From assembly GCA_032718475.1 (NCBI GenBank), contig JAUCBJ010001685.1, positions 1 through 61,423 of the forward strand: 61,423 nt of DNA, read 5' to 3'. Origin of the DNA: Nemertoderma westbladi (lineage: Eukaryota > Animalia > Xenacoelomorpha). Every line of letters starts with the position of its first letter. The first letter of the stretch is position 1. Both the position numbers and the translations under genes were made by a program. The notes below the pieces were generated by a model. The model did no database searches. It was not told the origin of the DNA and saw only the letters and a program-made list of their open reading frames with translations. This document shows, one piece after another, positions 1 through 61,423 of the stretch.

Positions 1-444
1 GTATTGTCTACCCACCTAGTGTCTATCTAGTGTTGCTTTGTTTTGGACGAATATAAATACAAATCCAGGGTTCAGAGCCATCGAAAAATCACAATGGTAC
101 CAATGTAGGATAGGTGAGTACCATATGACTATTTCGTAATATATTCTAGTATTTGAAACATCAATTTGGATAAGGGTTTAAAATGCTTCGGTATTAGATA
201 TAATTGTTCTACCTTTTGGATTAGGGCACCATGATGCTGGGTTGGGTAGCTTAGGCTTTTAATTATTTTTATTTAAATTTTACTTATATTGTGTTTAATA
301 ATACTGTATACCATTGAAGACGCGCGGGAAGCGTGAAATAGCTATATGGTAAACTAACATTATGTTATATTAGCCGTGACCTTATTTTTTATAAATATTA
401 ATCATTTGAATGTGCTTACGCCACGAGAGACATCGTTCCATTAA

Positions 445-1000
445 GGAGGGGGGGGGGGAGGGGGGGGGGGGGGGTTGTACACCATTTCGGACAACTCTTA
501 GATTTATCACTCTCAGCGTTTCAAAATTGTTTGGTTTTGGCTATAATTTGGAATTTAGGTACCTTAAGATGCTAATCTACATGACAGGTCAGAAAAATTT
601 TATTTTTCGCAATTTAATATTAGTTAATACTATGCAGTTAACAATAAAAAACTTGGTTTTGCTTAAAACCCTAAGGCTTTTATAGTTTTGAATCTAATCA
701 CATGAAATTTTTTTATATGATTGATCAAAGACGGGGCAACATAACTATCAGGCTAAATTTTGTGAAAATAATTCTGCACCGCTAGGTGGCGCTGCAAATT
801 TATGCCAATTTTTTAGCTTTGTTTTAAATAGTATTCATTTTTATTTAACAAAAAATTTCAAAAAGTTGTCTGACAGTTTTACGCAGAATGGCTATGTAGA
901 CACCCACAGAAATTTTTAGACTAATTGCTCAAAACTTGTAGAAGTAGTGGGGTTTTGAAGTTGACAATTTAATTAAAAAAATATTTGGATATAATCGACC
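445..1000. mobile_element. Probable truncated non-autonomous TIR element (Kolobok-like end)
   Basis: TTAA (441-444) followed by a G-run and TGTACACC, resembling the TTAA-G8-TACACC end at 25721. Internal GCTAGGTGGCGCTGCAAATT resembles the reverse complement of 25857-25880. No right end found, so the end coordinate is approximate. Confidence 0.35.
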
Positions 1001-2494
1001 TTTCATTATACACAGTAAATATAAATCACAATAATAATAATTTAATACAAATTAAATTTTCTACTAAATCAAGCTAAAAGTAATTATGTTCAATTATAGA
1101 TTAACATACTAAGAAATAAAACATGTAATGTACGTTCAGTAAATTAACTCTAAGTAATACAAGCTAGACATCAATAATTCAGCACTGTTACATAAAAAAA
1201 TAAAAATAAATAAAAAATGTGCAATATTTGATTAAAATAGAGATATGATGGGGGCCTTATGAGGCTTCACCTCCTCTCCCAGGTGGTCGTTGAAGCCACA
1301 ACTCATTATTTTTAAGCTGCGCATGGCCTACACAATGTATACTAATGGGTTAAATGGGTTACCTGGCAGCGTCAGCTGTTTCAAGTAACTAATCCGTAAA
1401 GAGCCAATGAAATCACCTGCCATACTGGTATTGAATTGTTGGGGAGTGTTGAATAATTGTATTGAAACTATGAACTGACTGACTGACGAACCAGATCACA
1501 GATACCGCGATACCGGTATGCAGTACCGTCGTCAGACTTTGGCCAAAGCAGCAAAGCCTACTTCAGTACTGCAGTAGGGCTACTTTAAAAGCAGAAAAGA
1601 TTAACAAGGCCTACTTTTAGTAGGACTTGGCTGTGGCCTGTGGCAGATCGTTCCGGCTGCAGGCTGACCAGCTGACCGTCCGGCGTCGTATAAGTTCTGC
1701 AGTTTAATGTACCTGTGTACCGGAGACGGTAGCAGGTACTGCTCCGGTATTCGGTACAGCCATACTCATTGCCGTTGACCGTTGACGATATTTGGCTGGC
1801 CTGGTAAATCTACTGTTCTACTGCTAAGTGTGTGCGTGTGGTGTGGTGGCTGGGTGGTGACAGGGTGATGGGATACTGGGATATGATGGTCTCATTAATA
1901 GCAAATTGTACCGTCAGACCATAATACCAGAATGCGAAGCGAGTCACCACACCACCCTATGACCCACGCACCCTGCACCCACCAAGACCAAGCGGCCTGG
2001 CTCTGGCATCTGGTGTCGTATCAGTCACAGTCACAGTCTGCTGGTCTGTCAATATATGATCTGATAGGCTGAATATTTTATTGGTACCGGTCGGTATGTC
2101 AGTCAGGCTGTAGGTAACTGAGCCTGACTGCCTGAGCTGTTTCCAACTGGTAGCCTGGCGCTGGCTGGAAACGAATCGGATGAATACTGGTAATTCTGTA
2201 AATGTCGACCCCAACTATTACTGACATTCCGGTGACAGTACTAACCTCTTGGCACTTGGCCCGGCAGTCACGTAGTGCTGTAGTGGTAGCCAGACTGCCT
2301 GACATTGACATTTTACATACATACTACAGTACTAATTGGTTGGAAAAACTTTGATCTCTGAACATACAAAATCAGATAATATTATTGTATGAATATAACC
2401 AATCGTTTTCTGATGCGTTTAGTTCAATATATATCTCTATCTGTATCCTACAATACTGGAGTCTTCAAATTTCCACCATCTACAATCACGAACT

Positions 2495-2511
2495 ATGTTT
2501 GACTTAGAATC
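2495..2511 (+). CDS. TMEM181: TMEM181 putative first coding exon (MFDLE-S)
   Basis: ATG TTT GAC TTA GAA TC|GTAAGT. The phase-2 donor matches the phase of the acceptor at 3895, giving MFDLESSVQMKLYT. In-frame TAG upstream at 2420. Short, so supported by phase and donor quality only. Confidence 0.55.
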
Positions 2512-3150
2512 GTAAGTATATGTAGGCCTACAGATGTATGATGATGAGTGACGCTATATTTCTTTATATGGTGAGGATTGTAATATTGCAATTATAATTA
2601 TATTGAAATTATCTAATTACACTAAATTGTATAGATTTTAATTTGGCGTTAGTATTATACAAACATGGCCATTGTTGTTTTAATTTGTATTGAGGCCTGG
2701 TGAACGAAAAATCCTAAACGAAATTAATAAACTAGATGCCCGTTATACTCGAGACAGACAAATAGAGGCCAGATTTCATTATACACCGGACCAGACAGTC
2801 AAGTCGACTCAAGTCAGATCTATACATAGAGCCATGATATGCCTTGCCAGGTACTTGGTGCTTACTTTATTCTCCCCCCTTAAATGATATCGAGATTGTG
2901 GTAGGCCTCTTATATTTGTTATATTTAATTTTGTAAGGGTTTAGTGATAAATCTTGTAGCAGTGTTTTTATGTTTTTTTCATTGGTTGTGCTCTCTCCTC
3001 CTTCACACTGAATAAATTTGAAAGATAAGATGATGAGATGTTGATGGACCAATCCTTAGTTATGGTGGTATGGGTCCTACTACTAAACTCCCAAAAGAAC
3101 CCAAAAACACGCAAAAGAACCTAATAGATAAATAAACCTAAATCCTAAAT

Positions 3151-3362
3151 ACAATAAACGTTTTTTTAGCAATGCAGGCAAAGGAGTCGGTTACAGATGC
3201 GGGCTTTTCTAACCAAAACAATAAACGTTTTCTTTAGCAATGCAGGGTAAGGAGCAGGTTACAGAGCCGAGCATTTCTAACCAAAACAATAAACTATTCC
3301 GGTAAGATTACAGGGAAAGAAGCAATCTCATATGCGAGTTTTTCTAACCAAAACAAAAAACT
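3151..3362. repeat. Degenerate 67-68 bp tandem repeat, about 3 copies
   Basis: ACAATAAAC/ACAAAAAAC recurs at 3151, 3218, 3286, 3353 with AAGGAGCAGGTTACAG...TTTCTAACCAAA between. The same module occurs at about 16695-16760 and 44830-44878. Confidence 0.75.
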
Positions 3363-3895
3363 ATAGTATCTCATTACTTTTACACATTACAGTTACATAG
3401 GTTAGTCCTAACAAAATACGGCCTTTCCATTACACCCATCCCCCAATGGTGGTAGGCCAATGCCATGAGGGTTGTGGAGACAAATTCTCTACATCACATG
3501 GGCTGTGCTGGGAGGGGGTGGGGGGCATGTCATAAAGCGACACGATGAAGTCAGCGAGGTACTGTATTAGTGGACCTACTCGAATCCATGGTGGAACCCT
3601 TTCAGGTCAAATGAAAATGTGACCCTGATCCGGGGCAGTTTATTAGACAGTGCAAGAATCTAGGTCTAGTCTAGGTCTATACATTATAGTCGTCACTCTT
3701 TAACGTGAGATGCCCGTGCGAGCCGAAAGAAAATGGTGCCTCTGATTTGATATCGGACGGAAAATCATTATTTCAAGAGTTAGATATTATTGCAATTTGT
3801 CCATATTTCCCATTTTTTCCTACAGCATAAAATAACAAACTAATATATGTTTCCCATTTCTTCCTAAATGTATTATTTGCCTTACACCTTTGCAG

Positions 3896-4073
3896 GTCGG
3901 TGCAGATGAAACTCTACACCGTAACCAAACGACAGTTCCTCTTCGTTTTCGCCGGTTTTTTCGTCGCGTTTGGGATTACCATACTTATCGGTACAGCTGG
4001 CCCCACTATAATCCGGAAAGCTGATCCTATTGAGTTTAACAGAGACGATCCGGCCACGGCTAACGCGCTAAAG
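3896..4073 (+). CDS. TMEM181: TMEM181 exon 2
   Basis: Pyrimidine tract, TGCAG|G TCG GTG CAG ATG, donor AAG|GTATGT. Encodes SVQMKLYTVTKRQFLFVFAGFFVAFGITILIGTAGP, matching the TMEM181 N-terminal motif MRLYTLSKRHF...F.GLTIF.G..GP. Confidence 0.9.
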
Positions 4074-4462
4074 GTATGTCTTCTGGTATGTTTCTGCCTT
4101 TTTAAGGTTGCCTCGTAACGAGCATGTCTTCACAGACTCCAAGAAACAGATGGGAATGTAAGATGCAAACCAAGAATGATTTCCATCAACCAAACAAACT
4201 GTATCCCGTCTAATGTAATACACAGCCGTTTTGCAAATAAATCACAATAGTGCGATGTGTGAAATATTATCCTTATCCACAACCTGTGAAACGGCCCCAA
4301 GCCAAAGATCAGTTTACTCTGCTAAGGTCCTCTAATTATTAACAATAAACAATGTACTAATATGGTAAAGCACCCCTAATGCCATTCATCGTTGATTTGT
4401 TGATGTTATGGTTTCGCTTAGTGCTAATAAAGAACGTGAACTGATTAGCGATAATATTAGAT

Positions 4463-4596
4463 ACAACCCATCCAATGGTTGCAATCTACTCCATCCTACT
4501 CTACAACCCATCCAATGGTTGCAATCTACTCCATCCTACTCTACAACCCATCCAATGGTTGCAATCTACTCCATCCTACTCTACCTACAACCCATA
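4463..4596. repeat. 40-bp tandem repeat, about 3.3 copies
   Basis: ACAACCCATCCAATGGTTGCAATCTACTCCATCCTACTCT repeated with period 40. Confidence 0.9.
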
Positions 4597-4639
4597 GTAT
4601 AGTATAGTACCGTATATAGTATATGCATAGATATAACCA

Positions 4640-7600
4640 TAGTATATGTGTGCACAACATGACGGGGTGCGTGCACGACATTGGTATGTGTGCACAACAT
4701 GAGTTATATGTGTGCACGACATATGTATGTGTGCACGACATGAGTATATGTATGCACGACATGAGATGTAGACTTGATTGAGGGAAATTCAAACAAAGCA
4801 TAATTCAAATACAGTTGCTGTGTATGTGTACTAACTGGTACCGGTAGGTTACCAACTGCCATAGCTCTACCTCTAATGTTACATAGAGTATAACGATTCC
4901 GACTAAATTGCAAGCCAGCAAGCTTCTCGATGAATAAGGTGTGGCTCGGTCGAACATAAACTTTGCAGACGGCACATGGACTAAAAGTAAACCCGAGAAC
5001 AAAAGTCGCTGAGTCCAAATAACCCCGGAATGGAAGACTTAGTGGCCGAGACCAATAAACTCGGAATGAAGACGACGAAGTCCAATAAACTCGGAATGAA
5101 GACGACGGAGTCCAATAAACTCGGAATGAAGACGACAGAGTCCAATAAACTCGGAATGAAGGCGACGGAGTCCAATAAACTCGGAATGAAGACGATGGAG
5201 TCCGATAAACACGGAATGAAGACGACGGAGTCCAATAAACTCGGAATGAAGACGATGGAGTCCGATAAACACGGAATGAAGACGACGGAGTCCAATAAAC
5301 ACGGAATGAAGACGATGGAGTCCAATAAACTCGGAATGAAGACGATGGAGTCCAATAAACTCGGAATGAAGACGATGGAGTCCAATAAACACGGAATGAA
5401 GACGACGGAGTCCAATAAACTCGGAATAAAGACGATGGAGTCCAATAAACTCGGAATGAAGACGATGGAGTCCAATAAACTCGGAATGAAGACGATGGAG
5501 TCCAATAAACTCGGAATGAAGACGACGGAGTCCAATAAACACGGAATGAAGACGATGGAGTCCAATAAACTCGGAATGAAGACGATGGAGTCCAATAGAC
5601 TCGGAATGAAGACGATGGAGTCCAATAAACTCGGAATGAAGACGACGGAGTCCAATAAACTCGGAATGAAGACGACGAAGTCCGATAAACTCGGAATGAA
5701 GACGACGGAGTCCAATAAACACGGAATGAAGACGATGGAGTCCAATAAACTCGGAATGAAGACGATGGAGTCCAATAAACTCGGAATGAAGACGATGGAG
5801 TCCAATAAACACGGAATGAAGACGACGGAGTCCAATAAACTCGGAATAAAGACGATGGAGTCCAATAAACTCGGAATGAAGACGACGGAGTCCAATAAAC
5901 TCGGAATGAAGACGATGGAGTCCAATAAACTCGGAATGAAGACGATGGAGTCCAATAAACTCGGAATGAAGACGACAGAGTCCAATAAACTCGGAATGAA
6001 GACGATGGAGTCCAATAAACACGGAATGAAGACGACGGAGTCCAATAAACTCAGAATAAAGACGATGGAGTCCAATAAACTCGGAATGAAGACGATGGAG
6101 TCCAATAAACTCGGAATGAAGACGATGGAGTCCAATAAACACGGAATGAAGACGACGGAGTCCAATAAACTCGGAATGAAGACGATGGAGTCCAATAAAC
6201 TCGGAATGAAGACGATGGAGTCCAATAAACTCGGAATGAAGACGACGGAGTCCAATAAACTCGGAATAAAGACGATGGAGTCCAATAAACTCTGAATGAA
6301 AACGATGGAGTCCAATAAACTCGGAATGAAGACGACGGAGTCCAATAAACTCGGAATGAAGACGATGGAGTCCAATAAACTCTGAATGAAAACGCCGGAG
6401 TCCAATAAACTCGGAATGAAGGCGACGGAGTCCAATAAACTCGGAATGAAGACGATGGAGTCCAATAAACTCTGAATGAAAACGCCGGAGTCCAATAAAC
6501 TCGGAATGAAGGCGACGGAGTCCAATAAACTCGGAATGAAGACAATGGAGTCCAATAAACTCTGAATGAAAACGATGGAGTCCAATAAACTCGGAATGAA
6601 GACGATGGAGTCCAATAAACTCTGAATGAAAACGCCGGAGTCCAATAAACTCGGAATGAAGTCGACGGAGTCCAATAAACTCGGAATGAAGACAATGGAG
6701 TCCAATAAACTCTGAATGAAAACGACGGAGTCCAATAAACTCGGAATGAAGGCGACGGAGTCCAATAAACTCGGAATGAAGACAATGGAGTCCAATAAAC
6801 TCTGAATGAAAACGACGGAGTCCAATAAACTCGGAATGAAGACGATGGAGTCCGATAAACACGGAATGAAGACGACAGAGTCCAATAAACTCGGAATGAA
6901 GGCGACGGAGTCCAATAAACTCGGAATGAAGACAATGGAGTCCAATAAACTCTGAATGAAAACGACGGAGTCCAATAAACTCGGAATGAAGGCGACGGAG
7001 TCCAATAAACTCGGAATGAAGACGATGGAGTCCAATAAACTCGGAATGAAGACGACAGAGTCCAATAAACTCGGAATGGAGACGATGGAGTCCAATAAAC
7101 TCGGAATGAAGACGACGGAGTCCAATAAACTCGGAATGAAGACGATGGAGTCCAATAAACTCGGAATGAAGACGATGGAGTCCAATAAACTCGGAATGAA
7201 GACGATGGAGTCCAATAAACTCTGAATGAAGACGATGGAGTCCAATAAACTCGGAATGAAGACGACGGAGTCCAATAAACTCGGAATGAAGACGATGGAG
7301 TCCAGTAAACTCGGAATGAAGACGATGGAGTCCAATAAACTCGGAATGAAGACGACGGGGTCCAATAAACTCGGAATGATGACGACGGAGTCCAGTAAAC
7401 TCGGAATGAAGACGACAAAGTCCAAATTTAGTTTATACTAAATTTTTTTTCCATCTAACGATGCATTCGCTTGAATGTCGCTTATCTCACTTGAATGCCA
7501 CACCGTATTCATCGTGAAGTTTGCAGTTTAGTCGGAATAGTTACTCTATCTAACATTACACTACAGCTGTCAGTTGGTAACCTACCGGTACCCGGTAGTA

Positions 7601-7975
7601 GTACACAGTACACAGCAACTGTATTGAATTATGCTTTGTTTGAATTTCCCTCCATCTCTAGTCTACATCCCATGTCGTGCATATACTCACGTCGTGCACA
7701 TTATATAGATAGTTATGTCACTCACACATACTCATGTTGAGCATACATCATGTCGTGCACAGATATAGTTATGTCGCTCACACATACTAATGTCCGGCAC
7801 ACATACACATGTCGCGCACACATACACATGTCGCGCACACATATGCTCATGTTGTGCACACATATACATGTCGCGTACGCATATGCTTATGTTGTGCATA
7901 CATATGCTCAAGTCAAGCACAGATATACTCTGTCGTGCGCACCTACACCCATGTCGTACATACACACATATATAT
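4640..7975. mobile_element. Foldback-like element: long imperfect inverted arms enclosing a 30-bp satellite
   Basis: Left arm about 4640-4912 (GAGGGAAATTCAAACAAAGCATAATTCAA...GTACCGGTAGGTTACCAACTG...TTCCGACTAAA) is the reverse complement of about 7521-7975. Both arms carry about 22-bp ATGTCGTGCACACATA subrepeats. Exact termini and TSD not resolved. Confidence 0.7.
5050..7425. repeat. 30-bp minisatellite, about 79 copies
   Basis: Unit TCCAATAAACTCGGAATGAAGACGAYGGAG in exact 30-bp register. It is the source of the spurious ORFs at 4981-7441. Confidence 0.98.
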
Positions 7976-8197
7976 TTTCAAATTCGCGTGCGCGCCACTT
8001 CTTCATGAATCTAAACTGCTTGGCCACTCAGGGCTTCCGTATACATAAGCTTTATAGTCCAATAATGTATTGAAAACACGTGCCCTTAACCCCTAGAGCT
8101 AGAGTGTTCCACTGGTAAGTCAGAGTTAAGTTTATGGCAGTGATTGAATGAGCCACGAGGCACAACGAAACAAATCAAATTTTAATAAGATCTCGAT

Positions 8198-9676
8198 CCT
8201 TTTTCTACCCGATTCTGTTTTACCCGATACGTTTTTACCCGATACTTTTTACCCGATACTTTTTTACACGATACTTTTTTACCCGATGCTTTTTACCCGA
8301 TACTTTTTTACCCGATCCTTTTTACCCGATACTTTTTTACCCGATGCTTTTTACCCGATACTTTTATTACCCGATACTTTTTACCCAATACTTTTTTACC
8401 CGATGCTTTTTACCTGATAGTTTTTTACCCGATGCTTTTTTTACCCGATGCTTTTTACCTGATAATTTTTTACACGATACTTTTTTACCCCATACTTTTT
8501 TACCCGATGCTTTTTTTACCCGATACTTTTTTACCCGATACTTTTTACCCGATGCTTTTTACCCGATACTTTTTACCCGATGCTTTTTTACCCGATGCTT
8601 TTTACCTGATAGTTTTTTACCCGATGCTTTTTTTACCCGATACTTTTTTACCCGATACTTTTTACCCGATACTTTTTTACCCGGTTCTTTTTACCCGATG
8701 CTTTTTACCCGATACTTTTTACCCGATACTTTTTACCCGATACTTTTTATCCGATACTTTTTTACCCGATACTTTTTTACCTGATAATTATTTTCCCGAT
8801 ACTTTTTTACCCGATTCTTTTTTACCCGATACTTTTTTACCCGAAACTTTTTACCCGATGCTTTTTTTACCCGATACTTTTTTACCCGATACTTTTTACC
8901 CGATGCTTTTCTTACCCGATACTTTTTTACCCGATGCTTTTTACCTGATAATTATTTTCCCGATACTTTTTTACCCGATTCTTTTTACCCGATGCTTTTT
9001 ACCCGATACTTTTTACCCGATGCTGTTTTTATCCGATACTTTTTTACCCGATACTTTTTTACCTGATAATTATTTTCCCGATACTTTTTTACCCGATTCT
9101 TTTTTACCCGATACTTTTTTACCCGAAACTTTTTACCCGATGCTTTTTTTATCCGATACTTTTTTACCCGATACTTTTTTACCTGATAATTATTTTCCCG
9201 ATACTTTTTTACCCGATTCTTTTTTACCCGATACTTTTTTACCCGAAACTTTTTACCCGATGCTTTTTTTACCCGATACTTTTTTACCCGATACTTTTTA
9301 CCCGATGCTTTTCTTACCCGATACTTTTTTACCCGATGCTTTTTACCTGATAATTTTTTACCCGATGCTTTTTTTACCCGATACTTTTTTACCCGATACT
9401 TTTTACCCGATGCTTTTCTTACCCGATACTTTTTTACCCGATGCTTTATACCTGATAATTTTTTACCCGATACTTTTTGCCCGATACTTTTTACCCGATA
9501 CTTTTTGACCCGATGCTTTTTACCCGATACTTTTTACCCGATGCTTTTTTTACCCGATACTTTTTTACCTGATACTTTTTACCCGATACTTTTATTACCC
9601 TATACTTTTTTACCTGATACTTTTTACCCTCTACTTTTTTACCTGATAATTCTTTTCCCGATAGTTTTTTACCCAT
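8198..9676. repeat. 14-15 bp T-tract minisatellite (TTTTTTACCCGATAC)n
   Basis: TACCCGAT(A/G)C followed by T5-7, repeated about 100 times, with larger duplicated blocks in 8750-9450. Confidence 0.97.
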
Positions 9677-9809
9677 AGTTTACCGCGCCAGTTGTAACTC
9701 TTCCGGTTGTATCAGTTATATTAGCCCCAACCCTTATACTTATACTTATACCCTATTGTACTTCTTGTGTTTTATTCTTTACATCAAATACACTGCAATT
9801 ATATTCCAG

Positions 9810-10022
9810 ACTGCCTCGTTTATGATAGAGAGCCCTTTGGTATCGCCGTTCAACCAACAACTGTGGTTGACTTCCTTCATACGAATACGTAATCCGGCGA
9901 ACACTCGTCTCGAGATTCCGTTCTCTATTCACGTGGAGGTTCAGGGCCAATCTAATGACGAGAGCGTCATCATTGCGTCAAACGCACAGAACCGAACCAG
10001 GACGCTGACATGCGACGCCAAG
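9810..10022 (+). CDS. TMEM181: TMEM181 exon 3
   Basis: TTCCAG|ACT acceptor and first donor AAG|GTAAGA at 10023. Encodes ...SPLVSPFNQQLWLT...V.V.G...NRTRTLTCDAK, matching TMEM181 motifs NQQLWLT and NRTRTLTC. Phase 0 at both ends. Confidence 0.92.
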
Positions 10023-10673
10023 GTAAGACGGAACACTCAGGACCGAACCAGGACGCTGACATGCGATACCAAGGTAAGAGGGAACACTCAGGACCGAACC
10101 AGGACGCTGACATGAGACGACAAGGTAAGACGGAACACTCAGGACCGAACCAGGACGCTGACATGCGACGCCAAGGTAAGACAGAACACTTAGGACCGAA
10201 CCAGGACGCTGACATGAGACGCCAAGGTAAGAGGGAACACTCAGGACCGAACCAGGACGCTGACATGCGACGCCAAGGTAAGAGGGAACACTCAGGACCG
10301 AACCAGGACGCTGACATGCGACGCCAAGGTAAGACGGAACACTCAGGACCGAACCAGGACGCTGACATGAGACGCCAAGGTAAGAGGGAACTCTCAGGAC
10401 CGAACCAGGACGCTGACATGAGACGCCAAGGTAAGACGGAACACTCAGGACCGAACCAGGACGCTGACATGCGACGCCAAGGTAAGAGGGAACTCTCAGG
10501 ACCGAACCAGGACGCTGACATGAGACGCCAAGGTAAGACGGAACACTCAGGACCGAACCAGGACGCTGACATGAGACGCCAAGGTAAGAGGGAACTCTCA
10601 GGACCGAACCAGGGCGCTGACATGCGACGCCAAGGTAAGGGGGAACACTCAGGACCGAACCAGGACGCTGACA
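9991..10673 (+). repeat. 51-bp tandem array of the exon 3 tail plus 5' splice site, 13 donors
   Basis: Unit GACCGAACCAGGACGCTGACATGCGACGCCAAG|GTAAGACGGAACACTCAG. Donors from 10023 to 10635 = 12 x 51. Confidence 0.97.
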
Positions 10674-11339
10674 AAGCGAATATACAAAATTAGTTACCTC
10701 GGAGCCAGCAGCTGCTACAGAGTGTTGCATAACACAAATCCATTACTATAACATTGCCTTTCTTTTCATTTCTTTGTTACATTCTCTCTTATGGGGAAGT
10801 ATCACGACACTTTAGTTGACAACTAATTTATTGGAGATAGATTATATAACATTAAGGAATTAATATACTCAGATGGGGGGGGGGGATAGGAATAATATAA
10901 CAATAGGGATGAATACAGTATAATTAAAAACAAACCAAGACTATACAATATCAACAAAACTTGAAGCAGCAGCCCCCCCCCCCCCCCCCCCCCCCCCTCT
11001 CCCCTCTACGGCTCTAAGCAGTCTCATCAAACCACCTGAATTATTGCAGGAGTGAAAAAATATCACATTGTCCCAATCCAGATCAACTTGAGAGAGAAAG
11101 AGCATCATCGTGTCTAGAAATCTTATATTTATATCAAACACATGCTGTCTGTCTTGCCGCCTGTCAATGTGTACACGTTCTCTAAACCCAGAGTTCTACT
11201 GCCGTATTTGGGCGAATACGACAGGCTACTGTACTATACAGTACGTTTTTTTGTGGTTAGTGACGGGTTGTTAGTATCTCATGCAAAATAAATGTAGGAC
11301 TTTGTAATTATTTTGCGAATATTGGGACCATGCATTTTC

Positions 11340-12172
11340 TAACTTACAGGTTTCGTTGCATTGCTTGGATAAAATTTATCCTGTATTCTATAATGCGTGA
11401 TATACAAGTTACAAGTATATTACCGCAGTGGTGAAGAATTGACAATCTAACAAAATAACTAAAATTCACCTTGGAGCACTAAAAATGTGAAAAGTAATTT
11501 TATCAGTTATTCGAAACCTTCCGAAAACGTTTCAGGAAGCCGCACTTATTGATATCCTTGAAACTTTGAAACAGAAAAATAATTCAATCACAAACCTAAA
11601 TACCATTGCAGAAAGAATAAAAGACGTGATTGCTATCAATGCATCCGAACATATCCACCTAGGTTAACCCACAATTACAGACTCCGCTCGAATCTTTTGC
11701 AAAGAAAATGCAAAATCACCAAAGAGTTGTACAAGCTTATACTAGCTTGTTGTACAAGCTATGTAGTGATAATGACAAACATCCCAATAACCATTAATTG
11801 GTCAAAAATATAACGATTCCAAGCACTCAAGAAGACGCCTTTAAAATATTCTAGCAAAAAACTCAATTGCGACCTCAGTTCATAAGTGGTCGAGCACCGC
11901 AAGGACGAATCCCAAACGGTTTTTGTCCCGAATTAACAGTAAGAATTGCAAGCAAGATATATCATCTGAAATACAAGATTGCCTCCATCGGCATTACTCA
12001 AGCGTATTCATATTCAATCATTAATACTAATTTCATCTCTGCCGAGCAACATCAGAACCTATTGGATGCTCTAGATGAGCAGTGCAGTAACACTCAAGTT
12101 CCGAATATTTGTACCCTAGCGGTAAAACGCTTTCTCGCCTTAGCCCAGGGAAACCTGCAACAGCACATCTGA
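11340..12172 (+). pseudogene. Possible decayed hAT-type transposase fragment
   Basis: Translation LLDALDEQCSNTQVPNICTL resembles the L.DAL..C....FPNI..LL start of the hAT C-terminal dimerisation region. The surrounding frames are broken and no termini were identified. Confidence 0.3.
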
Positions 12173-14536
12173 TTTACTTGTCACTTGTTTTCGACTGAAA
12201 ACCAAAGGTTTTGACCAAAAAAAGAGGCAAATACCTAAGTGGCAAAGACGTGTACATACAGTAAGAGCGCGATTTTTATCTTAATATATTTTACTAACGT
12301 TACCCATCCTTTTATCTCATTGTATCGAACTTGTGTGATTTTAATATCATAATAATGCAGTTAATTGCAATCCTAATTCAATTGTATAATTTAATTTGTT
12401 AATCGGTTATTTCTAATTTGATAAATACTGTATAACCGTAAAGTTCTCTATATGATCTATATATCACCTCATATATATTATACATAAAATCTCAGGTCTC
12501 AAAGTGCAATTTTGATATTCAACTCTAATATTTTTTATTAACGCTATTTTACGCTGATATCCAACGAAGTTTAAATAGGTTTCACAAATATTCTGTTGAC
12601 AATAATTTAACGGTAAATATAAGTACAACAAAGGCAGTACAATTTCGTATAGGTGGTAGACTCTCCGGTTCAGATATTTTATTTTATAACGGTGTGCAGT
12701 TTGAATTCCAAAATAATCTAGTCGACAAAAAATGGTGCTTCTGCTCATTACAATCACTTGTACAGTAAAGGTCTTGCATGTTGCGCTCTCCTAGCACTGA
12801 ATGTCAACATTCAAACAGCATCCATGGAAACAGCTAACATTCTCTGGTTAGCAATAATTGTCCCCTGCATAACCTATGGGTGTGAAGTATCTGATACCCC
12901 TGGTAATGCTGACCCCTTTTCTCTATAACACGTGCAGAAGGTTTTAGAGCCTTCTATTGGAAGCAGTGGTGTGGGGTGAGCAAGTTCGCCTCATCCACTG
13001 CTATCCTGAGAAAAATCGATAACCCGGAATCCGACCCAAGTGATATCCGTCGCCGATCGGGACTAAGACGCCGTGCAGCGGCGCAAATGATAGCTAATGG
13101 CTATCAACACAAATTCTGCACGGGCGAAAAGTGCTGACGACCAAATGAGAATTGTACCTGTATATGCAAATTGTGCTAAAATAGTGTAGACCTTGTCCAT
13201 TATAAACACAGTTCTAAAATACCGAGTTTTTGTTCGTCACTTAGAACTGCGATGTACCTCTGGCTCTGCATGATTTGAAACAACTTTATAGTAATTCTTC
13301 TTCAGTAATTATGTAATGTAATGTTATTTGTAATTTTATGCGTTATGTATTTAGTTCTATTATTAAGTTCCAATATCTAGCATAACCCTACCTGTGTATC
13401 CTAATGTTTAAATTGTAAACTTACTATTTAGCACTTCATTATACCTTTTTACAATGAAAATTTGTTACAACTATCATATCAGTAATTATTTTCAGTAATT
13501 TTATGAGTTTTATATTTAGCTCTATCCAGTATTTACATAGAAGCTCCACCATAATTCTACTTGTATTCATTCCGCTGTGTATTCTACTGTAATATTTTAT
13601 TTACCACATTATTTTATAATTTTACCCATGCGGGATAATATACTAAACGATTATCATAGTGCAATTTTAGTTCGTTTTTATTTTAGTATAATATATTCCC
13701 GGTTGGACCGGTGTTCAATACGAAATGAAATGAAATTAATAATGGTAAAGTATCAGTTAACGTGAACCAATGTTGACCAAAGATTCCTACCAGGTCTTTC
13801 GGGAAGGTTAATTTGATACGCGCTCCGCCTGTTTTCCATTGAAACACGATACCTGGAATGGCACATCTACTTACAACTGGGTCATCTCTTTGACGTAATA
13901 TTATCATCTTGTAACATTGGATGCGAGGGTTACTATTATCATAGTTGTAATCTAATGAGACGCATCTTCAAGATGACGGATGTGCGGGATGTTATAAAGT
14001 CTGTTCACGATCTTGTGCTCCTATGGCAACCTCCTGGCTTAACAGACATGTGGCTATTAAATAACATTCCGTTACGGATCTGTCAGAGACACTGGATGTG
14101 GAGAACGTCACCGGACTGGGGAAGTTTATGGCGACTGGGTGATTTGGGGCGGGTTTGTTTCTGGGTCTACCGGCACTGCTACTACAGACCGTTCATGTAT
14201 GTAATGCCCCTTATTAAACACTGTTATCTCCCATCAAGATTTGGTCTAATGCTTATACGGATTATTAATTACATTTCATGGTTGACGTTCTGCAGATATT
14301 ACATCTGTGGATTTGGCTACGTCTCATTTATAAAAATCAATAAACCCAAACGTAGCGGAAAGTATATTCTAATGCAGTATATTACTATCCTGGGACTCTG
14401 GTAAACGGTGAATGGAAGCAGATGTTACAGTGACATACTCGACTAGAATAACCTATTTACGTAAGGAATTTCCTACACAATACTCTACCACTCTCTATTG
14501 ATCGACCAAGGTCCTAGATAAAACCGGTATAGAGCT

Positions 14537-15702
14537 GTAACCCACCTTACGTAACCCATCGTACGTACCTTACGTAACCCATCGTACGTATCTTACGTAA
14601 CCCATCGTACGTACCTGCGTAACCCACCGTACGTACCTTACGTAACCCATCGTACGTACCTGCGTAACCCACCGTACGTACCTTACGTAACCCATCGTAC
14701 ATAAGCTTACGTAACCCACCGTACGTAAGCTTACGTAACCCATCGTACGTACCTGCGTAACCCACCGTACTTACCTTACGTAACCCACCATATGTACCTT
14801 ATGTAACCCATCGTACGTAAGCTTACGTAACCCATCGTACGTACCTGCTTAACCCACCGTACGTACCTTACGTAACCCATCGTACATAAGCTTACGTAAC
14901 CCACCGTACGTCTACGTACCTTAAGTAACCCACCGTATGTACCTTATGTAACCCATCGTACATAAGCTTACGTAACCCACCTTACGTAAGCTTACGTAAC
15001 CCATCGTACGTACCTGCGTAACCCACCGTACGTACCTTACGTAACCCATCGTACATAAGCTTACGTAACCCACCGTACGTACCTTACGTAACCCACCGTA
15101 TGTACCTTATGTAACCCATCGTACATAAGCTTACGTAACCCATCGTACGTACCTACGTAACCCACCGTATGTACCTTACGTAACCCATCGCACGTACCTA
15201 CGTAACCCACCGTACGTACCTTACGTAACCCACCGTATGTACATTTAACCCACCGTACATAAGCTTACGTAACCCATCGTACGTACCTTACGTAACCCAT
15301 CGTACGTACCTACATAACCCACCGTATGTACCTTACGTAACCCATCGTATGTACCTTACGTAACCCACCGTACGTACATACGTAATCCACAGTATGTACC
15401 TTACGTAATCCACCATACGTACCTTACGTAACCCACAGTATGTACCTTATGTAACCCACCATACGTACCTTACGTAACCCACCGTATGTACCTTACGTAA
15501 CCCACCGTTCGTACATACGTAACCCACCGTACCTACCTACATAACCCACCGTATGTACCTTATGTAACCCACCATACGTAACTCATTGTACGTACCTTAC
15601 GTAACCCACCGTATGTACCTTACGTAACCCACCGTATGTACCTTACGTAACCCACCGTACGTACCTACGTAACCCATCGTACGTACCTTACGTAACCCAT
15701 CG
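14537..15702. repeat. 22-24 bp minisatellite (CGTAACCCAYCGTACGTACCTTA)n, about 50 copies
   Basis: Direct inspection; interleaved ATAAGCTT and ACCTG variants. Confidence 0.97.
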
Positions 15703-15964
15703 CTCACCCTTCTCTCAACGGCCACTCAGTAACTTTTTAATGTTAACTTTTTAACGTGTTTTTAGCATCAGTCAATTTTATAATAATTTATCAATAATTG
15801 CCCCTTTTAGTGTAAATTTTTTAACTCAGATTTCATTAATTACCCCGAGTGGGGGTGTATCTATAATAAAAAAAAATATTGTGGCAGTTTGTGTTGTAGA
15901 ATAAAAATGTATGCTGTGATAAAGATAATTATAATTTCTGCCTTGAGAAAGTTAATTGTGGGTC

Positions 15965-16310
15965 GAGCCACGAAGTGAGCGAAGCCTTAGTATATGGGTG
16001 CCATTAACGAGTTGTCTGTCGTCGTCGTCGTCTGTCGTCGTAAATTTTGGAACTCTAATAACTCGGTCATTCCTTGATGAAACTAAACGAAACCTGGTAC
16101 GTATGTAGTCCGGCAAAGGTTTCGAAAGAATCGAAAGTTTGGTAAACAAAAACGAACGAACGCAACGAGTTTACAGTGGATACGAGTATCCATCTGCCAT
16201 AAATCTGCAGTTACTCTGACATTTTCGAGACTTTGCATAGTTATAAAGGTCGTTAGTCTCCGTTTAGGAAAATTATTTTGAGACAAAACAGGACGAGCGC
16301 AACGAGGTTA
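15965..16310 (+). mobile_element. Dispersed non-autonomous repeat, copy 1 (possibly Helentron/HINE-like)
   Basis: GAGCCACGAAGTGAGCGAAGCCTTAG...AACGAGTTGTCTGTCGTCGT...AATAACTCGGTCATTCCTTGATGAAA is shared with 54035-54235 (inverted) and 58765 onward. The internal GTC microsatellite is typical of HINE-like elements; the class is inference. Confidence 0.7.
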
Positions 16311-16606
16311 ATGAAGGAGAAGAGTATTGTAAAACTAAAATATCGTACTTAACTTAAATAGCCCTTGTTAGAAGGTTTACAAATGACAGTTAAAGTGTGT
16401 AAGGGCAAACTGAAATGGATCTCTGTTTTTACAACTAGTTTATCACAAACTAATAGCATCGCCTTTACTCATATATATTTTGGGAAAGACGGTTTTCGTA
16501 TATCTAATAGATATTAGTATAATGTACTCTCTAATATATGCTCTCGTGCTGCGCGAAGGCCCCACGAACGTGTAATTTCTACCGTGGGTTAATTATGGTT
16601 GGGTGA

Positions 16607-16818
16607 ATTCTTAGCCCGCGATTATTCTTAGCCCGCGAGTATTCTTAGCCCGCGGGTATTCTTAGCCCGCGGGTATTCTTAGCCCGCGAGTTAGTAAAGG
16701 AGCAGGTTAGTAAAGGAGCAGGTTTCATAGGCGTATTGGAGGAACCAAAACAATAAACGTTATTGTTTTGCGGGCTAAGAATACCCACGGTCTAAGAATA
16801 CTCGCGGGCTAAGAATTC
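16607..16818. mobile_element. Small palindromic MITE-like element with 17-bp subterminal repeats
   Basis: Five copies of ATTCTTAGCCCGCG on the left and three inverted copies (CGGGCTAAGAAT) on the right. The centre has the AAGGAGCAGGTT / AACCAAAACAATAAAC module. Confidence 0.65.
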
Positions 16819-17688
16819 CTGATACCTTAATTTTGTGTTGAAAGTTGTTGTGGGCCACCGTAGAAGTACCGGTATGATAAAACGTGTCCAAAAAGAAAAA
16901 TATCCTTAGTAACAAACATGAAGCGTTATAAACAAGCAATTAGTCTGGAGTGTAAAAACTTCTTTGAAAATAGAAACTGAGGTTGGAAACTATAGAGGTC
17001 TCTAAAAAAAGACATTTAGCAAAGCCAAGAAATATTTTTTTGTGCTGCCACCAGTCCTTAAATTTATTTCAAAATTGTAAAGAAAAACTTTTTCATGTAT
17101 GTTTGCTTAAGTTGTCCTGGATCTTATTTGTTAATTAAACAACAGGTCTTGTTATGGAATTATCTACCCCCACCTCCACTATATCAATGATTGCAATTCG
17201 ATTGAGCCAAATGGCAATGTAACATCGGCACTAGATGGTTCCGTTGCCATCACCTTCTAACACATGACGCTGTCGCGCATACATTTATTTAATTTGTCAG
17301 CATTTCTTACCATGTGTGTTGCCGTTATTCAGTAACGTATTCAGCAAGTTATTCAGTTTATGAGTAATGCAGTCGAAAAGGAAAAAGAACAAGTTGGGTT
17401 GAATCATCAATTTGTAATTATAATTGCTCAAGTTATCTTTGCGTTGATACGTACTGATTCCAAATATATGGGACTCCCCAATGCGCCAATATAAATAGAA
17501 TATTCACAATAATAATAATCGAATGATTTTTTATAATAATAATCCTAAAGTACAAACTTATTTAGTCAGTCAGAATTTCAGATTGTAACCCCCAAGAACT
17601 ACGTTTGATACCCGTCTGTCTGGTCAGTCTGTGTCCGTCATAAGTCGTTTATTAGGCCGTTTAGACGGTTATTAGCTCAAAGGATGGT

Positions 17689-18250
17689 ATGCTTGAGCAT
17701 GTGGACGACTTCTGTTACCTGGGATCATGGATCCGGAAGCCAGGTGAGGACCTTCGAATACGTAAGGGAAAGGCATGGGCAGCCTTGAATAGGCTTTCCA
17801 GGATTTGGAAGTCACCGAGAATTAATCGGAAACTTAAGGTCCGATTATTTAGAGCAGCAGTAGTTCCAGTACTCCTCTACGGGAGTCCATGCTGGGCTCT
17901 AACTGCTGAGGACACCAAATCTCTGGATGGCACATTCACAAGAATGCTACGCCGGGTTCATTATGTCAAGTACAATGCACACATCTCCAACCAGACACTA
18001 CATAACATTGGAGGTGTCTCATTGGTTCCCCCAAGCTTGACACTAGAACAAAATCGCCTCCGCTTTGCAGGACATTGCTTTCGCCGTGAGGACCAGCCAG
18101 TGCATAATCTTGTACTTTGGCAGCCTCATGGAGTGAATAAGCATGGTGGACAGCCCATGACTTTCTTGAGACGCATCTTAAAGGACACTGGCCTTGAAGA
18201 TGCGGATGATCTAGCAAATGTCATGGGTGATAGGGAATTGTGGCGGTGCC
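17689..18250 (+). mobile_element. 5'-truncated RTE-clade non-LTR retrotransposon, C-terminal part of ORF
   Basis: LEHVDDFCYLGSWI...RIRKGKAWAALNRLSRIWKS...KLKVRLFRAAVVPVLLYGS.CW.LT...RLRFAGHCFR...DRELWR is the characteristic post-RT thumb region of RTE-type LINEs. Confidence 0.85.
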
Positions 18251-18354
18251 ACAAGTCCGCTCGGCTGTCCGTTGGTGTCTGTCGGTCGGCGACAGAATGC
18301 AGCAGTGATGCTGCATATCACTCCGTCTGGTCGGTAAAGCGTCGACCCTTCAGC

Positions 18355-18765
18355 GTACCGCTCGCCCCTCGCCATCCCTTTCTGAGTCCTCAGGCAAGTC
18401 AAGCGGCTTAACTTTGGGGTCTGTCGGGTCCTCACGACGCCTAGTGTCACCAGGGTTCGAATCCTTTTCAGTCTCGCACCAAGCTGACCGTCGCCGCTCG
18501 TGCAGTCCGAGACTTTCAGTGGGTGCCGCTCGCCCCTCTCAATCCTTTACGGGGTTGGTCCTCAGGAAAGTCTAACTAATTCTGGGTGTCGCCCGTTTCG
18601 GCTGTCCATGTCCCTTTCTCCCATGCTCTGCCTAGTGTCACTCCTAGGTCGAATCCTTTTCAGGCTCACCCTAGGCTGACTGGCTCGGCTTGGGGTCCCC
18701 ACCTTTGTGACGCCTAGTGTCACCCTAGCACGAATCCTTTTCAGGCTCGTGCTAGGCTGACCGGC
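18355..18765. other. GC-rich block of interleaved structured repeats (A-B-A-B-B)
   Basis: Motif A CCGCTCGCCCCTC...GTCCTCAGG.AAGTC at about 18358 and 18526. Motif B GCCTAGTGTCAC-stem-GAATCCTTTTCAG-stem-GCTGAC at about 18439, 18630 and 18712. Confidence 0.6.
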
Positions 18766-20559
18766 GCCACTCAGGCATTTGTCCCTTGGCAACTAGGACC
18801 TATACCTGGAGTCAGATTGTACTTGAATTCTTGGAATTTGGGCCCCATTAAAAGCACTTGAGAGTGGCGATTTTGAGTTTAGTCATCATTAACTTTGTTA
18901 ATTTTAACTTTTTATCGTTCCTGTTTTCTTTGCTCACGGTGTCCGGGACTTTTTGGAATATTCGTTCATTATAGTTTATAATTTTTATATATGTCCGGCA
19001 CCCAATTTTAAAATAACGCGAACAATGTGGCGCACAAAAATTCTGGCTAGAGATCGTAATGTTTTGGAAAATGCATTTCATGCATCTCTTGAAAACACGT
19101 GGTAAGGTAATAATACATTTCCAATATTACTTTAAAGAATTTCTAAATTTCACTGTTTTTTTAGACCGTTTTTTGTCTTCCGGTTTTTGTTTTTTATTTT
19201 TTGTCAAAATTCTCACTCAAGTTTTCTTATAGACTCCTCCATAGTTTCCAACCCCAGGCGTTTCCATTCTCATAAAAAAAACGTTTTTTTTCCCTCCGCC
19301 CTAAATAAACATAATATTGTCATTTGCGTTTATCTGTGGTGGGTGTTAACATCGATAATTACCGAACATTGTTAATTACTATTAATCCCACCCCTTTGTG
19401 ATTTCAGCATTTCACTATGTCATTTTTTGGCTTGGGATCTTGAGAATCGTTCCATTGCGATGCGAAACCACACTGCCTTTTTTAATTAATCGGTAATAAT
19501 TTTAATTAGTCGTTTAATACGAAATCGGATAATTTGTGATAATTTCCATACCGCCCCAAGACACATAACAATAAATCCAACATAAAATCTTATTTGCGGT
19601 AGTTGTATCTTCTATGCTGGTTACGGTTCACTGCGATCTGTCCATTGGAGACCTCCGGGGCGGGGTTAATTTTATTTCATCCCACCATGACCTACTAAAG
19701 ATATCATTACTAGGTCATGCTCCCACTACTACACCCACCCCAGTAGGCAAGACTGCTGAGAATATTAAAATACGTTATTGTAATGCATTTAAAATTTTCT
19801 AAATTTATATGCTTGTCTATATATATTAGAATTATATTCAGCCCTCCCAGCCCAAAAAAAAAAACGAGGAAAAATGAACTGAAATTTAAAAATTGATAGA
19901 GGGTAGGTATTTGTTGCGGTTTCATTTTTGAGCTCAGCTCTCATTTGTGTCGATTTTCACCTTCATCACGAGACGCCAGAGTCCCACACCACAACTGAAA
20001 ATGAAATTCTACTCGAAAATTTAATTATGGCTCCCACTTTAAGCCTCGACCATTAATATTGGTAACACTCAACAAAAGGAAATCAATAACCCTGTACCCG
20101 ACGGTGTTGGACGAAGTGTAAAACAGCGGTTATAATGCATTTTAATTACTATCAGAAACAATTAATAGTGCCAATACCATGAATAAATAATAATGTAATG
20201 TACCAAATACCAGGAAATATGAAAATTCAAAAAGAAGGTCCAAAGACAGCAGCACCATGAAGATTTACTACATTCATAACCAAACGAAAGAAAATATATT
20301 TAGGCCCTAAAGTGACGTGGTTTTATTGGCTATGGGCAGTAACTTACTGCAATGTGGTTGATGGTATTGGGATGGGACAACCAACCGAGTGTTTCTGTCA
20401 GATTACCAATTTTTCATTGAATTTTATTTCATTTAGAATTCCTGAAATAAAGGGAGAATTGTAGCTAAATAAAAATCTAAAATGTTATTAGTTGGGCCGG
20501 TGGGCGTTGAAACAATCGAATGACAAACAAACAAATAAATAAATAATACTGTCAGTTGC

Positions 20560-21764
20560 AACATTCTGCACAATAACAATGTACGTGTATCTACTATTAA
20601 GTACCAACCCCAACATTCTGCTCAATAACAATGTACGTGTATCTACTATTAAGTACCAACCCCAACATTCTGCACAATAAGAATGTACGTGTATCTACTT
20701 TTAAGTACCAACCCCAACATTCTGCACAATAAGAATGTACGTGTATCTACTTTTAAGTACCAACCCCAACATTCTGCACAATAAGAATGTAAGTGTATCT
20801 ACTATTAAGTACCAACCCCAACATTCTGCACAATAAGAATGTACGTGTATCTACTTTTAAGTACCAACCCCAACATTCTGCACAATAAGAATGTACGTGT
20901 ATCTACTTTTAAGTACCAACCCCAACATTCTGCTCAATAACAATGTACGTGTATCTACTATTAAGTACCAACCCCAACATTCTGCTCAATAACAATGTAC
21001 GTGTATCTACTATTAAGTACCAACCCCAACATTCTGTACAATAAGAATGTACGTGTATCTACTATTAAGTACCAACCCCAACATTCTGCACAATAAGAAT
21101 GTACGTGTATCTACTATTAAGTACCAACCCCAACATTCTGCACAATAAGAATGTACGTGTATCTACTATTAAGTACCAACCCCAACATTCTGCACAATAA
21201 GAATGTACGTGTATCTACTATTAAGTACCAACCCCAACATTCTGCACAATAAGAATGTACGTGTATCTACTATTAAGTACCAACCCCAACATTCTGCTCA
21301 ATAACAATGTACGTGTATCTACTATTAAGTACCAACCCCAACATTCTGCACAATAAGAATGTACGTGTATCTACTATTAAGTACCAACCCCAACATTCTG
21401 CACAATAAGAATGTACGTGTATCTACTATTAAGTACCAACCCCAACATTCTGCACAATAAGAATGTACGTGTATCTACTATTAAGTACCAACCCCAACAT
21501 TCTGCACAATAAGAATGTACGTGTATCTACTATTAAGTACCAACCCCAACATTCTGCTCAATAACAATGTACGTGTATCTACTATTAAGTACCAACCCCA
21601 ACATTCTGCTCAATAACAATGTACGTGTATCTACTATTAAGTACCAACCCCAACATTCTGCACAATAAGAATGTACGTGTATCTACTATTAAGTACCAAC
21701 CCCAACATTCTGCACAATAAGAATGTACGTGTATCTACTATTAAGTACCAACCCCAACATTCTG
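20560..21764. repeat. 52-bp minisatellite, about 23 copies
   Basis: Unit AACATTCTGCACAATAAGAATGTACGTGTATCTACTATTAAGTACCAACCCC; period 52 (20612 to 20664). Confidence 0.98.
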
Positions 21765-22183
21765 AGTTAATTATTATGTATTTCATATTTAATAAAGTAT
21801 TAACACCAACAATCCATTAACTTATTGTTTTCGTAATTTACAGGAGCAAAAAATATTAATCAAATAATATATAGTTAAGTACAATAATTGACATAAGTGC
21901 ACTTGTATTATAGTTAATTCCATTGTAGTAAGTACTGATTGGTTGTGTGTATTGGATCGAAGTCTCGAAGATCGAAGATTTATTACCTAAAGAGGGGATA
22001 AGAGTTGAATGTGGGAATATTAAAATTCACTAATGAAAAGCATATAAATAAATAGGTATATAATACGAACTATTTCCATATTGTTTGACATTGTCAGTCA
22101 CAGAATCACGACCTTACCGTGTGTACAGATATTCACCCGATTGGAGACTTAGGGAAGTAGTGCAAAGCAGAGACAACCATTAT

Positions 22184-23455
22184 TTATTTCCCAGCTTGTA
22201 GATTCCTATTATAGACGGGTATATCGCTAGAACCGGTCCTACCGACAGAAGAAGAAGATTGTAAATCCTCATAATCATCCTTCAACTCATCTACCTGTTT
22301 GTATTTCTTATCATAATAATAATCTTTCTTTTTATGGAGGTACAGGACGCATATGTCGCAGATAACGGTTGCGACGGCCAGTAAGGCGATCCCAGACGCA
22401 ACGTTTAACACGAGGAAGTAAACATCGAACCTGCCCCCGTCCCCATGCAGTTGTATCTCGAACCGGATCCCGTAAGCTTTCGTCTGGCGTCGGTATAATG
22501 TTCCGTTTACTTTGTAAAAGTCGGCGAATCTAAAGTTGTATCCTCGGGCTAATTTAGCGAACGGGTCGTCTAAACGTTTGAACTCGTACGTTGGGAGGCA
22601 GTACTCATCGTCGAAGTCCAGGTTGCAGTTCCAATTCATTACTATACCCATTATACCGCCTTTAACCGAGATGTCTCCCCATTCTACTTTCGGCGTGGAT
22701 TCCTTGAGAATGTCGCCGATCCGAAATATCGGGCAGAACCTAAACAGGTGGTGCTGCGCGTTGTACGTGCAGTTCTTAAGGTAGTCTTCAGAGGCGTTCT
22801 CCACTATGTTCCTTCGGCGAAAGTTAAATTTATCGAATCGCACTGTGCTCTTAAGAAGAATTGTGAAGTCTTTAGCTGCTTGAATTACCGGCTGTACTTT
22901 CGGTGGCTTTCTCTCGTTTTCCAACGGGCACCAGGAATAGATCTCGCAGGTTTTAATTGTCGAGTTGTAGCTGATACATTTCCCCGTTCGCACCCCGTTC
23001 CCAATGTAAACAGGTTCGCCCGCCGGACATTGTTTATCTTCGTCGCAAATGACCTTGGCGACGTCGGGGTCTTCTGCGCAAGTCGATTGCGATTGGTCGT
23101 CTGTGATTAACATGTTAGTCATAACGAATACGGAGTTGTGTTCCTCTGGAGGTATCACATAATCTGATACATCCCAAAGTCGTTTGTACAAGTTGTCTCC
23201 CCCCAGTCCCGTGTTCGTAACGTTTGTGTAGGCGGTGCCTTTTACTTTTGTAGTGACTGTGCCGCTAGGCTTGTCGTGATTTTGGTAGCCCTTCTGGTAC
23301 ACGATTACGTAACCGATAATATAACTGAATATTAGTAACTGGATAATTCGACAAGCCAGGCCAATCTTTATGCTCTTGATGTGAACAATCTTGGGGGTAT
23401 CATACTCAAATACCTCGGTCCAAAATGCGGAGCATGCCGCCCCCATGACAGTCAT
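22184..23455 (-). CDS. P2X purinoceptor (ATP-gated cation channel, P2X4-like), single coding exon, nested in TMEM181 intron 3
   Basis: 423 aa with N-terminal YDTPK motif, TM1, TTKVKG lysines, ten extracellular cysteines, GYNFRFA, KAYGIRF, TM2 and a C-terminal YxxxK motif (YYYDKKY). One-to-one orthology to a vertebrate paralogue cannot be assigned. Confidence 0.97.
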   Translation of the reverse strand: MTVMGAACSAFWTEVFEYDTPKIVHIKSIKIGLACRIIQLLIFSYIIGYVIVYQKGYQNHDKPSGTVTTKVKGTAYTNVTNTGLGGDNLYKRLWDVSDYVIPPEEHNSVFVMTNMLITDDQSQSTCAEDPDVAKVICDEDKQCPAGEPVYIGNGVRTGKCISYNSTIKTCEIYSWCPLENERKPPKVQPVIQAAKDFTILLKSTVRFDKFNFRRRNIVENASEDYLKNCTYNAQHHLFRFCPIFRIGDILKESTPKVEWGDISVKGGIMGIVMNWNCNLDFDDEYCLPTYEFKRLDDPFAKLARGYNFRFADFYKVNGTLYRRQTKAYGIRFEIQLHGDGGRFDVYFLVLNVASGIALLAVATVICDICVLYLHKKKDYYYDKKYKQVDELKDDYEDLQSSSSVGRTGSSDIPVYNRNLQAGK

Positions 23456-23906
23456 CGGGTCGGACTGGTTCCTGGGTTGAGATCAACGGCGATCAATTCC
23501 TGAATATAAATTTAGTTTAGGGCAGTCACAACCCCTACGTACAGTGTACAGGCGCACAGCAGTTGTTGTAACTTGTAACCCGGCAAACAGTACCGGTTGC
23601 CGGTACACTATCTGTCTACCGGACCGACAGTTTGCAGTGAGGGTAATAATACTATTACTGTAGAATCGGCTACCTATTTCAACAGTAACATGTTACAGTG
23701 TGATGTGAGAATATTAAAGTGGGTGGTCGTGGTTCCTCAACAGTACAGTAGGCCTACTAGTACTAATGCTAACATTTACATTGCCTCTATAGCTTAATGT
23801 AAGGCCTCAGTAATATTGTAATACAGTACAGTAATACTCACCAGTCACCACTACAAACTGCAGTGCACTACATAAACTGTAAAAACAGCATTCAGTGTGC
23901 TCAACC

Positions 23907-24155
23907 CAGATAGGGGGGGGGGGGGGAAATAGATGCAATAAAAATTCATTCCTCTCCAGGGGAAATTCGACGCAAATAACAGCTGATTATTCTCAAAAAT
24001 AAAACTGTAACCTGTTCTATTGTGCTTAGTTTATTGTTTTGGTTCAAATAACGTGCCACTGTAACATTAAGAATTTAACATTGAGGCGGGATATTAATTC
24101 GCCAAGGCGGGTTTTGCGTCCAGTTTCCCCCCCCCCCCCCCCCCCCCCCTGTCTC
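23907..24155. mobile_element. About 250-bp MITE with 8-bp TSD (hAT-like)
   Basis: Ends CAGATAG(G)nAAATAGATGCAA and TTGCGTCCAGTTT(C)nTGTCTC, flanked by GCTCAACC at 23899-23906 and 24156-24163. A partial inverted copy lies at 44826-44990. Confidence 0.7.
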
Positions 24156-24923
24156 GCTCAACCATAGCAGCTACATGCAGACATGGCGATGATAGACAAA
24201 ATTATAAACGCAACTAGTAAGAAGTAGGCCTAGCTACTCCACACCTGTGATGCATATTATTATTGTCGATATGATTTGATTATATTGATTTTGTTGTTGT
24301 TATTATTTGTTAATATGAACTTACTGTATAAGCGCTGTTCGCAAGATCTGTTTCTACGATCTAATTTACTTTTAACCTCTCTATGATTATTGTAATGTAG
24401 TCATAGATAAAGATCATTAGCAATTATCCACACATCAAAGTAACAATTACAGTATTAAATTGCTTTCTTATTAATTCATGTTTTAAATCAACCTTCTTTA
24501 TTACCTCGTAAGAAGACCTGTGTACTGAAATATTAGAGCAAAGGGCTATATGAAATAATCGCACACTTCGGGTCGGGAGGGGTTGTCCACAATGTCCATT
24601 CCTTTGTTCTGCCGCACTAATTTCATAATTAATTAGGAGCTTTCAGGTCGGTTAACAGTAAACTTGTTGATAACATTGCTAAATAACACGAAATTACCTA
24701 CCAGAAAATATCAGACTATTCACTTGGCTGTGATAGTAATGACTCCTGATGTGTATAGTTATAGCTGCTGGTTGTGAGAACATTTGACTGGGGCAATCGT
24801 GGGAGGGGAATTTATTATATGGGCTAATTAATTAATAGATGTGCTTTGATGCACTTCTTAGTGCGCATAATTCAATTTTTGGGATTAAATTGCTTTAAAT
24901 TAAGTGGGATAGCTACTAAGCTA

Positions 24924-25126
24924 CTAACCACCTTAGTTAAAAATAACAACTAAATGAGACCAATGATCTAATTCTAACCACCTTAGTTAAAAATAACAAC
25001 TAAATGAGACCAATGATCTAATTCTAACCACCTTAGTTAAAAATAACAACTAAATGAGACCAATGATCTAATTCTAACCACCTTAGTTAAAAATAACAAC
25101 TAAATGAGACCAATGATCTAATTCTA
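24924..25126. repeat. 50-bp tandem repeat, 4 perfect copies
   Basis: CTAACCACCTTAGTTAAAAATAACAACTAAATGAGACCAATGATCTAATT; period 50 (24931, 24981, 25031, 25081). Confidence 0.97.
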
Positions 25127-25339
25127 GAACATTCATATTATATCTCAATTTTAACTGAAAGTTAGAAAAGGCAAAACAATCTTGAAAAAAGGCTAGATAA
25201 AAAGCTTGCAAAAAAGCTAGAGAAAAAGCTCAAAAAAAAGCTTCAGAAAAGCTCAGAATACCTCACATAAAAAAGCAGCGCGGAAACGGCCCTTTACTGA
25301 ATTATTGTCAATTAATTTAATTTTGTTTATTTATTTTAG

Positions 25340-25459
25340 AATTGTACTGAGTTTATAGTGCTACACCTGGGTTACCTAGACTACCCGAAATATTTAATAA
25401 CGGCGGATTTTTACGAACTTTCGAGCATAGACTACGAAATGACCGACGTTACATTTAGG
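25340..25459 (+). CDS. TMEM181: TMEM181 exon 4 (absent from the ORF track)
   Basis: TTTTAG|AAT...AGG|GTGAGT, 120 nt, phase 0/0. Encodes NCTEFIVLHLGYLDYPKYLITADFYELSSIDYEMTDVTFR, matching TMEM181 C.EIIV.HLGYL.Y..Y. Confidence 0.92.
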
Positions 25460-25468
25460 GTGAGTACG

Positions 25469-25537
25469 GTTGCCATAGATACTGTGAGGTAAACAATAAA
25501 CAGATATACGATTGCCATAGATACAGTTCGGTAAACA
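25469..25537. promoter_or_regulatory. Two tandem X-box (RFX)-like plus forkhead-like modules
   Basis: GTTGCCATAGATAC (25469) with GTAAACA (25489), and ATTGCCATAGATAC (25511) with GTAAACA (25531). A third module is at 27449/27469. Motif match only. Confidence 0.4.
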
Positions 25538-25597
25538 AATAGAGACCACGTGAAGAATACCAGAGTTTCTGCCGTTATATTTCACTTTGCAGATACC

Positions 25598-27430
25598 CCA
25601 TATGAAGAATACCAGGTTTTCACCAAAAACACAGGTTACAGAAGGGGTGAATATAACCAAAACAATAAACGAATTAGTATATGTACAGGTTATAAGACAG
25701 AAATAAGTCATATAAAACACTTAAGGGGGGGGTACACCCCCCTATGGACCTTTTTTGCAAATGGCTATAATTTCTGCTTGTGTGTAATTTTGTATATTTT
25801 ATACCTTTCGGAGGATTAACATATGGCCAAAGATTGGGTTCAAAAAAAAATTTTTCAAATTTGCGTCGCCCTCTAGCGGCCACCAGCGAAATTGTTAATT
25901 TCACTAAAAACACTACTAGTCTCACAATTTTGAGCGAAAATTTTCGAAACTTGGTTTTTCTGAATCAGCATCCTTGGCTCCACAAAACTTATCGGTTACA
26001 TTTTTTATTTAGGCCTTAAATATTTTTAAATGTTATTAACTAATATTAATTATTACTTAATAGATATTAACTAATTTCAAGAAATTAATATGGCACAATT
26101 CAAAATTCTAACCGATAACTTTTGATCAAAACCCGAAAAGAAATCAAACAAAAAAAAAAATTCGAAAATTGGTTAAGAAATGGCTGAGTAGTAGTATTTT
26201 GAATGTGAAAAATACAATTCCGAGATAAACGCATTTAAAGTTTAAGAACAATATATTTCAAATGTTCCCGCTATTTTCAGTACTGGTATCTCCTTTTATT
26301 TTTTCCATTGGTTATCCCCTATCCATATTTTGTGATTTCTCAATGGATTTCATGAAATTTGGTTCAAAAAAACCCCTACCCACTTTTAACAACCTGTTAA
26401 AATAATTTTAGAGTGCTTTCCAAAAAACACTTCGCGCAGCACGTGAACAAATTACATTTTGGCGTATTGATTTGATCGCATACTTTTTAGTCATTAGTAA
26501 TAAATAGTCATGGAATAATGAGATAACCTTAAGAAACATTCAAAATTATATAAAAATTTCCACATAATTTTATAATAAGCCTTTACACAGAACATTAAGC
26601 TTTGTGCAGCACGTGAAACCTTCGCGCAGCACGTGAGACATTTGCGCAGCAGGTGAAGGTTTCACGTAGAACTTAAATTCTTCATAAAGCACGTTAATTA
26701 ATCGAGCACCTCGGAAAGCTTTTTGATCAGAATGAGAAGCCTTCACGCGGCACATGAAAAGTTCATGCTGCACATGAAGACTTCGCGCAGCACGTGAATT
26801 ATTCTCAGAGCCTGCGGAATTTAAAAAAAATAGATTTATGGTTGTTTCCCAGAATAATTATTACTAGCTATTGTTATATGATGGTTCACATTTGTTATTA
26901 CTAGTAGACAACTAGTCCATTAGACAACTGTTCAATATTTAATACAAAACTCACAAATATCTATTAAATATATATTAATTAAAATTTGACGGACATGTTG
27001 ACAGACAGACAGACATACAAACAGACAGACAAACTTAGAGACAGACTGAGATACAGACATAGTGTGATTAGATAATTCCAAACATTAAAACAGACATCGA
27101 CATTAAGAAAAATCCTAACAGTAAACATTTCAGATTGCTTATTTTATGCCCTTTTTAATATTTCGATGGACAGACAGACAGACATACAGACGGAAAACCA
27201 GCCATTACTCGAGAAGTAAAAGAGATCTCGCTAAGCCGTTTCCAGATTTGAATTCCGCATTAAATTCTACTCTAGATGAAATAAAAAAACAAAAAATGAA
27301 AATTTTGACCTGAGGGGGGGTGTACCCCCCCCTTAATAAACATAAATTAAAAAAAATAAAAATCTTCATATATAAAATTCCAATAAAAAGTCGACCGAAA
27401 AGTGAAATCCTGGTATTCTTCACATATGGG
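25598..27430. mobile_element. Outer TIR element hosting the Kolobok-like insertion
   Basis: CCCATATGAAGAATACCAGGTTTTCAC at 25598 is the imperfect reverse complement of GTGAAATCCTGGTATTCTTCACATATGGG ending at 27430. An extra TGAAGAATACCAG lies at 25551. TSD not resolved. Confidence 0.6.
25725..27332. mobile_element. Non-autonomous Kolobok-like DNA transposon, 1.6 kb
   Basis: TTAA on both sides (25721-25724, 27333-27336) and TIR GGGGGGGGTACACCCCCC. A TTAA TSD with GG..CC ends fits Kolobok rather than piggyBac (CC..GG). Internal TTCGCGCAGCACGTGA and ACAG repeats; no transposase ORF. Confidence 0.8.
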
Positions 27431-28145
27431 CGACAAATACACTAAAGGGTTGTCATAGATATAATTAAGTAAACAAATATACCATTTTATTCTTCTACTA
27501 TACGATACGTGTTATACTTTTATACTCATTAATTTATTTTATTCTACAGTTCGGTCTACGTTTTGCCAATAGCGCTACGCTAAACTGAAAGTTAACTGCG
27601 TATTAAGGTTAACGCTTAATATTATTTAAGATAACAACAAACCTGCGCTAACAGATATATTAGTTTATCGATTGCTGTTCACAAAGGATTTTAGTTCACA
27701 ATTAATTAAGTGTGTTTGCAGCACCAAGCGTAGCAGCTTGTAAAAACACTTTTATATCTACTAAAGCTGTATTGGTTAATAAAGGATATTAGTTCAGACA
27801 ATTAAGTTTGTTTGTATGTACCAAGCGTAGCAGGAGCAGCGTGTAAGATAAATAAACTGTATTTATACAAATGCTATACATTTTATTGAATTATCCTTAC
27901 AATACAAAGCTAACCAATTGATCCTTATGGAGGCTACTCTTAGGATCTTACACTGGGGGCTACTATCTTATGGTTCCTTGTGACGGAGGCTACCATATGG
28001 ATCCTTATGGAGTCTACACTATAGATACTCTATTAATATCCAATAATTATTAATTATTGGTCTTGATAAATATGATAGATATCGTTCGCCGTGCCTGCGG
28101 CATTATCGTGCTGAATTTTACCCCCAATGTTATTATTCCCTTCAG

Positions 28146-28326
28146 TTTGTATCCTACAACCCGATGTTTACACAACTAGAGATTTGGTTTCGGTTTATTT
28201 TTCTCGTTCTCACCTTCATCGTGACCTGTCTGTTCGCACATTCCATGAAAAAGTTCCCGGTTCGAGATTGGTCTATCGAACAGAAATGGATGGCCATCCT
28301 ACTTCCTCTCCTGTTGTTGTACAACG
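28146..28326 (+). CDS. TMEM181: TMEM181 exon 5
   Basis: CCCTTCAG|TTT...AAC G|GTAAGT (phase 1). Encodes FVSYNPMFTQLEIWFRFIFLVLTFIVTCLFAHSMKKFPVRDWSIEQKWMAILLPLLLLYN, the strongly conserved TMEM181 core, and joins exon 6 to rebuild the conserved YNDP. Confidence 0.96.
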
Positions 28327-31300
28327 GTAAGTCGTTTACTGTGGCCATCCTACTTCCTCTCATGTTGTTGTACAACGGTAAGTCGTTTACTGTGGCCATC
28401 CTACTTCCTCTCCTGTTGTTGTACAACGGTAAGTCGTTTACTGTGGCCATCCTACTTCCTCTCCTGTTGTTGTACAACGGTAAGTCGTTTACTGTGGCCA
28501 TCCTACTTCCTCTCCTGTTGTTGTACAACGGTAAGTCGTTTACTGTGGCCATCCTACTTCATCTCCTGTTGTTGTACAACGGTAAGTCGTTTACTGTGGC
28601 CATCCTACTTCCTCTCCTGTTGTTGTACAACGGTAAGTCGTTTACTGTGGCCATCCTACTTCCTCTCCTGTTGTTGTACAACGGTAAGTCGTTTACTGTG
28701 GCCATCCTACTTCCTCTCCTGTTGTTGTACAACGGTAAGTCGTTTACTGTGGCCATCCTACTTCATCTCCTGTTGTTGTACAACGGTAAGTCGTTTACTG
28801 TGGCCATCCTACTTCCTCTCCTGTTGTTGTACAACGGTAAGTCGTTTACTGTGGCCATCCTACTTCCTCTCCTGTTGTTGTACAACGGTAAGTCGTTTAC
28901 TGTGGCCATCCTACTTCCTCTCCTGTTGTTGTACAACGGTAAGTCGTTTACTGTGGCCATCCTACTTCCTCTCCTGTTGTTGTACAACGGTAAGTCGTTT
29001 ACTGTGGCCATCCTACTTCCTCTCCTGTTGTTGTACAACGGTAAGTCGTTTACTGTGGCCATCCTACTTCCTCTCCTGTTGTTGTACAACGGTAAGTCGT
29101 TTACTGTGGCCATCCTACTTCCTCTCCTGTTGTTGTACAACGGTAAGTCGTTTACTGTGGCCATCCTACTTCATCTCCTGTTGTTGTACAACGGTAAGTC
29201 GTTTACTGTGGCCATCCTACTTCCTCTCCTGTTGTTGTACAACGGTAAGTCGTTTACTGTGGCCATCCTACTTCCTCTCCTGTTGTTGTACAACGGTAAG
29301 TCGTTTACTGTGGCCATCCTACTTCCTCTCCTGTTGTTGTACAACGGTAAGTCGTTTACTGTGGCCATCCTACTTCCTCTCCTGTTGTTGTACAACGGTA
29401 AGTCGTTTACTGTGGCCATCCTACTTCCTCTCCTGTTGTTGTACAACGGTAAGTCGTTTACTGTGGCCATCCTACTTCCTCTCCTGTTGTTGTACAACGG
29501 TAAGTCGTTTACTGTGGCCATCCTACTTCCTCTACTGTTGTTGTACAACGGTAAGTCGTTTACTGTGGCCATCCTACTTCCTCTCCTGTTGTTGTACAAC
29601 GGTAAGTCGTTTACTGTGGCCATCCTACTTCCTCTCCTGTTGTTGTACAACGGTAAGTCGTTTACTGTGGCCATCCTACTTCCTCTCCTGTTGTTGTACA
29701 ACGGTAAGTCGTTTACTGTGGCCATCCTACTTCCTCTCCTGTTGTTGTACAACGGTAAGTTGTTTACTGTGGCCATCCTACTTCCTCTCCTGTTGTTGTA
29801 CAACGGTAAGTCGTTTACTGTGGCCATCCTACTTCCTCTCCTGTTGTTGTACAACGGTAAGTTGTTTACTGTGGCCATCCTACTTCCTCTCCTGTTGTTG
29901 TACAACGGTAAGTCGTTTACTGTGGCCATCCTACTTCCTCTCCTGTTGTTGTACAACGGTAAGTCGTTTACTGTGGCCATCCTACTTCCTCTCCTGTTGT
30001 TGTACAACGGTAAGTCGTTTACTGTGGCCATCCTACTTCCTCTCCTGTTGTTGTACAACGGTAAGTCGTTTACTGTGGCCATCCTACTTCCTCTCCTGTT
30101 GTTGTACAACGGTAAGTCGTTTACTGTGGCCATCCTACTTCCTCTCCTGTTGTTGTACAACGGTAAGTTGTTTACTGTGGCCATCCTACTTCCTCTCCTG
30201 TTGTTGTACAACGGTAAGTCGTTTACTGTGGCCATCCTACTTCCTCTCCTGTTGTTGTACAACGGTAAGTTGTTTACTGTGGCCATCCTACTTCCTCTCC
30301 TGTTGTTGTACAACGGTAAGTTGTTTACTGTGGCCATCCTACTTCCTCTCCTGTTGTTGTACAACGGTAAGTCGTTTACTGTGGCCATCCTACTTCCTCT
30401 ACTGTTGTTGTACAACGGTAAGTCGTTTACTGTGGCCATCCTACTTCCTCTCCTGTTGTTGTACAACGGTAAGTTGTTTACTGTGGCCATCCTACTTCCT
30501 CTACTGTTGTTGTACAACGGTAAGTCGTTTACTGTGGCCATCCTACTTCCTCTCCTGTTGTTGTACAACGGTAAGTCGTTTACTGTGGCCATCCTACTTC
30601 CTCTCCTGTTGTTGTACAACGGTAAGTCGTTTACTGTGGCCATCCTACTTCCTCTCCTGTTGTTGTACAACGGTAAGTCGTTTACTGTGGCCATCCTACT
30701 TCCTCTCCTGTTGTTGTACAACGGTAAGTCGTTTACTGTGGCCATCCTACTTCCTCTCCTGTTGTTGTACAACGGTAAGTCGTTTACTGTGGCCATCCTA
30801 CTTCCTCTCCTGTTGTTGTACAACGGTAAGTCGTTTACTGTGGCCATCCTACTTCCTCTCCTGTTGTTGTACAACGGTAAGTCGTTTACTGTGGCCATCC
30901 TACTTCCTCTCCTGTTGTTGTACAACGGTAAGTCGTTTACTGTGGCCATCCTACTTCCTCTCCTGTTGTTGTACAACGGTAAGTCGTTTACTGTGGCCAT
31001 CCTACTTCCTCTCCTGTTGTTGTACAACGGTAAGTCGTTTACTGTGGCCATCCTACTTCCTCTCCTGTTGTTGTACAACGGTAAGTCGTTTACTGTGGCC
31101 ATCCTACTTCCTCTCCTGTTGTTGTACAACGGTAAGTCGTTTACTGTGGCCATCCTACTTCCTCTCCTGTTGTTGTACAACGGTAAGTCGTTTACTGTGG
31201 CCATCCTACTTCCTCTCCTGTTGTTGTACAACGGTAAGTCGTTTACTGTGGCCATCCTACTTCCTCTCCTGTTGTTGTACAACGGTAAGTCGTTTACTGT

Positions 31301-34300
31301 GGCCATCCTACTTCCTCTCCTGTTGTTGTACAACGGTAAGTCGTTTACTGTGGCCATCCTACTTCCTCTCCTGTTGTTGTACAACGGTAAGTCGTTTACT
31401 GTGGCCATCCTACTTCCTCTCCTGTTGTTGTACAACGGTAAGTCGTTTACTGTGGCCATCCTACTTCCTCTCCTGTTGTTGTACAACGGTAAGTCGTTTA
31501 CTGTGGCCATCCTACTTCCTCTCCTGTTGTTGTACAACGGTAAGTCGTTTACTGTGGCCATCCTACTTCCTCTCCTGTTGTTGTACAACGGTAAGTCGTT
31601 TACTGTGGCCATCCTACTTCCTCTCCTGTTGTTGTACAACGGTAAGTCGTTTACTGTGGCCATCCTACTTCCTCTCCTGTTGTTGTACAACGGTAAGTCG
31701 TTTACTGTGGCCATCCTACTTCCTCTCCTGTTGTTGTACAACGGTAAGTCGTTTACTGTGGCCATCCTACTTCCTCTCCTGTTGTTGTACAACGGTAAGT
31801 CGTTTACTGTGGCCATCCTACTTCCTCTCCTGTTGTTGTACAACGGTAAGTCGTTTACTGTGGCCATCCTACTTCCTCTCCTGTTGTTGTACAACGGTAA
31901 GTCGTTTACTGTGGCCATCCTACTTCCTCTCCTGTTGTTGTACAACGGTAAGTCGTTTACTGTGGCCATCCTACTTCCTCTCCTGTTGTTGTACAACGGT
32001 AAGTCGTTTACTGTGGCCATCCTACTTCCTCTCCTGTTGTTGTACAACGGTAAGTCGTTTACTGTGGCCATCCTACTTCCTCTCCTGTTGTTGTACAACG
32101 GTAAGTCGTTTACTGTGGCCATCCTACTTCCTCTCCTGTTGTTGTACAACGGTAAGTCGTTTACTGTGGCCATCCTACTTCCTCTCATGTTGTTGTACAA
32201 CGGTAAGTCGTTTACTGTGGCCATCCTACTTCCTCTCCTGTTGTTGTACAACGGTAAGTCGTTTACTGTGGCCATCCTACTTCCTCTCCTGTTGTTGTAC
32301 AACGGTAAGTCGTTTACTGTGGCCATCCTACTTCCTCTCCTGTTGTTGTACAACGGTAAGTCGTTTACTGTGGCCATCCTACTTCCTCTCCTGTTGTTGT
32401 ACAACGGTAAGTCGTTTACTGTGGCCATCCTACTTCCTCTCCTGTTGTTGTACAACGGTAAGTCGTTTACTGTGGCCATCCTACTTCCTCTCCTGTTGTT
32501 GTACAACGGTAAGTCGTTTACTGTGGCCATCCTACTTCCTCTCCTGTTGTTGTACAACGGTAAGTCGTTTACTGTGGCCATCCTACTTCCTCTCCTGTTG
32601 TTGTACAACGGTAAGTCGTTTACTGTGGCCATCCTACTTCCTCTCCTGTTGTTGTACAACGGTAAGTCGTTTACTGTGGCCATCCTACTTCCTCTCCTGT
32701 TGTTGTACAACGGTAAGTCGTTTACTGTGGCCATCCTACTTCCTCTCCTGTTGTTGTACAACGGTAAGTCGTTTACTGTGGCCATCCTACTTCCTCTCCT
32801 GTTGTTGTACAACGGTAAGTCGTTTACTGTGGCCATCCTACTTCCTCTCCTGTTGTTGTACAACGGTAAGTCGTTTACTGTGGCCATCCTACTTCCTCTC
32901 CTGTTGTTGTACAACGGTAAGTCGTTTACTGTGGCCATCCTACTTCCTCTCCTGTTGTTGTACAACGGTAAGTCGTTTACTGTGGCCATCCTACTTCCTC
33001 TCCTGTTGTTGTACAACGGTAAGTCGTTTACTGTGGCCATCCTACTTCCTCTCCTGTTGTTGTACAACGGTAAGTCGTTTACTGTGGCCATCCTACTTCC
33101 TCTCCTGTTGTTGTACAACGGTAAGTCGTTTACTGTGGCCATCCTACTTCCTCTCCTGTTGTTGTACAACGGTAAGTCGTTTACTGTGGCCATCCTACTT
33201 CCTCTCCTGTTGTTGTACAACGGTAAGTCGTTTACTGTGGCCATCCTACTTCCTCTCCTGTTGTTGTACAACGGTAAGTCGTTTACTGTGGCCATCCTAC
33301 TTCCTCTCCTGTTGTTGTACAACGGTAAGTCGTTTACTGTGGCCATCCTACTTCCTCTCCTGTTGTTGTACAACGGTAAGTCGTTTACTGTGGCCATCCT
33401 ACTTCCTCTCCTGTTGTTGTACAACGGTAAGTCGTTTACTGTGGCCATCCTACTTCCTCTCCTGTTGTTGTACAACGGTAAGTCGTTTACTGTGGCCATC
33501 CTACTTCCTCTCCTGTTGTTGTACAACGGTAAGTCGTTTACTGTGGCCATCCTACTTCCTCTCCTGTTGTTGTACAACGGTAAGTCGTTTACTGTGGCCA
33601 TCCTACTTCCTCTCCTGTTGTTGTACAACGGTAAGTCGTTTACTGTGGCCATCCTACTTCCTCTCCTGTTGTTGTACAACGGTAAGTCGTTTACTGTGGC
33701 CATCCTACTTCCTCTCCTGTTGTTGTACAACGGTAAGTCGTTTACTGTGGCCATCCTACTTCCTCTCCTGTTGTTGTACAACGGTAAGTCGTTTACTGTG
33801 GCCATCCTACTTCCTCTCCTGTTGTTGTACAACGGTAAGTCGTTTACTGTGGCCATCCTACTTCCTCTCCTGTTGTTGTACAACGGTAAGTCGTTTACTG
33901 TGGCCATCCTACTTCCTCTCCTGTTGTTGTACAACGGTAAGTCGTTTACTGTGGCCATCCTACTTCCTCTCCTGTTGTTGTACAACGGTAAGTCGTTTAC
34001 TGTGGCCATCCTACTTCCTCTCCTGTTGTTGTACAACGGTAAGTCGTTTACTGTGGCCATCCTACTTCCTCTCCTGTTGTTGTACAACGGTAAGTCGTTT
34101 ACTGTGGCCATCCTACTTCCTCTCCTGTTGTTGTACAACGGTAAGTCGTTTACTGTGGCCATCCTACTTCCTCTCCTGTTGTTGTACAACGGTAAGTCGT
34201 TTACTGTGGCCATCCTACTTCCTCTCCTGTTGTTGTACAACGGTAAGTCGTTTACTGTGGCCATCCTACTTCCTCTCCTGTTGTTGTACAACGGTAAGTC

Positions 34301-37300
34301 GTTTACTGTGGCCATCCTACTTCCTCTCCTGTTGTTGTACAACGGTAAGTCGTTTACTGTGGCCATCCTACTTCCTCTCCTGTTGTTGTACAACGGTAAG
34401 TCGTTTACTGTGGCCATCCTACTTCCTCTCCTGTTGTTGTACAACGGTAAGTCGTTTACTGTGGCCATCCTACTTCCTCTCCTGTTGTTGTACAACGGTA
34501 AGTCGTTTACTGTGGCCATCCTACTTCCTCTCCTGTTGTTGTACAACGGTAAGTCGTTTACTGTGGCCATCCTACTTCCTCTCCTGTTGTTGTACAACGG
34601 TAAGTCGTTTACTGTGGCCATCCTACTTCCTCTCATGTTGTTGTACAACGGTAAGTCGTTTACTGTGGCCATCCTACTTCCTCTCCTGTTGTTGTACAAC
34701 GGTAAGTCGTTTACTGTGGCCATCCTACTTCCTCTCCTGTTGTTGTACAACGGTAAGTCGTTTACTGTGGCCATCCTACTTCCTCTCCTGTTGTTGTACA
34801 ACGGTAAGTCGTTTACTGTGGCCATCCTACTTCCTCTCCTGTTGTTGTACAACGGTAAGTCGTTTACTGTGGCCATCCTACTTCCTCTCCTGTTGTTGTA
34901 CAACGGTAAGTCGTTTACTGTGGCCATCCTACTTCCTCTCCTGTTGTTGTACAACGGTAAGTCGTTTACTGTGGCCATCCTACTTCCTCTCCTGTTGTTG
35001 TACAACGGTAAGTCGTTTACTGTGGCCATCCTACTTCCTCTCCTGTTGTTGTACAACGGTAAGTCGTTTACTGTGGCCATCCTACTTCCTCTCCTGTTGT
35101 TGTACAACGGTAAGTCGTTTACTGTGGCCATCCTACTTCCTCTCCTGTTGTTGTACAACGGTAAGTCGTTTACTGTGGCCATCCTACTTCCTCTCCTGTT
35201 GTTGTACAACGGTAAGTCGTTTACTGTGGCCATCCTACTTCCTCTCCTGTTGTTGTACAACGGTAAGTCGTTTACTGTGGCCATCCTACTTCCTCTCCTG
35301 TTGTTGTACAACGGTAAGTCGTTTACTGTGGCCATCCTACTTCCTCTCCTGTTGTTGTACAACGGTAAGTCGTTTACTGTGGCCATCCTACTTCCTCTCC
35401 TGTTGTTGTACAACGGTAAGTCGTTTACTGTGGCCATCCTACTTCCTCTACTGTTGTTGTACAACGGTAAGTCGTTTACTGTGGCCATCCTACTTCCTCT
35501 CCTGTTGTTGTACAACGGTAAGTCGTTTACTGTGGCCATCCTACTTCCTCTCCTGTTGTTGTACAACGGTAAGTCGTTTACTGTGGCCATCCTACTTCCT
35601 CTCCTGTTGTTGTACAACGGTAAGTCGTTTACTGTGGCCATCCTACTTCCTCTCCTGTTGTTGTACAACGGTAAGTCGTTTACTGTGGCCATCCTACTTC
35701 CTCTCCTGTTGTTGTACAACGGTAAGTCGTTTACTGTGGCCATCCTACTTCCTCTCCTGTTGTTGTACAACGGTAAGTCGTTTACTGTGGCCATCCTACT
35801 TCCTCTCCTGTTGTTGTACAACGGTAAGTCGTTTACTGTGGCCATCCTACTTCCTCTCCTGTTGTTGTACAACGGTAAGTCGTTTACTGTGGCCATCCTA
35901 CTTCCTCTCCTGTTGTTGTACAACGGTAAGTCGTTTACTGTGGCCATCCTACTTCCTCTCCTGTTGTTGTACAACGGTAAGTCGTTTACTGTGGCCATCC
36001 TACTTCCTCTCCTGTTGTTGTACAACGGTAAGTCGTTTACTGTGGCCATCCTACTTCCTCTCCTGTTGTTGTACAACGGTAAGTCGTTTACTGTGGCCAT
36101 CCTACTTCCTCTCCTGTTGTTGTACAACGGTAAGTCGTTTACTGTGGCCATCCTACTTCCTCTCCTGTTGTTGTACAACGGTAAGTCGTTTACTGTGGCC
36201 ATCCTACTTCCTCTCCTGTTGTTGTACAACGGTAAGTCGTTTACTGTGGCCATCCTACTTCCTCTCCTGTTGTTGTACAACGGTAAGTCGTTTACTGTGG
36301 CCATCCTACTTCCTCTCCTGTTGTTGTACAACGGTAAGTCGTTTACTGTGGCCATCCTACTTCCTCTCCTGTTGTTGTACAACGGTAAGTCGTTTACTGT
36401 GGCCATCCTACTTCCTCTCCTGTTGTTGTACAACGGTAAGTCGTTTACTGTGGCCATCCTACTTCCTCTCCTGTTGTTGTACAACGGTAAGTCGTTTACT
36501 GTGGCCATCCTACTTCCTCTCCTGTTGTTGTACAACGGTAAGTCGTTTACTGTGGCCATCCTACTTCCTCTCCTGTTGTTGTACAACGGTAAGTCGTTTA
36601 CTGTGGCCATCCTACTTCCTCTCCTGTTGTTGTACAACGGTAAGTCGTTTACTGTGGCCATCCTACTTCCTCTCATGTTGTTGTACAACGGTAAGTCGTT
36701 TACTGTGGCCATCCTACTTCCTCTCATGTTGTTGTACAACGGTAAGTCGTTTACTGTGGCCATCCTACTTCCTCTCCTGTTGTTGTACAACGGTAAGTCG
36801 TTTACTGTGGCCATCCTACTTCCTCTCCTGTTGTTGTACAACGGTAAGTCGTTTACTGTGGCCATCCTACTTCCTCTCCTGTTGTTGTACAACGGTAAGT
36901 CGTTTACTGTGGCCATCCTACTTCCTCTCATGTTGTTGTACAACGGTAAGTCGTTTACTGTGGCCATCCTACTTCCTCTCCTGTTGTTGTACAACGGTAA
37001 GTCGTTTATTGTGGCCATCCTACTCCTCTCCTGTTGTTGTACAACGGTAAGTCGTTTACTGTGGCCATCCTACTTCCTCTCCTGTTGTTGTACAACGGTA
37101 AGTCGTTTACTGTGGCCATCCTACTTCCTCTCCTGTTGTTGTACAACGGTAAGTCGTTTACTGTGGCCATCCTACTTCCTCTCCTGTTGTTGTACAACGG
37201 TAAGTCGTTTACTGTGGCCATCCTACTTCCTCTCCTGTTGTTGTACAACGGTAAGTCGTTTACTGTGGCCATCCTACTTCCTCTCCTGTTGTTGTACAAC

Positions 37301-40300
37301 GGTAAGTCGTTTACTGTGGCCATCCTACTTCCTCTCCTGTTGTTGTACAACGGTAAGTCGTTTACTGTGGCCATCCTACTTCCTCTCCTGTTGTTGTACA
37401 ACGGTAAGTCGTTTACTGTGGCCATCCTACTTCCTCTCATGTTGTTGTACAACGGTAAGTCGTTTACTGTGGCCATCCTACTTCCTCTCCTGTTGTTGTA
37501 CAACGGTAAGTCGTTTACTGTGGCCATCCTACTTCCTCTCCTGTTGTTGTACAACGGTAAGTCGTTTACTGTGGCCATCCTACTTCCTCTCCTGTTGTTG
37601 TACAACGGTAAGTCGTTTACTGTGGCCATCCTACTTCCTCTCCTGTTGTTGTACAACGGTAAGTCGTTTACTGTGGCCATCCTACTTCCTCTCCTGTTGT
37701 TGTACAACGGTAAGTCGTTTACTGTGGCCATCCTACTTCCTCTCCTGTTGTTGTACAACGGTAAGTCGTTTACTGTGGCCATCCTACTTCCTCTCCTGTT
37801 GTTGTACAACGGTAAGTCGTTTACTGTGGCCATCCTACTTCCTCTCCTGTTGTTGTACAACGGTAAGTCGTTTACTGTGGCCATCCTACTTCCTCTCCTG
37901 TTGTTGTACAACGGTAAGTCGTTTACTGTGGCCATCCTACTTCCTCTCCTGTTGTTGTACAACGGTAAGTCGTTTACTGTGGCCATCCTACTTCCTCTCC
38001 TGTTGTTGTACAACGGTAAGTCGTTTACTGTGGCCATCCTACTTCCTCTCCTGTTGTTGTACAACGGTAAGTCGTTTACTGTGGCCATCCTACTTCCTCT
38101 CCTGTTGTTGTACAACGGTAAGTCGTTTACTGTGGCCATCCTACTTCCTCTCCTGTTGTTGTACAACGGTAAGTCGTTTACTGTGGCCATCCTACTTCCT
38201 CTCCTGTTGTTGTACAACGGTAAGTCGTTTACTGTGGCCATCCTACTTCCTCTCCTGTTGTTGTACAACGGTAAGTCGTTTACTGTGGCCATCCTACTTC
38301 CTCTCCTGTTGTTGTACAACGGTAAGTCGTTTACTGTGGCCATCCTACTTCCTCTCCTGTTGTTGTACAACGGTAAGTCGTTTACTGTGGCCATCCTACT
38401 TCCTCTCCTGTTGTTGTACAACGGTAAGTCGTTTACTGTGGCCATCCTACTTCCTCTCCTGTTGTTGTACAACGGTAAGTCGTTTACTGTGGCCATCCTA
38501 CTTCCTCTCCTGTTGTTGTACAACGGTAAGTCGTTTACTGTGGCCATCCTACTTCCTCTCCTGTTGTTGTACAACGGTAAGTCGTTTACTGTGGCCATCC
38601 TACTTCCTCTCCTGTTGTTGTACAACGGTAAGTCGTTTACTGTGGCCATCCTACTTCCTCTCCTGTTGTTGTACAACGGTAAGTCGTTTACTGTGGCCAT
38701 CCTACTTCCTCTCCTGTTGTTGTACAACGGTAAGTCGTTTACTGTGGCCATCCTACTTCCTCTCCTGTTGTTGTACAACGGTAAGTCGTTTACTGTGGCC
38801 ATCCTACTTCCTCTCCTGTTGTTGTACAACGGTAAGTCGTTTACTGTGGCCATCCTACTTCCTCTCCTGTTGTTGTACAACGGTAAGTCGTTTACTGTGG
38901 CCATCCTACTTCCTCTCCTGTTGTTGTACAACGGTAAGTCGTTTACTGTGGCCATCCTACTTCCTCTCCTGTTGTTGTACAACGGTAAGTCGTTTACTGT
39001 GGCCATCCTACTTCCTCTCCTGTTGTTGTACAACGGTAAGTCGTTTACTGTGGCCATCCTACTTCCTCTCCTGTTGTTGTACAACGGTAAGTCGTTTACT
39101 GTGGCCATCCTACTTCCTCTCCTGTTGTTGTACAACGGTAAGTCGTTTACTGTGGCCATCCTACTTCCTCTCCTGTTGTTGTACAACGGTAAGTCGTTTA
39201 CTGTGGCCATCCTACTTCCTCTCCTGTTGTTGTACAACGGTAAGTCGTTTACTGTGGCCATCCTACTTCCTCTCCTGTTGTTGTACAACGGTAAGTCGTT
39301 TACTGTGGCCATCCTACTTCCTCTCCTGTTGTTGTACAACGGTAAGTCGTTTACTGTGGCCATCCTACTTCCTCTCCTGTTGTTGTACAACGGTAAGTCG
39401 TTTACTGTGGCCATCCTACTTCCTCTCCTGTTGTTGTACAACGGTAAGTCGTTTACTGTGGCCATCCTACTTCCTCTCCTGTTGTTGTACAACGGTAAGT
39501 CGTTTACTGTGGCCATCCTACTTCCTCTCCTGTTGTTGTACAACGGTAAGTCGTTTACTGTGGCCATCCTACTTCCTCTCCTGTTGTTGTACAACGGTAA
39601 GTCGTTTACTGTGGCCATCCTACTTCCTCTCCTGTTGTTGTACAACGGTAAGTCGTTTACTGTGGCCATCCTACTTCCTCTCCTGTTGTTGTACAACGGT
39701 AAGTCGTTTACTGTGGCCATCCTACTTCCTCTCCTGTTGTTGTACAACGGTAAGTCGTTTACTGTGGCCATCCTACTTCCTCTCCTGTTGTTGTACAACG
39801 GTAAGTCGTTTACTGTGGCCATCCTACTTCCTCTCCTGTTGTTGTACAACGGTAAGTCGTTTACTGTGGCCATCCTACTTCCTCTCCTGTTGTTGTACAA
39901 CGGTAAGTCGTTTACTGTGGCCATCCTACTTCCTCTCCTGTTGTTGTACAACGGTAAGTCGTTTACTGTGGCCATCCTACTTCCTCTCCTGTTGTTGTAC
40001 AACGGTAAGTCGTTTACTGTGGCCATCCTACTTCCTCTCCTGTTGTTGTACAACGGTAAGTCGTTTACTGTGGCCATCCTACTTCCTCTCCTGTTGTTGT
40101 ACAACGGTAAGTCGTTTACTGTGGCCATCCTACTTCCTCTCCTGTTGTTGTACAACGGTAAGTCGTTTACTGTGGCCATCCTACTTCCTCTCCTGTTGTT
40201 GTACAACGGTAAGTCGTTTACTGTGGCCATCCTACTTCCTCTCCTGTTGTTGTACAACGGTAAGTCGTTTACTGTGGCCATCCTACTTCCTCTCCTGTTG

Positions 40301-43300
40301 TTGTACAACGGTAAGTCGTTTACTGTGGCCATCCTACTTCCTCTCCTGTTGTTGTACAACGGTAAGTCGTTTACTGTGGCCATCCTACTTCCTCTCCTGT
40401 TGTTGTACAACGGTAAGTCGTTTACTGTGGCCATCCTACTTCCTCTCCTGTTGTTGTACAACGGTAAGTCGTTTACTGTGGCCATCCTACTTCCTCTCCT
40501 GTTGTTGTACAACGGTAAGTCGTTTACTGTGGCCATCCTACTTCCTCTCCTGTTGTTGTACAACGGTAAGTCGTTTACTGTGGCCATCCTACTTCCTCTC
40601 CTGTTGTTGTACAACGGTAAGTCGTTTACTGTGGCCATCCTACTTCCTCTCCTGTTGTTGTACAACGGTAAGTCGTTTACTGTGGCCATCCTACTTCCTC
40701 TCCTGTTGTTGTACAACGGTAAGTCGTTTACTGTGGCCATCCTACTTCCTCTCCTGTTGTTGTACAACGGTAAGTCGTTTACTGTGGCCATCCTACTTCC
40801 TCTCCTGTTGTTGTACAACGGTAAGTCGTTTACTGTGGCCATCCTACTTCCTCTCCTGTTGTTGTACAACGGTAAGTCGTTTACTGTGGCCATCCTACTT
40901 CCTCTCCTGTTGTTGTACAACGGTAAGTCGTTTACTGTGGCCATCCTACTTCCTCTCCTGTTGTTGTACAACGGTAAGTCGTTTACTGTGGCCATCCTAC
41001 TTCCTCTCCTGTTGTTGTACAACGGTAAGTCGTTTACTGTGGCCATCCTACTTCCTCTCCTGTTGTTGTACAACGGTAAGTCGTTTACTGTGGCCATCCT
41101 ACTTCCTCTCCTGTTGTTGTACAACGGTAAGTCGTTTACTGTGGCCATCCTACTTCCTCTCCTGTTGTTGTACAACGGTAAGTCGTTTACTGTGGCCATC
41201 CTACTTCCTCTCCTGTTGTTGTACAACGGTAAGTCGTTTACTGTGGCCATCCTACTTCCTCTCCTGTTGTTGTACAACGGTAAGTCGTTTACTGTGGCCA
41301 TCCTACTTCCTCTCCTGTTGTTGTACAACGGTAAGTCGTTTACTGTGGCCATCCTACTTCCTCTCCTGTTGTTGTACAACGGTAAGTCGTTTACTGTGGC
41401 CATCCTACTTCCTCTCCTGTTGTTGTACAACGGTAAGTCGTTTACTGTGGCCATCCTACTTCCTCTCCTGTTGTTGTACAACGGTAAGTCGTTTACTGTG
41501 GCCATCCTACTTCCTCTCCTGTTGTTGTACAACGGTAAGTCGTTTACTGTGGCCATCCTACTTCCTCTCCTGTTGTTGTACAACGGTAAGTCGTTTACTG
41601 TGGCCATCCTACTTCCTCTCCTGTTGTTGTACAACGGTAAGTCGTTTACTGTGGCCATCCTACTTCCTCTCCTGTTGTTGTACAACGGTAAGTCGTTTAC
41701 TGTGGCCATCCTACTTCCTCTCCTGTTGTTGTACAACGGTAAGTCGTTTACTGTGGCCATCCTACTTCATCTCCTGTTGTTGTACAACGGTAAGTCGTTT
41801 ACTGTGGCCATCCTACTTCCTCTCCTGTTGTTGTACAACGGTAAGTCGTTTACTGTGGCCATCCTACTTCCTCTCCTGTTGTTGTACAACGGTAAGTCGT
41901 TTACTGTGGCCATCCTACTTCCTCTCCTGTTGTTGTACAACGGTAAGTCGTTTACTGTGGCCATCCTACTTCCTCTCCTGTTGTTGTACAACGGTAAGTC
42001 GTTTACTGTGGCCATCCTACTTCCTCTCCTGTTGTTGTACAACGGTAAGTCGTTTACTGTGGCCATCCTACTTCCTCTCCTGTTGTTGTACAACGGTAAG
42101 TCGTTTACTGTGGCCATCCTACTTCCTCTCCTGTTGTTATACAACGGTAAGTCGTTTATTGTGGCCATCCTACTTCCTCTCATGTTGTTGTACAACGGTA
42201 AGTCGTTTACTGTGGCCATCCTACTTCATCTCCTATTGTTGTACAACGGTAAGTCGTTTACTGTGGCCATCCTACTTCCTCTCCTGTTGTTGTACAACGG
42301 TAAGTCGTTTACTGTGGCCATCCTACTTCATCTCCTGTTGTTGTACAACGGTAAGTCGTTTACTGTGGCCATCCTACTTCCTCTCCTGTTGTTGTACAAC
42401 GGTAAGTCGTTTACTGTGGCCATCCTACTTCCTCTCCTGTTGTTGTACAACGGTAAGTCGTTTACTGTGGCCATCCTACCTCCTCTCCTGTTGTTGTACA
42501 ACGGTAAGTCGTTTACTGTGGCCATCCTACTTCCTCTCATGTTGTTGTACAACGGTAAGTCGTTTACTGTGGCCATCCTACTTCCTCTCCTGTTGTTGTA
42601 CAACGGTAAGTCGTTTACTGTGGCCATCCTACTTCCTCTCCTGTTGTTGTACAACGGTAAGTCGTTTACTGTGGCCATCCTACCTCCTCTCCTGTTGTTG
42701 TACAACGGTAAGTCGTTTACTGTGGCCATCCTACTTCCTCTCATGTTGTTGTACAACGGTAAGTCGTTTACTGTGGCCATCCTACTTCCTCTCCTGTTGT
42801 TGTACAACGGTAAGTCGTTTACTGTGGCCATCCTACTTCCTCTCCTGTTGTTGTACAACGGTAAGTCGTTTATTGTGGCCATCCTACTTCCTCTCCTGTT
42901 GTTGTACAACGGTAAGTCGTTTACTGTGGCCATCCTACTTCCTCTCCTGTTGTTGTACAACGGTAAGTCGTTTATTGTGGCCATCCTACTTCCTCTCCTG
43001 TTGTTGTACAACGGTAAGTCGTTTACTGTGGCCATCCTACTTCCTCTCCTGTTGTTGTACAACGGTAAGTCGTTTACTGTGGCCATCCTACTTCCTCTCC
43101 TGTTGTTGTACAACGGTAAGTCGTTTACTGTGGCCATCCTACTTCCTCTCCTGTTGTTGTACAACGGTAAGTCGTTTACTGTGGCCATCCTACTTCCTCT
43201 CCTGTTGTTGTACAACGGTAAGTCGTTTATTGTGGCCATCCTACTTCCTCTCATGTTGTTGTACAACGGTAAGTCGTTTACTGTGGCCATCCTACTTCAT

Positions 43301-44713
43301 CTCCTGTTGTTGTACAACGGTAAGTCGTTTACTGTGGCCATCCTACTTCCTCTCATGTTGTTGTACAACGGTAAGTCGTTTACTGTGGCCATCCTACTTC
43401 CTCTCCTGTTGTTGTACAACGGTAAGTCGTTTACTGTGGCCATCCTACTTCCTCTCCTGTTGTTGTACAACGGTAAGTCGTTTACTGTGGCCATCCTACT
43501 TCCTCTCCTGTTGTTGTACAACGGTAAGTCGTTTACTGTGGCCATCCTACTTCCTCTCCTGTTGTTGTACAACGGTAAGTCGTTTACTGTGGCCATCCTA
43601 CTTCCTCTCATGTTGTTGTACAACGGTAAGTCGTTTACTGTGGCCATCCTACTTCCTCTCCTGTTGTTGTACAACGGTAAGTCGTTTACTGTGGCCATCC
43701 TACTTCCTCTCCTGTTGTTGTACAACGGTAAGTCGTTTACTGTGGCCATCCTACTTCATCTCCTGTTGTTATACAACGGTAAGTCGTTTACTGTGGCCAT
43801 CCTACTTCCTCTCCTGTTGTTGTACAACGGTAAGTCGTTTACTGTGGCCATCCTACTTCCTCTCCTGTTGTTGTACAACGGTAAGTCGTTTACTGTGGCC
43901 ATCCTACTTCCTCTCCCTGTTGTTGTACAACGGTAAGTCGTTTACTGTGGCCATCCTACTTCCTCTCCTGTTGTTGTACAACGGTAAGTCGTTTACTGTG
44001 GCCATCCTACTTCCTCTCCTGTTGTTGTACAACGGTAAGTCGTTTACTGTGGCCATCCTACTTCCTCTCCTGTTGTTGTACAACGGTAAGTCGTTTACTG
44101 TGGCCATCCTACTTCATCTCCTGTTGTTATACAACGGTAAGTCGTTTACTGTGGCCATCCTACTTCCTCTCCTGTTGTTGTACAACGGTAAGTCGTTTAC
44201 TGTGGCCATCCTACTTCCTCTCCTGTTGTTGTACAACGGTAAGTCGTTTACTGTGGCCATCCTACTTTCTCTGATGTTGAGTACAACGGTAAGTCGTTTA
44301 CTGTGGCCATCCTACTTCCTCTCCTGTTGTTGTACAACGGTAAGTCGTTTACTGTGGCCATCCTACTTCCTCTCATGTTGTTGTACAACGGTAAGTCGTT
44401 TACTGTGGCCATCCTACTTCATCTCCTGTTGTTGTACAACGGTAAGTCGTTTACTGTGGCCATCCTACTTGCTCTCCTGTTGTTGTACAACGGTAAGTCG
44501 TTTACTGTGGCCATCCTACTTCCTCTCCTGTTGTTGTACAACGGTAAATCGTTTACTGTGGCCATCCTACTTCCTCTCATGTTGTTGTACAACGGTAAGT
44601 CGTTTACTGTGGCCATCCTACTTGCTCTCCTGTTGTTGTACAACGGTAAGTCGTTTACTGTGGCCATCCTACTCCATCTCCTGTTGTTGTGTACAACGGT
44701 AAGTCGTTTACTG
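28291..44713 (+). repeat. 16.4-kb, 51-bp tandem array of the exon 5 tail plus 5' splice site, about 322 copies
   Basis: Unit TGGCCATCCTACTTCCTCTCCTGTTGTTGTACAACG|GTAAGTCGTTTACTG (36 nt exon + 15 nt intron). First donor 28327, last 44699; with the four indels seen (net +1) this equals 321 x 51. Confidence 0.99.
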
Positions 44714-44825
44714 AACTGTATAGAATTTGTTTCATTAAATTAAACTTGATTTTTTATTAATAATTAATATTATTATACTTTAAATAATTACTCACAATTG
44801 AGATATACTGTACTATTCTCAATTT

Positions 44826-44990
44826 AGGGAAAGGAGCAGGTTACAGTGGCACGTTATTTTAACCAAAACAATAAACTAAGCACAATAGAACAGGTTACAG
44901 TTTTATTTTTGAGAGTAATCAGCTGTTATTTGCGTCGAATTTCACCTGGAGAGGGATGAATTTTTATTGCGTCCAGTTTCCCTCTATCTG
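44826..44990 (-). mobile_element. Partial inverted copy of the MITE at 23907-24155
   Basis: Near-identical reverse complement of about 23907-24065, ending in CTATCTG (reverse complement of the CAGATAG terminus). Confidence 0.75.
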
Positions 44991-45981
44991 CATAATTCAC
45001 AACGTAAGTGTTGAGTACCAGCGATACACTGCAATGGGTGTAACAACATCTTCGTATATATTGGTACCACGCGGCTCATCCCACTTAAATATACATCAGA
45101 GACAGGGCAGGATCCGATGCGTCACTGCAGTAGGCAAAAATTACTTTTTGACAATGAAAAAATCCACCAGACGTATTCTAGTTTTTAATTCTCAAAAAGT
45201 AACTATGCCCCCGCCGCACAATCAGCGGAAAATACTATACGAAAGTCGAAAATTAATTATCCGTCTTATACTATACGAAAAATACTACAATACGAACATT
45301 GGATTTCGTATCGTATCCTATCCCTTTAAAAAAATTATAAAATATTAGTAAAGTATAATTTGCTATATTGTAATGTATTAAATATTTCGGTTAAAAAACA
45401 TCTAAATTAATTTAACTAAAGCTCATTAAGTTAACCCAAAACGTTATTGTCGATAACTGATTAGTACAAATACACGTAAATGAACAAATTACAAATCATA
45501 TTATTTCATTACAAAATAGAATCATTCGTAATACTTACAAATTAGTCCCCCGCCCTAATATTGCACTATTATTATAACCAACTAAAAATATAACTGGGGG
45601 GGGGGGGGGGGGGGGTCACAAACTATGTGATATTCAGTTCACTATTAAAGGGTGGTCAACTAAACATTCCACCAATTCCGACAATACCTATTTGTGTACG
45701 TTACGTACGTACTGTACACACAAATTTGTGTTTACACCAACTATGTCAGCTAGACAAACACTGGTTAGATATGTTACAACACATTTTGGATCACACCAAG
45801 TCATTACAACAACCCAATAAAAATTTAGTGCACGAAGTCAACATTATTCTTAATACACGATTTTGTGGTTGATTCTTCGAGTCCCCCTAAACACGCGACG
45901 TAGCCAATAAACGCCCCATAGATAACTCCGACCGTGTACAGACACACACGTAGTGAGTTCGGTTTCGGATAATGCAGTTAA

Positions 45982-48900
45982 TCAGCACATTAAATCGTCA
46001 TAACTGACACACTGTCGATTTATCCTTCCCATTCCGCGGAAACTTCCACGTCCTTCTTTACCATGGGTACTGCCGTTACCGTTACCATGATTACTGCCTC
46101 TACCGTTACCATAGGTACTTCCCATACCGTTACCTCGAATATTCCCTCTACCGTTACCTCGAATATTCCCTCTACCGTTACCTCGAATATTCCCTCTACC
46201 GTTACCTCGGAAATTCCCCCTACCTCGGAGATTCCCTCTACCATTACCTCGACCTCGAAAGTTCCCTCTGCCGTTACCACGACCACATTCCCCTATTTTC
46301 ACCCCACCTTTACTATTGCCATTAGCATGTGGCCCACCAATCACTTCGTGATTCATTCCCACTTGGTTTTGATTGGCCATTTTACCTCGTTTTGTTGGAA
46401 TTATTTCTGTGTAATTATCTATAGATTCATCAAATATTCCCAACATAGAGTTGTGACTTTGCTGGCGAAGTTTTCGTGGCTGGACCTGACTATTATCTTT
46501 TTCATTATTCTGTTGAGCTTGTACTTTCTCTTTGGAAGACTTACGAATCTTATTGTTTTTACCCTTAATTTTCTTCTTGGATTTCTTACTTTGTTTCGTA
46601 GATGGAAACATTTGACTTAGACTGCCACGTAAAAATTTCGCCACACTCGGCCTATTGTCGCCCCATTCTTTAAGTATTCCCATGGTGAAAGTGGTCTTTA
46701 ACCCCATTAAATCCATTGCCGCAATGGCGGCAGCGAGTTCAACACAAGGATTTAACACAGTATCGATTGTATTTTCTTTATAACTCAATTTCAATACGTC
46801 ACAGCAGATATCCAAAAATGTAGACCCTAAATCGCTGCTATTGTTGTCTCGAACTTGCAGACTTAGCCATCCAAACAACCTAAATATCGCCCCTAAACAT
46901 TCATTAGATGGTGGTCTAGATAAGTTGATTGTTTGTTGGAAGTGATTATCTGTCTTTATAGAGACATCATGGGCAGTAGATGCGTTACTAGCTTCCTTGT
47001 TGTAACTTTCTGTTTCTTCATGAAATTCTGATAAAGAATTTAATATTTTACTTTGACGTTTTTGTTGAATTCCCCAAGCAGATACAATAGGGAATAGCGA
47101 TCGCTTAACAAGAACGTTGGTCACCCATGACCATTCAATTATACGGCATAATATATGTATTGCCTTAACTAACGCAAATGTTGCAGGCGGAATCTCATGT
47201 GAATGCTGTTTGTTATGATGTTTGCTTTCATTCAGTAGCTGTTTTACAAACTCGAGGCACAATTCTTCAAGGCATTTTGTATCCAAAGAGGCATCCCAAC
47301 CCCAGATATTGGCAAGGACAAGAACGCCAGATAATCTTTCTTCGGCTGTCAGTAGGTCGTTTTTAGATAACTTCCGCATGGTAACTACTTCAATAACCTG
47401 TGTGCAAGGCTGTAGAGTGTTCCGTTTTCTTAGTAATGAGTTTGGCGATTTGGCGGCAATATGTATAATCATCTTCAACCAATCACAAGGTTTTGTGACT
47501 ACAAGTTCTTGTGTTATGCATTCTATAACATCGTATTGATGTAGCTGTTCGGCTATATTGCTAATTATGTGGATAAATGCAATCTTATTATTAATACAAT
47601 TCAGTGGCTCCATTAGTAGAAATTGGATACCATATCGAGCAAAATTAGGATAAAACAGTCCTTTCCATTTTCCCCGCGAATTGAGTGCCACTATAAGCTC
47701 TACAATATTTTGCTCACTTGTGTTCAATGGCAGCAGCATTTGCTTCGCATGGTCTTCTTGTAAGTTGAGCATTTCGGCAACATTTGTAATGGATTCGGCA
47801 TTTGTCTTGCAGTTCCTATATATCTGAAGAAACAATATATTAATATCTGTGTCCAAATCTGAACTGGATACCGGTAACAACATCGTTACAGCTTCTCCTG
47901 TGTTAATTGTCCCAGAAAGAACATCGATTACTATTTCTTTAACTGATGGGGTTTTAGTAGTGTTAGTGTTGTCACAAGGTTCTTTCAGTGTAGTATATAC
48001 CGGTATTATATGTTCCCTAATGGAGGTATGCTGGTCTTGGTCTGTTGGGCTTACCTCACTTTCTATATCATCATCAGTACTATCACCCGAGCAATCAATA
48101 TATTGTGGCGCTTTATTCTGAGAGCTTATCTCAGGTTTACTTATCTCATGTTCTATTGGAGTTGTTTTAGGTACCGGTAGGTGATCTTTTTTAGTTATCT
48201 TGGATGAGAGTCTTTGCTTAGGTTTAGATAAAGTTGACCAGATCTCGGCAACATTGGATGCTGACTTTGTCTTTACAAGATTATAATTCAAAGAAGACAT
48301 AATTTTCTTATTCTTTTTCGGTACCAGTACACATTCAGGCAAATTATTAGACTTAAAAATTTGACCAGCATATTTTTCTTTTTCCAACATGCTGCTTCCA
48401 TTTGTGAAGAAAGAATCTTGCATATAGGTATAGTTTGTTTTACCCTTACCAGCATCCCCTTTAACAGGTAATTTGCTATAAGTTTCAAATCCAAATGATT
48501 CTTCTAGCAATAATATTGATTCAGCATTTTTAACTGCTTTGATGGCCATGTCTGGTGGCTTTACTATATCAGATAGATCAGGTAAATTCGCTATAAATCT
48601 TAAGATTTCACTAACTTGGTTTGATTTTACTAGAGCTTGGGTTTTCTTACATGAAACATCCATTATGCTTGATTTACTTTCATGACTTATTTCTTCCTTG
48701 TCACTACTGTTGATATTATCACAATTACTGAGCCATACTGCATCCCCAGTATATGATGATACCTTCATATTTGTTGAAGGGCTGTCAAATGCTGCAAATG
48801 TATTGGTAATTATCCTTTTATTTCCTTGTAATTGTGGTTTCAATCCATCATTAGTTTCATATTCCATCTCACTGTCACTTGATAGAAGTAAATCAACACC

Positions 48901-50967
48901 AATGATAGTGGATGTATTACATTCCATTGCCTTACTTTTGTCACAAATTATAGGTCTAGGTTCGCTCTCACTACAAATATCAGTGGGTGCAGTATCTATA
49001 ACATCTGAAATTTGAATACGTAGAGTTTCAATGTTATTATTATCATTTTTCTTTACTTTTCCATAGGATAACAGTTCCGATTCATCATTACCTAATGATG
49101 GGTTGTGTTGGTCCATTTCTTGAGGTAGTAAAAATGCTGAAATGCAACACTCAGTATCTCTGAATCCATAGAATTCCTCATTGTCTGCTGATGAAATATT
49201 TTCACTTTTTTCATTTTCAATATTTGCAGTCATTTTTGGTAGGTGCATTGTATTTTGCAAACACTTAGTACCGGTTGTTATATTAAGATTTTCTAATTGT
49301 AGTTCAGTGCTTGGTTGTAGTGTTTTGGGAACTTCAGTCTTAACACTTGAAGTATTACGATTTTCTAATTGATATTCAGTGTTCGGTTGTTGCATTTTGA
49401 GAACTTCAGAATTAACAGTTGGTGAAGTTGCAGAAGTAGGAGTAGGTGAAGATGCAATTGTATTTGTGCTACACAATTTTGACATTGAGATGTCAGTTTC
49501 AGCTCTTTTCTCCGGGTCATTATTTTTACTCTTTATCCTAGTAATAAATGGTGGTAAGAAGTGAACCATATCTAATAGCTTTGTCTTAGTATCAATTGTG
49601 GTAGTTGTTGTACAGGGCATCACTGGAACCTGTAATGTACTTAAAAAAGTCGACTCAGGACACACGCTGGTGAAAATATGATCTGACTCTGCAGAAATTC
49701 CAACATCATTGTTTATTTGCATTGTTTCACTGGCAAATCCATGTTTTTGTTTCACATGTGACTTTTCAGTAGAGCCATTAGTATTGTTTTTATGTGATAT
49801 TGTAATGGAAGCACGTAATTTTAAAATGTCAGAAATATTATTATCCAATGTTTTGTATGGTTGCGCATCTGTTAGAGGTAAAGTTATTGGAGTAGATGTT
49901 ATGTTATTCATTTTGGCAGAGGCCACTGGTGTCCTTTTAACAGGATTCATTTTGGCAGAGGCCACTGGTGTCCTTTTAACAGGAGACGGTGTTAGATCAA
50001 TATTACATCTCAATTTGGTAGGAGTATTGCAAACCGACCTCGGCAACCTAATCCCAATACGACCAATATTATCATCGCTGGAATAATTGTATCGATCTCT
50101 GGCTGGTGTCCTATTCAGTAGTTTACGAGTTTTCAACCCTGAAGCTCGTTTGATGCTTCCATTAGACAATACGTCTACAGTATTCCCTAGTGTATCATTC
50201 AGAACATCATCCATTTGTTGTAAATCTTCATCTTCTGTGTCCCCACTGTTATTGACTTCCATATTATTGTGCACGTTTGAAACATATACCTTTTCAGGAG
50301 ATACATTATTATAACCAGTGTGTAATTTTGTTTTAGTATTTTTCTCTATATAGAAGAGTTTTCTTTCCAGTAATTTAGCACGTACTTTGTAATGTTGAAG
50401 TTCAGATGCAGTAAATTTAAGTTTTTCTTTTTGTTTCTTTACCTCTTGCCGAGGAGAAATTGCTGCATTCTTTAATAAACTGTACATTTGAGTATGTTTG
50501 GAATCCAATATTTGAATTTTACCATGTAGTTCCTGTATAACTTCATCCTTTCTTTCATTATTATGCCGCAATTGTTCTATTTCTTCCTTCAGTGGTTGGT
50601 GCTGATTTAGTATAGTCTTTAGTTGGTCCTGCAGAGACTGGCATTCCCTTTCTTTATTCATTACTACTTTGTTAACTTCTTGAAGTGTTTCTTGCATAAC
50701 ATTGTATTCACTGTTGGCACTATTTAGCTTATTTAACATTGAGTCAATATTAATAATCTTCTTTTTAGTTAGTAATGTGAGAGTTCGGAAATCACAGCTC
50801 CATTTGTAACATTTTGAGCATTGGGGTTGTGGAATAGATTTGTAATTTACATTGTTATCTAGGTCACCATCACCATTGTGTTGAATACCTTCCATAATAT
50901 TTTGGAACTCATATAACTCCCCATTTCCATTAACCACATGATTATTTATGCAATTTTTTCCTTCCAT
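45982..50967 (-). CDS. ICE1: ICE1-like little elongation complex subunit 1, single coding exon, nested in TMEM181 intron 5
   Basis: 1661-aa ORF. N-terminal CxxC then KKKIINIDSML (recalled vertebrate ICE1: KQKIINTDNLL) and a long coiled coil; low-complexity S/T/N/K-rich middle; helical C-terminal region with W.W....L....LFP...W, IFRLFG.L and VELAAA.A..DL resembling the ICE1 C-terminus. Recognised by eye. Confidence 0.75.
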   Translation of the reverse strand: MEGKNCINNHVVNGNGELYEFQNIMEGIQHNGDGDLDNNVNYKSIPQPQCSKCYKWSCDFRTLTLLTKKKIINIDSMLNKLNSANSEYNVMQETLQEVNKVVMNKERECQSLQDQLKTILNQHQPLKEEIEQLRHNNERKDEVIQELHGKIQILDSKHTQMYSLLKNAAISPRQEVKKQKEKLKFTASELQHYKVRAKLLERKLFYIEKNTKTKLHTGYNNVSPEKVYVSNVHNNMEVNNSGDTEDEDLQQMDDVLNDTLGNTVDVLSNGSIKRASGLKTRKLLNRTPARDRYNYSSDDNIGRIGIRLPRSVCNTPTKLRCNIDLTPSPVKRTPVASAKMNPVKRTPVASAKMNNITSTPITLPLTDAQPYKTLDNNISDILKLRASITISHKNNTNGSTEKSHVKQKHGFASETMQINNDVGISAESDHIFTSVCPESTFLSTLQVPVMPCTTTTTIDTKTKLLDMVHFLPPFITRIKSKNNDPEKRAETDISMSKLCSTNTIASSPTPTSATSPTVNSEVLKMQQPNTEYQLENRNTSSVKTEVPKTLQPSTELQLENLNITTGTKCLQNTMHLPKMTANIENEKSENISSADNEEFYGFRDTECCISAFLLPQEMDQHNPSLGNDESELLSYGKVKKNDNNNIETLRIQISDVIDTAPTDICSESEPRPIICDKSKAMECNTSTIIGVDLLLSSDSEMEYETNDGLKPQLQGNKRIITNTFAAFDSPSTNMKVSSYTGDAVWLSNCDNINSSDKEEISHESKSSIMDVSCKKTQALVKSNQVSEILRFIANLPDLSDIVKPPDMAIKAVKNAESILLLEESFGFETYSKLPVKGDAGKGKTNYTYMQDSFFTNGSSMLEKEKYAGQIFKSNNLPECVLVPKKNKKIMSSLNYNLVKTKSASNVAEIWSTLSKPKQRLSSKITKKDHLPVPKTTPIEHEISKPEISSQNKAPQYIDCSGDSTDDDIESEVSPTDQDQHTSIREHIIPVYTTLKEPCDNTNTTKTPSVKEIVIDVLSGTINTGEAVTMLLPVSSSDLDTDINILFLQIYRNCKTNAESITNVAEMLNLQEDHAKQMLLPLNTSEQNIVELIVALNSRGKWKGLFYPNFARYGIQFLLMEPLNCINNKIAFIHIISNIAEQLHQYDVIECITQELVVTKPCDWLKMIIHIAAKSPNSLLRKRNTLQPCTQVIEVVTMRKLSKNDLLTAEERLSGVLVLANIWGWDASLDTKCLEELCLEFVKQLLNESKHHNKQHSHEIPPATFALVKAIHILCRIIEWSWVTNVLVKRSLFPIVSAWGIQQKRQSKILNSLSEFHEETESYNKEASNASTAHDVSIKTDNHFQQTINLSRPPSNECLGAIFRLFGWLSLQVRDNNSSDLGSTFLDICCDVLKLSYKENTIDTVLNPCVELAAAIAAMDLMGLKTTFTMGILKEWGDNRPSVAKFLRGSLSQMFPSTKQSKKSKKKIKGKNNKIRKSSKEKVQAQQNNEKDNSQVQPRKLRQQSHNSMLGIFDESIDNYTEIIPTKRGKMANQNQVGMNHEVIGGPHANGNSKGGVKIGECGRGNGRGNFRGRGNGRGNLRGRGNFRGNGRGNIRGNGRGNIRGNGRGNIRGNGMGSTYGNGRGSNHGNGNGSTHGKEGRGSFRGMGRINRQCVSYDDLMC

Positions 50968-53900
50968 AACTAAACTAACTAGGTACCACTCTACGGTATA
51001 CCGGGGCGGTACTAGTAATAGATAGGCCTATGGTTAATATTGTGGAAATACCAGTACAGCAGTAGGGCCTATAGTGTTTGTTTGTGCCCTGTACTGCTGT
51101 ATTTTTTCTTACTGTCTTATTATTACTTATATTATTATTCCATTCCATACAGCATACTGCAAACAGCCATACCCATTAACCCATATACCAGTATACCCTG
51201 ATACCGGTATTGCATTGCTGTATTGCCAAATTGACATATAATATATAAAACTTTGACCCGCCACTATTCAGCTATCAGGCTATTGCAGTATTGCCTAGGC
51301 TACTACAGTACGGTACTGCAGTACCGGTATATTACTGTCTGCTAGTCTGACGATCACGATACAGTCCTCACACGGACCCGCGCTGTCTAGTTGCAGACTG
51401 CCAGGCAGCTGATCAGAATGACAGACATACAGTGGACAGTGCAGCAGTCTGGCAGTGGAGCCTGGTAAAACGAAAAGCGGGCCAGACATAACATTCAATG
51501 CGCGCCAACCAATCACCATGAAATTTTGCAATTATTACTGTCAGACTGTATTATATTATTTATTGTATGTAATCATTTATCAGTTTTTATACTACGTACT
51601 ACAGCAGGCCTACAGTATTTTAACATTAAAAGGCGAGCGTAGCGAGCAAATATGTTTTGCAGAAATGTAAACATTAATACAGTAAAGCAAAAAAGCAAAG
51701 TAGGTCAACTCTGTTAGTAGGTCAACCGACTGTCAGACTGTTTTTAAATACAGATGTGATTAAATTGCGAGCGTAGCGACTCTAGCAAGCAAGAAAATTT
51801 TAACATTTATAGCAGGCCAACCAACTGTTTTTAAATATAGAATATGATCATGGATTAAATTGTGAGCGTAGCGAGCATGATAATTTGGTTTATACTGGTT
51901 TGAACAATTGAAAAACTGAAAAACTTTTGATACAACTCATGTTTTTAAAAGGAGTAGGCCTACTGCAGTACTGCGCTGCGAGTGCAGGATTGCAATAATA
52001 ATTTAATATGCTGCTATTACCAGGTAACCAGATTACACTGTTACATTACAATACAATCAACTGCAGGGTCGTGTGGCGCGCATTGAGGATCCTGACGCGC
52101 ATATGGATGTCATGCAGTCATGTACGTACATGTACGTACAGCAGCAAAGCAATACACTCGCAACATACTGACATATCTAGATCTACACTACTGTCTGACT
52201 GTACTTGAAATTATACCAGTACAGCAGTATGGTTATAAAGTTTTTTTTTTTTACTCAAAAGCCTCCATATATTATAATACTGTAATATTAACAAACAATA
52301 ATTCGAATATAAAAACGCACAAAAACAAGTACAAATATAACCCACCACCAGCTGATTCAAACTGTTACCTAGCAACAATACAAATTGGTTCTGTACCCGT
52401 CATGTATGGTTATAAAGAGTCAAAAAGTTTGCTCGCTTCGCTCGCGTTTGTGATTATCTGATTCAAATATCCTACTCATATCAGCATATCCATTATTTCA
52501 ATAGGCCTAACCCTATTACCGGTACTGTATCTGTTTACAGGTTAATGAACCTATCAGCCTATATCAGTAGTTCCCTGCCTTGTCAATGCTTGTCAGCTTG
52601 TGCCTTAAACTGCTTTGCACTCCCTCGTGCCAGCATGCTGACATGCTACACTGTGGACAAACAGACAAACCGACAGATTGAGCATTGAGGTACCCATTTT
52701 AATCATCTCACTTCACATTCAGACATTTTCCTGCGTTGAAATAGGCAATAGGATGATAGGTCCAGTAGGTATCAGTAGCCGATTATTAGGCCTACACCTA
52801 ACTGTTGGTTGATTCCAGGTGCTGAGGTGGGGCTTGGCTGCTTGGACTTTTGGAGACAACAAAGGTCAGAAGGTTAAATGGCAGAATAGCTGAATGGCAG
52901 TAGGGAACATATTAAATAATATTATATTATATCATATTAAATAAGCTCCAAAAGTGGGTTCTTATTTAAGGAAAATGGCGCTTATTTAGGGGTTTTTGGG
53001 CCTTTTTGGGATATTTTTTCGATATAATATGCAATAACTTGTTTCAGGAAAAAATACCGCATAATTTTATTTCACAATGTAAAAGTTGGGTCTTTCTTGA
53101 ACATAAACTGATAAAGCAAAAAACCAGAAAACATTTCACCGTCCGGTTTTTTTTCTACAAGCGTTTTAAAATTGCATCAAAAATACGACTAGTTCCTAAA
53201 TACAGAAATAAGGGGGATTTTTTAAATTTACCTTATTTAAGATATCGAAATTGTACACATAGATACTAAAAGTCCCTAAATAAGAACTTTTTGACCTGGG
53301 TTTCTTATTTAGGAATACAATTGTATTCCTAAATCTGCACATTCCTTAAATAAAATAAATATTCCTTATTCCTTACAGTATGTGTACACTTCTTTCATAA
53401 TTCTTTGATTTATGTCAGTCTGTATATTGCTAATTGTTGGGTTAAGGATAAGGACAATGGTTGCACTGCACTCTATAAATCCTCTATAGAATATCGTATC
53501 ATAATTAAGTTGCTAGCACTGGCATTCTTACCGGTACCACACACGGTAGCATAGAATAGCCCATTCTGCCATTGATATTCAAAAGAATAGCCCATTGCCC
53601 ATCTGAGTGCACATACATTGTCACGTATTTCGATGAAACATGACTCAAGTAACTGGACATCGCCGCACAGTTTCGAAAAACTAACTTGTGTCCTGCATTT
53701 CCTCTTCTGCTCCGCGTTACGCCCCACTTACATGGATTGTCCACAATGTTGTACTTGAAAGGTGTGAAAAAAGTGAAAAACCAATGTCAATGTCATGTCA
53801 ATAGGCACAAAGATGGTTCGGTTGGGCAGCTGATAGACGTTATGAAGGTTAAAGATGATGACTGGATGACGTTTTGGCTCAACTGGCTCAGGCAGGAGTG

Positions 53901-54034
53901 GGACACGTTCGTGGGACCTTTGCGCAGCATGAAGTGAGCAAAGCCTTAGCTAGCCCTAGCTGATAGGGGCCCCACCCCATTAACATGTTGTCTTTCGTTA
54001 GTCAGAGGTCGTTCAACACAATACTCGTCTCCTT

Positions 54035-54235
54035 AATTTGCCTCATTGCGTTCGTTTGTTTTTTACCAAACTTCAGATTATTTCTAATCTTTTGACAGAC
54101 TACATACATACTAAGTTTCGTTTAATTTCATCAAGGAATGACCGAGTTATTAGCGATAAAAAATTTACAACGACGACAGACAACTCGTTAATAACACCCA
54201 TATGCTAAGGCTTCGCTCACTTGAACGTGGCTCTC
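54035..54235 (-). mobile_element. Dispersed repeat, copy 2 (inverted relative to 15965)
   Basis: Reverse complement match to 15965-16165, including CTAAGGCTTCGCTCACTT...GTGGCTC. Confidence 0.75.
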
Positions 54236-54259
54236 CCCCACATTCAATCCGGTTCGACG

Positions 54260-56215
54260 CAGTTTGTTGCTCATTGCTGCTCGTTGTGCTTTATTATTTC
54301 TCATTGTTGGTCATTGTTGCTTGTTGGTGCTCGTTAGTTGTACTTTATTATTGCTCGTTGTTGCTCGTTGTACTCTATTATTGCTCGTTGTTGCTCATTG
54401 TTACCCATTGTTGCTCGTTGTTGTACTTTATTATTGCTCGTTCAATCGTTGTTGCTCATTGTTTCTAACTGTTGCTCATTGTTGCTCGTTGTTGTACTTT
54501 ATTTCGTTTATTATTGCTCATTTTTGCTCGTTGTTGCTCATTGCTACTCATTGTTGCTCGTTCAGTCGTTGTTCCTCATTATTGCTCGTTGTTGTACTTT
54601 ATTATTGCTCAATGCTGCAATGTTACTCGTTGTTGCTCATTGTTGCTCGTTGTTTTGTTACTCATCAGCTCATTGTTCATTTGTTGCTCGTTGTTGCTTA
54701 TTGTTGGTCATTGTTGCTTGTTGGTGCTCATTGTTGCTCGTTAGTTGTACTTTATTATTGCTCGTTGTTGCTCGTTGTACCCTATTATTGCTCGTTGTTG
54801 CTCATTGTTACTCATTGTTGCTCGTTGTTGTACTTTATTATTGCTCGTTCAATCGTTGTTCCTCATTGTTGCTCGTTGTTGTACTTTATTATTGCTCATT
54901 GTTGCTCGTTGTTGCTCAATATTACTCGTTGTTACTCGGTCAGTCGTTGTTGCTCATTGTTGCTCGTTGTTGTACTTTATTAGGGGCCGTCCAAGTATGA
55001 CGTCTGCACTTTTCCCCAAAATGTTGATTAAAAAAAATTTCGCGTCCTAATCACTGAAACATGGTGACTGGTAACTGAAACAGAAGGTCGTGCTACGGGC
55101 CTTCGGGGGCTTCGAACAATTAAAATAGGCAAGCTATTTACTCTTCTGCTATTGTCTTCTAGCACCTATAAATGAACATGCTGACGTCAGATTATGGCTG
55201 ACCCCCCTCCCCTCCCCTCATCAGCACGTCATCAGATTTTCCCAACCCCCCCCCCCCCTAAAGTGCTGACGTCATACTTTGACGGCCCCTTATTGCTCAT
55301 TGTTGCTCAATATAATAACTCGTTGTTGCTCGTTCAGTCGTTGTTGCTCATTATTGCTGTATTGCTCGTTGTTTCTCGTTGTTGTTCTTTATTATTGCTC
55401 ATTGTTGCTCAGTGTTTCTCATTGTTGCTCAATGTTACTCGTTGTTATACTTTATTATTGCTCAATGTTACTCGTTGTTACTCATTGTCATTGTTGCTCA
55501 TTGTTACTCGTTGTTCCTCATGTCCTAATTATTGCTCGTTGTTTCTCGTTGCTGTACTTTATTATTGCTCATTGTTGCTCGTTGTTTCTCAATGTTGCTC
55601 GTTGTTGTACTTTATTATTGCTCGTTCAGTCGTTGTTGCTCGTTGTTGCTCATTATTACTCAGTGTTACTCGTTGCTCATTGTTGCTCGTTGTTGTACTT
55701 TATTATTGCTCGTTCAGTCGTTGTTCCTCATTGTTGCTCGCTGTTTCTCGTTGTTGTACTTTATCATTGCTCATTGTTGCTCGGTGTTTCTCAATGTTAC
55801 TCGTTTTGCTCATTGTTGCTCGTTCAGTCGTTGTTCCTCATTGTTGCTCATTGTTTTGTTGTTCGTTGTTTCTCGCTGTTGCTCATTGTTGCTCGTTGTT
55901 GTACTTTATTATTGCTCATTTTTGCTCGTTGTTGCTCATTGTTTCTCATTGTTGCTCATTGTTTCTCATTGTTGCTCAATGTTACTCGTAGTAGTCGTAG
56001 TTGCTCATTGTTACTCGTTGTTGCTCATTGTTGCTCGTCCAGTCGTTGTTCCTCATTATTGCTCGTTGTTGTACTTTATTATTGCTCAATGTTACTCGTT
56101 GTTGCTCATTGTTACTCGTTGTTGCTCATTGTTACTCGTTGTTGCTCGTTGTTTTGTTACTCATCAGCTCATTGTTCATTTGTTGCTCATTGTTGGTCAT
56201 TGTTGTGTTGCTCGT
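54260..56215. repeat. Degenerate 9-bp-based simple repeat (TTGTTGCTC[A/G])
   Basis: Direct inspection; produces the L/V/C-rich spurious ORFs at 54202-56300. Confidence 0.95.
54983..55289. mobile_element. PIF/Harbinger-like MITE, 307 bp, TTA TSD
   Basis: TIRs GGGGCCGTCCAAGTATGACGTC and GACGTCATACTTTGACGGCCCC, with TTA on both sides. Removing the element and one TTA restores the host repeat GTACTTTATTATTGCTC. Confidence 0.88.
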
Positions 56216-57662
56216 GGTGCATTTTTGCACCTATCCAATTAAGCTCAGAAGCTCCCTTATCTCTGCATCTTGCAATGTCATGTCAAGGTTAGGCAGGTAG
56301 GAGGTCATAACTGTCATAAGCAGATAAGGGCAGAAGGAGGACGGTGCTGGGAGACGAGGTTATAAGAGACATTATATAAGGATATTTAATTTAATATATG
56401 AGAAATGAGGCCAGTATTGGTTGACAGAAGGAGATACGCAATGCGTATCCCATTGCGCCTCATAATAGCCTCTCCATCAACAAGTCAACCCCATCGACTA
56501 GCGGCACTGGCTGTTTCAGCTGACGGGGCTCTGTCGAAAAACGCGTCCCTGGTGCAGTAAGGGCCAGGGCTGGCAAAGGGCCCCTTACTAAGGGCCCTCT
56601 TTTGAGGAGCAATATTATTATTATCGAGGAACTGCTTCTACTCTCTGTGAGAAATGAGAAATATTTAATTTATTTAAGGAGTATGCAGATTTTGGAATGA
56701 AATTGTATACATAAATAAGAAACCCATGTCAAAAAGTTCTTATTTAAGGACTTTTAGTATTTATGTGTACAATTTCGATGTCTTAAATAAGGTAAATTTA
56801 AAAAATCCCTCTTATTTAGGAACTGGTCGTATTTTTGATGCAATTTTAAAACGCTTGTAGAAAAAAAACCGGACGGTGAAATGTTTTCTGGTTTTTTGCA
56901 TTATGTTCAAGAAAGACCCAACTTTTATATCTGTATATTGTGAAATAAAATTATGCGGTATTTTTTACTGAAACAAGTTCTTGCATATTACCGGTATGTC
57001 GAAAAAATATCCAAAAAAGGCCCAAAAACCCCTAAATAAGAGCCATTTTCCTTAAATAAGAACCCACTTTTGGAGCTTATTTAAGGGTAGGCCTATGTTC
57101 CCTACTGAATGGCAATCGGCCAACTGGCTGACTGCAGGAGTGGCTGACTGACTAGCCAACTCTGTCAGTCAGTCAACTTCAGAACTTCCTAAAATCTGCA
57201 GTCAAACGAACAGACGAATGAACGGTACACCTACTGCTGTACTGCCTACCGGCTGACCGGTAGGCCTAGCGTCTGACCGTACACAGGTACACCTGACACC
57301 TGTACGTACCCGGTCAGCCGGTACACAGTAAGCAGTAAGTGAGTCAGACCTGCAGTGCAGACCACAGAACATTATACTGTTATACCTGAGATAGGCCTGT
57401 ACTGCTGTAGGCCTACTGTTGTACTGTGCGTTAATTATTACAATATTATACCTGTATACACACAGACACAATTCTGCAATTTTCCCTACAGTAAAGTACA
57501 GCAGCAGTACAGCAGTAGGAGTAGAGTACAGGTAGGCCATGCCATGGTCAGATGGTACAGGACTGCTACAGTGCTAGTAGACTGAGCACTCTAAATCAGT
57601 AAATGTTATGTATTTTCAAATGTACAGCAGTACTGGTATCTAAATGTCTGAATGGGTAAAAC

Positions 57663-57972
57663 GAACTTAGATCCTGCACTCCTGCAGGGCCTGACTTTGA
57701 TGAACATAGATCTTTGCGAAGTTAGGTCCTATATGCGAACATAGATCCTATCTGGTTGAACTTAGATCCTAACTAGGTGAACTTAGATCCTAACTAGGTG
57801 AACTTAGATCCCACTTTATACTATTAAAAGCCTTTTGGTAATCACCATGCTAGTCGCGAAGCGAACTTTAGATCCCACGTTGAAAGCAAAGCGAACTTAG
57901 ATCTTAGGTGAACTTAGATCCCAATTTATACAAATTCCTTAGCACCCGCTAGAGGAGAAGCGAACTTAGATC
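57663..57972. repeat. Scattered and tandem GAACTTAGATCC repeats (about 21-bp period)
   Basis: About ten copies of GAAC(T/A)TAGATC; a reverse-complement-like GGATCCAAGTTCGCTT at about 58166 suggests a foldback remnant. Confidence 0.6.
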
Positions 57973-58764
57973 ACAAGTGTACTGTGCATTGGCTGCGTTA
58001 TATCGATATTATAGTATATTGTACTGTGTTACATATTAAGCATATAAAAGTACTTAATAATCTAATGCAAATATGTCATATACTCAAAGTGGTTGCGATC
58101 AGTGACTCACCAACAAACTATAATTTGCCAATTAATAGCTATTCCGTTGCAATGTATTGGTGGTGGGATCCAAGTTCGCTTCCCTTCAAGTGGGATAATA
58201 TTTACAGTAAGGACTGCTGGTCTATTTTTTCTATGGTATTTTAACCCCCTCCAGTGAAAACTCACAACAAAAGTCCAGTGAATTTTTCCCTAGTGTATTT
58301 TAGCTCCCTCTAGTGAAAAGCCGATGTTCCCCGTTCCCATCTTATTAAATATTGGCCATGTGACTTCCTCGAGCCCAGTCTTCTACAATACTACTGTATA
58401 GATTCTGTAGTAATGCACATGCACATTTCAAATAACGAGGTCGTTAGTTTATTTAACATACAGTAGATTTATCCATATAGCCAAGATGGAGAATAGGATC
58501 ACACAAGATTCCCGTAGGCCTACATATTGTTCAATGTGCTAAACCTGGTCTTTGGGATGAGACTTCTGGGTACAATAGTCTACTCACTCCGCCCATTTAG
58601 AAGCCTCGTTGTTTCACCCCCGGTTAAAATACCCTATTAAATTCTAACCGGGGGGTGAAAATACACGAGGGAATTTTAACCTGGAGGTGAATTCTTAGGG
58701 GGGTGGAAATTCTCTCCTACATCTGAGTATGATTGAAACTCGTACTTATTAATCAATGTGGGGG

Positions 58765-58896
58765 GAGCCACGAACTGAGCGAAGCCTTAGCATAGGGATG
58801 CCATTAACGAGTTGTCTGTCGTCGTTTAATTTTTGATTTTTAATAACTCAGTTTTTACTTTATGAAATTCAACCAAACTTTGTACGTATGTAGTTT
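58765..58896 (+). mobile_element. Dispersed repeat, copy 3, interrupted by the CRE-like insertion
   Basis: GAGCCACGAACTGAGCGAAGCCTTAG...AACGAGTTGTCTGTCGTCGT matches 15965 onward; the match resumes briefly after 59913. Confidence 0.75.
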
Positions 58897-59912
58897 TTTT
58901 TATCTCATAGGCTTGGCAACAATGCAATGCCTAAATAATATAGATTATGTATTCAATAATATTCACTTCTGACACATCAGTTACATAATACTACAATAAT
59001 TAGCAACATAATAGACACCGTTTTATATTATGCTGTCTCTTCAGCACTCATCGGGGTCTCGTTAGATACCCAAAGGAATCGCAGCGCCATCCTCAACTCC
59101 CACACACCTCCACTTGGTGCGTGATGCCCTGAAGCAGGCACACGTCGCCCTAAGGATACCAAACGAAAGCACTAAGCAGCGCCCTCACCCACCCCATGAT
59201 ACAGCTATATGGCTTCGCCCATTTAGTAGCTAGTCTCTCTGATAGCCTCCTCACCGTCATTGAGTACTCAGGTGTGAGTACATCATCCACTGTAGCAACC
59301 AGCGGAGTGAAATCTGCTTCCCGGAGAGCACATGCATCATGGTACTTGTTTTTCTTCTGAGTTTCCGGGGGCATCAGGGTCAACGACCCGAACATCGAAC
59401 AATGCCCGCCTCTGTGGCTGCCAGTAACCCCTTACCGAGAGATCAGCGCGCAAACCCTCCACACCACTTTCCTCGTTGGCCTCCCTGATTACAGGTTCCC
59501 GTGATATGCAAGATTCATGGAAAGCTAAACTAAAGAGTGCACCCTGGGTATCCCTGACCTCGTTGTGACGCAGAGCCACTAAACCCTCCTTCTTACAGTC
59601 AAGAGCGTGGGTTGTACTAAAAACTTCGCCACAACCATCGCATTTCGATGGGCCATTAACCAGAGGTCGTCCATACCTAAGGGATAGGCCATCCCAGAAC
59701 TCATTAGCAGACAAATCGAATTGGTGGCGCGCTACTGGAGCTACCGTTAGCCAACCAGAAGCCCGTTCGGAAGAAGCACGTTCAATCGTTCTCACTCTGT
59801 CTGGTGTGAAGCCTACAGTTACAATTCCAAGCACTGCCTCAGCCTTATCTTTCTTCTGGTGCCGAATGTTGTACTGATGGGCTTCCTTCAGGCAGCTTAA
59901 ATGATCTATATA
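58897..59912 (-). mobile_element. 5'-truncated CRE-like non-LTR retrotransposon (zinc knuckle plus restriction-like endonuclease), frameshifted
   Basis: WL...P...FDLSANEF.DGL.LRYG, CDGCG...HALDC, RHNEVRD, RADL, FDVRV, K.KY, FTPLVAT across two frames (59337-59963 and 59150-59395). Short A-tail (T-run at 58894-58901) and a 16-bp TSD TGTACGTATGTAGTTT at 58881 and 59913. Confidence 0.85.
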
Positions 59913-60076
59913 TGTACGTATGTAGTTTGCCAAAAGAGTAATCCACCCCGCGGTAAACGACATACACGTCGCCCAGCAACTACGTTAATTGATCATGACC
60001 TGTCTAGCTTAAGAGGGACACTGGTCTATCTCAACATGAACTATTGCTTGGTTTACTTTTTTATTATTACGCACCT

Positions 60077-60440
60077 AACGGCGGAAGCAATGTCCGCAAA
60101 GCGGAGGCGGCTGTGTTCTAGTGTTAAGCTTGGGGGAACCAATCAGACACCTCCAATGTTATATAGTGTCTGGTTGGAGATGTGGGCTGGGCATTGTACT
60201 TGACACAGTGAACCCGGAGCAGCATTCTTGTGAAAATGCCATCCAGAGATTTAGTTTCCTCGGCACTTAGAGCCCAGCATGGACTCACATAGAGGAGTAC
60301 TGGAACTACAGCTGCTCTAAATAATCGGAACTTAAGTTTTCGATTAATTCTGTGTGACTTGCAAATCCTGGAAAGCCCATTCAAGGCTGCCCTGTCCATG
60401 CCTTTCCCTTAAGTATTCGAAGATCCTCATCTGACTTCCT
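60077..60440 (-). mobile_element. Second, decayed RTE fragment of the same family as 17689
   Basis: AALNGLSRICKSHRINRKLKFRLFRAAVVPVLLYVSPCWALS aligns with the 17689 ORF; frameshifted. Confidence 0.85.
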
Positions 60441-60556
60441 GTTCAAAATTAAGTTGCTAAACAAGTAGCCGAAAAAGTTGCCACGTGTAAACCGGCTTTA
60501 CCTGCCGCCCATTCTAGAACAACTATTTATAATATTAATTATTTTTTCCTCTATAG

Positions 60557-60684
60557 ACCCGATATTCCCACTGACATTCCTGGTAGATTCTTGGATTCCC
60601 GGTTTATTCGATGGTTTATTCCAATCCACCTTCCTTTCTGTGCTTCTCCTGTTTTGGTTATGTGTTTATCATGGAATACGACAG
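60557..60684 (+). CDS. TMEM181: TMEM181 exon 6
   Basis: TTTTTTCCTCTATAG|AC CCG...CAG|GTGAGT. Encodes (D)PIFPLTFLVDSWIPGLFDGLFQSTFLSVLLLFWLCVYHGIRQ, matching TMEM181 DPFFPL.FLV.SW.PG..D.LFQ...LLLFWLCVYHGIR. Confidence 0.96.
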
Positions 60685-61226
60685 GTGAGTAATTTTCTTA
60701 CTACCTCGTTACCTACAGTGCTTACTATACCAGATTGTTATACTTTTTTTCTCTAGCACTTATTTTTTTAATTATTTTTTCAGGAAATTTCCAGTTTTAC
60801 TGTGATTTCCTCTCAGCGCTCCTTGTTTTAATTTTTATTCGTCCCGATTTATGTCCTACCCTGTTAAGTTAATAATAATCAGTTGCTTCGAAATAGGATA
60901 ACATCAACATTCAACAAGTCACTTTCTTATTTATAAATTCATTATTTTGATGGGCGGCGTCTTTCCTTTTTCTTTTTTCAAAATTTCATGCATTTTTTTA
61001 CCCGTGTCCTATCCTTTTTTAATTGAGTTGTTAATTTTCCTATTTTTTGCAGGAAGGCATGCTAAACGCATTGATCGGCACAGACCATTATCCTTGATTT
61101 GATTGGCTTCCCTTTCTAAAGGCGACACATATAATTATACATTCAGTTTATCACGGCATAATATGTGTATAGGCTATACCGCGACCAATCATTATTTGAT
61201 CGCTGTGGTTTGTTTTTTTATTTTAG

Positions 61227-61376
61227 TGCGAGCGACGGATAGTAACGTTCTACGTACCCAAAGTAGTCCTTGTATTCCTCCTATGGTTAGCCATGTTCTC
61301 TATAGCAACCTTGCAGTCTTACAGTGAACTAGATGACCCATCCTATTCATACAAGGTGGATCTCACAGGATTCAAC
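61227..61376 (+). CDS. TMEM181: TMEM181 exon 7 (gene continues beyond the window)
   Basis: TTTTAG|TGC...AAC|GTTAGT, 150 nt. Encodes CERRIVTFYVPKVVLVFLLWLAMFSIATLQSYSELDDPSYSYKVDLTGFN, matching ER...TFY.PK...V.LLWL...EL.DP.Y.Y.VD...F. Confidence 0.92.
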
Positions 61377-61423
61377 GTTAGTTCCTCTTTTATTGTTGTT
61401 TTATTTCAATAACAAGTTTTTAA

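What the first reader, a model, noticed from the sequence alone, without database searches (positions are those of the whole stretch)
28291..44713. About 322 tandem copies of a functional exon end and its 5' splice site
Seen: the last 36 nt of TMEM181 exon 5 and the first 15 nt of the intron are amplified over 16.4 kb. The consensus is identical to the coding exon, and G|GTAAGT is intact in essentially every copy (one GTAAAT near 44545). The period is 17 codons with no stop in the TMEM181 frame, so each of the first 171 donors (28327-36997) could splice to exon 6 in frame and add n copies of the hydrophobic peptide GKSFTVAILLPLLLLYN to a membrane protein. The only AG in the unit lies inside GTAAG. 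Inference, three alternatives: (a) the spliceosome strictly picks the first of hundreds of identical donors, a natural test of exon definition; (b) a ladder of isoforms with variable membrane segments is made; (c) the array is a dense U1 snRNP landing zone affecting elongation or premature polyadenylation across the 32-kb intron. Together with the exon 3 array, this is the best candidate here for an undescribed system.
Basis: partly seen in the sequence, partly recalled or inferred. Interest (0 to 1): 0.92.

Follow-up and report, generated by a model that had tools for sequence, protein, structure and literature searches.

The report
Giant splice-donor minisatellite in TMEM181
An animal membrane-protein gene carries 322 back-to-back copies of one exon's end plus its splice signal; the repeat is real, but it is an unusually large case of an oddity already known from human and lancelet genes, and the cell likely keeps using the first signal.

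Summary
In detail: 322 copies of a 51-bp unit (36 nt exon 5 end plus 15 nt intron) fill 28291-44713 of a TMEM181 gene, and 321 keep G|GTAAGT. Short-read contigs from three samples in three studies hold the unit junction. In run X1 its depth is 390-880 times single-copy DNA, so this is not an assembly expansion. One run (X4, inferred to be RNA) holds the normal exon 5-exon 6 junction. There the repeat is only 12 times deeper, against about 160 times if donors were used evenly, so a broad isoform ladder is unlikely. Donor 1 could not be told from later donors directly. Variants show no selection for coding or for keeping donors, and the exon 3 array has in-frame stops. This is a donor-spanning minisatellite like human F7, IFI6 and CBS and the lancelet 'mirages'; in F7, first-donor choice was shown experimentally. 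It is over ten times larger than any case in the papers I saw. The scan has noted this type on other DNA (46 findings, at least 19 genomes, one with about 377 copies; unchecked notes). Not an undescribed system.

The parts
28146..28326 (+). TMEM181 exon 5 (181 nt); its last 36 nt (28291-28326) are the exonic part of unit 1
   Evidence: 72-81% identical to TMEM181 proteins; Pfam WLS-like_TM E 1.5e-20; AG/GT ends
28327..28332 (+). Donor 1 (ACG|GTAAGT), the inferred authentic 5' splice site
   Evidence: Joining to exon 6 gives the YN-DP motif of homologues; 7 of 11 letters match the recalled U1-pairing consensus
28291..44713 (+). 51-bp minisatellite, 322 copies, 36 nt exon end plus 15 nt intron start; homogeneous centre, more variable edges
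   Evidence: unit junction in contigs of X1, X2, X4, X5
28327..36997 (+). Donors 1-171, in frame with exon 6
43933..44239 (+). Donors 307-313, back in frame after a -1 and a +1 indel
60557..60684 (+). TMEM181 exon 6 (128 nt), the acceptor exon for all donors
   Evidence: tblastn; boundaries; X4 contig joins the exon 5 end to 128 letters that begin with this exon
9987..10673 (+). Second donor-spanning minisatellite at exon 3: 51 bp x 13.5, 13 donors, in-frame stops in 7 of 13 units, first in unit 3
9810..10022 (+). TMEM181 exon 3
25340..25459 (+). TMEM181 exon 4
   Evidence: X4 contig of 716 letters lies on 25339-25459 only
3896..4073 (+). TMEM181 exon 2 (exon 1 ends at 2511; exon 7 starts at 61227)

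Best explanation
This is a real, greatly expanded intronic minisatellite whose seed spans the exon 5 splice donor of TMEM181, and it is likely near-neutral because splicing likely uses the first donor and removes the other 321 with the intron. Steps: (1) a 51-bp piece covering the exon end and intron start was duplicated in tandem (the unit structure is shown; the event is inferred). (2) The first copy remains the intact exon and later copies fall in the intron (shown). (3) Unequal exchange or conversion expanded and homogenised the array (inferred from 25 of 71 variant segments at the 3' edge and 12 of 50 at the 5' edge against 8 of 200 in the centre). (4) The donor nearest exon 5's acceptor is likely committed first during transcription, as in F7 (inferred by analogy, bounded by X4 depth). 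A small leak to donors 2-3, as in IFI6 and CBS, would add 17-34 residues and is not excluded.
For: Anatomy. Present in three samples of three studies, at 390-880 times single-copy depth in X1. Normal exon 5-exon 6 junction in X4 at depth 118, similar to the exon 4 contig at 98. Repeat depth 1,422 in X4 equals 2-4 per copy, at or below the 5.6 per copy of a neighbouring dispersed repeat. No selection signal: 5 of 11 distinct substitutions silent, P 0.16; 1 of 11 in the donor 9-mer, P 0.40. The window breeds minisatellites: 18 merged arrays, 26,264 of 61,423 bases. Spacing across the junction is 13 residues in 112 of 120 homologues, and none of 120 repeats the motif. F7 minigenes with 1-12 units always used the most upstream donor (PMC1557585).
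Against: Donor 1 was never seen directly: the X4 junction contig carries only 30 nt of the shared 36 nt. X4 is labelled 'DNA?' by the tool and its RNA nature is my inference. Contig depth is a crude measure, as the tool warns. The 12-fold repeat depth in X4 could partly be extended exons. Two of 18 arrays sit on donors against 0.08 expected (P about 0.003, post hoc), so birth is not random. F7 was tested only to 12 units and in mammalian cells.
Confidence: 0.76

Rival explanations
1. Isoform ladder: many downstream donors are used and add n copies of a 17-residue hydrophobic peptide to TMEM181, giving functional variable proteins.
For: The period is 17 codons; 178 of 322 donors are in frame. 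The donors are identical and none is predicted to be more buried than donor 1 (unpaired probability 0.26-0.35). The repeat is 12 times deeper than the junction in X4. IFI6 and CBS use two extra donors (PMC1557585, Introduction).
Against: Even use predicts repeat depth near 19,000 and last-donor use near 38,000; observed 1,422. The insert lands at the end of a predicted helix (216-236 of P0002, pLDDT about 55), in a 33-column block with no gaps across 30 homologues. By unit count most variants change the peptide. The exon 3 array has stops from unit 3. No database protein matched the repeated peptide (weak).
Confidence: 0.08
2. Regulatory U1 landing zone or decoy array: the 321 spare donors bind U1 and tune elongation, intron retention, nuclear retention or premature polyadenylation, so copy number sets TMEM181 output.
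For: 321 perfect GTAAGT sites on the sense strand; high copy number in more than one animal. U1 suppression of proximal poly(A) sites is known (PMC6946686, abstract start in a search listing only). ATTAAA and AATAAA lie just after the array at 44734 and 44870.
Against: Donors are no better conserved than the rest of the unit. The unit is identical to the exon, so it looks young or converted rather than an old conserved element. Exon 4 and exon 5/6 contigs have similar depth in X4 (98 and 118, weak). Other arrays in the window grew without donors.
Confidence: 0.08
3. Read-through terminal exon: some transcripts ignore all donors, end at the poly(A) signal after the array and encode a repeat protein of about 5,500 residues.
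For: The frame is open from exon 5 to 44702 despite four indels; ATTAAA at 44734.
Against: Two of three sense frames of the unit are stop-free and only 6 of 153 single changes create a stop, so openness is cheap (P 0.64 for 11 substitutions). After the indel at unit 172 the frame reads a different peptide. Per-copy depth in X4 is 2-4% of the junction.
Confidence: 0.04
4. Assembly expansion: a short array was inflated by the assembler.
For: The centre is nearly invariant, and no contig spans the array.
Against: Unit contigs in X1 have depth 6,281-9,556 against 10.9-16.2 for single-copy flanks. In X2 summed depth reaches 30,587 against 25. X5 assembled the unit but no flank. Variant units are position-specific along the array.
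Confidence: 0.03

Closest known systems
Human F7 intron 7 37-bp VNTR (Borensztajn et al. 2006, PMC1557585; read: abstract, Introduction, parts 3 and 4 of 6 covering Results and Discussion)
   Same: The first unit spans the exon-intron boundary, so identical donors are repeated in the intron; only the most upstream is used, whatever the copy number tested.
   Different: 5-9 copies with 4 exonic bases, against 322 copies with 36 exonic bases and an in-frame period here. First-donor use is shown there and inferred here.
Human IFI6 (6-16; 25 pseudo-sites), CBS intron 13 (15-20 units), LMNB2 (10-15 x 100 bp), PDGF intron 4 (16-18 x 81 bp), as summarised in the Introduction of PMC1557585 (original papers not seen)
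   Same: Donor-spanning minisatellites; at most the first two extra donors are used.
   Different: The largest has 25 pseudo-sites; this array is more than ten times longer.
Lancelet 'mirage' minisatellites: Adh3, globins BflGb6/BflGb9, troponin C, PGBD5 (PMC3087553 and PMC3902484, passages; the original Adh3 paper PMC117041 was not held)
   Same: Invertebrate tandem copies of exon-intron boundaries, units 10-160 bp, homogenised inside with divergent edges, not disturbing normal splicing.
   Different: The copy numbers I saw are 3-6 for globins; mirages occur at acceptors as well as donors, whereas both arrays here are at donors.

Membership tests
Donor-spanning minisatellite (F7 type, lancelet mirage) | Head-to-tail tandem array with a unit of about 10-160 bp | tested here: met
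   51 bp x 322
Donor-spanning minisatellite (F7 type, lancelet mirage) | First unit spans a real exon-intron boundary | tested here: met
   junction contig in X4
Donor-spanning minisatellite (F7 type, lancelet mirage) | Donor sequence repeated unchanged in the intron | tested here: met
   321 of 322 intact
Donor-spanning minisatellite (F7 type, lancelet mirage) | mRNA spliced mainly from the most upstream donor | tested here: inconclusive
   The junction is seen but with a 30-nt anchor only; even or last-donor use is disfavoured by depth
Donor-spanning minisatellite (F7 type, lancelet mirage) | Concerted evolution with divergent edges | tested here: met
   Variant segments 12 of 50 (5' edge), 8 of 200 (centre), 25 of 71 (3' edge)
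Donor-spanning minisatellite (F7 type, lancelet mirage) | Length polymorphism between alleles or individuals | tested here: inconclusive
   High copy number in X1 and X2, but contig depths do not give allele lengths
Recursive splice sites (definition recalled) | Acceptor AG directly followed by donor GT after a pyrimidine tract | tested here: not met
   The only AG is inside GTAAG and is followed by TC
Tandem alternative-exon arrays (Dscam-like, definition recalled) | Each copy has its own acceptor and donor | tested here: not met
   No YAG in the unit; the single AG is AAG and would define a 46-nt out-of-frame piece (and the unit sequence)
Regulatory decoy 5' splice-site clusters (U1-70K/LUC7 type; known to me from scan notes and recall) | Conserved donor look-alikes tied to a poison exon or retained intron | tested here: inconclusive
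   No selection on donors within the array; no related genome was available to test conservation

The most novel reading that the evidence does not exclude
A donor-biased duplication process seeds arrays at 5' splice sites in this lineage. At 322 copies the first-donor rule becomes leaky, so a minority of TMEM181 transcripts (up to 12 extra units per mRNA on average) use later in-frame donors or stall. Array length would then be a heritable, mutable dial on the amount of intact TMEM181.
Probability: 0.12. Interest if true: 0.7.

Novelty: new member of a known kind. Interest (0 to 1): 0.33.

Why it matters
It extends a known oddity from about 25 to over 300 identical donors across 16 kb, which makes it a strong natural stress test of first-come donor choice in a non-mammalian animal. 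Existing RNA reads of 100 nt or more could measure the leak. Two such arrays in one gene also point to a bias for repeats to arise or survive at donors. If only donor 1 is used, the array is a large neutral passenger, of practical interest mainly because it gives gene predictors a false 5,500-codon frame.

Tried and rejected
No whole genome is held for this window, so genome-wide donor enrichment was not testable. No RNA holder is listed by the run search, which is no evidence on expression; all 8 runs are contigs. I laid 5 of the 8 (X1, X2, X4, X8; X1, X2, X4, X5); X8 gave nothing. X4 has no cover over unique intron 4 and most of exon 5; a hole proves nothing, and the tool drops human-like records. 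RNA structure masking later donors: a z of -3.72 fell to -0.8 (35 of 200 shuffles as good) when the unit was shuffled before repeating, and donors 1-6 have similar unpaired probability; rejected. Selection on the peptide or the donors: not found; 3 of 14 distinct substitutions, confined to one indel-bearing unit (segment 313), were dropped before the test. A shared 36+15 split for both arrays: exact for exon 5, but exon 3 fits anything from 32+19 to 42+9, and periods of 50-52 occur in 4 of 7 arrays with period 30 or more; not treated as a rule. The repeated-peptide protein search found nothing among 7,993 candidates (weak). The sequence look-up in earlier findings gave two unrelated bacterial notes, and the place look-up gave none. 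Literature searches for a published array of hundreds of donors found none, but the library lacks most subscription papers. PMC10078293 (passages) gave nothing on repeated donors. Supplements were not consulted.

Full report
Observation. Tandem Repeats Finder reports one array at 28291-44713, period 51, 322.0 copies, 99% matches. GGTAAGT occurs 321 times inside it and once elsewhere in the window; the exception is GTAAAT at 44544. 271 of 322 fixed-offset units equal the first unit. Four indels break the period. Donors 1-171 and 307-313 are in frame with exon 6, 178 of 322 in all. The reading frame of exon 5 stays open to 44702. The unit's only AG lies inside GTAAG.

The gene. Exon 5 is 72-81% identical to TMEM181 proteins in the best 120 of 314 hits and matches Pfam WLS-like_TM. 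tblastn with 10 of those 120 proteins places exons 2-7 in order on the + strand, and the spliced model reads without a stop from exon 2 to exon 7 once boundaries were corrected. Donor 1 joined to exon 6 gives the YN-DP motif; 113 of 120 homologues have D or N followed by P or L there. TMEM181 is a GOLD-domain seven-transmembrane protein related to Wntless (PMC9711517, passages). The organism has no close relative in the protein database: a nested P2X gene has best hits near 50% in hemichordates and echinoderms. I call it an animal, probably an invertebrate, and did not place it further.

Is the length real? Five of eight listed runs hold the flanking stretch, from three studies. On 28040-28392, contigs of X1, X2, X4 and X5 cross the unit-to-unit junction. 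In X1 single contigs of the unit have depth 9,556 and 6,281, against 10.9-16.2 for single-copy flanks, a ratio of 390-880. That is copies per haploid set if the flank depth counts both chromosomes, or the sum of both alleles if it counts one; 322 lies inside the range. X1 may be the source of the assembly, so it is an independent method but perhaps not an independent animal. X2, another sample that differs in the flank, has flank depth 25 and summed depth up to 30,587; its deepest contigs were not printed, so I can say only 'hundreds'. The tool warns that depth is no copy number, so I use it for order of magnitude only. An assembly expansion is very unlikely.

Which donor is used? The tool labels all runs 'DNA?', but X4 behaves as RNA (my inference). 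One X4 contig lies on exon 4 alone and runs on for 595 letters. Another carries the last 30 nt of exon 5 followed by 128 letters, the length of exon 6, whose first 30 match exon 6 at 28 places, both differences silent. X1 and X2 show no such loose end, which argues against a processed DNA copy. The junction uses the repeated donor sequence, but 30 nt cannot separate donor 1 from its copies. Depth gives a rough bound: junction 118, exon 4 contig 98, repeat 1,422. Even use of all donors would give about 19,000 and use of the last donor about 38,000, so even use is capped at about 4-7% of mRNA, and the mean number of extra units at 12. The repeat depth equals 2-4 per copy, below the 5.6 per copy of the dispersed repeat in intron 4, so pre-mRNA, DNA carry-over or antisense read-through is enough to explain it. 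This assumes X4's animal has an array of similar size, and it does not exclude a short leak to donors 2-3.

Signs of function. Of 14 distinct substitutions, 11 were tested: 5 are silent (expected share 42 of 153, P 0.16) and 1 hits the donor 9-mer (P 0.40); having no new stop has P 0.64. The extra peptide would land at the end of predicted helix 216-236 of homologue P0002 (mean pLDDT 63, about 55 locally), inside a 33-column block without gaps in 30 homologues. Spacing across it is 13 residues in 112 of 120 homologues; the 8 others are printed and look like truncated or mis-predicted models, and none repeats the motif. The exon 3 array has in-frame stops in 7 of 13 units, first in unit 3, so the two arrays do not share an open ladder. 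Folding gives no special role to donor 1.

Origin. Variants concentrate at the edges (12 of 50, 8 of 200, 25 of 71), the usual trace of tandem turnover, also described for lancelet mirages (PMC3087553). The window is rich in minisatellites: 18 merged arrays cover 26,264 of 61,423 bases. Two of the 18 match exons, both at donors and none at acceptors, against 0.08 expected at donors (P about 0.003). The window was flagged for this feature, so the figure is post hoc. A duplication of exon end plus intron start leaves the exon intact if the first donor wins, which explains survival (inference); why such seeds arise more often than chance is open. The left breakpoint lies inside a perfect 12-bp palindrome, one of 20 in the window, but the exon 3 unit has none.

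Comparison with what is known. PMC1557585 describes this layout in human F7 and lists IFI6, CBS, LMNB2 and PDGF. With 50 constructs it shows that the most upstream functional donor is chosen, regardless of copy number up to 12 and of stronger downstream sites short of a perfect consensus. Lancelet mirages do not disturb splicing. The array meets the structural features of this class; first-donor use and length polymorphism were inconclusive here. It is neither a recursive splice site nor an array of whole exons. What is new is scale: 322 against at most 25 pseudo-sites in the papers I saw; five searches found no published case with hundreds of donors. Unchecked notes of this scan list 46 such findings in at least 19 genomes, one with about 377 copies, and one reports the same donor bias. 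I treat these as leads only.

Verdict. A real and very large member of a known kind, most likely near-neutral (0.76). Interest 0.33: a good natural test case with a cheap decisive test, not an undescribed system.

Noticed in passing
window 45982-50967, minus strand: Uninterrupted 1,661-codon ORF nested antisense in TMEM181 intron 5, ending 1.3 kb from the array. Pfam ICE1_C E 2.2e-7, above the curated cut-off; the atlas lists an ICE1_C cluster second at 0.84, a lead only. Likely an intronless ICE1-like gene with an RG-rich tail. ICE1's role in snRNA transcription is recalled. Its read-through could put repeat sequence into RNA; four minus-strand poly(A) signals lie before the array.
   Followed up: partly
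window 22184-23455, minus strand: Intronless full-length P2X receptor gene (423 aa, Pfam E 1.7e-133) nested antisense in intron 3; best hits about 50%. Animal P2X genes usually have many introns (recalled), so this may be a retrogene.
   Followed up: partly
window 28288-28299 and 28316-28325: A perfect 12-bp palindrome straddles the left duplication breakpoint and a 10-bp palindrome sits just before the donor in every unit; possibly related to how the first duplication arose.
   Followed up: partly
window 28309: The single-copy exon 5 contigs of both X1 and X2 end at exactly 28309, one base before a third-codon position that is a silent variant in 4 array units. This may be a polymorphism shared between exon and array, or an assembly-graph effect.
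   Followed up: no
window 5048-7415, 8194-9681, 14544-15699, 20559-21764, 24924-25126, 54264-56153: Further large intronic minisatellites (periods 30, 15, 23, 52, 50, 10); four of the window's arrays have periods of 50-52.
   Followed up: no
window 25521-27446: Dispersed repeat with related ends in intron 4: about 85 times single-copy depth inside and far higher at the ends; looks like a non-autonomous DNA transposon.
   Followed up: no
window 44840-44982 and 23924-24065: A 143-bp dispersed element, 95% identical, in opposite orientation on either side of the array.
   Followed up: no
window 17689-18411: 240-codon ORF with DUF6451 (E 2.4e-5, below the curated cut-off), likely a LINE-type fragment.
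   Followed up: no
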